DNA of 64,000 bases from assembly GCA_046154185.1 (NCBI GenBank), contig JBJXGE010000068.1, positions 5,178 through 69,177 of the forward strand, written 5' to 3'. The DNA comes from Planctomycetota bacterium. Lineage in GTDB: Bacteria > Planctomycetota > UBA8108 > UBA1146 > JAJFFE01. Numbering within the stretch: the first letter of the stretch is position 1; each line of letters begins with the position of its first letter. Of the stretch, positions 1 through 64,000 are shown one piece after another. The notes below the pieces were generated by a model, which saw only the letters and a list, made by a program, of their open reading frames with translations, was not told where the DNA came from and did no database searches. The position numbers and the translations under genes are program-made.

Positions 1-657
1 ACGGTCGAGGACCCGGTCGAATACCAGATCGAGGGTGTCAACCAGGTGGCCGTGAACGTCAAGCGCGGACTGACCTTCGCGGCGGCGCTGCGTTCGATCC
101 TGCGGCAGGACCCAGACACCATCATGATCGGCGAGATTCGCGACCTCGAGACGGTTGAGATCGCCATCAAGGCCGCGCTGACCGGCCACTTAGTCTTCTC
201 GACGCTCCACACCAACGACGCACCGTCGACGGTGACGCGGATGGTGGACATGGGTGTCGACCCGTTCTTGGTTGCATCCGCCACGCAGTGCATCGCGGCG
301 CAGCGACTTTGCCGGCGACTCTGCAATGAATGCAAGCGGCGCATCGATCTTCCACCGGTGGAACGACTCATACAGCTCGGCTTCAAAGAGAGCGACATCG
401 ATGACCTCGAGATCTACGAGCCGGCGGGTTGCAAGCTGTGTTCGGCCGGCTACAAGGGCCGCTTCGCTCTGCTCGAGACCATGCCGATGTCGGAGAAATT
501 GCGCCGCCTGATCGTCAGCGGCTCGTCGGCGATTGAAATCAAAAGCGTTGCGCAGGAGGAGGGCATGATCTCGCTGCGGCGATGCGGACTGCTCAACGTC
601 ATGCGCGGCAAGACCAGTGTCGAAGAGGTTCTCAATGCGACTATTAGTGATGACTAG
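1..657 (+). CDS. pilB: Type IV pilus / type II secretion assembly ATPase (GspE/PilB family); only the 3' part is present because the window edge cuts the gene
   Basis: Frame 1 is open from nt 1 ([15 protein letters not shown]...). It carries the Asp box [12 protein letters not shown], the His box [14 protein letters not shown] and the tetracysteine motif CRRLCNEC...[11 protein letters not shown] typical of GspE/PilB ATPases. pilC follows 38 nt downstream. Confidence 0.9.
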
Positions 658-695
658 CATCGCGGTTTGGCCGCGGAGACCCAAGGAGTAGCGGC

Positions 696-1958
696 ATGAG
701 GCAGTACAAGTACACGTCGAGGAACGCGCAAGGCAAAGTCGTGACCGGCGTCATCGACGCGGAGACGGAGAACGACGCGGTTGCCGAGCTCCGTCGTCGT
801 GGTTTGACGATCATGTCGCTCGCGGGCGGACGCGGCGGCACGAGCGCTTCGAAGGGCGGCTCGTCGTTCTTTGGCAAAGTCACCGGCAAGAAAAAAGAAG
901 GCGGCTCGGCCTCGCGCAAGCGCATTAGGAGCGCCGACCTCGTGCTTGTCACGCGGCAGCTCGCGACCATGGTGTCGGCCGGTATTCCATTGGTTGAAGG
1001 CCTCGAAATCATCGAGGATCAATCGTCGAATCCCGCGTTGTGCGCCGTGCTCGGCGAAGTCGTCGCTGACGTCCGGTCGGGCAAAGACCTTTCGCAAGCT
1101 CTGATCCGCCACCCACGCGCTTTCTCGGACATCTTCGTGAACATGATTCGCGCGGGGGAAGCCTCGGGTCAGCTCGACATCGTGCTCGATCGTTTGGCCG
1201 AGTACATGGAGGATGCCGAGAAGCTCAAGGGCGAGATCAAGTCGGCGATGACCTATCCGGTCGTGTCGCTCGTGATGGTGCTTGGCATCACCTTGTTCTT
1301 GCTGATCTTCATCATCCCCAAGTTCAAAGAGATGTTCGTGACCATGAACGTCGAGCTGCCGTGGATCACGGCCTTCTTGCTCAAGCTCTCGGCGTTTCTT
1401 AAAGACAACATCTTGCTGTGGTCGGGCGGCGTGGTCGCGATCATCATCGGCATCGCGATGTACTTCCGTACGCCGAAGGGGCACTACGTCCGGGACTGGT
1501 TGCTGCTCCGGGCGCCGGTTTTCGGCTCCTTGTTCTCGAAGGTCTCGATCTCACGCTTCAGTCGCACGTTCGCGACGCTCATTCAAAGTGGCGTGCCGAT
1601 TCTCGGCGCGCTCGAGATCGTCTCGCAAACCACGGGCAACTTGGTCTTCTCGGAAGCGATCGACAACGCCTCAAAATCAGTGCGCGAGGGTGAGACGCTT
1701 GGCGATCCCTTGTCGAAGACCGGCGTGTTTCCGCCGATGGTGACGCGCATGGTGAGTATTGGCGAACGGGCAGGCGCGCTCGAGGCATTGCTTGAGAAGA
1801 TCTCGGAATTCTACGACCAACAAGTCTCCGCGACCGTCAAGTCGCTGACCTCGCTCATCGAGCCGATCATGATCGGCGTCATGGGCTTTCTGGTGGGCGG
1901 CATGGTCATGGCGATCTTCCTCCCAATCTTCAAGATGATCGGCAGCATGTCGAAGTGA
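696..1958 (+). CDS. pilC: Type IV pilus / T2SS inner-membrane platform protein (PilC/GspF family)
   Basis: 420 aa with two GspF-type repeats (MIRAGEASGQLD and MVSIGERAGALE) and hydrophobic helices in the expected positions. It sits directly after the ATPase gene. Confidence 0.9.
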   Translation: MRQYKYTSRNAQGKVVTGVIDAETENDAVAELRRRGLTIMSLAGGRGGTSASKGGSSFFGKVTGKKKEGGSASRKRIRSADLVLVTRQLATMVSAGIPLVEGLEIIEDQSSNPALCAVLGEVVADVRSGKDLSQALIRHPRAFSDIFVNMIRAGEASGQLDIVLDRLAEYMEDAEKLKGEIKSAMTYPVVSLVMVLGITLFLLIFIIPKFKEMFVTMNVELPWITAFLLKLSAFLKDNILLWSGGVVAIIIGIAMYFRTPKGHYVRDWLLLRAPVFGSLFSKVSISRFSRTFATLIQSGVPILGALEIVSQTTGNLVFSEAIDNASKSVREGETLGDPLSKTGVFPPMVTRMVSIGERAGALEALLEKISEFYDQQVSATVKSLTSLIEPIMIGVMGFLVGGMVMAIFLPIFKMIGSMSK

Positions 1959-3661
1959 TTGCACGCATGCTCAACGCCCGGCGCAGATCGAGGCGATCCG
2001 CGCCGGGAAGCGGGGCACCATCAGGGCTGAGTCGTCCGGTGGTGCTTCTCATTTATCAAAGCGGCATGCTGTTGTTGGGCGTGCTCATGCTGGCCTTCAC
2101 CGAAGGGCGGCGGACACCCGTTGACGGACAGCCGTTGCCGCTCGTGTACAGCGTCATGCTCTTGTGGTGCGCGGTGCAAGTCGCGGCGATCGTGTTCGCA
2201 ATGTGCCGCGCGCCGACGCTGTTCGGCGTGCGCTTACGCACTGCGGCCGACGTGACGTTTAGTCTCGCGATCATCTGGCTCACCGGCGGCGTCACCTCGC
2301 TGTTTTTGCCGATTCTATTCGCCAACATCCTCGCGACGAGCACGTTTCTTGGCATGCGCCGCGCGCTCATCGTTGCGCACGCGGCGACGCTGGCGCTCGC
2401 GGGCATGACGACGTGCGAACTCTCGGGGTGGCGACTTGCGGACTTGGCCAGTGTCGGGCCATTGCCGCTCGGCGATCGCAGTGTGCCGTTTTTGCTCTCG
2501 AGTCTCATCTGCCAAGGCATGGCGTTGCACGTCATCGCGTTTCTCGGCGCTCGCCTCATGCATGGGCTCCAGCGCGCGGAATGGCTCAACGATCGTATCG
2601 TGGAGCACATGGGAGATGGCCTGGTCGCGCTCGACGAGCAAGGGCTGATGATCCTGATGAACGATGAAGCGTTGCGACTGTTTGGTTATCCCCCGGAAAC
2701 CAATTGGCGCCATCTGTCGCCGCGCGCCGTGTTTCGACGTTCTGATGACGAGCCAATTCTCAACACGTTCCTCAAGCCAGTGGCCGGCGTTCAGCGCATG
2801 GCTTGGCGGGTGTCGCGGGACCGCCTCGTGCCGGTTTCGGTGCGCAGCTCGGAGATACAAATCGCTTCAGGTCGGCGCATGTGGCTCTTCATGATTCACG
2901 ACCTCTCGGTCGAACAACGCGCCGCCGAAGCCGAAGCGCGCGTGCGCGGGCTCGAGCAGTTGCAGGACGTTGCCTATGGCCTCGTCCACGAGATCCGCAA
3001 CCCACTCGCGTCGATTCGCGGCTGCGTGCAGGAACTCGGTCTCGGGCGCGTCACGAAGGATCAAGCGGCCAAGTTATGCGGCATCGTGCTGCGCGAGTCG
3101 GATCGCCTCGATCGAATCGTCAACGAGTTCTTCGAATCATCGAGCGCCGCGCCGACGAAGCCGGAGTCTGTCGACGTACTCGCATGCGTCCGCGCGGTGG
3201 TTGAGAGTCTGCGCGCCCGTCCAGATGCCAGGCTCGTGAGAATCGAGATCGAGGCCGCACCGGATCTCGACGCCGTCGTGCAAGCGCAAGGCGAGCTCAT
3301 CTATCGCATGATCCTGAATCTTGGCGTCAACGCCATCGAAGCCAGCCAGGCCGATGGCCTCGTCAAGTTCACGGTCAAACGGGGCGATGCCGACGGCTGC
3401 GTGCTCATCGTTCGCGATCAAGGGTGCGGAATGGACGAAGCGACGCGCAAACGCATCTTCAACCCGTTCTTCACGACCAAGGCGCGCGAAGGCGGCCTAG
3501 GCTTGGCGCTCGTCGATCGCATCGTGCACGGCCATGGCGGCTCCATACAGGTCGAGAGCAGCCCCGGCAAAGGGACAAGTTTTCAGATATGGCTGCCGAA
3601 ACAACTGCCGCAATTCGATCCGACTGAGTCGAGTCTCGTCAACCAAGGAGCGGTCGTATGA
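1955..3661 (+). CDS. pilS: Membrane sensor histidine kinase, PilS-like (polytopic N-terminus, PAS-like segment, HisKA, HATPase)
   Basis: The GTG start overlaps the pilC stop (GTGA). The first ~200 aa are strongly hydrophobic (several TM helices). H-box LVHEIRNPLASIRG, N-box LNLGVNAIEA, G-boxes VRDQGCGMD and GGLGLALV. The PilS name rests only on context with pilBC and the sigma54 regulator. Confidence 0.75.
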   Translation: MIARMLNARRRSRRSAPGSGAPSGLSRPVVLLIYQSGMLLLGVLMLAFTEGRRTPVDGQPLPLVYSVMLLWCAVQVAAIVFAMCRAPTLFGVRLRTAADVTFSLAIIWLTGGVTSLFLPILFANILATSTFLGMRRALIVAHAATLALAGMTTCELSGWRLADLASVGPLPLGDRSVPFLLSSLICQGMALHVIAFLGARLMHGLQRAEWLNDRIVEHMGDGLVALDEQGLMILMNDEALRLFGYPPETNWRHLSPRAVFRRSDDEPILNTFLKPVAGVQRMAWRVSRDRLVPVSVRSSEIQIASGRRMWLFMIHDLSVEQRAAEAEARVRGLEQLQDVAYGLVHEIRNPLASIRGCVQELGLGRVTKDQAAKLCGIVLRESDRLDRIVNEFFESSSAAPTKPESVDVLACVRAVVESLRARPDARLVRIEIEAAPDLDAVVQAQGELIYRMILNLGVNAIEASQADGLVKFTVKRGDADGCVLIVRDQGCGMDEATRKRIFNPFFTTKAREGGLGLALVDRIVHGHGGSIQVESSPGKGTSFQIWLPKQLPQFDPTESSLVNQGAVV

Positions 3662-5046
3662 GTGAACCCAGCGATCCGAGCTGCGATGTGCTCGTCGTCG
3701 ACGACGAAAGCAGCATGCGCGAGTTCCTCGAGATCGTGTTGAGCAACGAGGGGCTCACGATCGCCACGGCGAGCGGCGGCGAAGAAGCGCTCGACTTGCT
3801 CGAGCGCCGGCGGCCCCGCGTGTTCATTCAAGATTTGCGCATGGGCGGACTCGATGGGACGGTACTGCTCGAGTCGGTCAAGCGTCGACGCCCGGAGATG
3901 CCGGTCATTGTGATCACGGCCTATTCGAGCTGGGAGAACGCAGTCGAGGCGATGCGACTCGGTGCGTTCGACTACATCAAGAAGCCGTTCGACACCGATC
4001 ACATTCGCAGCGTCGTGCACCGCGCTCTACAACTCAGCGCCGCGGGTGGCGAACCGCAGAGTGGTTGTCGACCGATGGTCGGCAATACCGCGCCGATGCA
4101 AAAAGTCTACGAGCTGATCAAAAAGGTCGCGCCCACGGATTCGACCGTGCTCGTGCGCGGCGAGAGCGGCACTGGCAAGGAGCTTGTTGCTCGTTCGATT
4201 CACTCCAGTTCGCACCGTCGCCACGGCAATTTCGTGGCGGTGAACTGCTCGGCGTTCAGCGAGAGCCTGCTCGAGAGCGAGCTGTTCGGGCACGTCCGCG
4301 GCGCCTTCACCGGCGCGGTTGAGAATCGCAAAGGCCTGTTCGTCTCGGCGCACGGCGGCACGCTGTTTCTCGATGAGGTTGCTGACATGAGCGCGAGCAC
4401 ACAGGTGAAGATCTTGCGCGCGCTCGAAGAGCGGCGAGTCACACCGGTCGGTAGCACCGACGAGGTCCGAATCGACGTGCGCATCATCGCCGCAACGAAT
4501 CGCGATCTCGAGCTCGACATCCGGGCCGGCAGATTTCGTGAGGACTTGTTCTACCGACTCAATGTCATTCCGCTCTACTTGCCGCCGCTGCGTGAGCGCG
4601 CCGACGATATCGCAATGCTCGCCGGGCATTTCATCGCGCGGTACGCGGCGTCCATGAATAGACCGGTTCGGTCGTTGTCGTCCCGCGCGCGTTCGGCGCT
4701 CATCGGCTATAGCTGGCCGGGCAACGTGCGCGAGCTCGAGAACGTCATTCAACGACACGTTGCGCTCAGCGAGGGGACCGAGATCGACTCCATCGAGCTG
4801 CCGGGTGTCGATCGCGCCGTCGCGACGATTGCGCCGGCCGTGGCTCAAGGCCAATTCGAAGTGCCGGCCGAGGGAATCTTGCTCGACGATATTCTCGAGG
4901 AGATTGAACGCCGTTACTTGACGCAAGCACTGGAGCAGGCCGAGGGCAATCTCACCAAAGCGGCGAAGATTCTCGGTCTCAGCTACCGATCGATTCGCTA
5001 CAAGGTGAAAAAGCTCGGGGTCCGAGATCACGTCTCGATGAACTGA
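3658..5046 (+). CDS. pilR: Sigma54-dependent response regulator (NtrC family, PilR-like)
   Basis: ATGA overlap with the kinase gene. Receiver domain (VLVVDDE, FIQDLRMGGLDG), AAA+ Walker A GESGTGKE, ESELFGH...GAFTGA sigma54-contact motif, and a C-terminal Fis-type HTH (LTKAAKILGLSYRSIRYKVKKLG). Confidence 0.85.
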   Translation: MSEPSDPSCDVLVVDDESSMREFLEIVLSNEGLTIATASGGEEALDLLERRRPRVFIQDLRMGGLDGTVLLESVKRRRPEMPVIVITAYSSWENAVEAMRLGAFDYIKKPFDTDHIRSVVHRALQLSAAGGEPQSGCRPMVGNTAPMQKVYELIKKVAPTDSTVLVRGESGTGKELVARSIHSSSHRRHGNFVAVNCSAFSESLLESELFGHVRGAFTGAVENRKGLFVSAHGGTLFLDEVADMSASTQVKILRALEERRVTPVGSTDEVRIDVRIIAATNRDLELDIRAGRFREDLFYRLNVIPLYLPPLRERADDIAMLAGHFIARYAASMNRPVRSLSSRARSALIGYSWPGNVRELENVIQRHVALSEGTEIDSIELPGVDRAVATIAPAVAQGQFEVPAEGILLDDILEEIERRYLTQALEQAEGNLTKAAKILGLSYRSIRYKVKKLGVRDHVSMN

Positions 5047-6177
5047 GTGGCAACTATGTACGCGAGCGTCGTCGTGCCGGTGCGCAACAACAGAGACGGG
5101 CTCGCGCGCTGCGTCGCGGCGCTCCGGGCGCAGTCGATAGCGCTGGAGATCATTGTCGTCGACGATGGCTCGAGCGATGGCGGCGCCGACGTGGCGCGCG
5201 CACTCGGCGCCATCGTGCTCGACACTGATGGACGCGGCGCCGCCGCGGCGCGCAACTGCGGCGTGCGTGCGGCGCGGGGCGCGCAAGTGCTCTTCACGGA
5301 TAGCGACTGCGTACCGGCGCCCAACTGGGCGGCTCGCCTCCTCGGCGCGCTCGGCGCCGGAGTGATCGCGAGTAAAGGCGTCTATGCGAGTCGACAGGGC
5401 TCGGCGACGGCGCAGTTCGTACAGCTCGAGTACGAAGAGCGCTACCGACGCATGCAGCGCCGGGGCGGCGATATCGACTTTCTCGATACGTATTCGCTCG
5501 CAGTGGATCGCGCAGCGCTCTGTGCGATCGGTGGCTTCGACGAGCGCTTTCGCGGCGCGAGCGTCGAGGATCAAGAGATGTCTTTCCGCTTACTCGCGCG
5601 TGGACGCTTTGTGTTCGTGCCGGACGCCGTGGTCGAGCACCAACATGCTGCAACGTTGTGGCACTACGCGCGCAAGAAGTTCCACATTGGACGTGGCAAG
5701 GCCGCCGTCCTGCGGCGCCATCCGAATCGAGCGCAAGGCGATAGTCACACGCCGTCCACGCTGCGGTGGCAAGTGATGTTGACGCTGCTCGTGTGCGTGG
5801 CGACGCCGACGAGCTATTGGTGGAGCGGAACGGCGAGCCTTGCGTGTCTCGGCGTCGGCGCGCTGGCACCTGCCCTGCTGAGTATGCCGCTCGTCATCGC
5901 AAACGGGCGCCGGCATGGTCTTCGCGGCCTCGCTTCTGCGCTCGCGCACTCGACCGTTCGCGCGTGGGCGCTCGCGCTCGGACTTGTGAGTGGGGCGCTG
6001 CGACCGGCGGTCCGCCTCGACGGTGGCGTACAGAGTTGCTTGCCGCTCGTGTCGGCGACCGAGCCAGTTTCGCTCGAACCGTCTTCGCCCGAAACACTGG
6101 CACCGCGCGCGCTCACCGCGCTTCGAGAGGGAAGTCCGCAGGAAGCAAGGGAGCGCGGAGTTGTCGTTGCCGAATGA
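5047..6177 (+). CDS. Family 2 glycosyltransferase with a hydrophobic C-terminal extension
   Basis: GTG 5047 abuts the pilR stop (TGAGTG); ATG 5056 is an alternative start. GT2 motifs VVVPVRNN, VVDDGSSDG and the DXD-like TDSDC are present. The C-terminal third has TM-like segments. Confidence 0.8.
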   Translation: MATMYASVVVPVRNNRDGLARCVAALRAQSIALEIIVVDDGSSDGGADVARALGAIVLDTDGRGAAAARNCGVRAARGAQVLFTDSDCVPAPNWAARLLGALGAGVIASKGVYASRQGSATAQFVQLEYEERYRRMQRRGGDIDFLDTYSLAVDRAALCAIGGFDERFRGASVEDQEMSFRLLARGRFVFVPDAVVEHQHAATLWHYARKKFHIGRGKAAVLRRHPNRAQGDSHTPSTLRWQVMLTLLVCVATPTSYWWSGTASLACLGVGALAPALLSMPLVIANGRRHGLRGLASALAHSTVRAWALALGLVSGALRPAVRLDGGVQSCLPLVSATEPVSLEPSSPETLAPRALTALREGSPQEARERGVVVAE

Positions 6178-8152
6178 AACGCCACCGATCGCTCGCCAGG
6201 GCGGTTGGTTCGTACTGTTCTTCGTCGTCTGGGCCGCTGCCGTACTCTGCGGCTACGCGCTTTGGCGCACCGAGGACTTGCAGCCGATGTTGGCCGCGAT
6301 CTTGAGTCGCGTTGTCGACATCGCGGCGCCGATCGCGCTCGTGGTGCTGTACTTGCCGGCCGGCAGTTGGCTCTTGCGAAAGCTCGTAAGATCGCCGTTG
6401 GATGCGACCGGCTACTTGCTCGCGAGCACCGCGCTCGGTTTGGGCGTCGCGATCCATGTCGCTATTCTCTGCGGCGTTTGTCAGGCGCTCCATGTGCTGC
6501 CGCTTGCGCTCGTGCCGTGCGTATTGTGTGGGTGTTTTCAGCGCGAGTGGCGCGACCTGTTCGTGAATGCTCGCAAAGTCTGGCGCGAGCTTCGCGCCAG
6601 TGCTCGCACCTGGCCAGTCGCGCTCACGCTCGGAGTCCTGGGCGTTAGCCTGGTGATGGCGCTGGCCCCGGAAGTCTCGCAGGATGCCTTGCATTACCAC
6701 TTGGCGGTTCCGGCGGCTTGGCTCGATGCCGGCGGCTTTTGCGAAGTGCCCGGCAATGTCTATGCGCGTTTCCCGATGCACCTCGAAATGCTCTTTCTGA
6801 GCGGTCTCGCGGTGCGTGGCGAGATCTCGGCTAAACTCTTTCATTGGCTGTTCGCCGTCGGCTGTTGTTGGGTGCTCCGTCGCATCACGTCGCGAACCTG
6901 TGGAAGCGGCGCCGCGAACTGGGCGGCGCTCTTATTCATCTCGATCCCGACGGTGTTCCGTGTCGCGAGTTGGGCCTATGTCGATCTCGGACTCGTGTTC
7001 TTCTTGTTGCTCGCCTGGGATGCGCTCCTCGAGAATCGCCAATTCGCGGCGCATCGTTATTGGCTTCCAGGTTTCCTCGTCGGCATGGCCTGTGGCATCA
7101 AGTACACCGCGTTGCCCATCGCGGCCTTGTTTGCCATCGTGTGCGTTTGTCAGGCGCCGCTCGGGCGGCGACTCCAAAGCGCCTGCGAGTTTGTGAGCAT
7201 TGCGTTGTTGGCGGGCGGCTTCTGGTATGTGCGCAACCTGGTCGAACTCGGCAATCCCGTCTTTCCGTTTCTCTACGACTACCTCGGCGGCGCCGGGTGG
7301 GACGCCGAGCGCGCGGCGGCCTACGCCACATCGCTCAGAGAATGGGGACAACTCGACTGGGCGCTGCCGCTGCGTGTGACTTTCGACGCGATCTTTTGGT
7401 CGGTCGGGCGCTTCGATGGCATCGTCGGCCCCGCGTTCCTCCTCGGTTTGCCGCTCGCGATCCTCGCGATCGTGCAGCGACCGCAAGCGCGTTTGACCGG
7501 ATTCATTGCGCTGGCGCTGGGAATTTCCTGGATCGCAACGACGCGGCAGATTCGCTTTCTGTTGCCGGCGCTGGCGTTCTTCTCCGTGCTGATTCCTATC
7601 GGTTGGGAGTGCTTGGGCGCCGGCACCGCGCGTCGCGCCGCGAGTCGCTTCGCGGGCATCGCCGTGCTGTTTGCGCTGTCGTCACACGTCGTGTTGTTTT
7701 GTCGCGACGCGCCGCTCGCGCACGCGGTTGGGCTCGAAAGCGCGGATTCGGTTCGGGCTCGGCTCCTGCCCGGCGGCGACTTCGGGCTCTTTCAACGCCT
7801 CGAGCAAGTCGTGCCCGAGGACGGGAGAATCCTCTTCGGCGCCTGCGGCAATCCGGTCTTTCTGTGTAAGCGCGACTATCACGCCGACTCGGTCGTCGAG
7901 AATTACACGGTCAAGATGATGCTCGCGGCGGGCGGTACGACCGCCGGATTGCGCGACGAGTTTACAACTCGCGGGTTCACGCACCTCTTGTTCCACTGGC
8001 CGCTTGTGTTCGGCGAGAGCGGCGTGCAGAGCGACCTCACACGCGCGCAGCAACAGCTCTTGAGCGAGTTCCTCAACCGTCACGCGACGATGACGGACCG
8101 CGCCGGCGAAACTGTTCTGTATCGCCTCAATGTCGGACGGGCGCCACCATGA
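6161..8152 (+). CDS. Polytopic membrane protein, GT-C-fold (ArnT/PMT-like) glycosyltransferase candidate
   Basis: The track ORF opens at 5990, but that part overlaps the GT2 gene. The hydrophobic protein begins at in-frame TTG 6161 (or 6167), preceded by AAGGGAG/GGAG. It has more than 10 hydrophobic helices. An early loop, SQDALHYHL, resembles the Asp-containing first loop of ArnT/PMT enzymes. ATGA overlap with the next gene. Confidence 0.55.
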   Translation: MSLPNETPPIARQGGWFVLFFVVWAAAVLCGYALWRTEDLQPMLAAILSRVVDIAAPIALVVLYLPAGSWLLRKLVRSPLDATGYLLASTALGLGVAIHVAILCGVCQALHVLPLALVPCVLCGCFQREWRDLFVNARKVWRELRASARTWPVALTLGVLGVSLVMALAPEVSQDALHYHLAVPAAWLDAGGFCEVPGNVYARFPMHLEMLFLSGLAVRGEISAKLFHWLFAVGCCWVLRRITSRTCGSGAANWAALLFISIPTVFRVASWAYVDLGLVFFLLLAWDALLENRQFAAHRYWLPGFLVGMACGIKYTALPIAALFAIVCVCQAPLGRRLQSACEFVSIALLAGGFWYVRNLVELGNPVFPFLYDYLGGAGWDAERAAAYATSLREWGQLDWALPLRVTFDAIFWSVGRFDGIVGPAFLLGLPLAILAIVQRPQARLTGFIALALGISWIATTRQIRFLLPALAFFSVLIPIGWECLGAGTARRAASRFAGIAVLFALSSHVVLFCRDAPLAHAVGLESADSVRARLLPGGDFGLFQRLEQVVPEDGRILFGACGNPVFLCKRDYHADSVVENYTVKMMLAAGGTTAGLRDEFTTRGFTHLLFHWPLVFGESGVQSDLTRAQQQLLSEFLNRHATMTDRAGETVLYRLNVGRAPP

Positions 8153-9600
8153 AGCGAATGCGCAATTGGACCGAGCGCACGAGTGGGCTCGTCTTCCTAG
8201 TACTTCTCGATTCGCTCGCGTTGTTCGACGCGTTTGCGCTCGGCTATTTGTGCCGCTTTCAATGGTCGAGCACGCCGAGTTGGTTGCCGAACGGCTGGAT
8301 CGGGGATTTCGCGCCGCCCGCGCCGGGCGAGTATCTCAAGGCATGGGGTCTCACGATTTATCTCGTGCTGCTCTTGTTCCACGCTTACGGGCTTTACAAC
8401 CGCGACCGTCTGCGCGAGCCGATCGACAGCGTGCCGCCAGTGTTGCGCGCGGGGAGCGCGGCGCTCTTGTTGATGCTCGCGAGCAGTTACTTTTATCGCG
8501 GCTTCTCTTACAGTCGGCTCGCGGTGCTTTACTCGTGCGGTTTTGCGCTGTTGCTAGTGGGGTTGTTTCGCGCGACCTTTGAGTCCTACCGCAAGAACTT
8601 GAAACGCTGCGCCGCGAGCACCTTGCCGATCGTGTTGGTGGGCAGTCGCGATATTCCGCAGTTTCTTGCGCAGCGCATCGAAGAGGACCCTTGCCACGGA
8701 TATCGCATCGTCGGAATCGTGGATGACGTCGAGATCACGAGCGACAACTTTCTCGGTCTGCCGCGCGGACGATTCGAGGATCTGCCCGCCCTGATCGATC
8801 GCACCGGCGCTCGCGAAGTCTTGATCGGGCATCCCGCCGTTGGACATCACCAATTGCTCCAGCTGATCGAAGCCTGCGAAGCCCGCGATGTGTGCATTCG
8901 CATGGTGCCGGCGACCTACGACTTGCTCATCGATCTGAGCGATCTGGCCGAGGTTGGTGGAATACCGCTCGTCATGGTGAATGAGCGCCGCCACCGACCG
9001 CTCTACGGCGCGGCGAAACGCGTGCTCGATGTCGTGGGCGCGCTGGCGCTACTGTCCATCGCGGTTCCGATCCTGGTGATCGCGGCCATCTGCATTCGGC
9101 TCGACTCGCGCGGGCCAGCTTGCTTTCGCCAAAACCGTGTTGGACGCGACGGCAAGACTTTTCGCATCTGGAAATTGCGCACGATGGTCGTGGACGCCGA
9201 AGCGCAGCTCAAGGGCCTCGTCGATCTCGATGGCCTCGCCGAGCCGGTCTTCAAACTCGAACGCGATCCGCGTGTGACGCGAGTCGGCCGCTGGCTGCGT
9301 CGCACCAGCATCGATGAGCTGCCACAACTTCTGAATGTGTTGCGCGGCGAAATGTCGTTGGTGGGACCGCGTCCGGAAGAAAGTCAGATCGTCGCGCGCT
9401 ACGACGTTTGGGAACGACGGCGGCTCAAATTGAAACCGGGACTCACGGGCCTCCAGCAGATTCATTGTCGCGGGAGCAACTCGCTCAAGCAGCGTGTGCG
9501 CTGGGATATACTCTACTTGCGCAAACAATCGCTGCTGCTCGATCTTTGGATCTTGCTGCGTACAGTAGTGGCCGTGGTTCACGGGAGGGGCGCGCGTTGA
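8149..9600 (+). CDS. Polyprenyl-phosphate glycosylphosphotransferase (WbaP/bacterial sugar transferase family), the initiating enzyme
   Basis: 483 aa with N-terminal TM helices and a central Rossmann-like segment. The C-terminal motif is RIWKLRTM...DELPQLLNVLRGEMSLVGPRP. Confidence 0.88.
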   Translation: MKRMRNWTERTSGLVFLVLLDSLALFDAFALGYLCRFQWSSTPSWLPNGWIGDFAPPAPGEYLKAWGLTIYLVLLLFHAYGLYNRDRLREPIDSVPPVLRAGSAALLLMLASSYFYRGFSYSRLAVLYSCGFALLLVGLFRATFESYRKNLKRCAASTLPIVLVGSRDIPQFLAQRIEEDPCHGYRIVGIVDDVEITSDNFLGLPRGRFEDLPALIDRTGAREVLIGHPAVGHHQLLQLIEACEARDVCIRMVPATYDLLIDLSDLAEVGGIPLVMVNERRHRPLYGAAKRVLDVVGALALLSIAVPILVIAAICIRLDSRGPACFRQNRVGRDGKTFRIWKLRTMVVDAEAQLKGLVDLDGLAEPVFKLERDPRVTRVGRWLRRTSIDELPQLLNVLRGEMSLVGPRPEESQIVARYDVWERRRLKLKPGLTGLQQIHCRGSNSLKQRVRWDILYLRKQSLLLDLWILLRTVVAVVHGRGAR

Positions 9601-11612
9601 CGCCGTATGTTTCCTGGCCGTGTGCGACCGACGGCGCGATCGTTGCTCCGCGGCCGCAGAATTTTTGGTGGCCGCTCGCGCTCGCGCTGGTGTTGCAGTT
9701 CGCCCTCTTGATCAGCTACGCGGGTTGTGATCCGCCCGCGCTCCTGGCCCACGATCACGCGCATATATTCGACAATTACTGGTACGGCATCGACGCGCGT
9801 GCGGCGCGGCTCGGCATCGAATCCGATGTTGCGCCGCGCTATTCGCAACCACTCATGACTGCGGCGTCGACGATGTTCTCCGTTGTTCTCGGACCGTGGG
9901 CGGGATCGCTGCGGTTTCTCGTGGGATTTGGCGGTCTCGTCGTCACGTTACTCGTCGCGCTCCTCGTTCGACGCACGCAAGGACATCACGCCGGTATCTT
10001 TGCGGCGTGGCTCCTGGCGCTGGATCCGGTTTGGAATGCTTACGCACGCTCGGTCGCGCCGGAGTTACTCGCCGCGGCCGGAGTCGTCGGAAGCGTTTGG
10101 CTCGCGGCGTCGCCGCGGCCTTGGCAGTGCGCGCTTGGCGTCGGTTTGGCGGTGACCGCCGGTGCGTTCCTTCACCCGGCGGCGTGGATCGTGTTGCCGG
10201 CGATGTTCTGGGACGGCTGGCGCCGACTCGTCGCGCTCGGCGCGCGCGCGGGCTGGGGGCCGTCGTTGTGCGCCAACGCGGAGCTCGTTGGCGTCGTGTG
10301 TGCGTTTGGCGCCGGTCTCGCGACGATCAGTCTCGCCAGTGGCGCAAGTCTGAGTGATCTCCCGCGCAATTGGCTCGAACTCGAAGCGCGCGTACCGCTC
10401 TTTTCTTCGTTTGGAATCTTGCTCGTGCTGGCTTGGGTGAGTGCGTTGTTCACGCTCGGCTTCAAGACCCGCACGGACGAATTCACCGCGGCCTTGCATC
10501 GACTTTCGACCGGGACACTCTGGGGCGGCATGGCGTTGATCGGCGCGAGTGGGACTGAATCGCTCGCCGCCTTCTTGGTGCTCGTGCCTTTTGCCGTGCT
10601 CGAGACGACGCGACTCCTCCAGCACAGCGTCGACTTCGCCGAAGCGACGCCGCGGCGTTGGCTCGACGTGCGTGGATTCGCGCTGCTCGGCGCTGCGCTC
10701 GTCGGGACGCTGTGGTGGTTGGAACAGTGGCGACTCGCGACCGGCGCGCGCTCCGATCCGAGTCTCTTCATCGCGCTCTTTGCTGCCGGCTTGATCACTA
10801 TTTCCGTGCTCGGCTTGCCATGGTTGGTGCCGCGTTGGCGATGGCAGAGCTCACTCGGGGGAGTGCTGGCGCTCGTATTTGTCGCGTGGGCGCCGGTGTG
10901 GGGCCGCGAGATGGGACGGGCGACGCACGATCTCGAGCACGCGAGTCGCCAGCTCACAGCCATCTTGTTGCCGAGCGCGCAGCTCTCGGGGCCGCTCGCC
11001 GCCGCGCTCAGCATCGCGAATGATCTGCCAGTCCTCGCGCATGCGATCGAGCCCGCCATGCCGAATGGCGAGGATCAGCGCGGCAGCCATGTCGTAGGCG
11101 GACCGGAAGAGCAACCGTTCCTCGCGACAAACCCACGCGACTACGAGTTCATCGAGGAGTTTCACGTGAGTGGGCGCGCGCTGCGACTCTATCGCCGCGT
11201 TCGCTCGCCCGCAGTGAGGAGTCTCTTCGAGTTGGGTGTCGCCGACCGGCGAGCCGGCGACCCAGCCAGTGCCGAAAACTACTTCTACGCGGTGCTGCGG
11301 ACGTGGCCGCGACTTGCGCCGGCCTGGTCGCAGCTCGGCGAGTGCTTGCGTGCGCAAGATCAGCGCATCTCCGCGTATCAGTGTTTTCTCAACGCGGTGC
11401 AGGACGATCCGGGCAGCGTGACGTCGCACGTCGCGTTGGCATCGCTCTACCTCGTCAGCGGATATCGCCGCGAAGCCCTCGATCATCTATACGCCGCACA
11501 ACGTGCCGATCCCGACAACCTCGACCTCGCTCGCGAATCGTTGCAGCTCGCGCGGGAACTCGGCGACGCGACGGAAAACCGGGTTGACCAGACGCCACGT
11601 CGCGACCGATGA
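9597..11612 (+). CDS. GT-C-like polytopic membrane protein with a C-terminal TPR domain
   Basis: The track ORF opens at 9408 inside the upstream gene. In-frame TTG 9597 forms a TTGA start/stop overlap. There are many TM helices and an early loop HIFDNYWYG. The C-terminal TPR block (AENYFYAVLRTWPRLAPAWSQLGECL...ALASLYLVSGYRREALDHLYAA) is clearly paralogous to the C-terminus of 17884-19863. Confidence 0.6.
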   Translation: MTPYVSWPCATDGAIVAPRPQNFWWPLALALVLQFALLISYAGCDPPALLAHDHAHIFDNYWYGIDARAARLGIESDVAPRYSQPLMTAASTMFSVVLGPWAGSLRFLVGFGGLVVTLLVALLVRRTQGHHAGIFAAWLLALDPVWNAYARSVAPELLAAAGVVGSVWLAASPRPWQCALGVGLAVTAGAFLHPAAWIVLPAMFWDGWRRLVALGARAGWGPSLCANAELVGVVCAFGAGLATISLASGASLSDLPRNWLELEARVPLFSSFGILLVLAWVSALFTLGFKTRTDEFTAALHRLSTGTLWGGMALIGASGTESLAAFLVLVPFAVLETTRLLQHSVDFAEATPRRWLDVRGFALLGAALVGTLWWLEQWRLATGARSDPSLFIALFAAGLITISVLGLPWLVPRWRWQSSLGGVLALVFVAWAPVWGREMGRATHDLEHASRQLTAILLPSAQLSGPLAAALSIANDLPVLAHAIEPAMPNGEDQRGSHVVGGPEEQPFLATNPRDYEFIEEFHVSGRALRLYRRVRSPAVRSLFELGVADRRAGDPASAENYFYAVLRTWPRLAPAWSQLGECLRAQDQRISAYQCFLNAVQDDPGSVTSHVALASLYLVSGYRREALDHLYAAQRADPDNLDLARESLQLARELGDATENRVDQTPRRDR

Positions 11613-11615
11613 CCA

Positions 11616-12443
11616 TCAACCGCCGAGTGCGCTCTTGATCAAAGCGGCGGCCGCCTGTCTGCGGACAGCGCCGTCGGCGTCATCGGTGGCGGCGCGTTCG
11701 AGCGCGGACTTCACGAGTGGGTCGTCGAGGTAGTCGTCGAGCGTCTCGGCTGCTTCTTCACGGACCCGGGCGTCCGCGTCGCTCCTGAGGAGCCCGATGA
11801 GCGGACCCTTGATGTCGCTCACTTTCACGCCATGCAAGTTGCGAACGATGAACGCGCGCATCTCGGCGTTGTCGGAGTCGCCGAGCCAAGCGAGCAGCTC
11901 GGCAGTCACCAAGCGGCGTTGCTCCTCGTCCAGTTCCGCTGCCTGACTGCGAAACTGCTTCGCGACGCGGATGCGATCGGCTTCGGGGCGCTCGCGATCG
12001 GCGAACACTTCCAGCATCTGCTCGGCGGTTGGCGGCGGAGTTACGGCGCCCGGTGGTTGCGACCTATTCGCGGCGAGTTGTTCCGTCAGAGTTTGCGCGA
12101 GTTCTTCGAGGAGCGCGAGTCGCTCGCCCAGTTCAGCTACATCTTCGGCTACTTTGCCCGCATCGACGCGCGACCCGTCGGACGGCTGAGCTCCATTCGT
12201 CGATGTTGCGGGGGCGTGGGACTCGACGCGTGCCAAGTTGCCGGCGGCCCGCAGTTCATTCACGACACGCTGCACCGCGTCGAGCGCCGCTTCGAGCTTG
12301 GCGATGCGATCGGCTTGGCCTGACAGCGACGATTGTAGTTGATCGATGGAAGGGTCGCGGGCGTTGTCACAACCGAGGAGCGTTGCAACCAACGCCGTGG
12401 CAGCCCAGCGAACGCGCAGGGAGCGGTGCGACAAGAGTTTCAT
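11616..12443 (-). CDS. Lipoprotein with a coiled-coil segment and HEAT/PBS-lyase-like repeats
   Basis: Signal peptide plus lipobox (ATALVATLLG|C). The middle of the protein is Ala/Glu/Leu-rich and heptad-like. The C-terminus carries HEAT-like repeats (LLRSDADARVREEAAETL, ATDDADGAVRRQAAAAL). Confidence 0.65.
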   Translation of the reverse strand: MKLLSHRSLRVRWAATALVATLLGCDNARDPSIDQLQSSLSGQADRIAKLEAALDAVQRVVNELRAAGNLARVESHAPATSTNGAQPSDGSRVDAGKVAEDVAELGERLALLEELAQTLTEQLAANRSQPPGAVTPPPTAEQMLEVFADRERPEADRIRVAKQFRSQAAELDEEQRRLVTAELLAWLGDSDNAEMRAFIVRNLHGVKVSDIKGPLIGLLRSDADARVREEAAETLDDYLDDPLVKSALERAATDDADGAVRRQAAAALIKSALGG

Positions 12444-12512
12444 GGCTGACCTCCGCGAGCATGATCGGCGCCCACTCGCACGAACGCAAGCGCACGCGTC
12501 TTGAGCGTGGGT

Positions 12513-15491
12513 TCAAATCTCGCTTTTTTTTGTGTGCGCGAGTTGGTGTAGGAGTGAACTCGCGCGTTTGCGGATGCGATCATCCTCGTGGCGTAGGAGC
12601 GGCTCGATCAAACAGCGCAACTTCGGCTCGGCCGACAAGATGCGCGGATCGATCTCGATGAGCAGCGAGAAGACCGCCGCCGTGCTGAGCAACGGCAGTC
12701 GTTGCGTCAGCGCGTCGCGCTGCTCTTCGTCGGATCGGAGCAGCCACCAGCGCGCGGCGATTCCGCGCACGAAGTAATCGTCGCTCTCGATGGCCTCAAG
12801 AAAGAGCGGCGCGAGGCGCTCGTCCTGGCTCTGGGTCGCGGAAATAGTTTTGAGCAACAAGCAGCGCACGCGCTCCTCGGGCTCGTCCTGTGCTTGGTCG
12901 ATGAGGCTGCGTAGCCATTCCGCTTGGCCAAGCGGATCGGCGCTGGAAGGCTTCAACTCGATGAACAACAACGTGCTCGCGAAGCGCTCGATCATCGTCA
13001 TCGGCCGGTGGGTCTCCGAGTTTCGCAACATTTCGGCCAGCGGCGCCAGGTTGTCGATCGTGCGCAGTTTGGTGCCAGCGGCGAGCGAGTACGCACGATG
13101 CAGAAGCCCTAATCGTTCGAGCGAGTCCGGCGTCCGCGTGGCCTGCTCGATGGCCGCTTGAAAGACACTCTTCGTGGCGACCTCCGTGCTCGAACTCGCG
13201 CTCCGGCTCGGGTGGACCGAGGTGCTGACCGCCGCCGATGCATAGCGCGCACCCGCACTGTGAATGACGCGCGTGACAGTGAGCTGCAAACCGAGAATGA
13301 CGAGCAGCAAACCCATGGTCGCGACATAGAGTTTTGTGCCGCGCTTGCGCCCGCCGAGAATTCCAGGTGTCGCCAAGAACAGTAAGACGAACGGAATGAC
13401 CAGTGGCACGAGCGGCGCCAGTCCGACGATCCAAGAAGTGTTGAGCACGACGGTCGGTGTGCCGTCCCAAATCGATTTGAAGAACGTTTCGATCTCGTCG
13501 GTGGCGAACGGGATCTCGAGGATCATGCCCTTCCAATCGGGCACGAGTCCGATGACGAACATTGCGACGGCCAGCAAGAGGAGTGGCAAGCAGGCGAGAA
13601 AGCCGAACACCGTGAGCACGCTGTATGGCTTCACGCGCGGCGTCGCTGGCGCCGCCGGTCCGCCGGCAAAGTCGACGGCACTTGTGCTCGCTGGCGTTGC
13701 CGTGATGGGTGTGAAGTGCGGTGCGGATGTCGCTACGGATGATGATTCTGCGGGACTCGCGGCGGCGCTCACCGCGGCAACCGCGGCCGCGGCGCCAGCG
13801 TGGGGCTGACCAGGTTGGCGATGCTTCGCCTTGTGTTGTTCTTGAATCCGCAGGATTCCTTCGTACGTTTGAAGCGCGGCGGCGCGCGCACTGTTCGCCG
13901 AACTCTTGAGGGCGGACGCGGCTTTGTCGAAGTTCCAAGGTTGGGTCGTGAAGATGCCACGCGGGGCGCCGAGGTTCGGCACAAAGTGGGGCTCAGCAAG
14001 ACTGTCGCGGAACAGCGTTTTGCGGTGGAAGAGCGCCACGAGAGTGCTGCTCGCCGTCAGCCCCACGAGAAACATCGCGGGTTCGCTATCGAGCGAGCGG
14101 TTCTCCGCGAGCACCACCGTCACGATTCCAAAGAGCAAGCCGGCCACGATCGGGAATCGGTACAAGAAATTCGAACGCGGCAAGACGGGACGTGGCAGAA
14201 TTCCGAACTGGACCAGCTTCCAGAGCCAAAACGGCACCGCGAGGCCGAGAAAGAAAAACAACGGATCGTCGCGCCGCGACGATCCCATCAAGAGAATCAG
14301 CAAGATACTCACGACCAAGAACTGAAATGACGTCGCCATGGTGAGCACACGTCCGAGTACCGTGGCCGGCGTTCGCACGGATCCGCTGCCGCCGCCGGTG
14401 GTCGGCGCGTGCCCATCCTTGATGCGTTGAATGTCGGTCGCGACCAAGCTTGCACGTTGATAACGGCGATCGCGATCCTTCTCGAGCACTTTCATCACGA
14501 CACCGTCCAGTCGCGCGTCGACCGTCGAACGTTCGGAAGGCAACGGAAAGCGCGCGATCGGCAACTCACCGGTCAGCATTTCGTAGAGCACGACGCCGAG
14601 CGAGTAGATGTCTGCGCGGTGGTCGATGTCGAGCCGACCCTCGCGCTGCTCGGGCGCCATGTAGTCGACCGTACCCATAACGACCTGCGTCTTGGTGATG
14701 CGCGACTCTTCGCGCGAAGCGTCGCCGATAATCCGCACGAGCCCGAAGTCCGCGATCATCGGCACGCCTTCTTTGGACAGCAGGATGTTCTCCGGCTTGA
14801 TGTCGCGGTGCACGATGTTCTTGCTGTGCGCGTACTCAAGCGCTCCGCACAAGTCGGGCACGAGTTGCAAGGCTTCCTTCGGCGTCATGCGGTGATCACT
14901 GATCACGTCGCGCAGGGACACGCCGTCGACGAATTCCATCACCAGGTAATAGTTTTCGTGATGCACGCCTTGATCGAAGACCGAGACGATGTTCGGGTGC
15001 GACAACTCGGCCAGCGCGCGGGCCTCGGCGCGAAAGCGGCTCGCGAACTCGGGGTCGTGGTTGAGCTCGCGGCGTAGCACTTTGAAAGCGACGGGTCTAT
15101 TGAGCGAAAGTTGCGCCGCGCGAAACACCACGCTCATGCCGCCCGAGCCGATGATCTGGTCGAGTCGGTAGCCGTTGATCGTGTCGCCGACGCGCAGGTC
15201 GGTCAGCTCTTCGGGGTTTCGCGAAATGCTCGAGCCCGCGGGAGGCTGCGCGGCGGACGTTTGCACGTCCGGTCCGGGCGATCTGGTCAGGGGCAGCGCC
15301 TGGGCCAGCGCAGCCTCCCGCTCGGGCTCGAACTCGACGTGCACCGGCTGATCCGGTGCCGCCGCCAGGGCGATGGTCTGTTTGTCGCGAAACGAAAAAG
15401 CCGCGCTGCAATAAGGGCACTCGAGCGAACTACCGGCTGAGTGACCCTCGACGCGAAACGTGCCTTGGCACTGTGGGCAATGAACTTTCAT
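12513..15491 (-). CDS. Ser/Thr protein kinase with an N-terminal zinc ribbon, a polytopic membrane region and a C-terminal HEAT-like domain
   Basis: Zinc ribbon CPQCQ...CPYC in the first 32 aa. Kinase motifs GSGGMSVVFRA, HRDIKPENILL, DFGLVR and MAPEQ. Several hydrophobic helices follow the kinase domain. The C-terminus is HEAT-like (ESDDYFVRGIAARWW, RHEDDRIRKRASSLL). Confidence 0.9.
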   Translation of the reverse strand: MKVHCPQCQGTFRVEGHSAGSSLECPYCSAAFSFRDKQTIALAAAPDQPVHVEFEPEREAALAQALPLTRSPGPDVQTSAAQPPAGSSISRNPEELTDLRVGDTINGYRLDQIIGSGGMSVVFRAAQLSLNRPVAFKVLRRELNHDPEFASRFRAEARALAELSHPNIVSVFDQGVHHENYYLVMEFVDGVSLRDVISDHRMTPKEALQLVPDLCGALEYAHSKNIVHRDIKPENILLSKEGVPMIADFGLVRIIGDASREESRITKTQVVMGTVDYMAPEQREGRLDIDHRADIYSLGVVLYEMLTGELPIARFPLPSERSTVDARLDGVVMKVLEKDRDRRYQRASLVATDIQRIKDGHAPTTGGGSGSVRTPATVLGRVLTMATSFQFLVVSILLILLMGSSRRDDPLFFFLGLAVPFWLWKLVQFGILPRPVLPRSNFLYRFPIVAGLLFGIVTVVLAENRSLDSEPAMFLVGLTASSTLVALFHRKTLFRDSLAEPHFVPNLGAPRGIFTTQPWNFDKAASALKSSANSARAAALQTYEGILRIQEQHKAKHRQPGQPHAGAAAAVAAVSAAASPAESSSVATSAPHFTPITATPASTSAVDFAGGPAAPATPRVKPYSVLTVFGFLACLPLLLLAVAMFVIGLVPDWKGMILEIPFATDEIETFFKSIWDGTPTVVLNTSWIVGLAPLVPLVIPFVLLFLATPGILGGRKRGTKLYVATMGLLLVILGLQLTVTRVIHSAGARYASAAVSTSVHPSRSASSSTEVATKSVFQAAIEQATRTPDSLERLGLLHRAYSLAAGTKLRTIDNLAPLAEMLRNSETHRPMTMIERFASTLLFIELKPSSADPLGQAEWLRSLIDQAQDEPEERVRCLLLKTISATQSQDERLAPLFLEAIESDDYFVRGIAARWWLLRSDEEQRDALTQRLPLLSTAAVFSLLIEIDPRILSAEPKLRCLIEPLLRHEDDRIRKRASSLLHQLAHTKKSEI

Positions 15492-15779
15492 CGCTCGCCT
15501 TCTTCGTTAAACCCCCGGACGCGCTGGCGGCGTTTCGCCGCCGCTCAAGTGAGCTTCCATGGAGTGGGAGGCCCAAACTCACCGCGAATGAGCGCCGACT
15601 CAGCAAAGCGGCAGCCGAACTTTCGCGGCGCCGAAAAGTTTTGCAAGTAGCAAATCTAGCTTGCCGTTAGATCGACTGCGTCGGGGCGTCTGGTCGGCCG
15701 TCCGAGGTCTCGCTGAACACTCTTTTCAAGCACGGCCGACGAAAATGTGCAACACCGACTGCGGCGCCACGCTCGCCAG

Positions 15780-17765
15780 TCACGGCCGGTCCGCATCGAT
15801 CCGATAGGTCTTGAGCTTGCGACGCAAGGTCGGCCACGCGATGCCGAGCAGTTCGGCGGCTTCGCCTTTTCGACCACCCGTGAAACGGAGGGCGGCGCGG
15901 ATCGCCTGTTCTTCCATCGCGTCGAGACTCTGCGGCCGAGCACCATCGGCGGCTGGCGCCGCGGCGCGCAAGCTACTTTGAGTGGAGAGTTGGAGGTCGT
16001 CGGGCTCGATCGACGAACTGCGCGTGACGACGACCGCCCGCTCGATCACATTGCGCAATTCCCGCACATTGCCCGGCCAACCATATGCCGTGAGCACTTC
16101 GCAGGCGACGGCGCTGAGTTCGAGTTCGGGCGCGCCGAGACGCGCGCACGCCTGTCGCAAGAAATGGCGAGCGAGCAGCACGATATCCGGCCGTCGCTCG
16201 CGAAGTGGGGGCGACGCGACGCGGAAGCGATTGAGCCGAAAGAACAAGTCCTCGCGAAACTCGCCGAGTGTGACTTTTTCGGCGAGGTCTCGATGCGTCG
16301 CCGACACGAGTAAGAGACTCACGGCGACGGGCGTGCCGCCCCCGACCCGAAAGAACTGTCCGGTCTCGAGGACGCGCAGTAACTTCGGCTGCAGCTCCAT
16401 CGGCAAGTCGCCGATCTCGTCGAGAAACAGCGTTCCCTCGTGTGCGAGTTCGAACAGCCCGGCCTTGCGGCCCGTCGCGCCGGTGAACGCGCCCTTCTCA
16501 TGACCGAAGAGTTCACTCTCGAGGAGTGCCGCCGGAATCGCGGCGCAGTTGATCGGCAGGAACGAGCCAGCGGCATAGGGGCCGCTGCGATGCGCGTGGA
16601 GCGCAAGCAGCTCTTTACCGGAGCCGGTCTCGCCGCAGACGAGCACGGGTCCGCCCGACGCCGCGAACCGCGCGAGATGTTGGAGCGTCTCGCGGAGTGC
16701 GGCACTTTCCGTCAGGATCTCCGAAGGTTGTGCTCGCTCTTTACTACGCAGCAAGCGTCGCGACTGCTGCAGACGTTCTGCGTTGCGGAGCGCCATGCCG
16801 GCGACCTTGCCGAGCGTCGCCGCGTACGCGAGGTCCTCTTCGTCGAAGGTGCGCGTCGAGGCACTGCCCTCCACGTAGAGGACGCCGTGCACGCGGTCGC
16901 GCGCCGCAATCGGCACAGCGATGATCGAAGCCACTCCGCGTTGGACAATGCTCTGGCGCGAGCGCGTGAGCGGGTCGGTTAGCGGATCGGAGACGCGCAG
17001 CGCGTTGCCTTCGTTCAAGACTTGCTGAACGATCGCGCGCGACACGCGCGCGTCGGATTCGCGTCCGTCCGGACTCGACATGACTTCGGTCCAGAGCGGT
17101 TCGCGCGAACGACTCGAGCACGGTACAACGGCGGCATGCTCGCTCTTCAACGCCGCGGCGCCCGCGAGGAGCAGCGTGCGGAAAATTCTTTCGCCGGCCT
17201 CCTCGCCTTGCACGTCGTCAACCATGCGCAGCAAGTGATTGAGTCTATCCCGGCGCGTCGTGTCCGAGACCAACTGCGCGCCGAGATCGACTTCGTCGAG
17301 CGGCAAGGAACTCTCGACCGTGTAGCTGGCATCGCTCTTGATGATCACGGTCTCGCGGCGCTGAAACCCCTCCATTTCGAGACGCATGTGGGTTTCGCCG
17401 ATGCGCACGCGATCGCCGCTGCGCAGGGCGCGTTTATCGATCTGCGCTTCGTTGACGAAAGTGCCGTTCGAAGAACCGAGGTCGGTGATCACGACGGCTT
17501 CATCGATCAACTCGATGAGGGCGTGGCGACGCGATGCGGCCTCATCCCACAACGGAACGTCGCACTCCTCGTGGCGGCCGAGGACGAGCTGTTGACCGCG
17601 TTCGATGCGAAAACGCCGCGTCTGACCGAGGTCGCGGCCTTCCAGAATGGTGAGCCGAATGTGCATAGTCCGTGCGAATCTCTCGTCTGGCGCGGGTAGT
17701 TCTAACCAAGTCGCGTCGATGGTGTTGGTCGCCAACAACATAGCGTCCGGTGAATCCGACACCAA
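15780..17765 (-). CDS. Sigma54-dependent transcriptional activator with FHA and GAF sensory domains
   Basis: FHA domain (LVLGRHEECDVPLWDEAASRRHALIEL...ITDLGSSNGTFVNE), a GAF-like middle, AAA+ Walker A GETGSGKE, ESELFGHEKGAFTGA, and a Fis-type HTH at the C-terminus. The start is uncertain: GTG 17765, or ATG 17666 (MHIRLTILEG). Confidence 0.88.
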   Translation of the reverse strand: MVSDSPDAMLLATNTIDATWLELPAPDERFARTMHIRLTILEGRDLGQTRRFRIERGQQLVLGRHEECDVPLWDEAASRRHALIELIDEAVVITDLGSSNGTFVNEAQIDKRALRSGDRVRIGETHMRLEMEGFQRRETVIIKSDASYTVESSLPLDEVDLGAQLVSDTTRRDRLNHLLRMVDDVQGEEAGERIFRTLLLAGAAALKSEHAAVVPCSSRSREPLWTEVMSSPDGRESDARVSRAIVQQVLNEGNALRVSDPLTDPLTRSRQSIVQRGVASIIAVPIAARDRVHGVLYVEGSASTRTFDEEDLAYAATLGKVAGMALRNAERLQQSRRLLRSKERAQPSEILTESAALRETLQHLARFAASGGPVLVCGETGSGKELLALHAHRSGPYAAGSFLPINCAAIPAALLESELFGHEKGAFTGATGRKAGLFELAHEGTLFLDEIGDLPMELQPKLLRVLETGQFFRVGGGTPVAVSLLLVSATHRDLAEKVTLGEFREDLFFRLNRFRVASPPLRERRPDIVLLARHFLRQACARLGAPELELSAVACEVLTAYGWPGNVRELRNVIERAVVVTRSSSIEPDDLQLSTQSSLRAAAPAADGARPQSLDAMEEQAIRAALRFTGGRKGEAAELLGIAWPTLRRKLKTYRIDADRP

Positions 17766-17883
17766 GGGATGTCCCTTGGCCGGCGTCCGAAATGTCTTTG
17801 TAAGCTGAGTGGTCGCCGAAGCCGATATCCGAAGAGCGGCCGTTGCGTCACCACTCTAGAATCCAGCCCGAGGAAGTCGTTGC

Positions 17884-19863
17884 GTGCGGTCAGCCTTGCT
17901 GCTGCTCCTATTCGGCGGTGTGTTGCTGCTCCACTTGTGGCTCACTTGGGTGAATCCCACGAGCGACCCGGCGAGCGGCTATTCGAACGACCACGCCTTC
18001 AACACGGATGGTTATTGGTATCTGGCGGAGGCGAAGGCATGGGTGGCGGGCGGCGACGCGCAAGTTGCTTGGAGCTACAACCGGCCGCTGATCAGTTATC
18101 CGGCGGTTTGGATTTTTTCGCTCGGCGGCGTGGGCTACGCGACAGCGCGCGTGCTCAGTAGCTTCGCGAGTTTGTTGGCGATCGCGCTCCTCGGCGCGGC
18201 GCTCGGTAAGAAGCACGGTCCGGCGGCAGCGCTCGTCGGCGCAACGCTGCTCGCGCTCGATCCGTCGTGGCTCACGCACGTCCGTTCACCGCTCATCTAC
18301 GTCGCCGTTGCGACTTGGATCTTCGCGACTATCTGGCTTGCGAGCGGTGCGCGCTGGTGGAGGTGGATCGCCGGCTGCGCGTTTTTGATGCTCGGCGGCG
18401 TGTGCCTCAAGTCACTCGTGTTCGCCGCGGCCCCCGCGCTCCTCGTCGACGGTTGGCGGCGACTGCGATGCGCCGAGGTGCGCGCGCACGCGCCGAACTT
18501 TCTCAAGTGGGGGCTCGTCGGCGGTGCTGCGGCGCTTGGCGGGCTCAGCCTGTGGTTGGCGCCGCGCTTTTGGCGCATGATCAGCGTGTACTTGTGGGGC
18601 GATGGCTTTGTGCCGATCGAGCAGCTGCTGAGTTTCGAGACGCGCTCGCGCCTTTTCTCGGCGCTGCCGGCGCTCGTTGCGCTCGCCGCGGTGCACGGCG
18701 TGCTCGGTTTGCGCTATGCGTTGCCGAGTGACGAAACTGCGCGTCGCTTCGCCAGTCTCGCGCATTGGACCGTGTGGAGCGTGATCGTGACTTTCGCGGT
18801 GGGACGTTACACGCCGCTCCGCTATTTGATGGTCGTCGTGCCGTTACTGGCTTACTTGGCCGGAGCGCTGGTCGACGCGCTCATGCATTCGAACGCGTGG
18901 ACGCCGCGCGTGGTCGCGAAGCGATGGCAGTACGCCGCACTCGCGCTCACGACGTTCGCGAGCGCCTACGCGCTCTCTCAGGTAGCGCGTGCCATCGGCG
19001 ACGCGGCCATTCCCGGCGTGGTCGTCGGAGCCGTCGCCGCCGCGGTGATCGTCGTGGGCGGCGCAACGGCGCGTCGTTGGTGTCGTCTCGTGCAACCGAC
19101 GGCGATGCCGGTCTTCGTACTCGCTTTGGCGCTCGTCGCGGGCGCCGCGCCGCTCGCGCGCGTGACCGCCGCGCGACCCGATACATTGGGTGTCGCGAGT
19201 CGCGACTTGGCCGCCATCGTCTTGCCGACCGCCGTCATCATCGGGCCGTATGCGCATGCGCTCTGTTTCGAGAGCGAGCTGCGCGCCGTGCAAGTCAATG
19301 GGCTGCGCTTCGGCGGCGGTCAATTGCGTGCACGTATTCAAGCACTCGCCGGTACGCACCTCCTGACGTTTCATGACGACACGCCGGAGTTTCGCGGGCT
19401 TTTCGAGCGTGACGGTGTGGCGCTGGAAAGCGTCGAGCACTTTCAAGTGCGCGGTCGCACGGTCACGTTGTTTCGATTCGTCGACGCGACGATTCCGCGT
19501 AGCGCGTTCGAGGAAGGCGTGGCGGCGCTCTTGGGCGGCGACCTCGCCGCGGCGGAGACCGCGTTTGCGCACGTCGTGAAAGGCGCGCCCAACGCGGCTC
19601 CCGCGTGGGCGCGACTCGCGATGCTCGCGGAACGACGCGGCGACTCTGCGGCGGCGTTCGAGTGTTACCAACGCGCGGTCGCGTGTGATCCCGCGCGGCT
19701 CGAGGCGCACATCGCACTCGCGAATCTATACGGCGCGGCGGAGCGACTCGATCTCGCGCTCGAACACCTGCGCGCTGCGAGCGCGGCGGCGCCGGCGAAC
19801 GAGCATTTGCGCGAGCAAGCGCGAAATCTCGCAGCGCGGCTTACCGCGGAGCGGTCCCAATGA
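17884..19863 (+). CDS. GT-C-like polytopic membrane protein with a C-terminal TPR domain (paralog of 9597-11612)
   Basis: GTG start, an early loop NTDGYWYLAEA and more than 10 hydrophobic helices. The C-terminal TPR block (AETAFAHVVKGAPNAAPAWARLAMLA...ALANLYGAAERLDLALEHLRAA) aligns by eye with that of 9597-11612. Confidence 0.6.
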   Translation: MRSALLLLLFGGVLLLHLWLTWVNPTSDPASGYSNDHAFNTDGYWYLAEAKAWVAGGDAQVAWSYNRPLISYPAVWIFSLGGVGYATARVLSSFASLLAIALLGAALGKKHGPAAALVGATLLALDPSWLTHVRSPLIYVAVATWIFATIWLASGARWWRWIAGCAFLMLGGVCLKSLVFAAAPALLVDGWRRLRCAEVRAHAPNFLKWGLVGGAAALGGLSLWLAPRFWRMISVYLWGDGFVPIEQLLSFETRSRLFSALPALVALAAVHGVLGLRYALPSDETARRFASLAHWTVWSVIVTFAVGRYTPLRYLMVVVPLLAYLAGALVDALMHSNAWTPRVVAKRWQYAALALTTFASAYALSQVARAIGDAAIPGVVVGAVAAAVIVVGGATARRWCRLVQPTAMPVFVLALALVAGAAPLARVTAARPDTLGVASRDLAAIVLPTAVIIGPYAHALCFESELRAVQVNGLRFGGGQLRARIQALAGTHLLTFHDDTPEFRGLFERDGVALESVEHFQVRGRTVTLFRFVDATIPRSAFEEGVAALLGGDLAAAETAFAHVVKGAPNAAPAWARLAMLAERRGDSAAAFECYQRAVACDPARLEAHIALANLYGAAERLDLALEHLRAASAAAPANEHLREQARNLAARLTAERSQ

Positions 19864-20783
19864 AACTGTCTGTCGTCATTCCAACACGCGAACGACCGGA
19901 CGCGGTGCTCGCGGCCGTGCGATCTTGTCTCGACCAAACGCTCGCTCCCGACGCGTACGAAATCATCGTTGTGGCAAATCCGCCGAGTCCCGCGATCGAA
20001 GCGCTCCTCGCCGAGCTCGCGCGTGGCGGCGGTCGCGTTGCGGTTCGGTATCTTCCGTGTCCACGACTCGGCGCCAACGCGGCGCGCAACGTCGGGCTCG
20101 TCGCCGCGCACGGCGAACTCCTCTACTTCATCGATGACGACTGCACGCTGCGTACGCGCGAGCAACTCGCGCACGCGGTCGCGCTCCACGCCGCGGCGCC
20201 TGCGACGCTTGGACTCGGGGGCATCTATCTCAGCGCGCCGCGGCGCGGCTGGATCACGCGTTTCTACAACGCGATGACCGAGCTGTGGCTGCGGCGCAAC
20301 GCGACGTCGGATGGCGGACAACTTGTGCTGCTCGGCGGCAACGCGGTCTATAAGCGCGCGCTCGTCAGCGCCGGACATCGATTCGCCGAGGAACTCACGT
20401 ACGGCGGCACCGAGACCGAATTCAATCACCGCTTGGTTGCCGCGGGCGCGCGACTCGAACTGCGCGACGAGCTGGCCGTCGTGCATCATTTCGATTGTCG
20501 TTGGCGCGCGCTCTGGTGGCGCGCCTGGCGACAAGGCGCCGGGAAGCGAATCGACACCGACGCCCGCGAGTTGAAACGCCGACGCGCTGCGACGGCGCTC
20601 TTTCGCACGGCGCTCGTCAATGATCCGAGACCGCGGTCAGCGTTCTGGTTATTCGTGCTGATTTACTATTCAACGGCACTTGTCGCGGGATGGTTGGCCG
20701 GCCGTCGGAGCGCGCCGAACGATCCATTACCGCCGACCCGCACATCGACGAAGAACGACGTGCCGGCAGTCGTCGTTCAGTAA
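19860..20783 (+). CDS. Family 2 glycosyltransferase
   Basis: ATGA overlap with the upstream gene. GT2 motifs KLSVVIPTRERP and the DXD motif YFIDDDC are present, with a C-terminal hydrophobic helix. Confidence 0.8.
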   Translation: MKLSVVIPTRERPDAVLAAVRSCLDQTLAPDAYEIIVVANPPSPAIEALLAELARGGGRVAVRYLPCPRLGANAARNVGLVAAHGELLYFIDDDCTLRTREQLAHAVALHAAAPATLGLGGIYLSAPRRGWITRFYNAMTELWLRRNATSDGGQLVLLGGNAVYKRALVSAGHRFAEELTYGGTETEFNHRLVAAGARLELRDELAVVHHFDCRWRALWWRAWRQGAGKRIDTDARELKRRRAATALFRTALVNDPRPRSAFWLFVLIYYSTALVAGWLAGRRSAPNDPLPPTRTSTKNDVPAVVVQ

Positions 20784-20916
20784 TCATTCCGCTTTCTCGT
20801 CGCTCAGCTCTGGGAGGGCTCTCGGCGCCTCGCTACAATCCCGCCGCCGCGCCGGGGCGCGGTGAACAACAACTCGCGAATCCTTCGTCACGATCGTCGA
20901 TGGGAGTTTCCCGCAC

Positions 20917-21864
20917 ATGGCCAAGAGCATCGAATACAACGCCACGCTGACGGAACGCATCGACGTGACGGACGCGTTGACGATTTTTCGGTTTCGTCCC
21001 GACACGGCGTTGCCGGCTCAGAAGTGGTTCGTGCCCGGCCAGTACGTGGTGATCGGACTCAACAACGAAGCCCAACCGGACCTCGGCGCCGTGCAGCGCC
21101 CGATGTCGATCTCGTCGGCGCCGCAGTTGAATGAGTACATCGAGTTCTATATCCGCTACGTCAATCAGCCGAGCTCGAAGAATCCGCTGACGCATTTGCT
21201 TTGGAAACTCCGCGCCGGCGGGCGCGCGTTCGTGCGAACGACGGCGAAGGGGAAGTTCACGGTCAAGGATTTGATCGGCGACGCGGACCTACGGCTCAAG
21301 GTGTTCGTCGCGGCGGGGACGGGGCTCGCGCCGTTCTTGTCGATCGTGCGGAGTCATCTGCACGAAAATCCCGGCGCGTCGCTCGCGCAGTTCGCGATCA
21401 TCCACGGCGCGAGTTTTCCCGCGGACCTCGGCTTTCGCACCGAGCTGGAAGCGCTCGCGAGCCGGCATGGGCTCCGCTACATTCCGACGGTAAGTCGTTA
21501 TCGGGAGTTTCCCGATTGGCGCGGCGCTCGCGGTCGTGCGGAAGATTGCTTTGCGCCCGAGCGTCTGGCGGACACTGAAGCGCGGCTCGGTCTCAAGCCC
21601 GGCGAATTGCGGCCCGCGCACGCGGCGGTTTTTATCTGTGGATTGCAAGGAACGATCGGTTCGACCATCGAGCGCCTCGTCGCGCGCGGGTTCGTGCCCG
21701 ACGATCGCGGGCTACGCAAGGCCTTCGCGGTTCCCGAAGCTATCCCGGCCGCGCTCTTCTACGAGCAATACGACAGCGATCCGGTCATCGACCTCACGAA
21801 CGCGGCCCGCGTCGCGGAACTCGCAAGCATGCTGAAGTCGGCGCTCGCGGACGCGCGTGCATGA
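20917..21864 (+). CDS. Ferredoxin-NADP+ reductase-type FAD/NAD(P)-binding oxidoreductase
   Basis: FAD-binding R-x-Y-S-like motif RPMSISSAP and NAD(P)-binding motif VFVAAGTGLAPFLSIV. Length and domain order fit the FNR family. Confidence 0.8.
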   Translation: MAKSIEYNATLTERIDVTDALTIFRFRPDTALPAQKWFVPGQYVVIGLNNEAQPDLGAVQRPMSISSAPQLNEYIEFYIRYVNQPSSKNPLTHLLWKLRAGGRAFVRTTAKGKFTVKDLIGDADLRLKVFVAAGTGLAPFLSIVRSHLHENPGASLAQFAIIHGASFPADLGFRTELEALASRHGLRYIPTVSRYREFPDWRGARGRAEDCFAPERLADTEARLGLKPGELRPAHAAVFICGLQGTIGSTIERLVARGFVPDDRGLRKAFAVPEAIPAALFYEQYDSDPVIDLTNAARVAELASMLKSALADARA

Positions 21865-21900
21865 CGAGCGCATTCCTGGCTGCGCGTTACTTAGTGCGAC

Positions 21901-24267
21901 TCAGCGCAACAAGAGTTCGAAGTCTTGCGTCATCTCGTCGACACCTGCCGGCACGATGAGCGTGCGTTCGGCGGGCGCGTGGGTGCCGGCGTTTCGGTAG
22001 CAGTTCACCTGCACCCACCACATCCCCGACCGCGGCAGCGCTAGCACATAGCGACCTTCGGCGTCCGTCGAATCGAAGACCTCGTCGCCAACGTCGCTCG
22101 TCGGTGGCACCGCGCTCACGGAAGCGTCAGCGATGGGATGACCCGCGGCTGTCACACGACCGCGGATGACGATTCTGTCAACGCCGGTCTCGGACGTCGA
22201 TGACGATTTCGGGACAAGCCGCAGCTCCATCGATGTCGTCGCGCCGACCGCGAGCTGCACGAGTTGTGACGTGAGAGCGACTTCGTCGACTCCGACTTCC
22301 AGCACGTACGCGCCCGGTCGGGTCTCGACGCGGAAACGACCGGTCTCGTCGAACTCCACGTCCTCGTAATCGGGGGTACCGATTCGGTTGAGCTTGCCGA
22401 AGCCGCCGTCCGCGAACTGGCCATTCGGTAGCACGACCCGACCCGCGAGCAGCGCCGGTGTCGGCAGCTCTAGTACGAGTTCAGAGGGGTGAGGTGTCTC
22501 GACGCGTTGTCGGAGCCACGCATTGCCCGAGCGCCTGACACGCGCGTCGTAGATGCCGGCGGGGATGCCGCTGAAATGAAAACGTCCGGCTCGATCGGTC
22601 ATCGTTGCGGCTGAGTCACCGGAGATTCCAAAAAGCTCGATACGCTCGCCGACAATCGGCTGCTTCGCGCGGTCGATCAGCAAGCCCGAGACGCCGTGCC
22701 CTTTCGGAAGCACGAGTTCGAATGGGTACGGGATCTCGACGCGTTGCGGGAACCACTCGTCGTCTGCACGCCAAACGTGCGTTTTGTAAACGCCCGCGGG
22801 GATACCGCTGAAATGAAATCGTCCGGCTCGGTCGGTCATCGTTGCGGCGGAGTCACCGGAGACTCCAAAAAGGCTGATGCTCTCACCGATGATCGGTTGG
22901 CCCGATCGATCGATCAACAAGCCCGAGACTTCGTGCCCCTTCGGAAAGACGAATGATTCTGCCAGCGTTGCCGCCCCGGACTCGACGCGCAGGCGCTGTT
23001 CGATCGGCGAGACGTGGCCGCGACTATTCACCGAGATCTCGTACGCGCCCGGTTCGAGTCCAGTGAACACATAATCGCCGCGCGCGTCGGTCGATGTCTC
23101 CCTCGAGAAAAGGACCGAGCCCTTGTCATAGCCACTGTCGCGCCAAAGTTGAATGCCGCCTTTGGCATCGTTTGTGGAGTCACCGTGCTTGGAGTCGAAG
23201 CGGGCGGAGACTTCCACGTGCGCGAAGTCGCCGCCGGTTGCATCGACCACGTGTCCGCGAATGGCGCCGGCGCGCGACAACACGACCTCGACCTGGGCTA
23301 AGCAATTTTCACCATCGAAGTCGAGTTCGCACACCGATCCCAAAAGGCGCGCTTCGCGAACTGCGAGCAGCGCGTAGCGTGAGAACGGCGGCAGTCCGCG
23401 TACGCAAAAGCGTCCGTCCGTTGCGGTCCGAAGGCCGCTGCACACGACGCACTCGTCGTCGTCGCCATGCGTGATCGCGTGGTCAAGCTCCGCGGGCGGC
23501 GACTCATCCGTGTAGCCGAGCAACACGCGGGCGTTTGCGACCGGCAAACCATCGGCGTCGATGACGCGACCGCTGATGGCGTCGCTTGGAGCCGCGAGCG
23601 CCGCCGTCGAAGACTCGTCGATGGGCGTGTCCGGCTCGGCGACGTCGGGCTCGTCCACTTCCGTGACGAGAAAAACTTCCATTTCTTCATCGTCGAGAAT
23701 CGCCGAACTGGATCGCTCGACGTAGCCGGGTGCGGAAAAGTGTAGCGCCGGAGGCCCCCAATCATTCCGCCGCAACGCGGACAAGAGGAACCGGCCGTCG
23801 GCATCACTCGTGGCGTCGTCGATGAAGTTCTCGCGCACGCGACAATTGCGGCGCGCACTCCCGGTGACATGAACGCCCGCAATCGGTGAACCGTCGAGAG
23901 ACAGGACCGTTCCACCGATGCGGGCTGGGGCCTGCAGGCGAAACTCCAGAACGCCGCCGTCGCGTGCTTGCCAGTGGTCGGCTTCGGATGCGTAACCCGT
24001 CGCGCGGACGACGACGCGTCCGCGCGCGATATCGCGCGACGAGAAGCGATAGCAACCACCTTCGCGCTCGTCCGCCCGGATCGGAACGGCTCGATCACCG
24101 GTCGGCGGCTCCCGCTCAAACGTGACTTGCGCGCCAGCGACCGGCAAGTCCAACCAGTCGACGACGCGAACTTCGAGCGACGTCGCCGAGTCAACCGCGA
24201 GGAGACACATCGAGAGCGCGCCGAGTAGAAACGGCGCGCCGAAGGTGTGGAGAGCGGAGTGTCGCAT
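21901..24267 (-). CDS. Secreted multi-repeat protein of carboxypeptidase-regulatory-like (Ig-like beta-sandwich) domains
   Basis: I moved the start to ATG 24267, which has GGAGGTGA 6 nt upstream and the signal peptide MRHSALHTFGAPFLLGALSMCLLAVDS. The further 90 nt of the track ORF contain the neighbour's terminator. Modules of the G-x-V-x-D-x-x-G-x-P-[IV]-x-G-A type recur (e.g. GRVIDADGLPVANARV) and each ends in GxY motifs. Confidence 0.7.
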   Translation of the reverse strand: MRHSALHTFGAPFLLGALSMCLLAVDSATSLEVRVVDWLDLPVAGAQVTFEREPPTGDRAVPIRADEREGGCYRFSSRDIARGRVVVRATGYASEADHWQARDGGVLEFRLQAPARIGGTVLSLDGSPIAGVHVTGSARRNCRVRENFIDDATSDADGRFLLSALRRNDWGPPALHFSAPGYVERSSSAILDDEEMEVFLVTEVDEPDVAEPDTPIDESSTAALAAPSDAISGRVIDADGLPVANARVLLGYTDESPPAELDHAITHGDDDECVVCSGLRTATDGRFCVRGLPPFSRYALLAVREARLLGSVCELDFDGENCLAQVEVVLSRAGAIRGHVVDATGGDFAHVEVSARFDSKHGDSTNDAKGGIQLWRDSGYDKGSVLFSRETSTDARGDYVFTGLEPGAYEISVNSRGHVSPIEQRLRVESGAATLAESFVFPKGHEVSGLLIDRSGQPIIGESISLFGVSGDSAATMTDRAGRFHFSGIPAGVYKTHVWRADDEWFPQRVEIPYPFELVLPKGHGVSGLLIDRAKQPIVGERIELFGISGDSAATMTDRAGRFHFSGIPAGIYDARVRRSGNAWLRQRVETPHPSELVLELPTPALLAGRVVLPNGQFADGGFGKLNRIGTPDYEDVEFDETGRFRVETRPGAYVLEVGVDEVALTSQLVQLAVGATTSMELRLVPKSSSTSETGVDRIVIRGRVTAAGHPIADASVSAVPPTSDVGDEVFDSTDAEGRYVLALPRSGMWWVQVNCYRNAGTHAPAERTLIVPAGVDEMTQDFELLLR
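22471..22944 (-). repeat. Direct tandem duplication, 2 x 237 bp (2 x 79 codons), inside the repeat-protein gene
   Basis: The units are 22471-22707 and 22708-22944. They encode PKGHGVSGLLIDRAKQPIVGERIELFGISGDSAATMTDRAGRFHFSGIPAGIY... and PKGHEVSGLLIDRSGQPIIGESISLFGVSGDSAATMTDRAGRFHFSGIPAGVY... The DNA is near-identical over long stretches, for example ccgctgaaatgaaa[a/t]cgtccggctcg[a/g]tcggtcatcgttgcgg. Confidence 0.95.
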
Positions 24268-24330
24268 GAACGTCACCTCCGAAGGCGGAGACGACGCGCG
24301 ACGCGTCAATCTTGCGATGAATCCAAGCGC

Positions 24331-24372
24331 GCAAAAAAGAGCCGAGACGCAGAGCACTACTCCGCGTCTCGG
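24331..24372 (-). terminator. Rho-independent terminator after the dockerin/LTD gene
   Basis: On the minus strand, stem CCGAGACGC (24364-24372), a 13-nt loop and stem GCGTCTCGG (24342-24350) are followed by CTCTTTTTTG. The hairpin lies 30 nt past the stop at 24402. Confidence 0.75.
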
Positions 24373-24401
24373 TCATTGCGCTACGGTTCAGCCGTCGAGC
24401 T

Positions 24402-26651
24402 TTAGTTCGATGTGCCCGGAGTCAGCGTCGTGACGAACACCCAGTCCGTCGCCGCGTTGTCGGAATCGACGCCATTCGGGACGCGAGCGAGTGAACCAAC
24501 TACTGTGTTTGAGTCGGCAACCGCGATCGGCAGCACGGTCCCCTCGACCAGGTTGAAGGTCCCGGTAAATCCGGTAATCGTCACGGCCGTCATCGATCCC
24601 TCGTAGCTCAGCGCATCGATCAGCGTGTTGGTCGCGATGTCGAGCAACGCGATTCCATCCGGTGCGCCGTTTTGCACGTTGTCATTCGCAGCGCTAAACG
24701 TGATCGACAACGCACCGCCTGGAACTACAACCGTCCCCGCTCGCACGAGCAGGTATTGACCCGCCGCGATGGATGCGCCCGCGGTCGAAAGATCAAGGAC
24801 CAAGTACGACAAGCTGGTGGACCCGTTCACGAGCGCCAACCGCAAGTTCGTCAGCGACACTGCGCTCGCTGTCGGGTTGAAGATCTCGATGAACTCGGCG
24901 TTGTCAGTGCCGACGTTGTCGTAATCCACTTCGTTGATCACGAGGTGCGTTCCGGCACTGCACTCGGCGTCCGCCGCATCGGTGTCGCCGTCGCAATCGT
25001 TGTCGATACCGTCGGAGCAATCCTCCAGCGCTCCCGGGTTAACGTCGAAATCGGTGTCGTCGCAGTCGAGTCCGTTCGCGACCGTGTGCGTCGCGTCCGG
25101 CGCGCATTGGACGATGAAGTCGGCCGGATTACCGTAGGTGTCGCCGTCGACGTCGGCGTACCAATGCGTCGTGCAAATGCAGATCTGATTCGCGGCGCCT
25201 GGCGTACCGAGGTCGCCGCCGATCAGGATCGAACCGGCCGGGGTCGGGCACCAATTGAAGATGCTGTCGTTGAGGACGGCGTCCGTGAACGTGGGGTCGA
25301 GCTGCAATGAAGCGCCGAGCGGCGCCGCGCTGCCCGGATACACGAAGCTGTCGATCGTCACGCCAGCGACTTCGAGAATGACCGTATCGCCGGCTTGCGC
25401 GAGGAAGAAGCCGGTCGGCCCGTACTGGTAGTTGACAACCACGCCGCCATTGAGCGCAAAGTCATCTTCAATGCCGAGTACGACGAAACCGGCGGGCGGG
25501 ATCACGACGCTGGCGGCGATCACGTGGATGTCCGTACCGCTATCGCGGATCGTCCAGCCGTTGATGTCGATCGGCGCCGCGGTCGTATTGAAGAGTTCCA
25601 TGTACTCACCGACGGAATCAGGGACGGCCGCTGGATTGATCATGAGCTCGGTGATCACGACTGAACCCTCGACTCCGAAGGGACAATCCGGATCCGCGGT
25701 ATCGATGAGCCCGTCGCAATCGTTGTCGATCATGTCATCACAAATCTCGGGGCCCGTCGCGGTGCAGAAGTATTCGCACCCGTCCGCCGGCAAGCCGTTG
25801 AGATCCACATAGCCCGCGTCACAGGTCACGATCAAGCACACTCCCGCGACGCACACGGCCGTCGCGTTCGGCAACGTACACGGCGCTGTCAGCTCATCGC
25901 CGGGTATACAGTTGAGATCCGGACCGCCGCAGACTTCGATCGCGCCCGGATTCACCAAGGAATTCGAATCGTCGCAGTCGGTGTGGTCCGTCACCATGCC
26001 AGGCGGTACGACGCAAGAGATGACGCCGTCGGAGGTGATGTCGCCGTAGGTGTCCATGTCGAGGTCCGGGTAGTACGTAATCCCGTCGATGGCATCTTCG
26101 TCGATCGCGATATCGCAATCGTCGTCGATGCCGTTACACACTTCGGGGGCGCCGGGGTAAACATCGGAGTTTCGATCGTCGCAGTCGCCCGGGAGTTCGG
26201 CCGTATACACGCCGGTCGGCACGCAAGCGATGATGAAATTATCGGTGTCGCCGAAGTTATCGAGGTCGGCGTCCGCGTACCACGGCGTCGTGCAAGGTGC
26301 GCCGCAGATCAAGGTATCGCCGGTTGGGTCTGTGCCAGCGGTCGGGAAGGGGGGCGGCGGCGTTTGGCTGCCGGGCGTGAAGAGGTAACTCAGCGTGAAG
26401 ATCGCATCGCCGATATCGATCGCGCCGTCGTCATTCGCATCGGCGGCATCCGGACAGCTCGGCGCGATACCGCCGCTGAACAAGAACGACAGCGTGAAGA
26501 TCGCGTCACCGATGTCGATCGTCCCATCGGCATTCGAATCGGCGCGAATGAACGTGCCGCTGCCGGTTCCCCCGTACACCGTCGCCGGCGCCGTCAACAA
26601 CGCGATGACCGCGACCGCGAGCCCGGCACTCGAAAACGTCCAACACTTCAT
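24402..26651 (-). CDS. Secreted mosaic protein: two dockerin-like EF-hand repeats, Cys-rich MopE-type putative metal-binding modules and two lamin-tail (LTD) domains
   Basis: I moved the start to ATG 26651 (AAGGAGTGA upstream; signal peptide MKCWTFSSAGLAVAVIALLTAPATVYG). Dockerin-like repeats: DSNADGTIDIGDAIFTLSFLF and DANDDGAIDIGDAIFTLSYLF. MopE-like modules: DCDD-x-N-x-x-V-x-PGA-x-E-x-C-x-G-x-D-x-DCD, three to four copies. LTD-like segments: VVITELMINPAAVPDSVGEYMELFN and LVINEVDYDNVGTDNAEFIEIFN. Confidence 0.7.
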   Translation of the reverse strand: MKCWTFSSAGLAVAVIALLTAPATVYGGTGSGTFIRADSNADGTIDIGDAIFTLSFLFSGGIAPSCPDAADANDDGAIDIGDAIFTLSYLFTPGSQTPPPPFPTAGTDPTGDTLICGAPCTTPWYADADLDNFGDTDNFIIACVPTGVYTAELPGDCDDRNSDVYPGAPEVCNGIDDDCDIAIDEDAIDGITYYPDLDMDTYGDITSDGVISCVVPPGMVTDHTDCDDSNSLVNPGAIEVCGGPDLNCIPGDELTAPCTLPNATAVCVAGVCLIVTCDAGYVDLNGLPADGCEYFCTATGPEICDDMIDNDCDGLIDTADPDCPFGVEGSVVITELMINPAAVPDSVGEYMELFNTTAAPIDINGWTIRDSGTDIHVIAASVVIPPAGFVVLGIEDDFALNGGVVVNYQYGPTGFFLAQAGDTVILEVAGVTIDSFVYPGSAAPLGASLQLDPTFTDAVLNDSIFNWCPTPAGSILIGGDLGTPGAANQICICTTHWYADVDGDTYGNPADFIVQCAPDATHTVANGLDCDDTDFDVNPGALEDCSDGIDNDCDGDTDAADAECSAGTHLVINEVDYDNVGTDNAEFIEIFNPTASAVSLTNLRLALVNGSTSLSYLVLDLSTAGASIAAGQYLLVRAGTVVVPGGALSITFSAANDNVQNGAPDGIALLDIATNTLIDALSYEGSMTAVTITGFTGTFNLVEGTVLPIAVADSNTVVGSLARVPNGVDSDNAATDWVFVTTLTPGTSN

Positions 26652-27058
26652 GCTCACTCCTTCTGAGCGCGGCGAACTGCGCTCGAAACACACCTACCCA
26701 CGATGAAAGCCCAGTAAGTCCACGAAGCGACGCGACGCAGGTCGCGCGCGCACTTCTCGTGTGACGGTAAATCGTGCGCGTGAGGATACGGTAAATGCCA
26801 ATCGCGCGTCACGCAAAAAGCGGTCAACTCGCGAAGGTCTGCGCCGGACCGCGATTCGCGCAACAGGCGGGACCTCGATTGATCGACGGCGCGCCCGAAA
26901 AAGTTTGCGCACTCGCACGTAGCTCGGCTGTGCGACATTGGATTGTGACAAATTCGCGGAGCGCTACTATGTGCCGCGTTGGGCGGGAGATTCGAATTCG
27001 CGTTCGAGTAACGCACCACGACGCCGGTGGTCCGGCTGGCTCTGGCAGGATTGAATTA

Positions 27059-27547
27059 ATGATCTCGATGACAGTTCGAATCGCCGCGCTCGCGGGGCTA
27101 CTCGTGAGCGCCACAAACTGTACGAAAGAATCAGAAACGGGCGAAACCGCTGACCGCGTCGGTGCGACCGCGACGGCGAGTGGCGCGTGCGCGCTTTTTA
27201 CGACGGCCGAAATCGGCGAGATCCTCGGCAACAAGGTGCAGCCGGGGAAAATCACCGACTCCATGGAGACGATTTGCCATTGGGACGGGAGTTCGGATGG
27301 CAAGGCCTGCTACGCACAGATTCAAGTGATCAAAGGCACCGAGTATTGGGTGAAGCAGACGTTGGCGTCGGGCTACGAAGAGTTGCCGGGCATCGGCAAA
27401 GAAGCGTTCGTGGTGCCGGAGTTCGGCGGCTGGGCCGCGCATGCGCTGACTGACACTTCCGTCGTCGCGGTCGCGCTAAACGGCGGCAGGGCGGATCGCG
27501 AGCGTACCGTGCAGTTTCTGCGAAGCGTTTTGAACCGCATGAGGTGA
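27059..27547 (+). CDS. Small secreted protein or lipoprotein of unknown function
   Basis: The track ORF opens at 26795, but the hydrophobic signal peptide (MISMTVRIAALAGLLVSATNC) begins at ATG 27059 (ATG 27068 is an alternative). About 160 aa with 4 Cys. I recognise no family. Confidence 0.5.
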   Translation: MISMTVRIAALAGLLVSATNCTKESETGETADRVGATATASGACALFTTAEIGEILGNKVQPGKITDSMETICHWDGSSDGKACYAQIQVIKGTEYWVKQTLASGYEELPGIGKEAFVVPEFGGWAAHALTDTSVVAVALNGGRADRERTVQFLRSVLNRMR

Positions 27548-27578
27548 GCGACGACGCGCACGCCTTTCGCGGAAAACA

Positions 27579-27610
27579 GACCGGGCGAGACTCGCGAGTC
27601 TCGCCCGGTC
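27579..27610. terminator. Perfect 32-nt palindrome between convergent genes; a candidate bidirectional terminator
   Basis: GACCGGGCGAGACTCGCGAGTCTCGCCCGGTC is its own reverse complement. It is flanked by AAAACA on one side and CTTTGTT on the other, which gives a weak U-tract on both strands. It lies between the stops at 27547 (+) and 27635 (-). Confidence 0.7.
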
Positions 27611-27634
27611 CTTTGTTGGTCGATGCGTTGAGCG

Positions 27635-29314
27635 TTACTGGGTCGTGCCGACCGTATCCATGTCGACGCCGAAGTTGGCGTAACTGCCGAGCTCTTCCAG
27701 CATCTGTTGGAATTCGGCGAGCGCGAGCACGCTCGCGTCACCGCAGAGGCCGGTCGCAGCGCTGATCATGAATCGATCGTAAACGGTCGAGTCTTCACCA
27801 CCGAGATCGAGCCCGGTCTCCAGCGCTTGGAGTCCGGCGAGCGCGCTGGTCACGAGCGACTCGTTGTAGGTGATGTTCAAGTTACCCGTTGCTTCAATCT
27901 CAAAGTCGTCGATGCGATCCACGGCGGCAAGCTCTTGTGCCATGCCAACCGAAAGACTGCCATTAATGGTGAGGTTCGAAGTCGCGCCCGACGCCTCGAT
28001 CTCGATGCGCGATCCGAACATCGCGACGAGACCATTTACTGTGAGCGACGAACTCGATTCGACTTCGAGCTCCGTCTCGTGCGAATTGGCTTCCGCCAAG
28101 CACAACACGGAACCATTGATCGTCAGGTTGGATGGGCGCCGACTACCGGTAGGTACGTAGGTGGACGACGAGTTCATGACCTCGAGGGACGCTTCTGTGG
28201 TATCGCTCGCGAGCAACACGAGGTTGCCGTTGATCGTTCCTTGCGTGCCGAAAGTGTAAAGCAGGTCGCCGCCGTCCCCATCGTAACCAAGCACATAGAT
28301 GTCGCCGGTCCAATTGAGGTTCAGGTTTTTGCGCGGTCGCGTAGTGTGCTTAATGATCAGTGTGCCGTTGCCCGTGATCGTTTGGCCGACCGTGTCGAAG
28401 ACGCGGTCTTTGCCGATCGTGCCGGCCTCGATGACCGTCACTTCCGGATCGCCGGCCGTGCCCCAGGTCGCGTTGCCGAGCACGCGGGTTGTGATCGTGC
28501 GATCCGCGCTGCTCGCAAGCGCCAGTACGGCGTCGCGCAGGTCCGTGCGGTACTGGTTCAACTCCGCGGCGCTGAGAAGCGACGAGGATTGCTGAATGAT
28601 CGGCAACTCGATCGGCCCAGCCGTTGGGTGTTCGTACGTGCTAGTGACATCGCCCGCGAGTTCGGTGCCATTAATCGTGCCGGCCGCGACCGCATTGCCA
28701 AGCGTCTCCATCACAGCCGCGTAACCCGCGGCGGACGAAAACACGAACGCGGGGTCTTCGCCGCCGTCGATCATGAAGCCGTTTGGGCTCATCCCCGGGA
28801 AGACCGGGTCGACGATTGGACCGGAAATGCTGACGGCCGATGGTTTTGGGGCCAAGATGAAGCTGGTTTCCGCTTGCACGACGCCTTGCGAGCTGCGAAC
28901 AACTAGCGGGTTCGAGAAACTCGGAACCGCGGCGAGCGCAACGATGATGTTGCGCGTGCCGTCTTGCTTCACGTAAGTGCGGTACTCGCCGACTGCCTGG
29001 CCGTTCGAGTCCGAGAACACGAGCGGCGTCGCAATTCCCATCGCGCCGAGCCCATTGCCGGTGCTGTCGGTCTGCGCTGCGACTTCTGCGAACGCAGCGT
29101 GCAAGCCCGCGTTGGCGAGATAATCAGCGCGCAGCATCGTCAACGAGTCGGAAGCGGAACGGGCGTTGACGCGCTGGACTGACAGCATGGAATCGGCCAA
29201 TATCAGCACTACCACGAGAACGATCATCACGCCGACAAGAACGCTCCCGCGTTCGCGTGAGCGTCGTTCAGCAAGAGAGTGTGAACACACGAGGACCTCC
29301 TTCGTCTTTGCCAT
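27635..29314 (-). CDS. PilX-N-terminal-domain protein fused to a large repeat (beta-solenoid-like) domain; candidate pilus tip or minor-pilin-associated protein
   Basis: The N-terminus ERGSVLVGVMIVLVVVLILADSML matches the PilX N-terminal hydrophobic segment. The C-terminal half has the recurring motifs GTINGNLVLL, LTINGSVLCL, LTVNGLVAMF and LTINGSLSVG. It is the last gene of the pilV/pilW-like operon. Confidence 0.6.
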   Translation of the reverse strand: MAKTKEVLVCSHSLAERRSRERGSVLVGVMIVLVVVLILADSMLSVQRVNARSASDSLTMLRADYLANAGLHAAFAEVAAQTDSTGNGLGAMGIATPLVFSDSNGQAVGEYRTYVKQDGTRNIIVALAAVPSFSNPLVVRSSQGVVQAETSFILAPKPSAVSISGPIVDPVFPGMSPNGFMIDGGEDPAFVFSSAAGYAAVMETLGNAVAAGTINGTELAGDVTSTYEHPTAGPIELPIIQQSSSLLSAAELNQYRTDLRDAVLALASSADRTITTRVLGNATWGTAGDPEVTVIEAGTIGKDRVFDTVGQTITGNGTLIIKHTTRPRKNLNLNWTGDIYVLGYDGDGGDLLYTFGTQGTINGNLVLLASDTTEASLEVMNSSSTYVPTGSRRPSNLTINGSVLCLAEANSHETELEVESSSSLTVNGLVAMFGSRIEIEASGATSNLTINGSLSVGMAQELAAVDRIDDFEIEATGNLNITYNESLVTSALAGLQALETGLDLGGEDSTVYDRFMISAATGLCGDASVLALAEFQQMLEELGSYANFGVDMDTVGTTQ

Positions 29315-29334
29315 TTCAGCGGTTTTCTGCAGAT

Positions 29335-29952
29335 CTATGTTCGATTTCGTAACGCGACCGTCGTCGTTGAAGTCCGTGACGCCGGGTTGGCGCCAGGGCG
29401 TGTTGGTCGCACGACTGTCAGCAGGATGGTAATCGCGTTCTGATTCAGTGCTGTGCGCGTGATCGAAAGCGCCGAAACGCCGTCGGCGATGACGATCGGT
29501 GTGCCGCCCGCTTCCGTGCGCATGAGGCGCATCTCGTCTACAAGACCATCGCCGTCGTCATCAGCGCCATTGGCGGGTAATTCGTTTTGAGCGGGCTGAA
29601 GATCGAACGTGACGTTGCCGCTCCAGTCGGCGGGGTCACCATTCATGGCGATGCGCCGCTGCAACGTGATTTGCTGAGCGGTAGTTTCCAGCCCTGGCGG
29701 ATGTGACGTGACGTGATCGACGCCGGACTCGTCGGTTCCGCTATTCGCGACATCCTCGACGATTCGCGCTACGGCCGAGCGCAGCACGCGATCAAGATCG
29801 TTCGAATACATGATCGACGCATACGAGTTGCTGGTGTCGGACATCGATTGCCAGACGGCGACAAACGCCGTGACGAAAAGCGTCAACATGACGGTGACTT
29901 CGAGTAGTGTCATGCCGCGTTCGGTTGGCCGCGCGGGCTGGTGAGGACTCAT
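29335..29952 (-). CDS. Prepilin-type N-terminal cleavage/methylation domain protein (PilW/pseudopilin-like minor pilin)
   Basis: ATG 29952 has GAGGGAG 5 nt upstream. The class III signal motif is RG|MTLLEVTVMLTLFVTAFVAVW. Confidence 0.75.
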   Translation of the reverse strand: MSPHQPARPTERGMTLLEVTVMLTLFVTAFVAVWQSMSDTSNSYASIMYSNDLDRVLRSAVARIVEDVANSGTDESGVDHVTSHPPGLETTAQQITLQRRIAMNGDPADWSGNVTFDLQPAQNELPANGADDDGDGLVDEMRLMRTEAGGTPIVIADGVSALSITRTALNQNAITILLTVVRPTRPGANPASRTSTTTVALRNRT

Positions 29953-29963
29953 AGCCACTCCCT

Positions 29964-30371
29964 CTAAGGTGCGCTGTCGGCGAGCAGTGTCGACATTTCG
30001 ACAGTGTTATCGCCAAGGATTCCGCTCCAACGCGCTATCACCGTAATGAGCAGCAGCGCTGGATTGGTGCTGTCGACGCTCACCGAACCGACCGTCGCTT
30101 CGCCGGTGATCGGTGTCAACGGCGCGGCGGTAAACGTTGCACTATCAAACGCCGGAATCGCGGCGTAGTCCGAGGCGATGATGGTTTCTAATTGAGCTCG
30201 TACTGCTTCGCGTGCGATGTCCATCTCCTGGACTGAGCTATTCGCGCGCATTGTCGAAGCGATACCGGCCGCGAGGCCGACGACGATGACGGTCAGGATT
30301 GATAGCGCTGTCACGAGCTCGATGATCGTGAAGCCTTGCGATTCCCCAAGCGGGGCGCTGCGGCGAGTCAT
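29964..30371 (-). CDS. Prepilin-type N-terminal cleavage/methylation domain protein (PilV-like minor pilin)
   Basis: ATG 30371 has GAGGGGTGA upstream; the track ORF extends to 30437. The class III signal motif is QG|FTIIELVTALSILTVIVVGLAAG. About 135 aa. Confidence 0.75.
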   Translation of the reverse strand: MTRRSAPLGESQGFTIIELVTALSILTVIVVGLAAGIASTMRANSSVQEMDIAREAVRAQLETIIASDYAAIPAFDSATFTAAPLTPITGEATVGSVSVDSTNPALLLITVIARWSGILGDNTVEMSTLLADSAP

Positions 30372-30493
30372 ACTTTTCACCCCTCTGTCTCGGCGAGCTC
30401 GACATGCTGATGCCTCGCGCTGTCGCTCGAGACTCAACGGTGCCGAGTCAAAGCCTCATCTATTCCTATCATCCTGCCACCGTGGAGGCCTTG

Positions 30494-30548
30494 CACCGCG
30501 GAGCTCGTAGCGAAGCGCGGTGTTGCAAGCGGATTGGCCACGCGTGGC
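30494..30548. promoter_or_regulatory. Inverted repeats in the divergent control region; possible activator binding sites
   Basis: CACCGCG (30494-30500), a 15-nt spacer, then CGCGGTG (30516-30522), embedded in TTGCACCGCG...CGCGGTGTTGCAA. There is also a perfect 12-nt palindrome, GCCACGCGTGGC, at 30537-30548. Both lie 60-115 nt upstream of the sigma54-like element. Confidence 0.25.
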
Positions 30549-30609
30549 TCCGGAATTTTTGTTCTTCAGGAAGAACAGCCGCGCATGGTTGTTCCGCACG
30601 ACCGCGCCC

Positions 30610-30626
30610 GGGCACGAGTTCTGCAT
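30610..30626 (+). promoter_or_regulatory. Sigma54 (-24/-12) type promoter candidate upstream of the cytochrome cluster
   Basis: GGGCACGAGTTCTGCAT compares with the consensus TGGCACG-N4-TTGCW. GG at 30611-12 and GC at 23-24 have the canonical 12-nt register. It lies about 55 nt upstream of ATG 30679, in an intergenic region. My rough composition-based estimate is about 0.3 chance hits of this quality in the window's intergenic DNA, so the call is suggestive only. Confidence 0.4.
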
Positions 30627-30678
30627 GCGGGGCGATCGCTGGCCAACAGTTCGCGGCTGGGTTGTGACGATATGACTT

Positions 30679-32094
30679 ATGAACCGTGTCGTCGCTCCGG
30701 CGAGGGAGATTCCATTGAGTTTTTTCGCGATATTGCCGGTGTTCGCGCTGTTCGTGCTCGTTCTCAGTTTGCTCGGATTCTGGCAGTACCGGATCGGCCA
30801 GGAGCAGCGCACGCACGCGCTCGCTGAGATCGAGGAGGCGCGTGATCGCGGCACTGACAAACCGCTCGCCCAGCATCCGCTCATCGATGTGCAAGCCTGC
30901 ATCGGTTGCGGGAGTTGCGTCGCTGTGTGTCCCGAGGAGGGGGTGCTCGGGCTCGTCAACGGTGTCGCGCACATTATCAACGGCGTGCGCTGCATCGGCC
31001 ACGCGCGCTGCGCGGAGGTCTGCCCAGTAAATGCGCTCTCCATCGGGCTCGGCGACATCTCCAAGCGCACGGATATCCCGACGCTGAGCGATGACCTCGA
31101 GACGTCGGTGCCTGGTATCCACATTGCGGGCGAACTCGGTGGGTTCGCGTTGATTCGCATCGCGGTCGAGCAAGGGACGCGCGCGATGGACAGTATCGCC
31201 GAGAGTCTCGGCGGCGAGTCGAGACCGGCGCGTGCCGCCGACAACGTGGCGGATGTGCTCATCGTCGGCGCCGGTCCCGCGGGCATCGCCGCGGCTTTGC
31301 GCGCCAAGGAGCTACGGCTTCATTCCGTGACGATTGACCAGGACGACATCGGCGGGACCGTGCGCAAGTATCCGCGCCGAAAACTCACGCTCACGGGGTC
31401 GCTCGTGCTGCCGCTGTACGGACGCGTCAAACGCGAGGAGTTCCTCAAGGAAGAGTTGATCGAGTTTTGGGAAGATCTCATTGCCGAGCAAGGACTCCGC
31501 ATCAACACGGGCGTGAAGCTGCTCGGCATCGACGCGACCGATGTTGGCTTCGAAGCACGCACTTCCGCCGGGCCCGTGCGCGCGCGACGTGTCTTGCTCG
31601 CGCTCGGCCGCCGCGGCACACCGCGCCGACTCGGCGTGCCGGGCGAAGAGTCCGAGCGCGTGCTTTACCAACTCATCGACGCGGCGACGTTTCGCAACGA
31701 GCGCATCCTTGTCGTCGGTGGCGGCGACAGCGCCGTCGAAGCGGCGACCGCGCTCGCGAATCAGCCCGGCAATCACGTCACGCTTTCGTATCGGCGCGCC
31801 CATTTCACGCGACTCAAGTCGCGCAATCTCGAGCGCATTGAGCGCTACATGAAACACCAGCAGGTGCAGGTGATTTTCGACTCCGACGTCACGGAGATCG
31901 AAACCGGCGCGGTGAGACTCGTGCGGCGCGAAAACGGCACGACACGCACCGTGCAAGTCGCAGCCGACTATGTGTTCGTGCTCGTGGGCGGCGAACCGCC
32001 TTATCCGTTGCTGCGCGAGATGGGCGTGCGATTCACCGGCGACTCCGCCGGCTCACCGCTGACGAGTGCAGCTTCCGCTGCCGAGTCGAGCTGA
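30679..32094 (+). CDS. Membrane-anchored 2x[4Fe-4S] ferredoxin-domain / FAD- and NAD(P)-binding oxidoreductase
   Basis: N-terminal TM helix (FFAILPVFALFVLVLSLLGFW). Two ferredoxin Cys clusters, CIGCGSCVAVCP and CIGHARCAEVCP. Two dinucleotide folds, VLIVGAGPAGIAAAL and ILVVGGGDSAVEAA. The start is ATG 30679, or TTG 30715 with AGGGAG 7 nt upstream. Confidence 0.8.
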   Translation: MNRVVAPAREIPLSFFAILPVFALFVLVLSLLGFWQYRIGQEQRTHALAEIEEARDRGTDKPLAQHPLIDVQACIGCGSCVAVCPEEGVLGLVNGVAHIINGVRCIGHARCAEVCPVNALSIGLGDISKRTDIPTLSDDLETSVPGIHIAGELGGFALIRIAVEQGTRAMDSIAESLGGESRPARAADNVADVLIVGAGPAGIAAALRAKELRLHSVTIDQDDIGGTVRKYPRRKLTLTGSLVLPLYGRVKREEFLKEELIEFWEDLIAEQGLRINTGVKLLGIDATDVGFEARTSAGPVRARRVLLALGRRGTPRRLGVPGEESERVLYQLIDAATFRNERILVVGGGDSAVEAATALANQPGNHVTLSYRRAHFTRLKSRNLERIERYMKHQQVQVIFDSDVTEIETGAVRLVRRENGTTRTVQVAADYVFVLVGGEPPYPLLREMGVRFTGDSAGSPLTSAASAAESS

Positions 32095-33259
32095 GAGGAC
32101 GAGACGCCCAGTGCAGCCGCCACTACCCGCGCACCAGGACGATTCGGAAGACTTGCCGATCGTGCTGCTCCCGGACGACGACGAGTACGACGATCTCGTC
32201 GCGTCGGTGGCGACGGCATCCATTGTCGCCACGATGCAAGAACTGGCGGAAGTGCGACCGCATGCATCGCCCGCGCGGCCGCCGGCTCCGGTCGTCGAGC
32301 GCATCGAAGTCGGCACCGAAATCGATGGGCTCGCGCAGCTTTCGGATGAGATCGACCATGAGGTCGATGACGAGCTGCGCCGCGAGGCGCAAGTTTCGTT
32401 GCGGCGCATGGCGCGCGTCGCCGTGGTGCTGCTCCTGTCGATGCTCGCACTCCTCTTCGTGATCGCGCGCCCCTACTACCAGCTCGCGCCCGCGGCGAAA
32501 CCGTTTCACCACTTGCATGACGCGTTGCGGTCGTCCGGAGCGCTCGGCCTTGCGCTCGGTGTCGGCGGCACGGGGCTGATGGCGGCCAGTTTGGTGTACT
32601 TGATTCGCAAGCGTTACGTCTGGCGCGGATTCGGCACCGTGCGTGAGTGGTTGAACTTCCACATCGTCGCCGGAGTGCTCGGCCCGACGCTCGTGCTTTT
32701 TCACGCAAATTTTCACCCGACCAGCGCGGTCGCATTGTTCGCGCTCATCGCGATGATGATCGTCGTCGCAAGCGGCGTGATCGGGCGCTATGTGATCGTG
32801 CACATGCCGCACTCGCTCTCCGGGCGCGAAGTCGAAATCGAGGAACTGCGCCGTCGCCTCGTCGTGTACCGCCAGAAGCTCGAAGAACTCGGCGTCGATA
32901 GCGAGCTGTTGCGCGCCTCCGGCGTGCACATCCACATCGACCGACCGTGGTGGTTTCCGCGTCCGCTCGGGCGTTGGCTGGATCAGCAGCGAGGGCGGCG
33001 GCTCGCCATCCAGCAATTGCAGGAATCGCTGCGCGCGCGCGGCAATTCCGACATCAACGCGCGGCGCGTCATGGTGCTGGCGCGCCGACTCTATCGCGAA
33101 CGGGCGTGGCTAGTCTGGTACCAGAAGACCCGCGCGGTGATCGCCTCGTGGCGTTTTCTGCATCGTTGGCTTGCCATCACACTTTTGGTCGCGGTCGCCT
33201 ACCACATAGTGCTGGCGACGAAATATGGACAGCTGTGGATCTTTGGAGGTGGCCGCTGA
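32066..33259 (+). CDS. Polytopic membrane protein with two H-x13-H pairs in TM helices; candidate di-haem b transmembrane electron carrier (PepSY-TM/FoxB-like)
   Basis: FH(199)IVAGVLGPTLVLFH(213) is at nt 32660-32704 and LH(366)RWLAITLLVAVAYH(380) is at nt 33161-33205, each with exactly 13 residues between the His. There are about 5 hydrophobic helices, and LHRWL resembles the PepSY-associated TM motif. The start is ambiguous: GTG 32066, GTG 32111, ATG 32234 or ATG 32408. Confidence 0.55.
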   Translation: MQLPLPSRAERTRRPVQPPLPAHQDDSEDLPIVLLPDDDEYDDLVASVATASIVATMQELAEVRPHASPARPPAPVVERIEVGTEIDGLAQLSDEIDHEVDDELRREAQVSLRRMARVAVVLLLSMLALLFVIARPYYQLAPAAKPFHHLHDALRSSGALGLALGVGGTGLMAASLVYLIRKRYVWRGFGTVREWLNFHIVAGVLGPTLVLFHANFHPTSAVALFALIAMMIVVASGVIGRYVIVHMPHSLSGREVEIEELRRRLVVYRQKLEELGVDSELLRASGVHIHIDRPWWFPRPLGRWLDQQRGRRLAIQQLQESLRARGNSDINARRVMVLARRLYRERAWLVWYQKTRAVIASWRFLHRWLAITLLVAVAYHIVLATKYGQLWIFGGGR

Positions 33260-35067
33260 TGCTGCTGCATCCAAGAACGCTGCTATTGGTCGGGGGCTTG
33301 AGTCTCGCGGGGCTCGGCCATCTGTTGTTCGTCGCTTCGCCGTTGCCGGGCAATCTGGCCCAAGCGCACTCCCGCATCGCCGGGCTCACCGACTCGACGA
33401 GTTGCGCGACCTGCCACCGGGCTGGCGGAGTCAACGATGGGTGCCTCAGTTGTCATACGGAAATTGCGACGCAGCTGAACGAGCGCTCGGGCTACCACCA
33501 TTACTTGCTGGCCGATGAGCCACGTCAGTCTTGCGGCGATTGCCACGCAGAGCACAACGGACACGACTTCCCGTTGATCAGCGATATCTCGTGGGGCGCA
33601 CAAACGGCGGCCGCGTTTCGGCACCCGCACGTCGACTTCGGTTTGCACGGCAAGCACGACACGCTCGCATGCGAGAAGTGCCACACGCCGGACTTGAAAC
33701 TCGTCCTGCCTGGGTTTGCGACCTTGCCGCGCGATGAGACGCTACTGGGTCTCTCACAAGATTGTCGCGCGTGCCACGCCGACTTCCACACGGATGGTCT
33801 CACGCCGCCGTGCGGAGCGTGTCACGGTCAGGACTCGTTCCAACCGCCCGTGCATTTCGATCACGCCGTCCATTTCCCGCTCACGGGTGGCCACGCGAAA
33901 CTCTCGTGCGACAACTGTCACCGTTTCCCCGCGTCGACGCCTGTGCCCGCCGTAGCGTCGGATCACACGTTGGCGGTAAACGTGACACCCGCTCTTTCGC
34001 ATCCGCCGGCGCCGAGTCGGCTGCTCCCATTTCCATTTGATGATGTGCGCGGCGGGACCTGCGGCGAATGCCATCCGACGCCGCATCGCGTCGATTTCAG
34101 CGAAGCTTGCGAAGTGTGCCATTCGACGCACGATCCGGTGTGGACGAACGCGGCGACGGCGATGACACCGGAGCGGCACGCGTCGACCGGTTTTCGACTG
34201 GATCCGCCGCATGCCGAGGTCGCTTGCATCGGTTGTCACCCTGCGGATCTTGTGTTCAAGGAACGGCATCCCGATCCGCGCGCACCGGGATATGAGCGGC
34301 GCCAAGATAACTGTCAAGGTTGTCACACGGATGCGCACGGCGGCCAGTTTCGCGGCCGTCACGACGGTTGTCTCGACTGCCACGACCCACATGCGTTCAC
34401 GCCACCGATATTCGGTCACGCAGCGCACGCAAGGCTGTTTGCGTTGACCGGCGCGCACGCCGCCGCGTCGTGTGATGCGTGTCACAAAAAGGAAAGCGCG
34501 CTCGCTGTTCGCCAGTTCGTCGGCACGCCGCACGAATGCCAGGTTTGTCATCAGGATCCACACGCCGGTCAGTTCTCGGTCGAGCTTGCCAGCGGCGATT
34601 GCAACTCGTGCCACGACGGCACCTCGACCACGTTTTCGATTCGACCGTTCGATCACCAAGCGCGCACCGGTTTCGCGCTCACCGGCGCCCATGCGCAGGC
34701 GGATTGCGTCGGCTGTCATCGCGAGCAGTCTTTCGAGCACGCGGGTTCGACCGTGAAGGCCCGGCGCTATCGCGACACGGCAACCGAGTGCCAGTCCTGC
34801 CACAAGGATGTCCATCGCGGGCAATTCGCCGACTACGACGCGTGCACGATCTGCCATAAGTCAGAGTGGAAGTGGACCGACGTGGTCTTCAACCACAACG
34901 AGCAATCGCGCTTCCCGCTCGAAGGCGCGCACCGGCGCGTACCGTGCACTGGTTGCCATTTGTCCTCAGAAACACCGGACGGCGATGTCGTCGTCCACTA
35001 CAAACCGCTCGGACGCGAGTGCAAGGATTGTCATGCGATACCGCCGAACCCCGTCCGCGATCGCTAG
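33259..35067 (+). CDS. Multihaem c-type cytochrome, 20 CXXCH sites, with an N-terminal signal or anchor helix
   Basis: The start ATG 33259 overlaps the upstream stop (TGATG) and has GGAGGTGG upstream; the track ORF 32947 is over-extended. The N-terminus is MLLHPRTLLLVGGLSLAGLGHLLF. I counted 20 CXXCH sites (CATCH, CLSCH, CGDCH, CEKCH, CRACH, CGACH, CDNCH, CGECH, CEVCH, CIGCH, CQGCH, CLDCH, CDACH, CQVCH, CNSCH, CVGCH, CQSCH, CTICH, CTGCH, CKDCH). Confidence 0.92.
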   Translation: MLLHPRTLLLVGGLSLAGLGHLLFVASPLPGNLAQAHSRIAGLTDSTSCATCHRAGGVNDGCLSCHTEIATQLNERSGYHHYLLADEPRQSCGDCHAEHNGHDFPLISDISWGAQTAAAFRHPHVDFGLHGKHDTLACEKCHTPDLKLVLPGFATLPRDETLLGLSQDCRACHADFHTDGLTPPCGACHGQDSFQPPVHFDHAVHFPLTGGHAKLSCDNCHRFPASTPVPAVASDHTLAVNVTPALSHPPAPSRLLPFPFDDVRGGTCGECHPTPHRVDFSEACEVCHSTHDPVWTNAATAMTPERHASTGFRLDPPHAEVACIGCHPADLVFKERHPDPRAPGYERRQDNCQGCHTDAHGGQFRGRHDGCLDCHDPHAFTPPIFGHAAHARLFALTGAHAAASCDACHKKESALAVRQFVGTPHECQVCHQDPHAGQFSVELASGDCNSCHDGTSTTFSIRPFDHQARTGFALTGAHAQADCVGCHREQSFEHAGSTVKARRYRDTATECQSCHKDVHRGQFADYDACTICHKSEWKWTDVVFNHNEQSRFPLEGAHRRVPCTGCHLSSETPDGDVVVHYKPLGRECKDCHAIPPNPVRDR

Positions 35068-35881
35068 CACCGTCGCCGGTGCATTGTTGTTCGCCGGTGG
35101 GTGCCTCCTCTTGTGGAGTTGTGCGGAACTCTTGCCACGCGAGGGTTGGAGCGGTCGTTGGGGACCGCTCGTGCCGCACACGAAGTTTCCGGGTGATTGC
35201 GGCATTTGCCACATCCCAGACGACTGGAAGACGCTGCGCGACAACTTCGAGTTCGATCATGCACAGGAAACCGGCTACGTGTTGGAAGGTGCGCACAGTC
35301 GTGCCGCGTGCTTGCGTTGCCACAATGATCGCGGGCCGATTCTCACGTACGTCGAACGCGGTTGCGGCGGCTGTCACGTCGATCCGCATCGGGGTTCGTT
35401 GGGGCTCGACTGCAGCGAGTGCCACAACCAGGAGCTATGGGAACCGCTCGGGCTCATCGCCGATCACGCGCGCACGCGCTTCCCGCTCATCGGTATGCAC
35501 GCACTCACGGCTTGCGAGTCTTGTCACCCGCGTTCGACCACGGCCGACTTCGCCGGCGCGCCGGTCGAGTGCCACTTATGCCATCAGCGCGATGCGCTCC
35601 TCGCGCAGCCGAGCCATGTTCCCAACGGCTGGACGGTGAATTGCCATCGCTGCCATTCGCCGAGCGATTGGGACGCGCCGCTCTTCAACCACGATTTCTT
35701 TCCACTCATTGGTGGCCACGCCAACGTCGCGTGTGCGCAATGCCACCCGGGCAGCTTATTCACGCCAATCTCGCCGGCGTGCTTTGCATGCCACCAGCAG
35801 GACTATCTCGCCGCGCCGAACCATGTGGCGAGCGGCTTCTCAACTGACTGCACGTTGTGTCACACGATCGCGGCTTGGTGA
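35033..35881 (+). CDS. Multihaem c-type cytochrome, 10 CXXCH sites
   Basis: In-frame ATG 35033 overlaps the end of the upstream gene by 35 nt. The hydrophobic N-terminus is MRYRRTPSAIASTVAGALLFAGGCLLLWSC (signal peptide, possibly a lipobox). Sites: CGICH, CLRCH, CGGCH, CSECH, CESCH, CHLCH, CHRCH, CAQCH, CFACH, CTLCH. Confidence 0.88.
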   Translation: MRYRRTPSAIASTVAGALLFAGGCLLLWSCAELLPREGWSGRWGPLVPHTKFPGDCGICHIPDDWKTLRDNFEFDHAQETGYVLEGAHSRAACLRCHNDRGPILTYVERGCGGCHVDPHRGSLGLDCSECHNQELWEPLGLIADHARTRFPLIGMHALTACESCHPRSTTADFAGAPVECHLCHQRDALLAQPSHVPNGWTVNCHRCHSPSDWDAPLFNHDFFPLIGGHANVACAQCHPGSLFTPISPACFACHQQDYLAAPNHVASGFSTDCTLCHTIAAW

Positions 35882-35884
35882 GGA

Positions 35885-37675
35885 GTGGCTATCTTGAACG
35901 ACTCATCAAGTCATGAGCTGACGAGGAGCGGACCGCGCGCGCGCGCGGCCGGTCTTTGCCTCGCGCTCTTGTGTGTCGTTTCACTCGCGTTGGCGCAAGA
36001 GCCGCCGGCGGAACCGACGCCGGAGCCGACGGCTCCGAGTGCGCCCGCGGCGCCGATCGTCGAGCTTCCGCCGTCGCAGCCGCCGCCTGTGACGCCGATC
36101 GAGTGCGCACTCCTCTATGAAACGGCCGATGGCGTCTATGTGGATGCGGGCGTGTTGCAAGGCATCGCGGACGGCCAGACCGGCTGGATCCTGCGCGGTG
36201 GCATACAGACGGCGCGTTTCGAGGTCGTCAAGGCCGCGCGCGCGTCGACTTTTCTGCGGATTCTGTCCGATCGCGGGCCGTTGTTTCCGCGGGCCGGCGA
36301 GCGACTCTCGTTGTTGCTCGACTCGGCGCCGGTTGCACCGCCCGCGCCGGAAGATCCCCGCGCCCCGTCGCCGACGCTCAAGAACGGCGACCCTGACGCG
36401 CCGTTTGCCCCGCTCCTCGCGCCGCCCGGCATGGGCGAAACCGGTTACACCGGCGGTCGCAATGTCGCGCACGGACGCATCAATCTTCGGCAACATGTGC
36501 AGCTCGCGAAGAACAACGACCTCGATTATTGGCGGACGCAGCTCGGCGGCTCCGGCAGCGTCGAGCGCCCCGACGGCACACCGTGGGCGCTCGAATGGCA
36601 CGCGAATTTGTCGTGGCGCGGCGGCCAAGCGCTGCAAGACTATGAATCGCACGATCGTCGTCGGTTCGATCTCTACCGACTTGCATTCTTTCGTCGTTTT
36701 GATGACCGCAGCTTCGTGCGCGTCGGCCGGTTCCTGCCCGGCGAATTGCCATCCATCGGATATCTCGACGGCATTCAGGGCGAGAAAGCCGTGATGCCAC
36801 GCGTGCGGCTTGGCGCATTATTCGGACTGCGACCGGATCGCGAAGACTTGCACCCGTGGTGGCGCGAGCCGACGATTGTGACGTACCTCAGTTACAGTGC
36901 GGCTACGGATCGTTCGCGTTACTCGCTTACGACCGGAGTCCTCGGTTCCTCCTATCGCGGCAAGCCGGATCGACTCGCGTTGCTAGCCGATCAGTTCCTG
37001 TCGCACGGGGACTTTTCCCTCTACTCGAGTGCGGAAGTCGATTTCGATTCCGGGGACGATGAGACTCGCCGCGGCGTCGAACTCACGCGGCTGGACTTAT
37101 CCTCGACGTATCGCGTCTCGAAAGGCTTTCGCTTGCGCGGCGGCGTCGATCGCTTCGAGCTTACGGACACTGAAGCCGAACGCGATCTCGTCGACCAGAT
37201 CGTGCTGATCGATTCGTTTTTCTTCGATCAAGGGTACTGGCGCTATTTTGTCGGCGCCGCACACGATCTTTCGGAGCGCTGGATGGTGGATGAGGAAGTG
37301 TCGTTCACAGACTCGGACAAAGCCGACGATGGAGTGCGCTACCAACTCGGGCTCACGCGACGCGGCGTGTTCGCGGCGTCGGCCGCGAGCGCGACCTTGC
37401 ATGTCTACCGGGTGCTTGGCAACGAGACGGACGGGCATGGCGCGCGGTTCTCGGGGTTCTTTCCCGTTGGCCCACGATTCGCGTTGCAACCGTCACTCGG
37501 TGTGCGCTTCGCCGACTATGAACTCGAATCGAGTCAGCTTTGGACGGCGGACGCGGGCATGCGAGCGCATTGGACGCTGGCGCGCAATTGGTCGCTCGTT
37601 GGCGGTTTCTCGTACGCGCGGACACAAGATAACGATCGATTGCTCGTCGATATCGGCGTGACGCTTTGGTGGTGA
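35885..37675 (+). CDS. Outer-membrane beta-barrel (porin-like) protein candidate
   Basis: Signal peptide (AAGLCLALLCVVSLALA|QEP), then a Pro-rich linker (PPAEPTPEPTAPSAPAAPIVELPPSQPPPVTP). Many short alternating hydrophobic/polar stretches follow, and the C-terminus is ...FSYARTQDNDRLLVDIGVTLWW with a terminal aromatic residue. The start is GTG 35885, or TTG 35894 with AGGAG 8 nt upstream. Confidence 0.6.
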   Translation: MAILNDSSSHELTRSGPRARAAGLCLALLCVVSLALAQEPPAEPTPEPTAPSAPAAPIVELPPSQPPPVTPIECALLYETADGVYVDAGVLQGIADGQTGWILRGGIQTARFEVVKAARASTFLRILSDRGPLFPRAGERLSLLLDSAPVAPPAPEDPRAPSPTLKNGDPDAPFAPLLAPPGMGETGYTGGRNVAHGRINLRQHVQLAKNNDLDYWRTQLGGSGSVERPDGTPWALEWHANLSWRGGQALQDYESHDRRRFDLYRLAFFRRFDDRSFVRVGRFLPGELPSIGYLDGIQGEKAVMPRVRLGALFGLRPDREDLHPWWREPTIVTYLSYSAATDRSRYSLTTGVLGSSYRGKPDRLALLADQFLSHGDFSLYSSAEVDFDSGDDETRRGVELTRLDLSSTYRVSKGFRLRGGVDRFELTDTEAERDLVDQIVLIDSFFFDQGYWRYFVGAAHDLSERWMVDEEVSFTDSDKADDGVRYQLGLTRRGVFAASAASATLHVYRVLGNETDGHGARFSGFFPVGPRFALQPSLGVRFADYELESSQLWTADAGMRAHWTLARNWSLVGGFSYARTQDNDRLLVDIGVTLWW

Positions 37676-37834
37676 GTGCTCGGCAAGAACGGGTGGATTT
37701 GCCGGCACACTTGCCTCGTAGTCGGCAATAAACGGGCGGCAACGGCGCTCGTCTCGAATCGCCAGTTCGTTGCTGACGGCGCGGCCCGCCGATTGCCTGC
37801 ACCTTATTGGAAATAGTCTTAGCGGGAGGAATCT

Positions 37835-40615
37835 ATGAGCGGGCTGCAAGTACAAAACCGCGTGAGAATTGTCTTCCTTGTCGGCGTTGTCATCGCGGCG
37901 AACGGCTGCACGAGCAAGTCGGAGGACGACCACGAAGTCGCCGCGACTTCCGAGTCCTGCATGCAATGCCACAACGGCTCGTTCCACGATGATTACAGCG
38001 GACCCGGACTTGAGAATCCGCACCCGTTCCCGGGCGCCGGTTCGATTCGTTGCACGACTTGCCATGGCGGTCACGGCGACGCGGTCGGCGCGACAGCGAG
38101 CCACGTTCCGCCGCCGCCGGAGATCGGTGACGAGCAGTTCCAAACGCAGAATGCGCAAGCGTACTTCAACCGTTTGACGCTCGCGGGCATCGATAAGTAC
38201 GAAGACTACGTCGTGAACGGCGTCACGTACTCGGCGCTCGACTACCTGCAGTTCGTGAATCCAGGCGACATTCGTGTCGTCAAGGAAGGTCGTAGCTGCG
38301 GACAGTGTCACATGCCGCACGCCGAGTGCGTGGCGAAGAGTCCGCTCGCGACCGAGGTCGGAATTCTCTCGGGTGCGCGTTACGCGATGGGCGCCGCGAA
38401 TGCGGTGCCGGCGAATCAAGGGTTGTACGAAGACACCGCCGGCGACTACGCCTGGCGCGCGGTCACGGATCCGGACTTCGTCTTCGTGCCGACGACAATT
38501 GGACCAGTCGGTGAGTTAATTGAGTATCCGGTCTACAGCGTGCGCAATCAGTTTGGGCCGGATGACATCTTCCTGAATCCGAATTACCTCGCCGCTGCGC
38601 TCGACGACGACGTGAACCCGGACAACAGTGTCATCACCGGCTCGCCGCTCGCGAACTTGTTTCACGAGCAGATTTCGTTCACGTGCGGTGACTGCCACTT
38701 GGGTAGCGCCGGCGCGAATAATCGTTACGGCGACTTTCGCTCGTCGGGTTGCACGGCGTGTCACATGCGCTACTCCTCAAGTGGCCGGAGCGACTCGACG
38801 GACACAAACATTCGCAAGAACGAGCCGCTCGATCCGGACGACATCGATGATCCGGAGCGCGCGCACGTCGACCGCCACTTGATTCGCAGCGTCGCACAGA
38901 CGCTTGCGAGCGGGGAGACGATTTCCGGCATCGACGACCACACGTGCGCGGGCTGTCACCAAGGATCGAACCGCACCGTACTGCAATACTGGGGCATTCG
39001 CCTCGACCAAAACCAAGACGTGCGGCGCGGCAACCAGTACCCCGCGAACCCGGCTTCGCACGTGAACACCGCGCTTGATACGCGGCTCTTCGATCCTGTG
39101 ATCAACAACAATACGTTTAACGGCCGCAACGCGAATCAGTACTTGCTCGCCGAAGACTACGACGGCGACGATCGCGACGACACGCCGGCCGACGTGCACT
39201 ACGAAGCGGGCCTTGGTTGCATCGACTGCCATGGTAGCCATGACGTGCACGGCGGCGTGGTCGGCGATCCCGCGAACTCGCCGCTCCTGAGTCGCCAGGA
39301 GCAAGCGGTCGCGATTCGATGCGAGAGCTGTCATGGCGGTGTTGACGCGTATGCGCCGGTCGCAAGCGCGACGACCTACAGCGGCGCGACCGCGGACTGC
39401 GCGATGGACGCGGAAGGCAACGCATTGAAGCACGTCGTGCGGGAAGCGGATGGCTCGTACATTCTGACGAGCCGCTTGACCGGCGCGCGCCATTACGTGC
39501 CGCAGACGCGGGACGTGGTTGTCGATAGTGGGCGCATCAATCCGCTCACGCAGGAGCCGGTGTACAGCGCGAAAGCGTCGTACGCGATGGGCCGCGCCGA
39601 CGGCGACCCGGCGAATGGTCTCGGGCCGATTCAAACCGGCGCCGTCACGCCGGGCTTCAGCCACATGGACAACATGAGTTGCGTCGCTTGCCACGCGTCG
39701 TGGACAAATAACTGCGTCGGTTGTCACTTGAAGGGCGAGTACAACAACGGCAATAACTTCTCCAACATCACGGGTGAGCGCATCGTGTTCCGGCAGTTGA
39801 ACGCGGACTTCACTTATCAGACGCCGGTGCCGTTCCAACTCGGCGTCGACACGCACAACAAAATCAGCGTGCTCAGTCCGAACACCGAGGCGCACTTCCA
39901 GTGGCGCGACATGAACGGCGACTTCTCGCAGGTGTTTTCTTTCACCGACCGTAACGGCGGCGGCAACAACCCCGCGCATGGTTTGCCGTCGCTCTCGCAC
40001 AACGTCATGATGCCGCACTCGATCCGTGGCAAAGTCAGCGATGAGAACGAGGGGCCACGTTACTGCAACGCGTGTCACCTGACCGACGAGGGACTCGCCA
40101 ACTACGCGGCCGAATTCAACGCGTTTCGCACGGCCATGTCGACGAGCGACTGGGGCGCGCTCGACTTCAATACGTTGCGGTCGCACATCGGCCTCAACAC
40201 GAATAACCAGATCAACTCGCCGATCTGGGTCCACATGGTGGCGGGCCTCGGCTCCGGCATCTTCCTCTTCGACGATCGCGGCTGTCCGCAGAACCCCATC
40301 GACGACAACGAGGACCGCTTCGGCTGCGACGGTGTCGCGCCGAGCGCGCTCTTCGATCCTTTGCTCGTCGCGCGGAACCTCGACGCCGTCGTCGACGCTT
40401 CGGGCGCGTCGAACGGCTCGAATAACCACTCGATGCTGGCGCCCGGCGTCGGGCCTAACTTGCGCGACGGCGCGCAGAACCCGAACCAATCCGGACCGCT
40501 CGGCGCGACGCTCATTCGTCGCCTCTCCGATCCCGCGACCGGAATCACCCTCGACTCCTGGATCGACGCCGACGGCGCGCTCCAAGGCGACGCGGCGATT
40601 CACGTGCCGCAGTAG
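37835..40615 (+). CDS. Large multihaem c-type cytochrome lipoprotein, 11 CXXCH sites in 926 aa
   Basis: GGGAGGA RBS. Signal peptide with lipobox VVIAANG|C. Sites: CMQCH, CTTCH, CGQCH, CGDCH, CTACH, CAGCH, CIDCH, CESCH, CVACH, CVGCH, CNACH. Long haem-free stretches lie between the sites. Confidence 0.88.
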   Translation: MSGLQVQNRVRIVFLVGVVIAANGCTSKSEDDHEVAATSESCMQCHNGSFHDDYSGPGLENPHPFPGAGSIRCTTCHGGHGDAVGATASHVPPPPEIGDEQFQTQNAQAYFNRLTLAGIDKYEDYVVNGVTYSALDYLQFVNPGDIRVVKEGRSCGQCHMPHAECVAKSPLATEVGILSGARYAMGAANAVPANQGLYEDTAGDYAWRAVTDPDFVFVPTTIGPVGELIEYPVYSVRNQFGPDDIFLNPNYLAAALDDDVNPDNSVITGSPLANLFHEQISFTCGDCHLGSAGANNRYGDFRSSGCTACHMRYSSSGRSDSTDTNIRKNEPLDPDDIDDPERAHVDRHLIRSVAQTLASGETISGIDDHTCAGCHQGSNRTVLQYWGIRLDQNQDVRRGNQYPANPASHVNTALDTRLFDPVINNNTFNGRNANQYLLAEDYDGDDRDDTPADVHYEAGLGCIDCHGSHDVHGGVVGDPANSPLLSRQEQAVAIRCESCHGGVDAYAPVASATTYSGATADCAMDAEGNALKHVVREADGSYILTSRLTGARHYVPQTRDVVVDSGRINPLTQEPVYSAKASYAMGRADGDPANGLGPIQTGAVTPGFSHMDNMSCVACHASWTNNCVGCHLKGEYNNGNNFSNITGERIVFRQLNADFTYQTPVPFQLGVDTHNKISVLSPNTEAHFQWRDMNGDFSQVFSFTDRNGGGNNPAHGLPSLSHNVMMPHSIRGKVSDENEGPRYCNACHLTDEGLANYAAEFNAFRTAMSTSDWGALDFNTLRSHIGLNTNNQINSPIWVHMVAGLGSGIFLFDDRGCPQNPIDDNEDRFGCDGVAPSALFDPLLVARNLDAVVDASGASNGSNNHSMLAPGVGPNLRDGAQNPNQSGPLGATLIRRLSDPATGITLDSWIDADGALQGDAAIHVPQ

Positions 40616-40724
40616 AGGTGATGGAGGGGATGTTCGATTCGCGCTCGCCGCGAGTTAGAACGGTTCGGCTTCGAAATCGCCGACGCTGTTCTTCAGACGC
40701 CGAACGCGCTACTCTCTCGCGATC

Positions 40725-43001
40725 ATGGCGTGCGGTGGAGAGACTGACGGAAACAGCTCGCTCGCGGCATCTCAGCCCGGTTCATCGTGGCCGCGCATCG
40801 ACGGGGTCGCGAAGGTCACGGGCGCCGCGCGTTATGTCGATGACTACCAGGTTCCCCGTTGTCTTCACGGGGTGACGCTGCGGAGCGAAGTCGCGCACGG
40901 CGTTTTTCTCGAACTCGAGCGCGATGCGGCGTTTGACTGGAGCCGTGTCACGGTCGTGACCGCCGCGGATATTCCAGGGCGCAACGTGATTGCGTTGATC
41001 GAAGACGATCAGGTCGCCCTCGTGCCGGTCGGCGGCGCGATTCGCCATCACGACGAGGCGCTCGCGCTCGTGGCGGCGCCGACGCGGGAACTCGCGGCGG
41101 AGGCGCTTCGGCGGCTGCGTCCGCGCGTCCGGGAGCTGCCGGCGGCGCTCGACGTCGATGCGGCGCTCGCGGGCACGCCGCTCATTTTCGGTTCCGACAA
41201 TATCATGAAGCGGCTTGCGCTCGCGCGCGGCGGCGACGTCGAAGCCGAACTTCGGCGTTGCGACTTGGTCATCGATTCGGTCTACGAGACCGGCGCGCAA
41301 GAACAGATGTACATAGAGCCGCAAGGCATGCTGTGCGACTGGCGCGATGACCGCTGCGAGTTGCTCGGCTCGATGCAGTGCCCGTACTTCGTGCATCGCG
41401 CGCTCTGCGAGCTGCTCGCGCTGCCGGCCGAGCGTGTCGTCGTGACGCAGGCTGTGACGGGCGGCGGCTTCGGCGGCAAGGAAGAGTACCCTTCGATGAT
41501 CGCCGCGCACGCGGCGCTCCTTGCGCGGAAGGCGCGTGCGCCCGTCAAACTCATCTACGAGCGCAGCGAAGACATCGGCGCGACGACGAAACGCCATCCG
41601 GCGCGCATTCGGCATCGGATGGGCGTCACGCGCGACGGTCGTGTGCGGGCTGTCGACATCGACATCTTGCTGGATGGCGGCGCGTACGTGACCTTGTCAC
41701 CGGTCGTGCTCTCGCGCGCGCTGCTCCACGCCGCCGGCCCGTATCGCATCGAACACGTGCGCGTGACGGGTCGCGTCGTCGCGACGAACTTCCCGCCGCA
41801 CGGCGCCTTTCGCGGCTTTGGCGCGCCGCAGGTGACCTTCGCCTATGAGCGCCAGATGCAAAAAGCGGCGCGGCGACTCGGCATCGAGCCGTTCGAACTG
41901 CGCCGGCGCAACATGCTACGCGTGGGCGACGAGACGGCGACGGGTCAACGCCTCACCTCGAGCGTGGGAAGCGGGGCGGTGCTTGCCGCAGTCGAGGAAC
42001 GAGCGAGGCGACCAGCGCCGCACGCGCCGCTACCGCGCTCGCCGCTGCGCCGGCGGGGGCGCGGCCTCGCGTTTTGCCTGCACGGCGCCGGGTTTACTGG
42101 CAGCGGCGAGAGTCGATTGCGTGGACAAGCGACTGTCGCGATCACTCCGCGCGGCAACTTTGAGATCCGCTCGAGCTCAACCGATATCGGTCAAGGCGCT
42201 CTGACGGTTTTTGCGCAACTTGCGGCCGCGAGCCTGGGCGTTGAGATCGGTTCGATTGAACTCGTGGATCCGAGCACGGCCCGTGTCCCGGATAGTGGAC
42301 CAACGGTCGCGTCGCGAACGTGCATGGTGGTGGGAGGGCTCGTCGCGCGCGCGGCTGAAAAACTGCGCGCGCAGCTCGAAGCGTATGCGCAGCGTGCCGG
42401 TCTCGCCAATAAGACGTTGCACGAGATCGCGCTCCATCACGCGCAACACGTCGGTGACGGTGCAATCACCGAGACCTATGCGCCGCCGCCGGGCGTCGTG
42501 TGGGATGATGCGACGTACACTGGCGCCGCTTATCCGGTTTATGGCTGGGCCGCGTGCCTTGTCGATGTCGAAGTCGATCCCGACACCTACGAGGTTGAAG
42601 TCGTGCGGTGCATCCACGCCGTCGATGTCGGCAAAGCGATTCACCCGGTGATCGTCGAGGGGCAGATCGAAGGTGGGACGTTGCAAGCGCTCGGCTGGGC
42701 GCTGTGGGAGTCGGTCGCGTATGACGCCGGGCGAGTCGTGAACAGACGCATGACGGACTGCATCATTCCAACGGCGATCGAGGCGCCCGAAATGGAGACG
42801 ATCATCGTCGAAGAGCCGTATCCGCTCGGGCCGTTCGGCGCGAAAGGCGTCGGGGAGATTTCGATGGATGGTCCGGCGGTGGCGGTGGCTGGCGCGATCG
42901 TCGATGCGCTGGACATCGAGATCGATCAACTGCCGGTCTTGCCCGAACACATCGCCGCGCTACTCGATGAGCGCGTGCGTGCAGGAGAACGTTTGACATG
43001 A
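40725..43001 (+). CDS. Xanthine dehydrogenase / aldehyde oxidase family molybdopterin-binding large subunit
   Basis: N-terminal WPRIDGVAKVTGAARYVDD, the GGGFGGKE motif and the C-terminal FGAKGVGE. 758 aa. Confidence 0.88.
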   Translation: MACGGETDGNSSLAASQPGSSWPRIDGVAKVTGAARYVDDYQVPRCLHGVTLRSEVAHGVFLELERDAAFDWSRVTVVTAADIPGRNVIALIEDDQVALVPVGGAIRHHDEALALVAAPTRELAAEALRRLRPRVRELPAALDVDAALAGTPLIFGSDNIMKRLALARGGDVEAELRRCDLVIDSVYETGAQEQMYIEPQGMLCDWRDDRCELLGSMQCPYFVHRALCELLALPAERVVVTQAVTGGGFGGKEEYPSMIAAHAALLARKARAPVKLIYERSEDIGATTKRHPARIRHRMGVTRDGRVRAVDIDILLDGGAYVTLSPVVLSRALLHAAGPYRIEHVRVTGRVVATNFPPHGAFRGFGAPQVTFAYERQMQKAARRLGIEPFELRRRNMLRVGDETATGQRLTSSVGSGAVLAAVEERARRPAPHAPLPRSPLRRRGRGLAFCLHGAGFTGSGESRLRGQATVAITPRGNFEIRSSSTDIGQGALTVFAQLAAASLGVEIGSIELVDPSTARVPDSGPTVASRTCMVVGGLVARAAEKLRAQLEAYAQRAGLANKTLHEIALHHAQHVGDGAITETYAPPPGVVWDDATYTGAAYPVYGWAACLVDVEVDPDTYEVEVVRCIHAVDVGKAIHPVIVEGQIEGGTLQALGWALWESVAYDAGRVVNRRMTDCIIPTAIEAPEMETIIVEEPYPLGPFGAKGVGEISMDGPAVAVAGAIVDALDIEIDQLPVLPEHIAALLDERVRAGERLT

Positions 43002-43468
43002 TGTTGCGCGTGAATGGCACCGCCTATCGCGTCGAATGCGATCCGCTCCAGCGTCTGCTCGACGTGTTGCGCGGAGTCGGCTTGACCGGCACGAAGGAAG
43101 GCTGCGGTGAAGGGGAGTGCGGGGCGTGCACCGTCCTCCTCGATGGTGTGCCCGTGAACTCTTGTCTGGTGCCTGCCGCGCAAGCGGTCGGTCACGAGAT
43201 TGCGACGATCGAGTCGCTCGCCGACGACGGCGTACTGAGCGCGGTGCAGTCGGCGCTCATCGAACACGGCGGCACGCAGTGTGGGATTTGCACGCCGGGC
43301 ATCGCGCTTTGCGCGACGGCGATACTGGCGCGCGAGTCGAACGCGAGCCGCGCGCGGTGGCGGGAGTTACTGGCCGGGAATCTATGCCGCTGCACCGGCT
43401 ATCAGCGGATCATCGATGCTGTCGTGGCGGCGGCGCCGGGTCCCTTGGACGGGCGAGTTTCGGTATGA
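42998..43468 (+). CDS. (2Fe-2S)-binding small subunit of the molybdoenzyme
   Basis: ATGA overlap with the large-subunit gene. Cys motifs GCGEGECGACTV, QCGICTPG and NLCRCTGY. Confidence 0.9.
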   Translation: MMLRVNGTAYRVECDPLQRLLDVLRGVGLTGTKEGCGEGECGACTVLLDGVPVNSCLVPAAQAVGHEIATIESLADDGVLSAVQSALIEHGGTQCGICTPGIALCATAILARESNASRARWRELLAGNLCRCTGYQRIIDAVVAAAPGPLDGRVSV

Positions 43469-44325
43469 CGCGCTATCTGAAGCCCACTTGTTTGGCGGCT
43501 GCGCTCGACCTGCGCGCGCAGTACCCGCAACACAGAGTACTCGCAGGAGGCACTGATCTAATGGTGGATGCGAGCGGTCTACGGGCGCTTCCCGGCGTCA
43601 TCGATGTGTTTGGCCTCACGGAGATGGTTGGGATCAGCGCCACGGACGGTCCGATTCGTGTCGGCGCCGCAACGACATATCTGGAGCTGCTCGCGAGTCC
43701 ACTCGCGGGGCGGGAGTTGGCTTTGCTTGCGGCCGCGGCCCGCGAGATCGGAGCGTTGCAGATTCAAGCGCGGGGCACTCTCGGCGGAAACGTTGCCACG
43801 TCATCGCCGGTCGGCGACACGCTCCCGGTGTTGCTCGCGCTCGGCGCGGAGATCGAGCTGGCTTCGCAAAAGCGGCGGCGACACGTTTCCTACGACGAAT
43901 TTTGTGTGGGCTATCGACGCACGGTGATCGAGCCGGATGAGTTGATCGTTGCGATCCACGTGGCGCGACCGGCGAGTGACACGCGATGGCTGTGGCGCAA
44001 GGTCGGCGCGCGACGCGCGCAGGCGATTTCGAAAGTCATGATCGCCGCGACCGCGCGCCTCGACGATGCGGGCCGCATCGCGGAGACTCGCATCGCGCTC
44101 GGCGCCGTGGCGGATCGGCCGTTGCGCGCGTTGCGGACCGAGAGGGTGCTGTTGGGGCAACTTCCCGGCGAGTCCGTCGCACGCGCAGCCGCCAACGAAC
44201 TCGCGACCGAGATCACGCCGATCGACGATGTGCGCTCGACGGCGAGTTATCGACGCACCGTCGCGCAGAATCTCATCGCGCGCTGGGTGTGCGAGCTCGC
44301 GCCGGTTGTGCGGACGACTCATTGA
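43465..44325 (+). CDS. FAD-binding (medium) subunit of the molybdoenzyme
   Basis: The start ATG 43465 forms an ATGA overlap; the track ORF 43117 is over-extended. Motifs VLAGGTDLMVD and TLGGNVATSSPVGD. Confidence 0.85.
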   Translation: MTRYLKPTCLAAALDLRAQYPQHRVLAGGTDLMVDASGLRALPGVIDVFGLTEMVGISATDGPIRVGAATTYLELLASPLAGRELALLAAAAREIGALQIQARGTLGGNVATSSPVGDTLPVLLALGAEIELASQKRRRHVSYDEFCVGYRRTVIEPDELIVAIHVARPASDTRWLWRKVGARRAQAISKVMIAATARLDDAGRIAETRIALGAVADRPLRALRTERVLLGQLPGESVARAAANELATEITPIDDVRSTASYRRTVAQNLIARWVCELAPVVRTTH

Positions 44326-44335
44326 GGGGAGAACA

Positions 44336-44776
44336 GTGCTCGCATTTTATTTCCTGCTCGCGTTCATCGCGGGCATCGCCGTCGCGATGCAGGGCGTCAC
44401 GAACAACGGCCTGCGCCACGAGATCGGGTTCGGCGCCATGCTGGTCGTCAACACAGCGATCGTGCTCGTCGGCGCGATTGCCGTCGCGCTCGTCGACGGC
44501 AGTTGGTCGCGCCTGAACGGCCGCGTCTTCGCAGTGCCGACCGTGCTCCTCCTCGGCGGCGTCTACGGGCTCACGATGGTGACGATCGCGCCGATCGTCT
44601 TGGCGCGCCTCGGCGCCACGACGGCTTTATCGCTGGTCGTTTTGGGACAACTCGCTTGCGCACTTGCGCTCGACCACACGGGCGCCTTCGCCATCCCGCG
44701 CGCCGCGATTTCGCCGACGCGCGTCGTCGGTGTGATGCTCGTGGTCGCGGGCGTCGCGTTGACGCGCTGGCGGTGA
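44336..44776 (+). CDS. Small DMT-superfamily membrane protein (YdcZ/DUF606-like)
   Basis: GTG 44336 is preceded by GAGGGGAG. About 146 aa with 5 hydrophobic helices, beginning VLAFYFLLAFIAGIAVAMQGVTNNGL. Confidence 0.6.
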   Translation: MLAFYFLLAFIAGIAVAMQGVTNNGLRHEIGFGAMLVVNTAIVLVGAIAVALVDGSWSRLNGRVFAVPTVLLLGGVYGLTMVTIAPIVLARLGATTALSLVVLGQLACALALDHTGAFAIPRAAISPTRVVGVMLVVAGVALTRWR

Positions 44777-44784
44777 GCGAGCCG

Positions 44785-45846
44785 TCACGCGTCGTTCGAG
44801 TCGAGATCTTCAAACAGCGCGTCGACGAAGCTGCGGGGATCGAAGGGCTGTAGGTGGTCGAGGCCTTCGCCGACGCCGATGTATTTCACCGGTACGCCGA
44901 CGGCTTGCAGGATAGGGATGATGACGCCGCCGCGCGCGGTGCCGTCCATTTTGCTCAGGATCAAACCGGTGACGTTGATGACGCGTTTGAACTCTTGCGC
45001 TTGCGTGATCGCGTTTTGGCCGGTCGTCGCATCGAGCACTTGGATCACTTCGTGCGGCGCGTCGGGATAGCGCTTTTGGATCACGCGCGTGATCTTCGCC
45101 AACTGCGCCATCAGGTTTTTCTCGGTGTGCAGCCGCCCGGCGGTATCGATGATCAGCACATCGGCGCCGCGCGCTTCGAGCGCGTCGAGCGCGCGGAACA
45201 CGACCGCCGCCGGATCTTCCTCGGACGTACCCTTGATCATCTCAACGCCGATGCGGTCGCTCCAAATTGCGAGCTGTTCCACCGCCGCGGCGCGGAACGT
45301 ATCGCCAGCCGCGAGGATGACCTTCTTGCCATCATCTGTGAAGCGGCGCGCGAGCTTGGCGATCGAAGTTGTCTTGCCGGTGCCGTTGACTCCAGCGACG
45401 AGCATGATCGTCGGTCCGGTCGCCGCCCATTGAATGGGGCGCGGCTCGCCGAGGCGCGCCACCAAGCGCTCCTTCAGAAAATTCGTGAGTTCATCCTGCT
45501 GGAACTCGCGATCTTTGTACGCGTCGCGCAATTCCTCAGTGAGCGCAAGCGCTGTTTGCGGGCCAAAGTCCGCCTGAATCAGCGTCGTCTCAATCTGCTC
45601 GAGCGCCTCGGCATCGAGCTTGCGTCCAAAACTGAAGATATTCTTGAGCGCTTTGGAGGTCTTGGCGAGTCCGCGCTTGAGAATATCAAAGGCGCTGCGT
45701 TTTTTCGGCGCGGGTTCTGCAGCGGCAGCACGCGGCGACGCCCCGTCCGCGACCGGCTCGGCCACCGGCGAGTTCGCACTCGGCTCGCCGGCTACCGGCT
45801 CGTCGTCATCACTCTTCTTGCGGCCGAACCACTTCGCGAATCCCAT
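44785..45846 (-). CDS. ftsY: Signal recognition particle receptor FtsY
   Basis: GTPase motifs GVNGTGKTTS, DTAGRLH and SKMDGTARGG. The likely start is MGFAKWFGRKK at 45846; the track start 45891 would overlap nusB by 83 nt. Confidence 0.9.
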   Translation of the reverse strand: MGFAKWFGRKKSDDDEPVAGEPSANSPVAEPVADGASPRAAAAEPAPKKRSAFDILKRGLAKTSKALKNIFSFGRKLDAEALEQIETTLIQADFGPQTALALTEELRDAYKDREFQQDELTNFLKERLVARLGEPRPIQWAATGPTIMLVAGVNGTGKTTSIAKLARRFTDDGKKVILAAGDTFRAAAVEQLAIWSDRIGVEMIKGTSEEDPAAVVFRALDALEARGADVLIIDTAGRLHTEKNLMAQLAKITRVIQKRYPDAPHEVIQVLDATTGQNAITQAQEFKRVINVTGLILSKMDGTARGGVIIPILQAVGVPVKYIGVGEGLDHLQPFDPRSFVDALFEDLDSNDA

Positions 45847-46258
45847 CGGCTTCCAGCTTTCGTTCCGAAAGTATGCGATCGAGAATGCCATTCACGAAGG
45901 CGCCCGACTTCTCGGTCGAATAACTCTTGGCGAGTTCGATCGCCTCGTCGAGCACCACGCGCGGCGGCACGTCCGGGAAATAGCACATCTCCGTGGTCGC
46001 GAGGCGCAGCACGGTGCGGTCGACGGCCGACATCCGCTCGAGCCGCCACTTGTCGGCGGCCTTCTTGATGAGCTCGTCGATCTCACTTTCGCGTTCCCAA
46101 TAAGCCTTCAGCAACTTACGACAATACGTGGCGGCGTCGGCGTTTCGCGTCCACTCGCGAATGAGCGCTTCCGCCAGCTGCTGGCCGTCGTCGCGACGTT
46201 GATCCCATTGAAACAGACACTTGAGCGCCAGCTCACGTGCCTCTCTGCGCATGCCCAC
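45809..46258 (-). CDS. nusB: Transcription antitermination factor NusB
   Basis: 149 aa with ARELALKCLFQWD...VDRTVLRLATTEM...VVLDEAIELAK. It lies downstream of ribH, which is the common arrangement in bacteria. Confidence 0.88.
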   Translation of the reverse strand: MGMRREARELALKCLFQWDQRRDDGQQLAEALIREWTRNADAATYCRKLLKAYWERESEIDELIKKAADKWRLERMSAVDRTVLRLATTEMCYFPDVPPRVVLDEAIELAKSYSTEKSGAFVNGILDRILSERKLEADGIREVVRPQEE

Positions 46259-46387
46259 TTGCTTGGTCCTGTTGTCGTCTTAACGCGCACGTTTCTTCGC
46301 CAATGGACCGGCGCTGGTCCATGGGCGACATCAGCCAAATGAGCGATCACGTTGCAGGCCATGAGCGACCATGTGAATCGTGATCGC

Positions 46388-46855
46388 TTAGCCGATGGCT
46401 CGGTAGAGGTTTGCCATCTCGATCGCGGCGAGCGCCGCTTCGGCGCCTTTGTTGCCGGCTTTGCCGCCGGCGCGATCGAGCGCTTGCTCGAGCGAATCGG
46501 TCGTCAACACGCCGAACGTGATCGGCACTTTCGCATCCGCCGCGGCGTCGGCGACGCCGCGCGCGGCCGCTTGGCAGACGTATTCGAAGTGCGGAGTGCC
46601 GCCGCGAATCACGGCGCCGAGTGCGACGACGGCTTGGTAGCGACCGCTCGCGGCGAGTCGCCGCGCCACCGGCGCGAGTTCGAAGGCGCCCGGCACGTAG
46701 GCGCGATCGATGCCGTCGGGATCGACCCCATGGCGCACGAGCGCATCGACCGCGCCCGCGAGGAGCCGGTCGCCGACGACCGAGTTGAATCGCGCCACCA
46801 CAAGCGCGACCTTGAGTCCCTTACCAGAGAGTTGTCCTTCAAAGGTCGTCGCCAT
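46388..46855 (-). CDS. ribH: 6,7-dimethyl-8-ribityllumazine synthase
   Basis: 155 aa with [21 protein letters not shown]...VPGAFELA...[18 protein letters not shown]. Confidence 0.92.
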
Positions 46856-46916
46856 CTCGTCGCTTTCTTGGATTCAGTCAGGAAACCGGGCCGCAGAGTG
46901 TACCGTGGCGGAGCAC

Positions 46917-48479
46917 CTATTCCCACTCAATGGTGGCCGGCGGCTTCGAGGAAATGTCGAGCACAACGCGGTTAATGCCTTTGACCTCATTGACGATGCG
47001 ATTGGCGATGTTCTGCAGAATCGTCTGCGGCAAATAGACCCAGTCGGCGGTCATGCCGTCGCTCGATTCGACCATGCGCAGCGCGACGACGTTTTCGTAT
47101 GTGCGTTGATCACCTTGCACGCCGACCGTTTGCACCGGCAACAGCACCGCGAAACTCTGCCACAGGCGCCGGTAGTCGGTGTACTCGCGGAGTTCCTCTT
47201 GCACGACTTGGTCGGCGCGTCGCAACACCTCGAGGCGCGGCGCCGTGACCTCGCCGATGATCCGGATCGCGAGGCCGGGGCCCGGAAACGGCTGCCGGCT
47301 GATGATTTCGTCGGGCAGCCCCAGCTCGCGTCCCATACGCCGCGCCTCGTCTTTGAACAAGTAACGCAACGGTTCCACCAATTCGAAGCCGAGGTCCTTC
47401 GGCAATCCGCCGACATTGTGATGCGTCTTGATCGTCACCGACGGTCCGTCTTTGAACGGCGAGTGGCTCTCGATGACATCCGGGTAGAGCGTGCCCTGTG
47501 CCAGAAAGCGCGCGCCCGGGATATCCGCCGCGGCGCGCCGAAACTCTTCGATGAATTGGTGACCGATCTTGATGCGCTTTTGCTCGGGATCCGTGACTCC
47601 CGCGAGCGCCGCCAAAAAACGCTGCGACGCATCGATGCGGCGAAAGTCGAGACCGAAGCGCTGTCGAAAAGTGTTTTCGACCTGGTCCGCTTCGCCGGCC
47701 CGCAACACGCCGTTATCGATGAAGAAGCAGGTCAATCGATTGCCGATGGCGCGACTCGCGAGGAGCGCCACTACTGACGAATCGACACCGCCCGAAAGCG
47801 CGCACACGACACGACCCTCGGTGCCAACTTTGGCGCGGATCTCGGCGATGCTGCGCTCGATGTAATCGCCGATCTCCCAGTCGCCCGTGAATCGACAGAC
47901 GCGGTACAAGAAATTATTGATGATCTTGCCGTCGTCTTTGGTGTGCGTGACTTCAGGGTGAAACTGCAGGCCATAAAAATTACCGGACTTTTGGCGCACG
48001 ACCGCGAGTGGGCTGTTGCGCGTGTGGGCCAGCGTCTGAAAACTATCCGCGACCTTCGTGACTTGATCGCCGTGGCTCATCCACACTTGAATTTTCGCCG
48101 GGAGGCCGTGAAAGAGCGGATCCTTGTCGACATCGATGTAGAGGGGCGCATGTCCATACTCGCGCTCTTCGGACGGCACCACCGTGCCGCCGAGAACTTG
48201 GCAACCGAGCTGCATGCCATAGCAGATGCCGAGCACGGGCACTCCGAGTTGCAGAATTTCCGGATCGAGCGTGGGCGCGCCGGTCTCGTACGTGCCGCAC
48301 GGACCGCCCGACAGAATCACGCCCTTGAGCGCGCGCCCTCGCAAATCCGCTGCGCGCGTCCGATGCGGCAAGATCTCGCAATAGACGCGGTTTTCACGGA
48401 CGCGACGCGCGATGAGTTGGCTGTACTGCGAGCCGTAGTCGATGATGGCGCAGAATTCGTTGGCCTTGGCGTCGGACAT
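46917..48479 (-). CDS. guaA: GMP synthase (glutamine-hydrolysing)
   Basis: GATase motifs ILSGGP and GICYGMQ. ATP-PPase P-loop SGGVDSSV. C-terminal dimerisation domain ending PPATIEWE. Confidence 0.95.
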   Translation of the reverse strand: MSDAKANEFCAIIDYGSQYSQLIARRVRENRVYCEILPHRTRAADLRGRALKGVILSGGPCGTYETGAPTLDPEILQLGVPVLGICYGMQLGCQVLGGTVVPSEEREYGHAPLYIDVDKDPLFHGLPAKIQVWMSHGDQVTKVADSFQTLAHTRNSPLAVVRQKSGNFYGLQFHPEVTHTKDDGKIINNFLYRVCRFTGDWEIGDYIERSIAEIRAKVGTEGRVVCALSGGVDSSVVALLASRAIGNRLTCFFIDNGVLRAGEADQVENTFRQRFGLDFRRIDASQRFLAALAGVTDPEQKRIKIGHQFIEEFRRAAADIPGARFLAQGTLYPDVIESHSPFKDGPSVTIKTHHNVGGLPKDLGFELVEPLRYLFKDEARRMGRELGLPDEIISRQPFPGPGLAIRIIGEVTAPRLEVLRRADQVVQEELREYTDYRRLWQSFAVLLPVQTVGVQGDQRTYENVVALRMVESSDGMTADWVYLPQTILQNIANRIVNEVKGINRVVLDISSKPPATIEWE

Positions 48480-48595
48480 CGAGCCTCGTCTTTCTCAAAG
48501 ATCCGGCGCGCCATTCTGCGCGCCCACCGAACTCATCCCACACCGACACGGCCGGCTCAAGACGTGCGCAGGATCCTATTGCGCAACACTCGCGT

Positions 48596-50116
48596 TCACT
48601 GCCCGGCCGGCTTCTCACGCTTTCCCATACTCGGACGCTCGTACGAATAAAGCCCGTGTATTCCGCCTTCGCGCTGTGCCGACCCGGTCCGCAACTCGAA
48701 CTTGAGCTGGTCCGCATAGAGCGCGCGGTGCAGCGCCGGAACATCGCGTACACCGATGTCTTGGAACGAATGCCGCAAGCCCTGCGTCAAATACGGGATC
48801 AAATTCCGCACGGAGCCTTTGTCGACGACGAATCCCGAGACGCCTTGCGCGACGCGAATCTGCTCCGTGTCGGCAAAGTAACGTTTGCCGCCGCCCGCTT
48901 CCATCGCTTCGATTGACGCCATGCCGCGATAACGTTTGAGTCGCACGCCGTTTTGATAGTAGTAGTCGCCGGGCGCTTCGCTCGTGCCGGCAAACATGCG
49001 TCCCATCATCACCGCGCTCGCACCGAGCGCGAGCGCCTTGACGATGTCGCCGATGTCGCCGAGTCCGCCGTCCGCGATGACCGGCACACCGGCTTCGTTG
49101 CAGTGGAGCGCACAGTGGTAGACGGCGGCGGCTTGGCCACGCCCGACCGCCATGGTTTCTTGCGTCGTGCAAATCGATCCGGGCCCCATGCCGACGCGGA
49201 TGGCGTCGGCGCCGGCCGCGATCAGCGATTGGCATTGGCGCTGCGTGACGACGTTACCCGCGATCAACTGCAAGTGCGGATGCGCCCGCTTTACGTACTT
49301 GAGCATCTCGATCTGATAGATCGAGTCGCCTTGCGCCGCATCGATGACGAGCACGTCGACGCCGGCTTGCACCAGCGCTTCGAGCCGATCGCGATCTTCA
49401 TTGCGCGTCGACAGCGCGGCACCCGCGATGAGTTGCCGCGAGTTGCTCTTCACCGACTCGGGATAGTCGCGACTCTTCTTGATGTCGGTACGTGAGACCA
49501 GCGCCCACAGCCGGCCTTCCTCGTCGAGAATCGGCAGCTTGCCCTTTTTGGCGTTCTTGAGGATCTCATTCGCTTCGCGCAGCGAGATGCCGCGGCGCGC
49601 CGTGACGAGTTGCGTCGTCATGACGTCCCGCAGCGGCCGATCGAGGTTTTTTTCGAAGTCGATGTCGCGATTCGTGACGATACCGATGAGCTTGCCCTTG
49701 GCGTCGCCGGTGTCGGTCACGGGAATTCCCGAGTAGCCGTGCTTCTCTTTGACGGCGAGCAAGTCGCGCACGGTATTGGTCGGGCCGAGCACCATCGGGT
49801 CCATAATGAACCCATTCTCGAACCGCTTCACCCTGCGCACGAGCGTCGCTTGCTCGTCGATGGAGTTGTTGTAGTGGATGAAGCCGATCCCGCCGAGAAG
49901 CGCCAAATGGATCGCCATTTCGGCTTCCGTCACCGTGTCCATCGGCGACGAAGTGAGCGGGTTGTTGAGTGTGATCTCGCGCGTGAGCTTAGTTTTGAGT
50001 GAGACGTCCTGCAGCGAGAAGTCGATATGACCCGGCAGAATGATGATGTCGTCGTAGCTCAAACTCTGCCGAGCCTGAAAAAGCTCGCGGGCGGTGACGC
50101 CATCCATGATTGCCAC
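48596..50116 (-). CDS. guaB: IMP dehydrogenase (with CBS pair)
   Basis: Catalytic loop [12 protein letters not shown], then VIADGG and GASAVMMG, with a CBS-pair insert. See the findings for its eukaryote-type N- and C-terminal signatures. Confidence 0.95.
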
Positions 50117-50537
50117 CCCTCTTCAGGTCAGACATTTCAAATCGAGTGCAGTCTACTCGACGACTGCCGGCGATCAGGACGGCGCGCCTAGTGGAGATGC
50201 GAAACTCGGTCGATTGTGGCATCGACGTCGAATTTCGTCAGGTCGAAAGCAAGCGGGTCGCCGGCAAGGAAAGGCAAAATCATAGAAAGGTCGGGTTGGA
50301 TGTCAAGGCAGCGGCTGCGACAACGGGTATCTGCATCTCCTCGATCCGCACGTTTTCTTCACGCCAGCGGGCGGGTATGCTCTGCAAGCTTGGACCCCGA
50401 CCCCTGGAATGGACCGACGCGCGGCCGAATCCGCGCGTGCCTACGAACTTCGTTCGCAGTCGAGCGCACCTGCCGTGTCAGCTTTCGCTGTGCGGTGCGG
50501 TGGGCCCGCTCTCCTACCAAATGCCGAGAGGATTGGA

Positions 50538-51578
50538 ATGGCCTTCGCCTCCGAACGCGACCCCCGACCCGCGCCCGAGATCACTTCCGCCGACGATCTC
50601 GAGTTTGAGCGCATCCAATCCGCGGCGCGGAAGCTCCGCGAGCAACTCGGCCTCGTCATCGTCGGGCAAGAAGAGGTGATCGAGCAGTTACTCGCGTCGC
50701 TGTTCGCCGGGGGCCACTCGTTGCTCGTCGGCGTCCCCGGGTTGGCGAAGACGCTCATGATCAGCACGCTGGCGCGCACGCTTTCGCTGAGCTTCTCCCG
50801 GATTCAATTCACACCGGATCTCATGCCCTCCGATATCACCGGCACCGAGGTGATTCAGGATGATCGCGCGACCGGCGAACGCCGTTTTCAATTCCTCAAA
50901 GGCCCGATCTTCGCGAACGTGATTCTTGCCGACGAGATCAATCGCACGCCGCCGAAGACGCAAGCGGCGTTGCTGGAAGCCATGCAGGAGAAGCAAGTGA
51001 CGGTCGGTGGCCATAAGCACGTGTTGGCCGCGCCGTTCTTCGTGCTCGCGACGCAGAACCCGATCGAACAAGAAGGCACGTACCCGTTGCCCGAAGCGCA
51101 ACTCGACCGCTTCATGTTCAATATTCGCGTCGGCTATCCGAGCGCGGACGAAGAACTTCGCATCATGAAGCAAACCACGAGCGGTCAGACTTCGGAGTTG
51201 ACGAGCGTGCTCGATGGCGCCGAGATCTTGCGACTCCAGCAGCTCGTGCGCCGCGTGCCGGTCGCCGACGAAGTCATCCGTTACGCGCTGCGCCTGACGC
51301 GGGCGACGCGGGTCAGTACTGCCGAGGCGTTGGCGAGCGTGCGCGAGCACATTTCGTGGGGTGCCGGGCCGCGCGCAGGCCAATACTTGATTCTCGGCGC
51401 GAAGGCGCGCGCGATTCTCGAGGGTCGTTCGCACGTGAGCTACGACGATGTGCGCCACGTCGCGCACCCGGTGCTGCGCCACCGAATTCTCACGAATTTC
51501 GCCGCGGAAGCGGAGGGCGTCACGTCCGACTCCGTCATCACTCGACTGCTGGAGGAAATCCCAGTCCATGGCAGTTGA
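50538..51578 (+). CDS. MoxR-family AAA+ ATPase
   Basis: The start ATG 50538 gives MAFASERD; the track ORF 50409 is over-extended. Walker A GVPGLAKT and Walker B region [22 protein letters not shown]. Confidence 0.9.
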
Positions 51579-52470
51579 TAACGCGAGCCGATATCTCGAT
51601 CCGCGCGAGCTTTCGAAAGTGGCGCGGCTCGAGATTCGCGCGCGGTTAGTGGTCGAGGGATTCATCTCGGGTCTTCACCGCAGCCCGTATCACGGCGCCA
51701 GCGTCGAGTTCGCGGAGTACCGCGAATACGTGCCGGGCGACGACATTCGACACATCGACTGGAAGGTCTATGGTCGGTCGGACCGCTACTACATCAAGCG
51801 GTACGAGGAAGAGACGAATCTGCGCACCGTGATCGTGCTCGACGCGAGCGAGTCGATGACATTCGGCTCGCACGAAATGTCAAAGCTCGAGTACGGCCGC
51901 ACGCTGGCGGCGGCGCTCGCTTTCTTGGTGCTCAAGCAACGCGACGCGGTCGGCGCGTTCGTGTTCGATCGCGAAGTGCGGCACGCCGTGCAAGTCGCTT
52001 CCAATCCATCGCACTTGCGCGAGCTGGTCGGCGTGCTCGCGGCCGCGCCGGGGCAAGACGCGACCGATCTCGGCGAGGTGCTGGCGCGCGTTGGCGATCG
52101 CTTGCAGCGCAAGAGTCTCGTCGTGCTGATTAGCGACTTATTCGATGACGTGAGTCGAGTGGAATTCGGTCTCCGTCGGCTGCGGCACGATGGGCATCAA
52201 GTGCTCGTCTATCACCTCATGGATCCGCAGGAACTAAGTTTTCCGTTTCAACGCATGACGATGTTCGAGGGTATGGAGGGATACGACGACTTGCTCGTCA
52301 ATCCGCAATCGTTGCGCGAGGCATACCTGGCCGAAGTCGAGACCTTCCGCACGCAGGTCAAGAAGAGCTGTCGCAACAATCTCGTCGACTACTGCTCGGT
52401 CGATACATCGAATGCGTTCGATGTCGTGCTACGCGAGTCGCTCGCGGTTACGGCGAGGAGGCGCCGATGA
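51568..52470 (+). CDS. DUF58-family protein (vWA-like partner of MoxR)
   Basis: The start ATG 51568 overlaps the end of moxR by 11 nt. The signature is [46 protein letters not shown]. Confidence 0.88.
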
Positions 52471-54788
52471 GTCTGTCATGGCTCGGCGCAGGATCCATCG
52501 CGAACGCGGCGCCGTTCGCCCCGACTTTGCTCGAATTCGGCTTTATCAATGCCGCGCTTGCGCCGTTTCTCGCGCTGACTTCAGTGCCGTTGATCATCTA
52601 CTTGATCAATCGGCAGCGCTATCGCCGCGTGCACTGGGCCGCGATGGAATTCCTGCTGCGCGCGATGCACAAGAATCGCCGGCGGGTGCGGCTCGAGAAT
52701 CTGCTGATGCTCATCGTTCGTACGTTGGTCGTGCTACTCTTTGTGCTCGGCATGATGCGACCGCTCATGGACTCGGGTGTGATCGCCGACTTGGGCGGCG
52801 GCCGGCGCGCCGAAATGACGATCATCGACGCGTCGTACAGCATGGGCTATCGCGAAGCCGGCCGTAGCTTGCTCACCGAGGCGACCGAGCTCGCGCGGAT
52901 GCGCATCGATCAAACGGTGCGGCAAGGCGATGTCCTCGGACTTTTCGTCGCCGGTGGTTTTCCCGAGAGCCTCCTCAACTCACCTTATTACTACAGCGAT
53001 GCCGGCCGCGGTCGTGAGTACATCGATTTGCTCCAACGCATTGATCTCGTCTACGAAGCTTTCGATGTTCCGGCCACGCTGGAGGCCGTCGCGGCCTGGA
53101 TCACGGAAAAGGGCGCGGAGGGCGGCGCCGCGTGGGAGATTCATCTCTATACCGATCTACAGCGGCGCGATTGGTTGGAGCCGGATGGCGCGCTGCGCTC
53201 CGGCGTGCGCGAGGCGCTTGACCGCTTGACCCAACTGCGGACGGTCATTTTTCTCCATGTGCTCGGTCCCGACCGCACGCGGAACGCAACGGTCGCGAAG
53301 CTCGAGGGGCTCAATCCACTCGTCGCCGTCGACATGCCGACTTCGTTTCAAGTCACGGTGCAAAATGGTGGCCGCGAAACGCTCGCGGGGCTCGAACTCG
53401 AGTTGCTCGTCGACGGCGAATTGCGCGGTTCGCGCACGGTGCAGCTCGAGCCGCAGGCGACGGTGCAGGTGTCGTTCCCCTACGTGTTTCGCGCCGTCGG
53501 CGAGGCGCGTGTGCAGGTGCAATTGCGTTCTGATGATCTCGAAGAAGACAACAGTCGCGCGCGCGTGATCGAAGTGCGCGAGTCCGTGCGAGTTTTTCTT
53601 GCCGACGGCGGCGGTCCCGACAGCGAAGACGTGGATTTCCTGACGGCAGCGCTCGAGCCGGAATCGAGCGAGTTCGGCGGGGTACGGCTCACGCCGTATC
53701 GCCTCGACGTGATCAGCGCGGACCGCTTGCTGAACGCGACGCTGACGGAAGCCGAAGTGTTGATCATCACGAACGTCGCTAGCCTTAGTCCGGCCGAGAG
53801 CGACGCGATCGGCGCGTTCGTCGCGCGCGGTGGCGGCGTGTTGCTCTTCCTTGGGGAACGCGTGCAGGCAGATAACTATCGTGAACACGCTTATCGCGAC
53901 GGGACGTATTGGTTGCCCTTCGCGCCTGGCGCGGCGCTGGTCCATGACGCGAGCAAATTCACATTCGGCTGGGAGATCGTCGCGCGGACGCATCCCGCGT
54001 TCGCGTTTTTGGCCGAGAATCCCGATGCCGGCATCGGCGATGTCGCGATTCACGGTTACTGGAAACCGGCGGTCTCGCCGCCCGACGATGCCGTGTTGGT
54101 GCGCGTCAAGGACTTTGATCGGACGCCGGCGGTCGTCGAAGGACGCTACCAAGATGGTCGCGTGCTGGTCGTCAACATGGGCGCCGATCGAACGTGGAGC
54201 AACATGCCCGTGTCGCCCGCCTACCTGTGTCTGATCCAGGAAGCGTTACCCTACTTGTCGGCCGCGCGCGCCGCGTCGCGCAATCTGTCGATCGGCGAGC
54301 GCTACGAGCGCGTGATTCCTTCCGAAGAGTACGCGCCGCAGGTGCTCTTGTTTCGACCCGGCGGCACTGGACTCCCGCTCGAACTCAACCCACGCGCCGA
54401 CCAGAAATCCTTTGATTTGCGCGTGCCGGCGCAACGTCAGCCCGGACTTTATGAGCTGCGCTTCGGCGGCCGCGCGGGCGCGGACGGCGCGACCGAGTCG
54501 CGTTGGCTCGCGTTCAATGCGGATCCCGCGGAAGGTCAACTCGAGCGCATTCCTCAGCAGGAGCTTGCCGATTTGTTGCCGCAACTCAAGTTCGCCGATT
54601 CGAGCCGCGAGGCGGGTGACAGCCCGGCGAAGAGCGCGCCGAGCGGCGAATTGTGGCGCTTGATTTTTTACACGGTGTTAGGGCTGCTCGTTACCGAGAG
54701 CGTCCTTGCGCGATACTTTTCGGGTCGATCAGCGGCGCGCGCGCCACTTGCGGAGGGAGTCGCCAATGAGCGATCACGCCGACCATAA
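52467..54788 (+). CDS. BatA-N-terminal double-TM / vWA domain membrane protein
   Basis: ATGA overlap. The N-terminus FINAALAPFLALTSVPLIIYLINRQRYRRVHWAAMEFLL is of the aerotolerance-regulator N-terminal type. MIDAS-like IIDASYSM, a GATase1-like block VLIITNVASL...GGGVLLFLGE, and a C-terminal TM helix. Confidence 0.75.
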   Translation: MSLSWLGAGSIANAAPFAPTLLEFGFINAALAPFLALTSVPLIIYLINRQRYRRVHWAAMEFLLRAMHKNRRRVRLENLLMLIVRTLVVLLFVLGMMRPLMDSGVIADLGGGRRAEMTIIDASYSMGYREAGRSLLTEATELARMRIDQTVRQGDVLGLFVAGGFPESLLNSPYYYSDAGRGREYIDLLQRIDLVYEAFDVPATLEAVAAWITEKGAEGGAAWEIHLYTDLQRRDWLEPDGALRSGVREALDRLTQLRTVIFLHVLGPDRTRNATVAKLEGLNPLVAVDMPTSFQVTVQNGGRETLAGLELELLVDGELRGSRTVQLEPQATVQVSFPYVFRAVGEARVQVQLRSDDLEEDNSRARVIEVRESVRVFLADGGGPDSEDVDFLTAALEPESSEFGGVRLTPYRLDVISADRLLNATLTEAEVLIITNVASLSPAESDAIGAFVARGGGVLLFLGERVQADNYREHAYRDGTYWLPFAPGAALVHDASKFTFGWEIVARTHPAFAFLAENPDAGIGDVAIHGYWKPAVSPPDDAVLVRVKDFDRTPAVVEGRYQDGRVLVVNMGADRTWSNMPVSPAYLCLIQEALPYLSAARAASRNLSIGERYERVIPSEEYAPQVLLFRPGGTGLPLELNPRADQKSFDLRVPAQRQPGLYELRFGGRAGADGATESRWLAFNADPAEGQLERIPQQELADLLPQLKFADSSREAGDSPAKSAPSGELWRLIFYTVLGLLVTESVLARYFSGRSAARAPLAEGVANERSRRP

Positions 54789-54817
54789 GTGGATCGACGA
54801 GTGCGAAGGAGCCGAGC

Positions 54818-57250
54818 ATGCAGTCGCCGCTTGAAGAATCCCGCCTTGAGACGCGCGTCGATTGGCTGCACGCGCCTGAAGCCTGGGTCATCTTTTTGAT
54901 CGTGATCCCGGCCGCGTTGCTGATCGTCGGTACGCTGTATCGCGGTGAACTGCGGCGCGCGCCAGCGTGGAAAGCCGCGATTTTGACGATGCTGCGCACG
55001 GCGGCGCTCCTCGCGGTCGGCGCGTTCTTGTGCGAGCCCATTCTTGTGCGCGAGCAAGTGCGCAAGCAGAACTCGCATATCTTGGTGCTGGTCGACGATT
55101 CCTTTTCGATGGGAATTGCCGATCGCTACGGCGACGACGAGCAGCGGGTGCGGCTCGAAACGGTGCTCGGTGCGCCGCTGAATGATCAAACGACGCGTCT
55201 CGAACTCGTTCGGGGGTTGCTCGCGAGCGATCGTCTCAAGTTCATCGAACGTCTGCGCGAGAAGGGCAACGTTCGAGTCGTGAGTTTCTCGAACGAGTTG
55301 AAGACCGTGTGCGACTTGCCGCGCCACGAGGCCGGCGCCGGAGCGGCGCCGACGGATGTCTTACCGAACTACGACGCGATCGAGGCGCGCGGCAAAGTCA
55401 CGCGTATCGGCGATGCGCTTTATGAGGCGGTGAATGAGCTGCGTGGCGAAACCGTGTCGGCGGTCGTGCTGCTCAGCGATGGCCGCGACACCGGCGGCAT
55501 TCTGACGCCCGAAGAGGCCGCGGACCGGCTGCATCGACGCGAGATTCCGATTCACGCGGTGGGGGTTGGCAACGCGGAAGAGCCGAAAGATATCCGCGTC
55601 TTCAATCTCGATATCGCGGAGGTCATTCTCGAGCGCGACAAAGTGCCGGTCGACGTCAACATCGTGAGCCGCGGCTTCAGCTCCGGCGAGCAAATACCCG
55701 TGCAACTCAAACTCATCGGCGAAGATGGGAGCGTGCCGACGCGGCCAGACGAGATTATCTACGTCCGACTCGAGGACCTCAAGGAGCAGACGGTTCGCAT
55801 CGAGTTCACGCCACGCCGGCCGGGGAAATTCTTGGCGCGCGTTGAAGTGCCGGTGCAGGACGGTGAGCTGTTCAAGGAGAACAACTACGTCGAGAAGCCG
55901 GTGACGGTGCTGTCGCAGAAGATCAACGTCCTTTACGTCGACGGTCGGCCGCGCTGGGAGTACCGCTATCTGAGCCACGCCCTGACGCGCGATCCGACCA
56001 TGGAAACACACGTGCTTTTGACGTCATCAGATCCAGAGCGCCTGCAGCTTTCGTCGTCGTCGCTGACGCCGATCGATGCTTTCCCGACGTCGCGCGAGGA
56101 GTTGTTCAAGTACCACGTGCTGGTGATCGGGGATGTGCATCCCGATACGTTTAGCGCCGAACAAAAGGCGTGGATTGTCGAGTTAGTCGACGATATCGGC
56201 GGCGGCGTCGTCTTCGTGTCGGGCGCGCGATACATGCCGCAGAAGTACCGCGGCGATCCGCTCGAGACGCTGTTTCCGGTCGTACTCGAAGACATCGATC
56301 GCTCTGGCTATGAGGCGACTTCCATCACGAACGACTTCGCGCTGGCGCTTACGGTCGAGGGCCGCACCCATCCGATTCTGCAACTTGTCGGGGATAACGA
56401 AGAGAACGCCGCGCTGTGGGCCGACGCTGGCCGCAAGGACAAGATGCTGCCCGGCTTTTATTGGTATGCCCAAGTGAAGAAGCTCACCAAGGGCGCCGTC
56501 GCGCTCGCGACGCATCCGCTCGACCGCAACTTCAAGCAGGAGCTGCGGCCGGTGTTCGCGTACCAATTCCTCGGGCGCGGTCGCACTTTCGTGTCACTCA
56601 CGGATGAAACTTGGCGCTGGCGACGTGGCGTCGGCAACAAGTACTTCTATCGGTTTTGGGGACAAGTCGTGCGCTTCGTTTCGACTGGGCGTCTGCTTGG
56701 TCAGAAACAACGGTTCTCCGTGTCGACGGACCAGCGGGATTACCCGCTTGGCAGCACCGTGCGGATTCTAGCGCGCGTTCTCGATGAGAAGTTCAAGCCG
56801 TTGCGCGACGAGTCGTACCCGGTTCTCTACGAACGCGGTGATGCGACGGAGCGCGCGCGCAATGAAGTCCGCGCGGTGCAAGTGCCGGGTCGACCGGAGT
56901 ACTTTGAGGTCGCGATCGAGGCGCGGGAACTCGGCGAGCACAAAGTTTGGATCGAGCATCTCGAATCCGAGGCGGCGTCGACGACCTATCGCGTGTTGGT
57001 GCCCCAGGTCGAGTACCAAGAGCCGCGCATGGACCAAGCGCGGCTGCAGAAGATAGCGCGACTCTCGAGCGGCTCCTATCATGACCTCGCTCAAGCGGAG
57101 GCGCTGCTCGACAAGGTTCAGCCGTACCAGCTCGAAGTGGCCGTGCCGGCCGAGAGCACTCCTTTGTGGGACCGTTGGGGATTCATCGTCGCGCTTGTGT
57201 CGTTGTTGGCTGTCGAATGGATCCTGCGAAAGGTGTTCCGACTCGTTTGA
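54818..57250 (+). CDS. Membrane vWA-domain protein (BatB-like) with a GATase1-like C-terminal domain
   Basis: N-terminal TM helices, MIDAS VLVDDSFSM...LLSDGRDTGG, the block HVLVIGDVHP...GGGVVFVSG, and a C-terminal TM helix. Confidence 0.75.
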   Translation: MQSPLEESRLETRVDWLHAPEAWVIFLIVIPAALLIVGTLYRGELRRAPAWKAAILTMLRTAALLAVGAFLCEPILVREQVRKQNSHILVLVDDSFSMGIADRYGDDEQRVRLETVLGAPLNDQTTRLELVRGLLASDRLKFIERLREKGNVRVVSFSNELKTVCDLPRHEAGAGAAPTDVLPNYDAIEARGKVTRIGDALYEAVNELRGETVSAVVLLSDGRDTGGILTPEEAADRLHRREIPIHAVGVGNAEEPKDIRVFNLDIAEVILERDKVPVDVNIVSRGFSSGEQIPVQLKLIGEDGSVPTRPDEIIYVRLEDLKEQTVRIEFTPRRPGKFLARVEVPVQDGELFKENNYVEKPVTVLSQKINVLYVDGRPRWEYRYLSHALTRDPTMETHVLLTSSDPERLQLSSSSLTPIDAFPTSREELFKYHVLVIGDVHPDTFSAEQKAWIVELVDDIGGGVVFVSGARYMPQKYRGDPLETLFPVVLEDIDRSGYEATSITNDFALALTVEGRTHPILQLVGDNEENAALWADAGRKDKMLPGFYWYAQVKKLTKGAVALATHPLDRNFKQELRPVFAYQFLGRGRTFVSLTDETWRWRRGVGNKYFYRFWGQVVRFVSTGRLLGQKQRFSVSTDQRDYPLGSTVRILARVLDEKFKPLRDESYPVLYERGDATERARNEVRAVQVPGRPEYFEVAIEARELGEHKVWIEHLESEAASTTYRVLVPQVEYQEPRMDQARLQKIARLSSGSYHDLAQAEALLDKVQPYQLEVAVPAESTPLWDRWGFIVALVSLLAVEWILRKVFRLV

Positions 57251-59718
57251 TGTCGAATAGCAACTGCTTGAGATTCATCGCCGGCTGTGTCGCCGGCGCA
57301 ATTTTCGTTTTGGTGGGCGCCACGCTCGACGCGCAAGAGCCGCGTCGTCGGCCGCGGCCGGCGTTTGAGCGCGACAAGCCGACCGGCGAACGCGAAGGCG
57401 CCGCTGGAATCATTCCGCTCCTCAACGAAGCGATGGTGCAACGTCTGCGGGTGGTCGAGCGCGGGCTCGCGCGTGCGCTTTACGATTTCGAGCGCGCGCG
57501 CGTGGCGCTCGACGGCGGCTCGTTGCCGGGCGAGGCGCTTGCGTCCGATCCGTTAGAAACGGCGAAAACGGCGCCGTTGAACTCTTTGACGGCGGCGCGC
57601 GAGGCGTTGCGCGACGCGCTCAGTGCGGCGCAACTCCTCCACGATGACGCTTGGGGCGGACGTTGGTTGGTGCCGGGTGGGCGCGGCGAGCAACTCGCTT
57701 TGTGGCTCGCGGAACTTCGAAGCCACGGCAGTTTCCTGCCCGCCGAAATTTCGGCAAAGAAAAACACGCAAGACCTCGGCCAAGATCATTGCGCGCTCTC
57801 GGAACATCTCGCGGTCACGCTGCGCGATTTGCCGGCGTATGCGCACGAATTGTACGAGCAAGATCACGGCTTGCGAGCTGCCGCGAGTTATGAGCGCGCG
57901 CTCGCCAATGGCGACGGGAGTCGCCTGCTTGCGTGTGCGCTGCGTTTTCCAATCGCGTCGCAAGCGACGCTTGCCGCCCTACTCGCGAGTGAGATTTTTC
58001 TCGAGGCGGGCGACTACGCGCACGCGGGCTTTGCCCTCGACTTCGTCGTCATACCGGATGAGCCGACCAGCGACGAACCGGACGGAATCGAAGCGCAAGC
58101 CGCGCGCGCGGCGTTGTCGCGCCAACTCGCGGCATCGGAACTCCTGCTCGCGTGTCTGGTCGGCGACGCCCGCCGCTACCGTCGCGCCGCCGACTTACTC
58201 GGCGCGGAGCCTCACACACTGCCGGAGTTTGCCGCGCTTCCTGGCATCGAGCAGTTCGATGTCAAACGTCGCGCCAACGGCGTCGGCCCACCCGCGGACA
58301 TCGGCGGCACCGCCGGTTTTCCCTATCGATCGAGCGTCTTTCGTTGGGAGTCGGTGCCGTTTCGCACGCCCGCGCTTTATGGTTCGCGGGATGTCCGCTA
58401 CGCCCCGGGTCTCGTCATTGACGCTGGCAAAGTCATCGTCAATACACCCCGACACGTCAGTGTTTATGACCTCGTGAGCGGCTCCGTCGTGGCGCCGTAT
58501 GATTTGCCCCTTGCTCGCACGCGCACCGAGAATTCCTCGATGTCGCACTCTGAGAGTTTCTTGGAAACGGACAAGTATCTACGCTTCTATCCGCGCGCCG
58601 CGACCGTGTTGCGCGGCCAAGACGAGATTCGAATTCATCTGGGTTCGTACGTCGCGAGTTTTACCGGTGAGACCGAATACGCGGGCTACTACATCAGCCG
58701 ACGAATTCCGCAACGCGCGTTGGTCGCGCTCCATGGACCGACGCCGATCTGGGATACCGGCGAGTCCAGGCGCGTGACGGCGTTCCGCGCCCGACCGGCC
58801 CGCGGCGCGGTCGACGCTCCGCCGCCGCCGCCGCTGACGAATCCTCACGCGGAGTTTCTCGCGCGGGCGAGTTTCAATTCGCAACCGCTGGTGTATCGCG
58901 GCCGTGTGTACGCGCTCGCGTGGGAGCAGTCCGGGTACGTGAACGCGCATCTCGTGTGCTTGGAGTTGGCGACCGGCCGGGTCCAATGGAGCACGCTATT
59001 GGCGGGCAATCAGGTGGACCTGACCATGTTCGGTGAGATTCAGCGTGAGCCGTTCATGGGGGCGCTGGCGGAGCAGAACGGCGTGATTTACGCGCTCACC
59101 AACTTGGGTGTGATCGCGGCCGTGAATTGCTGGGATGGCAGCGTGCGTTGGTTGACCACGTACGAAAACCTGATGATCACGACGGCGCGCCAGAGCCTTC
59201 GCTTTCAAAAGCGTGAGGTGCCGTGGGATCGCAACCCGCTCGTGATTTGTTTCGACCGCTTGTTTGCCACGCCGCTCGATAGCGAGTACTTGTTTGCGTT
59301 TGAGCTCAAGACCGGTCGCCTGTTGCAATCCGCGCCCGCGCGCATGGGTTCGTTTCTGCTGGGGCTCGATGGCGCGTCGCTGGTATTTTGTTCGGGACAG
59401 CAAGCTGCGTTAGTGTCGACGGTCGATATTCAGTTGGCGCCGCGCTTCATTGCACTCGGTCGCGAAGTGCGTTCGCGCCCGGCCCTCATTCCGGGTGGAC
59501 TCGTGTGCGCGAGCGACAAGGAACTGTTCTACACGTCGCTCACGACTCCATCGATGACGGTGCCACTTGGCCTCTTGCATCGGAGTCCAACTGTGAGTGA
59601 TCAGATCCTCGACGGTGCCGTCCATGTCGTCGACTCTGATGTCGCGGGGGCCCAGAAGCGCGTGCTGGTGTTGTCTTCCGATAAACTGTCTTGTTACGAA
59701 CTCGAAGCTCCGAAGTGA
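57250..59718 (+). CDS. Secreted PQQ-like beta-propeller repeat protein with an N-terminal helical region
   Basis: The start ATG 57250 overlaps the upstream stop (TGATG). Signal peptide MSNSNCLRFIAGCVAGAIFVLVGATLDAQEP. Propeller-like repeats such as GVIYALTNLGVIAAVNCWDGSVRW and YLFAFELKTGRLL. Confidence 0.6.
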   Translation: MSNSNCLRFIAGCVAGAIFVLVGATLDAQEPRRRPRPAFERDKPTGEREGAAGIIPLLNEAMVQRLRVVERGLARALYDFERARVALDGGSLPGEALASDPLETAKTAPLNSLTAAREALRDALSAAQLLHDDAWGGRWLVPGGRGEQLALWLAELRSHGSFLPAEISAKKNTQDLGQDHCALSEHLAVTLRDLPAYAHELYEQDHGLRAAASYERALANGDGSRLLACALRFPIASQATLAALLASEIFLEAGDYAHAGFALDFVVIPDEPTSDEPDGIEAQAARAALSRQLAASELLLACLVGDARRYRRAADLLGAEPHTLPEFAALPGIEQFDVKRRANGVGPPADIGGTAGFPYRSSVFRWESVPFRTPALYGSRDVRYAPGLVIDAGKVIVNTPRHVSVYDLVSGSVVAPYDLPLARTRTENSSMSHSESFLETDKYLRFYPRAATVLRGQDEIRIHLGSYVASFTGETEYAGYYISRRIPQRALVALHGPTPIWDTGESRRVTAFRARPARGAVDAPPPPPLTNPHAEFLARASFNSQPLVYRGRVYALAWEQSGYVNAHLVCLELATGRVQWSTLLAGNQVDLTMFGEIQREPFMGALAEQNGVIYALTNLGVIAAVNCWDGSVRWLTTYENLMITTARQSLRFQKREVPWDRNPLVICFDRLFATPLDSEYLFAFELKTGRLLQSAPARMGSFLLGLDGASLVFCSGQQAALVSTVDIQLAPRFIALGREVRSRPALIPGGLVCASDKELFYTSLTTPSMTVPLGLLHRSPTVSDQILDGAVHVVDSDVAGAQKRVLVLSSDKLSCYELEAPK

Positions 59719-59765
59719 TGTTGGTACCGCCGACTGCGTGGCCGGCTCAGAAAGCGAGTTGCTGA

Positions 59766-60878
59766 ATGAAAATGCGCGACTCTGTGCGTTGGCTGCCGAT
59801 CGGCGCGTTGACGGCGGCGGTCTTGATCGGCGGCGGGACCGCATTTGCGCTCTTCGCGCCGCAGTCGCGGCGCGGCGATTCACTCGGGGTTGCGGACTTG
59901 GAACTTCGGGCGGAGACGGCGGTGAGTCGCGGGCTCGAGTATCTCAAGTCGCATCAGCAGGCGGATGGAAGCTGGCGCGACATCATCGGTCGCAAAGTGC
60001 ATACGAAATACCAGGGGACCGACGGCAAGCACGTCGGAGTGACGGCGCTCGCATGCATGGCTTTCTTGGCGAATGGCAGCCTGCCGGGGCGCGGCAAGTA
60101 CGGCGAGCAAATTGAACGCGGGCTCGAGTTCATCCTCGGGCATGTAGAGCCGAACGGATACATCACGAACGAATCGTCGCGCATGTACAGCCACGCCTTC
60201 GCGACTTTGTTTCTCGCCGAAATCTATGGCATGACCGGCATGGAGCGAGTGGAGGACGCGCTCAAGAGCGCGATCAATCTCATCGTGCATGCGCAAAACC
60301 CGCAAGGCGGCTGGCGCTACCAGCCGGGCGCACCGGATGCGGACATGTCGATCACCGTCTGCCAAGTGATGGCGCTACGCGCCGCGCAGAATGCTGGCGT
60401 TCATGTGCCGAAGCGCACAATCGACGAGGCGATTCGCTACGTGAACAACTCTTACCGCGCCGACGAGGGCGGCGGATTCACGTACCAAATCGAGGATGGA
60501 ATGGCGTCGCGAGTGACTCTGGCGCTCACGGCCGCCGGCGTGACGGCGTTGTATGGCGCGGGCGTGTATGACGACCCTCGCATCGAGAACGGGCTCGAGT
60601 ACATCCAGCGCAATCTCCCCTCGTTCACGCGCAACTACGGTGGACCGCGCCAGCGCTTCGACTACTACTATGGAATCTACTACGCGACGCAAGCGGCGTT
60701 TCAGCGCGGCGGCGATTATTGGGATCGTTATCAGAAACAAGTGTGGGCCGACCTGTTGCGTCAGCAAGACGCGCGCACGAACTGCTGGGAAGATCTCGTC
60801 GGTAGGAACTATGCGACCGCGGTCGCGTGTGTCGTATTACAGATTCCACGCCAATACTTGCCGATCTTTGAAAGGTGA
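59766..60878 (+). CDS. Prenyltransferase / squalene-cyclase-repeat (alpha-alpha toroid) protein, secreted
   Basis: Signal peptide (WLPIGALTAAVLIGGGTAFA). Repeats with the QADGSWRD and NPQGGWRYQPG signatures typical of terpenoid-cyclase/prenyltransferase-fold repeats. Confidence 0.65.
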   Translation: MKMRDSVRWLPIGALTAAVLIGGGTAFALFAPQSRRGDSLGVADLELRAETAVSRGLEYLKSHQQADGSWRDIIGRKVHTKYQGTDGKHVGVTALACMAFLANGSLPGRGKYGEQIERGLEFILGHVEPNGYITNESSRMYSHAFATLFLAEIYGMTGMERVEDALKSAINLIVHAQNPQGGWRYQPGAPDADMSITVCQVMALRAAQNAGVHVPKRTIDEAIRYVNNSYRADEGGGFTYQIEDGMASRVTLALTAAGVTALYGAGVYDDPRIENGLEYIQRNLPSFTRNYGGPRQRFDYYYGIYYATQAAFQRGGDYWDRYQKQVWADLLRQQDARTNCWEDLVGRNYATAVACVVLQIPRQYLPIFER

Positions 60879-63061
60879 TGATGGCCGACGGCGCACCACC
60901 CACTTTGCCGCCCGAAGTCCAAGAACGCATTCCGGCGTTGCGGCGCCAACGGCGTCAACTACGCGTCGTCGGCGCGGTCTTTCGCGTCGGCTGCCTGTTG
61001 TCAGCGTTTTGTTGGCTCGCATTTGGTCTCGATTGGACGCTCGAATTGCCGGTCGCGATCCGCGCGATCAATTTGGTGGCGGCGATCTGCATTCTGGCAG
61101 TGGGAATTCGCACGTATAGCCGCTTCGCCGGCCAGCCGGAATCCGACGCTTGGCTCGCGACGCGGATTGAAGCCGCGACGGGCGACCTGAGCGCGTCGAT
61201 CATCACCGCCGTGGAACTCGCGAACCCGCAAAATCCGCGCTCGCAGCTTTACTCGCCGCGCCTCATTCAACGCACGGTCGAGGAGGCCGAGGCACAGTTG
61301 CTGTCGGTCGGGGACGCCTCGCTCGTAGCAAAGCGCGGCACAATCGCCGCGTTCGGCATCTTTGCGATGATGTTCACGCCACTCGCACTTGCGGCGGCGC
61401 TGCGGAAGGATCTCGCGCAAACTTTTCTCGAGCGCGACGTGTTGTTGCGCTCGACGCCGTGGCCGCGCGAGAACTTTCTCGTCATCGAAGAGCCGACGGA
61501 CCCGGTCACGCTCATCGCAATGGGGGATCCGCTCACAGTGTTGGTGCAACGCGTGCGCGGCACCGAAGCGCGCGCCGCAATGGAAGTCGAATTTGCGGGC
61601 GAGAGCGGTCGGCAGATTTTCGCGCTCGAGCAGAAAGGCGCCGATCGCTTTCGAAAAGTGTTCCGCAACGTCACTCGAGATTTTGGCTTTCGCGTCGTGT
61701 CCGGCGATTTTCGGAGTGAAATCTACGAGATTCGCGTTCGGCACCGACCGCGGATCGAGGATATCGCCGTGACCTTTGACTATCCGGACTATACGGGGCT
61801 CGACGCCGCAGCGGCTGCGAGCGGCGCGGAAGCGACAGCCGCCGTTGCTTCAAGCTATGGTGGTCACATAAAAGTCCCGTTCGGCACGATCGTCAAATAC
61901 ACCGCGCGGGCGTCGATCCCCGTCGCGACCGCGCTTTATTTCCTAGAGTACCAGGAGGGGGGCGAAACGCAGAGCCGCAGTCACGAAGTCGCGATCGTCG
62001 ATGGCACGAAGTTGTCGGGGGAGTTCACCGCCGATCGCGATGGGCACTACTACTTTCGCTTGGTATCGAAAGACGGTTTCGAGAACCCCAGTCCCATTCG
62101 ATTTCGCGTCGCGGTGGTGCCGGACGCGGCCCCAAACCTCGAGATCACGCGGCCCGCAAAAAACCTCGAAGTGAGCTTACGCGCCATTTTTCCGATTACG
62201 GTGAAGGCACAAGATGACTATGGATTGAGTTCCGCGCGGCTCGCCTTTCGCGCGCTCCAGGGCGATGGGCCGCTCGAGGGCGATCTCCTATCGACCGATA
62301 TTGCGCTGAGCGAGTTGGCGGGACTCAAGAGTGGCGAGGTCGATGCGACCTGCGACCTCGAGCAACTCGTCGTGGCGCTCAAGACGTCCGTGGGGAGTCG
62401 CATCGAATACACGGCGGAGGGGCGCGACGCGCTCAATCAGCTTGGCGTCGCGCGGAACTTCGTGTTGACCTTGGTGGCCGATCAGGATCTCACGCGGATC
62501 TTGCAGGACGAATTGACGCTGATTCGCGAGAGTTTGGAGCAGAGCATCGCGATGCAACGCGAGAGCCATCGCGAAGGTTTTGAGCTTCTGGAGCACGCCC
62601 GCATCAACGGCGGCAAAGTCCCAATGGAAGACTTGCCGGCGCTTCGGCAGGCACGCATACAAGAGGAGCGCATCGAACTGCGTTTGCGGGAATCCGTCGC
62701 ACGCCTCGGTGAACTCATTCAGCGCGTCTCGGACAACCGGCTCACATGGCAAGATCTGCCGTGGATTCAAACGGTTGAGGAGCGGCTCAGTCGCATCGTT
62801 GCCGAGCAGATGCCGCCCGTGCTCGCCGACTTGGCGCAAATTCTTCGACTCGCTGGCGACCAACAAGCGCTCGCGAGCCACCTCGAGCACAACCTCGATC
62901 TGCAACAATCGGTGATCCGCGCGCTCGCGGACTTGTTGATGGAACTGCAGGAGTGGGGAGACTTACGGTCACTAGTGCGCAAGCTCGAAGAGCTACGCAA
63001 CTCACAAAACGAACTCGAGCAACAGGTCGAGCAGAAAATCCAAGAGAAGCAACGGCCTTGA
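60875..63061 (+). CDS. Membrane protein of the Bat-type cluster (DUF4175-like), with a coiled-coil C-terminus
   Basis: Start/stop overlap with the upstream gene. Two N-terminal TM helices (VFRVGCLLSAFCWLAFGL, INLVAAICILAVGI), a large middle domain, and a C-terminal heptad-rich segment ending LRNSQNELEQQVEQKIQEKQRP. Confidence 0.55.
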   Translation: MMMADGAPPTLPPEVQERIPALRRQRRQLRVVGAVFRVGCLLSAFCWLAFGLDWTLELPVAIRAINLVAAICILAVGIRTYSRFAGQPESDAWLATRIEAATGDLSASIITAVELANPQNPRSQLYSPRLIQRTVEEAEAQLLSVGDASLVAKRGTIAAFGIFAMMFTPLALAAALRKDLAQTFLERDVLLRSTPWPRENFLVIEEPTDPVTLIAMGDPLTVLVQRVRGTEARAAMEVEFAGESGRQIFALEQKGADRFRKVFRNVTRDFGFRVVSGDFRSEIYEIRVRHRPRIEDIAVTFDYPDYTGLDAAAAASGAEATAAVASSYGGHIKVPFGTIVKYTARASIPVATALYFLEYQEGGETQSRSHEVAIVDGTKLSGEFTADRDGHYYFRLVSKDGFENPSPIRFRVAVVPDAAPNLEITRPAKNLEVSLRAIFPITVKAQDDYGLSSARLAFRALQGDGPLEGDLLSTDIALSELAGLKSGEVDATCDLEQLVVALKTSVGSRIEYTAEGRDALNQLGVARNFVLTLVADQDLTRILQDELTLIRESLEQSIAMQRESHREGFELLEHARINGGKVPMEDLPALRQARIQEERIELRLRESVARLGELIQRVSDNRLTWQDLPWIQTVEERLSRIVAEQMPPVLADLAQILRLAGDQQALASHLEHNLDLQQSVIRALADLLMELQEWGDLRSLVRKLEELRNSQNELEQQVEQKIQEKQRP

Positions 63062-63189
63062 CGCGTGTCTATACTTGGAGAGCGCATGGTTCGGTGTTCG
63101 AGTCCCGCGTAGGGAGTTGCCGCATGACGGATGTTTCTGACGTGGCGGACAAGTTTCGCACACGACACATTTTCCAAGGAGGCCGCGCT

Positions 63190-64000
63190 GTGAAATCTCG
63201 CCCACTCTTCCGCTGGTCAAGCTGCTGGGTGGCGCTCGCGATCGTCGTCGCGACGAGCGCCGGCGCGATGGGGCAGACAACGAGCGGCGGCAGCCGGCTG
63301 TCGCGACTACAGACCGAAGCGCGCGAGTATCTCGACACGATTCGCAAGCAGATGGAAGTGCTCGAGCAACGACTCGCTGAGACGCAACCGGATGACGCCG
63401 GTCGGCTCAAGCGTGCACGGACGCGAATTCTCGAGTCGCTTCTCGAGCAAGAGATGCGGGAGATCAGTCGGCTCCTCGAGCAAGACGATTTCAACCCGGC
63501 GTTGCAACAGCGGATTCGCGGCGTACGGACTCAGATCGATCAGATCTTGCTGATATTGCAGGACCGTGGACTCGATCCAGAGGACTTGGCGCGCCGCATG
63601 GAAGAGCTCGAAAAGAAGAGCGCGTCGCTGCGGGCGCTGGCCGATGAACAACGCAATTTGTTGGACCGCACGAAGCAGATCGAGGACGCGCGGTCGGAAG
63701 CCGAGAGTATTTCCGAGCTCAAAAAGGAGCTGGAACGACTGACGCGCGAGCAAACCGAGTTGCGCGAGCAATCGGCTGCTCGAGAGTTGGATCCATCCAC
63801 GATCGCGGAACTGTCGCGCTTGGAAGCGGAAGCGCGCGCGCTCCGTGAACAGATCGCCGAGCAAGCAGAACAAGCAAAGACTCAGGAAGCGCATGCGGCG
63901 GCGTTGAGTGCGCTCAAGGAAGCGGTCGAAGACCTTCAGGATCGAGCCGAGGCGAGTTCGGAGCGAACGAAAGAACTCACCGAGCAGGCGAGCGCGAGTG
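63190..64000 (+). CDS. Secreted coiled-coil protein; the 5' part only, as it runs off the window edge (not in the ORF track)
   Basis: GTG 63190 has AGGAGG 7 nt upstream. Signal peptide VKSRPLFRWSSCWVALAIVVATSAGA. An uninterrupted frame then runs to nt 64000 and is rich in E/R/L/Q heptads (LEQRLAETQ, ELEKKSASLRALADEQRNLL). The minus-strand track ORFs here are its antisense shadow. Confidence 0.7.
   Translation, partial: MKSRPLFRWSSCWVALAIVVATSAGAMGQTTSGGSRLSRLQTEAREYLDTIRKQMEVLEQRLAETQPDDAGRLKRARTRILESLLEQEMREISRLLEQDDFNPALQQRIRGVRTQIDQILLILQDRGLDPEDLARRMEELEKKSASLRALADEQRNLLDRTKQIEDARSEAESISELKKELERLTREQTELREQSAARELDPSTIAELSRLEAEARALREQIAEQAEQAKTQEAHAAALSALKEAVEDLQDRAEASSERTKELTEQASAS

Follow-up and report, generated by a model that had tools for sequence, protein, structure and literature searches.

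A membrane-anchored FeS flavoprotein conserved beside the predicted di-haem membrane protein of PCC3-type porin-cytochrome loci

The window analysed here is a stretch of 64,000 nucleotides from a Planctomycetota bacterium (assembly GCA_046154185.1, contig JBJXGE010000068.1, positions 5,178 to 69,177). It contains six consecutive genes, A–F, transcribed in the same direction (Table 1). The start codon of C overlaps the stop codon of B (TGATG). An alternative start of A, 12 codons downstream, gives a 459-residue protein, the gene caller's version. B probably starts at GTG 32111, which is preceded by the Shine-Dalgarno sequence GAGAGGA, and the gene caller's protein has 382 residues; residue numbers of B used here count from the ORF start at 32066.

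Table 1 Genes and sequence features of the locus, in window coordinates.
Feature	Coordinates	Strand	Details
Gene A, predicted membrane-anchored NAD(P)H-dependent FeS flavoprotein	30679..32094	+	471 aa; TM helix, two-cluster ferredoxin domain, TrxR-fold FAD/NAD(P) domain
A, N-terminal transmembrane anchor, residues 15-33	30721..30777	+	Kyte-Doolittle 2.73
A, first FeS motif CxxCxxCxxxCP, CIGCGSCVAVCP, residues 74-85	30898..30933	+	C74, C77, C80 and C84 invariant in A4 and A5
A, second FeS motif CxxHxxCxxxCP, CIGHARCAEVCP, residues 105-116	30991..31026	+	His replaces second Cys
A, FAD-binding GxGxxG (GAGPAG), residues 197-202	31267..31284	+	G197, G199, P200 and G202 invariant
A, NAD(P)H-binding GGGDSA (347-352) and Y-R-R/K motif (371-373)	31717..31797	+	G347-G349, Y371 and R372 invariant
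Gene B, five-TM inner-membrane protein of PCC3/PCC4 'IMP' type, predicted di-haem b cytochrome	32066..33259	+	Invariant His, AF2 model, published motifs
B, acidic N-terminal motif LPIVLLPDDD	32153..32182	+	Conserved; specific to planctomycete-type B
B, TM3, W195-x3-H199-x13-H213 (FH-x13-H)	32648..32710	+	H199 and H213 invariant
B, SGxxG motif S236-G-V-I-G240 on TM4	32771..32785	+	G237 and G240 invariant; S at least 90% conserved
B, Arg-rich helical loop TM4-TM5, ~118 residues	32795..33148	+	Mean net charge +9.8 (112 sequences); helical in AF2 model
B, TM5, W362-x3-H366-x13-H380 (LH-x13-H)	33149..33223	+	Invariant in 112 sequences
Gene C, 20-haem c-type cytochrome	33259..35067	+	20 CXXCH motifs; Pfam Cytochrome_C7 4e-23; N-terminal signal or anchor
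Gene D, 10-haem c-type cytochrome, possibly lipoprotein	35033..35881	+	10 CXXCH motifs; 55-61% identity to syntenic gene of L011 and L012
Gene E, putative outer-membrane beta-barrel (porin)	35885..37675	+	596 aa; signal peptide; weak OMP_b-brl and MetA-pathway matches
Gene F, 11-haem c-type cytochrome	37835..40615	+	926 aa; 11 CXXCH motifs; Cytochrom_c3_2 1e-12; 61-68% identity to syntenic gene of L011 and L012

A is composed of an N-terminal transmembrane helix, a ferredoxin domain, and a flavoprotein domain. The anchor region is helical over residues 15–57 in the AF2 model. Homologues of A have an N-terminus of only 1–3 residues and a basic WQRRI stretch past the helix, indicating an N-out/C-in orientation; the N-terminus carries no twin-arginine signal. 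The first-pass annotation had assigned to A one transmembrane helix, two Rossmann motifs, and two ferredoxin-type clusters. The helix, both Rossmann motifs, and the first FeS motif stand, but the second FeS motif is CxxHxxCxxxCP rather than the canonical form. The His is kept in 119 of 120 close homologues. In particular, among genome loci, all 35 that encode the B-associated type of A have CxxHxxCxxxCP, and the two A loci with a canonical CxxCxxC second motif both lack B, indicating that the CxxHxxC signature follows association with B. The substitution suggests that the distal cluster is a Cys3His-ligated 4Fe cluster or a 3Fe cluster. A matches the ferredoxin models Fer4_10 (9e-10) and Fer4_2 above their curated cut-offs.

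The C-terminal part of A matches Pyr_redox_3 (4e-42; 144.9 bits against a cut-off of 30) and Pyr_redox_2 (2e-28; 100.5 bits). These scores, above the gathering thresholds, together with two invariant Rossmann motifs, identify A as a TrxR-fold flavoprotein with two dinucleotide-binding domains. The Y-R-R/K motif corresponds in alignment to HRR, the 2'-phosphate site of thioredoxin reductase, and reads YRR or YRK in 109 of 120 homologues, suggesting a preference for NADPH. The best PDB sequence match is YpdA/Bdr (7a7b, 1e-22), and the top Foldseek matches of the AF2 model (pLDDT 80) are YpdA/Bdr, TrxR, and TrxR-like ferredoxin-NADP+ reductase (FNR). The translation of A has no cysteine beyond residue 116; therefore, A is not a disulfide reductase. 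Thioredoxin reductase is rejected as an identity, the NADPH domain having no redox-active CxxC, and so is the bacillithiol-disulfide reductase YpdA/Bdr (TIGR04018), for which A scores 150.6 bits against an equivalog cut-off of 339.9 and which is a structural neighbour only.

B has a core of five transmembrane helices (residues ~110–397), as predicted by hydropathy and by AF2. The AF2 model (pLDDT 83.7) also contains a helical insert, placed in the cytoplasm. The family comprises 5,235 representatives at E<=1e-3, and homologues have 275–310 residues. Two exact H-x13-H pairs had been noticed at the first reading of the DNA, and both hold: H199/H213 and H366/H380 are invariant in 21 of 21 relatives and in 112 of 112 diverse relatives drawn from clusters at 50% identity, indicating that the pairs do not arise by chance. 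W362 is invariant and W195 nearly so. P0002 and P0003 share the motif LPIVLLPDDD, as do the B genes of the loci L011 and L012, and the A–B fusions described below lack it; one may speculate that it tethers B to A.

Positive charge in B is concentrated in alternate segments. The mean net charges of the 112 sequences are +1.8 for the N-terminus, −0.4 for loop 1, +5.2 for loop 2, +0.2 for loop 3, and +9.8 for loop 4. By the positive-inside rule, the N-terminus and loops 2 and 4 are cytoplasmic, as opposed to the near-neutral loops 1 and 3. TM3 and TM5 are thus parallel and their His pairs lie at matched depths, which bears out the two-helix placement on which the first-pass annotation had made its di-haem proposal depend. 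In this charge-based topology, one His pair would lie towards the cytoplasm and the other towards the periplasm, with A on the cytoplasmic side. Loop 4, between TM4 and TM5, is a candidate docking surface for A.

B has no match above threshold in Pfam, NCBIfam, or PDB sequences. A Foldseek search of the AF2 model against the PDB gives no match at E<=0.001 (best E=1.1), and none of significance to a solved cytochrome b, NOX, or STEAP. Profile comparison by hhalign gives a probability of 0.1% with E. coli MsrQ and 0.2% with E. coli YodB, indicating that the di-haem assignment is an analogy rather than a demonstrated homology; it is the geometry of the His residues that suggests haem binding. The families to which the first reading had pointed fare poorly. 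The ferric reductase domain (PF01794) is rejected, with no match to the window B and sub-threshold matches to 4 of the 112 relatives (best 1e-4). Like PF01794 proteins, B has a bis-His pair on each of helices three and five, with a spacing of 12–14, but this is a functional resemblance only. The six-helix fold of NOX, STEAP, and MsrQ is likewise rejected, given five helices and no Foldseek superposition. The PepSY-associated transmembrane family (FoxB type) has no match to the window protein at E<=0.01, and PepSY_TM is outside the 25 families most often matched by the 112 relatives at E<=1. For cytochrome b561/Ni-hydrogenase cytochrome b (PF01292), the window B reaches 16–18 bits against a cut-off of 30.1, over TM5 only. 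Weak matches among the 112 relatives are to DUF4405 (25) and Ni_hydr_CYTB (10); a remote kinship to the PF01292 and DUF4405 families is possible. The weak Ni_hydr_CYTB, DUF4405, and Ferric_reduct matches fall on TM5.

The genes downstream of B encode a putative conduit. C has the 20 haem motifs expected from the first reading, and it aligns over its full length with 21- and 24-haem cytochromes that adjoin B in proteobacterial PCC3-like loci (Thiodiazotropha, Rubrivivax, Burkholderiales). E is kept at the same position in L007, L008, L011, and L012, with 32–45% identity, and its assignment as a porin is based on position and size. F is probably extracellular or a lipoprotein. Two known types of conduit are rejected for the window, MtrCAB/MtoAB (DmsE family, 18 bits against 192) and the Geobacter Pcc/Ext type (ExtM, 67 for F against 800).

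The inner-membrane protein (IMP) of PCC3/PCC4 clusters has been described as a protein of ~300 residues with five transmembrane helices, of which TM4 carries SGxxG and TM3 and TM5 each carry WX3HX13H (He et al. 2017, Front Microbiol 8:1584; PMC5566968). B has the size, the five helices, SGxxG, and both WX3HX13H motifs, and is by these sequence diagnostics of a protein type already known. The first-pass annotation, which was aware of no described porin-cytochrome system with such a module, is corrected on this point. Membership of B in this type is judged by the published motifs and by loci of related genera rather than by alignment to the Sideroxydans ES-1 and Leptothrix SP-6 proteins; in two such loci, from Rubrivivax (L033 and L043), the 24-haem cytochrome has ~648 residues, as reported for L. 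cholodnii. Di-haem b ligation was argued by analogy to the ferric reductase domain, and a link to quinone was proposed by analogy to cytochrome b of bc1 and of [NiFe]-hydrogenase (PMC5566968). The published PCC3 cluster consists of four genes, none of them a flavoprotein (PMC5566968). The novelty at the present locus is the A–B link, and A appears to have been overlooked in earlier descriptions of PCC3.

A and B are associated across genomes. Of 37 GTDB species genomes with a full-length A, 31 have B no farther than 8 kb away and 6 have no detectable B; multihaem cytochromes (4–67 haems) occur within the same distance at 30 of the 37 loci. Among 34 control loci of ordinary TrxR/YpdA relatives, none has B or multihaem cytochromes, so the suggestion that the two genes might co-occur with such cytochromes elsewhere is upheld. 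From the side of B, A is adjacent in four of four independent lineages examined. The pairing spans ~12 phyla despite altered gene order: B precedes A at 16 loci, the genes are divergent at 13, A precedes B in planctomycetes, and they are fused at two. The fusions, in two Planctomycetota MAGs (L014 and L016), are single ORFs of the form TM-Fer4-FAD/NAD-5TM, indicating that the C-terminus of A is on the same side as the cytoplasmic N-terminus of B. A second type of partner, with Pyr_redox_3, two cNMP-binding domains, and Fer4, adjoins other B-type proteins. Together, these genomic patterns support a functional pairing of A with B that is tied to multihaem cytochromes.

We propose, with moderate confidence, that A and B constitute a split NOX-like transmembrane NAD(P)H dehydrogenase serving as the inner-membrane entry of a PCC3-type porin-cytochrome conduit. 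The sequence data establish the domain make-up of the pair, its conservation, its synteny and gene fusions, and its charge-based topology; the binding of haem, a contact between FeS and haem, independence from quinone, a preference for NADPH, and an outward flow of electrons are inferred for this module. A would be tethered at the cytoplasmic face through its single N-terminal helix. NAD(P)H would be oxidised at the FAD of the TrxR-fold domain, which has no redox-active disulfide, and single electrons would pass through the two FeS clusters, the distal one with a Cys3His ligand set. They would then reach a cytoplasm-side haem b ligated by H199 and H366, cross the membrane to a periplasm-side haem b ligated by H213 and H380, and pass on to the 20-haem cytochrome C, the gene of which shows translational coupling to B. 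From C they would pass to the 10-haem D, the porin E, the 11-haem F, and an extracellular acceptor. Such a route would not need quinone. An inside-negative membrane potential aids outward movement of electrons, so the module would be a non-pumping sink regenerating NAD(P)+. As a counterpoint, several hosts of PCC3 are iron oxidisers, in which an outward sink is not the expected physiology.

A quinone-coupled cytochrome b, as in the published PCC3 model, is a doubtful alternative. B would pass electrons to and from the quinone pool, and either A and B together would be a complex-II-like NAD(P)H:quinone oxidoreductase made up of flavoprotein, FeS clusters, and di-haem anchor, or A would be an accessory input and the multihaem cytochromes would be served via quinol or the distal haem. 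The flavoprotein-FeS-di-haem layout of the B. subtilis succinate:menaquinone reductase fits this alternative, as do the recurring weak Ni_hydr_CYTB and DUF4405 matches, the quinone activity proposed for B (PMC5566968), and the ubiquinone bound by MsrQ (PMC12525009). However, B is not known to carry a quinone-site motif, it is translationally coupled to C, the fusions join it to A and not to a quinone-handling subunit, and a direct transfer between haems would bring electrons to C by the shorter route. Quinone coupling is compatible with A–B coupling and only adds a quinone branch.

It is unlikely that the module serves periplasmic redox maintenance, supplying low-flux reducing power for reduction, protection, or repair of cytochromes or for reductive iron acquisition, in the manner of MsrQ-Fre/MsrP, FRE, or FoxB. 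MsrPQ is a precedent, being a split NOX-like system for a periplasmic enzyme (PMC12525009); no energy is conserved when electrons move outward from NAD(P)H, and the module is found in aerobes and iron oxidisers. However, the linkage to complete conduits of porin and extracellular cytochrome, with up to 67 haems, would be costly for housekeeping.

Flow in reverse, in which extracellular Fe(II) or a cathode would supply electrons that reach NAD(P)+ by way of cytochromes, haems b, FeS clusters, and FAD, had been considered equally feasible in the first-pass annotation and is very unlikely on thermodynamic grounds. NAD(P)+ (approximately −320 mV) lies far below the Fe(II)/Fe(III) couples at neutral pH, and the inside-negative membrane potential opposes inward electrons, so that this direction runs against both gradients; in addition, A and B have no proton- or ion-coupling element to pay for uphill flow. 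In its favour, PCC3 clusters are reported in genomes of iron oxidisers (PMC5566968), and the inner-membrane protein of one PCC3 copy is upregulated in iron-oxidising cells of Sideroxydans CL21. Finally, it is extremely improbable that B is haem-free, its His residues binding another metal or serving structure or transport and its link to A reflecting some other shared function: neither the fold nor the profile of B matches a solved haem protein, and it has no Pfam family, but its two H-x13-H pairs lie at matched depths on parallel helices, each after W-x3 and invariant in 112 sequences, and B is consistently flanked by a cytoplasmic protein for electron input on one side and by periplasmic multihaem cytochromes on the other.

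The proposed A–B module can be compared with several known systems. Over residues 190–460, A is best matched, in sequence and in structure, by YpdA/Bdr and TrxR-like ferredoxin-NADP+ reductases, and the latter share with A the absence of the CxxC disulfide. Unlike both, A begins with a membrane anchor and has a two-cluster ferredoxin domain, containing a Cys3His motif, fused to it.

In NOX, FRE, and STEAP proteins, electrons pass from cytoplasmic NAD(P)H through flavin and two stacked bis-His haems b (TM3 and TM5, H-x13-H) to an outside acceptor, and the electron path proposed for the A–B module follows the same logic. However, NOX is a single polypeptide with six transmembrane helices, an FNR-type dehydrogenase, and no FeS clusters, whereas the A–B module has five helices and two FeS clusters, and its TrxR-fold flavoprotein is a separate protein that is rarely fused N-terminally. 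In the E. coli system, MsrQ (YedZ) takes electrons from a cytosolic NADH oxidoreductase, hands them to periplasmic MsrP, and binds ubiquinone (PMC12525009). This 'two-component NOX-like' layout, from cytosolic NAD(P)H oxidoreductase to membrane haem protein to periplasmic partner, is a precedent that supports by analogy the split, NAD(P)H-fed reading of A and B. MsrQ, a member of the ferric reductase domain family, has one haem and FMN; its reductase is soluble and genetically unlinked, and its acceptor is a molybdoenzyme. In contrast, the partner of B is membrane-anchored, FeS-bearing, and tightly linked or fused, and the proposed acceptor is a multihaem wire.

CymA, ImcH, and CbcL occupy the position proposed for the A–B module, the inner-membrane entry to periplasmic multihaem cytochromes, but they oxidise quinol. 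These are cytochromes of c-type or b/c-type and are not known to include a flavoprotein, and Pfam and NCBIfam scans of the window proteins match none of them. The B. subtilis succinate:menaquinone reductase (SQR), the Wolinella QFR, and the Desulfovibrio Tmc/Hmc complexes also wire a cytoplasmic flavoprotein or FeS module via a cytochrome b to the periplasmic side, with no similarity detected at the sequence level. In the B. subtilis enzyme, which has a flavoprotein-FeS-di-haem arrangement and a distal quinone site, the membrane potential helps the transmembrane step; Tmc/Hmc have a multihaem cytochrome as their periplasmic partner. Complex II anchors distribute four His over four helices and differ in fold and substrates, whereas the pairs of B are on two helices.

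The closest neighbourhood is that of PCC3/PCC4, with a periplasmic cytochrome of ~20 haems (published median 21), a porin, and a further large cytochrome. The window's version is of planctomycete type, its genes running in the order A-B-C-D-E-F with one additional 10-haem cytochrome and with B extended at its N-terminus by an acidic stretch, and it further differs in having the NAD(P)H FeS flavoprotein A as a conserved fifth component that is sometimes fused to B.

The NAD(P)H iron–sulfur flavoprotein gene (A) and the gene for the five-TM membrane protein with two H-x13-H pairs (B) head a series of six genes arranged head to tail on the + strand. Both A and B are present once in the window, and its only multihaem ORFs are C, D, and F. 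The features by which A and B were first recognized in the sequence are confirmed. The GTG at 32066 overlaps the 3' end of A, and the GTG at 32111, with a GAGAGGA ribosome-binding site 10 nt before it (window 32094–32113), is probably the start codon of B. The B stop codon and the ATG of C overlap (TGATG, 33257–33261), and C and D overlap by ~35 nt. A scan of 30300–40800 for promoters and terminators yields sites no more numerous than in shuffled sequence. The nearest relatives of A and of B are found in Planctomycetota metagenome-assembled genomes (MAGs).

Coordinates of the features discussed in the text (window positions unless a locus is named)
Feature	Position	Strand	Description
A	30679-32094	+	NAD(P)H FeS flavoprotein
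B	32066-33259 (ORF)	+	five-TM membrane protein; gene caller's product 382 aa
C	33259-35067	+	cytochrome, 20 CXXCH motifs
D	~35033-35881	+	cytochrome, 10 CXXCH motifs
E	35885-37675	+	putative outer-membrane beta-barrel; 596 aa, signal peptide; beta-barrel matches weak only
F	37835-40615	+	cytochrome, 11 CXXCH motifs
Mo hydroxylase	40725-44325		large subunit (MoCoBD_1/2) and FAD subunit (FAD_binding_5, CO_deh_flav_C), directly downstream of the conduit genes
guaA and guaB		-	after the Mo hydroxylase genes
Two very large secreted repeat proteins and a run of prepilin-type genes	21901-26693, 27635-30437	-	repeat proteins of 818 and 763 aa
FNR-type ORF	20917-21864		315 aa, NAD_binding_1 domain, 9 kb upstream
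A–B fusion, L014	7950-10223		MAG OFTM151; 758 codons, stop to stop
A–B fusion, L016	7758-10319		MAG OFTM36; 854 codons, stop to stop
Second partner architecture	L054 411-2969; L056 7986-10364; L058 3158-5659		adjoins B-type proteins and 10-haem cytochromes

The Mo hydroxylase genes were considered as part of the system and rejected, as they are missing from both syntenic planctomycete loci (L011 and L012); with guaA and guaB, they seem to form a purine/xanthine cluster that has nothing to do with the conduit. Directly upstream of A, the repeat-protein genes and a run of prepilin-type genes (type II secretion or pseudopilin-like) are transcribed divergently from A. The FNR-type ORF lies farther upstream.

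B has no match above threshold in Pfam, NCBIfam, or the PDB sequences, and in ten clusters of its family the members are annotated as "hypothetical protein" only. A profile search of 1.84 billion representatives retrieves 5,235 members at E<=1e-3 and 1,270 at 1e-30, the ~5,200 representatives being clusters at 50% identity. Residues H199, H213, H366, H380, W362, G237, and G240 do not vary across 112 diverse members, and W195 is almost invariant. The AlphaFold model of B (pLDDT 83.7, confident) comprises five TM helices, and a long insert, also helical, separates TM4 from TM5. The mean charges over the 112 sequences are +1.8 for the N-terminus, +5.2 for loop 2, and +9.8 for loop 4, and −0.4 and +0.2 for loops 1 and 3. 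By the positive-inside rule, the N-terminus and loops 2 and 4 are unambiguously predicted to be cytoplasmic, and loops 1 and 3 and the C-terminus periplasmic, so that TM3 and TM5 would be parallel in direction. H199 and H366 each lie four residues inside the cytoplasmic end, with H213 and H380 another fourteen residues out. Therefore, the four histidines lie at matched depths on TM3 and TM5 across the 112 sequences, as the di-haem proposal of the first-pass annotation anticipated, in the geometry that would be expected for two stacked bis-His haems.

Assigning B to a known fold is a different matter. A Foldseek search of the model against the PDB returns noise only (e.g., F-BAR domains and ABC transporters), and no structural membership can therefore be claimed. 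Comparison of the B profile with E. coli MsrQ and YodB by hhalign is null. Weak but recurrent sub-threshold matches among the 112 relatives fall on TM5 only: DUF4405 in 25, Ni_hydr_CYTB in 10, and Ferric_reduct in 4. In its proposed function, B would resemble a ferric reductase domain, but it cannot be assigned to that family, nor to PepSY_TM or cytochrome b561, the other two candidates offered at first.

The membrane protein and its cluster type are already known, from bioinformatics only. He et al. 2017 (PMC5566968) defined the porin–cytochrome gene clusters PCC3 and PCC4 and their conserved inner-membrane protein of ~300 aa, which has five TM helices, SGXXG on TM4, and WX3HX13H on TM3 and TM5. 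B shows every feature of that definition, and the earlier statement that no such inner-membrane module had been described is therefore wrong. C aligns over its full length with 21- and 24-haem cytochromes flanking B homologues in Thiodiazotropha, Rubrivivax, and Burkholderiales loci, and these lineages and haem counts are those reported for PCC3 (He et al. 2017, PMC5566968). Taking the ferric reductase domain and cytochrome b as analogues, He et al. argued for two haems b and for quinone exchange (PMC5566968). PCC3 was defined by four genes; later papers repeat that definition and assign no function, and our literature search found nothing past He et al. 2017 and the papers citing it. All that is listed besides is an unnamed "other redox protein" of 412–805 aa, in a supplementary table for porin-less clusters (He et al. 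2017, PMC5566968). An NAD(P)H FeS flavoprotein as a conserved partner, in some cases fused to B, appears to be unreported, as does the quinone-independent model that follows from it.

A matches Pyr_redox_3 (4e-42), Pyr_redox_2 (2e-28), and Fer4_10 (9e-10) in Pfam. Among solved proteins, it is closest both in sequence and in predicted structure to YpdA/Bdr, thioredoxin reductases (TrxR), and TrxR-like ferredoxin-NADP reductases. A scores 150 bits against the YpdA equivalog model, far below the cut-off of 340, and it cannot be a disulfide reductase because it has no cysteine beyond residue 116. Two Rossmann motifs are conserved among its homologues, and so is a Y-R-R/K motif whose alignment with the TrxR 2'-phosphate site suggests that A prefers NADPH. 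The ferredoxin type first assigned to both FeS motifs is present in canonical form in the first only. The second reads CxxHxxCxxxCP (window 30991–31026, residues 105–116). Of 120 close homologues, 119 share its histidine, as do all 35 genome loci with the B-associated type of A; the canonical CxxCxxC occurs in two Myxococcota loci only (L048 and L053), both lacking B. In the first motif, the second cysteine is replaced by serine or threonine in 13 loci (among L013–L057). The distal cluster is thus predicted to be a 4Fe or 3Fe cluster with a Cys3His motif. Distal clusters with a His ligand typically mark the point where electrons leave a protein, [NiFe]-hydrogenase being an example. Most A homologues have only 1–3 residues before the N-terminal helix and a basic stretch after it, and no Tat motif is present in A, which argues for cytoplasmic catalytic domains.

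A and B are linked across genomes. Starting from B, an A-type gene is adjacent in four of four independent lineages (a Steroidobacteraceae-type cluster represented by many contigs, two planctomycete-type contigs, and one other). Starting from A, we used an alignment scan with one genome per GTDB species and searched the fetched loci for B with custom HMMs. B lies within 8 kb in 31 of the 37 loci with full-length A, and cytochromes with 4–67 CXXCH motifs are present in 30; neither B nor multihaem cytochromes occur in any of 34 control loci with ordinary TrxR or YpdA relatives. The proposed module is thus upheld as regards the pairing of A and B with cytochromes, and not as regards the novelty of its membrane component (PMC5566968). 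Of the six loci without detectable B, two are the canonical-ferredoxin type; in at least one more (L042), the contig ends just past A. A–B pairs are seen in about 12 phyla, with carriers in Planctomycetota, Gemmatimonadota, Acidobacteriota, Bacteroidota, Nitrospirota, Calditrichota, Omnitrophota, Neomarinimicrobiota, Eisenbacteria, and Alpha-, Beta-, and Gammaproteobacteria. The gene order varies (B->A in 16 loci, divergent in 13, A->B in planctomycetes), a pattern that speaks for selected linkage and against a frozen operon passed on by descent.

Two further loci deserve mention. In a Caldithrix MAG (L013, 2736–3527), the A locus contains 25-, 11-, and 9-haem cytochromes and no HMM-detectable B; the 9-haem ORF itself holds a W-x3-H-x13-H string and may be a replaced or divergent membrane partner. 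In the cultured isolate "Thermobacterium salinum" TK19130 (= Luteirhabdus salina, Flavobacteriaceae; L026), the order B->A is followed by 23- and 19-haem cytochromes, making the isolate a possible experimental host.

The order A-B-C-D-E-F is kept in two planctomycete contigs (9.2 and 7.9 Mb), with identities of 61–62% for A, 42% for B, 45–49% for C, 55–61% for D, 39–45% for E, and 61–68% for F. Judged from sequence comparison, B is the fastest-evolving of the six, and this accounts for the mere 26 relatives retrieved by a word-based search. In planctomycete B, the N-terminus is extended by an acidic stretch that contains the conserved motif [IL]P[IV][IV][IL][LV]PDD (LPIVLLPDDD in the window, 32153–32182, residues 30–39). 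The motif is confined to planctomycete-type B (P0002, P0003, L011, and L012) and is absent from the A–B fusions; as a speculation, it may tether B to A.

In two Planctomycetota MAGs, found via the A-side scan, A and B form a single ORF. The order is TM anchor, CxxCxxC and CxxHxxC, FAD/NAD domain, short linker, and the five-TM protein with both WX3HX13H motifs. Such fusions are classical Rosetta-stone evidence of a physical complex, and they place the flavoprotein on the side of the N-terminus of B, which is the cytoplasm. Among long B-family members (465–679 aa), none has a flavoprotein domain, and their N-terminal extensions match nothing in Pfam except one SPOR domain and one TPR-like match. 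A second partner of ~800 aa combines Pyr_redox_3, two cyclic-nucleotide-binding domains, and a Fer4 dicluster, suggesting cNMP-regulated electron input; it matches the 796–805-aa "other redox protein" of He et al. As both A and this second partner stand beside B-type proteins, B-type proteins pair generally with a cytoplasmic FeS NAD(P)-flavoprotein.

The best-supported reading is that A and B form a split NOX-like chain. Electrons would pass from NAD(P)H through FAD and a [4Fe-4S] cluster to the Cys3His cluster of A, then to the cytoplasm-side and periplasm-side haems b of B, and from there to the 20-haem C and through D, E, and F to an extracellular acceptor, the whole chain comprising ~46 redox centres. 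The A–B system would conserve no energy itself and would regenerate NAD(P)+, serving as an electron valve. Electrons moving outward go downhill in potential with most extracellular acceptors, and the inside-negative membrane potential aids them; from this established bioenergetics, we infer that electrons flow outward from NAD(P)H.

Alternatively, B may have a quinone site, and MsrQ, which also receives electrons from a cytosolic NADH oxidoreductase, itself binds ubiquinone (PMC12525009). The first-pass annotation also held that the chain could equally run in reverse; this is unlikely, because inward flow to NAD(P)+ is opposed by both the membrane potential and the redox gradient, and neither A nor B has an ion-coupling element. 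A periplasmic A is rejected: it lacks a Tat/Sec signal, its substrate NAD(P)H is found in the cytoplasm, and the topology of the fusions puts A there as well.

Research on extracellular electron transfer and iron oxidation has a single published proposal, a putative quinone link, for how electrons enter or leave PCC3-type conduits, a large class of porin–cytochrome systems, at the inner membrane. The NAD(P)H FeS-flavoprotein partner offers a concrete, testable alternative, which predicts outward flow helped by the membrane potential, calls into question the use of PCC3 genes as iron-oxidation markers, and would add a quinone-independent, NOX-like route to the ways in which bacteria are known to respire or dump electrons on extracellular acceptors. 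It is quite possible, if somewhat doubtful as a whole, that PCC3-type conduits are wired directly to cytoplasmic NAD(P)H, not quinone, via a hitherto unrecognised split or occasionally fused FeS-flavoprotein/di-haem-b transmembrane dehydrogenase, whose FeS-bearing, TrxR-fold form would be an independently evolved bacterial counterpart of NOX. If so, PCC3-type clusters would be outward electron valves, not iron-oxidation machinery. For practical tests, the OFTM151 and OFTM36 fusions, as natural single-chain modules, are good expression candidates, and TK19130 is a cultured carrier.

The proposed arrangement resembles known systems in several respects. Flavin-based extracellular electron transfer in Gram-positive bacteria has a comparable electron-valve role. 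A is similar to RnfB in having cytoplasmic catalytic domains behind an N-terminal helix. The split between a cytosolic NAD(P)H reductase and a periplasmic partner is shared with E. coli MsrQ, an experimentally studied precedent in which electrons pass from the cytosolic oxidoreductase through MsrQ to periplasmic MsrP (PMC12525009).
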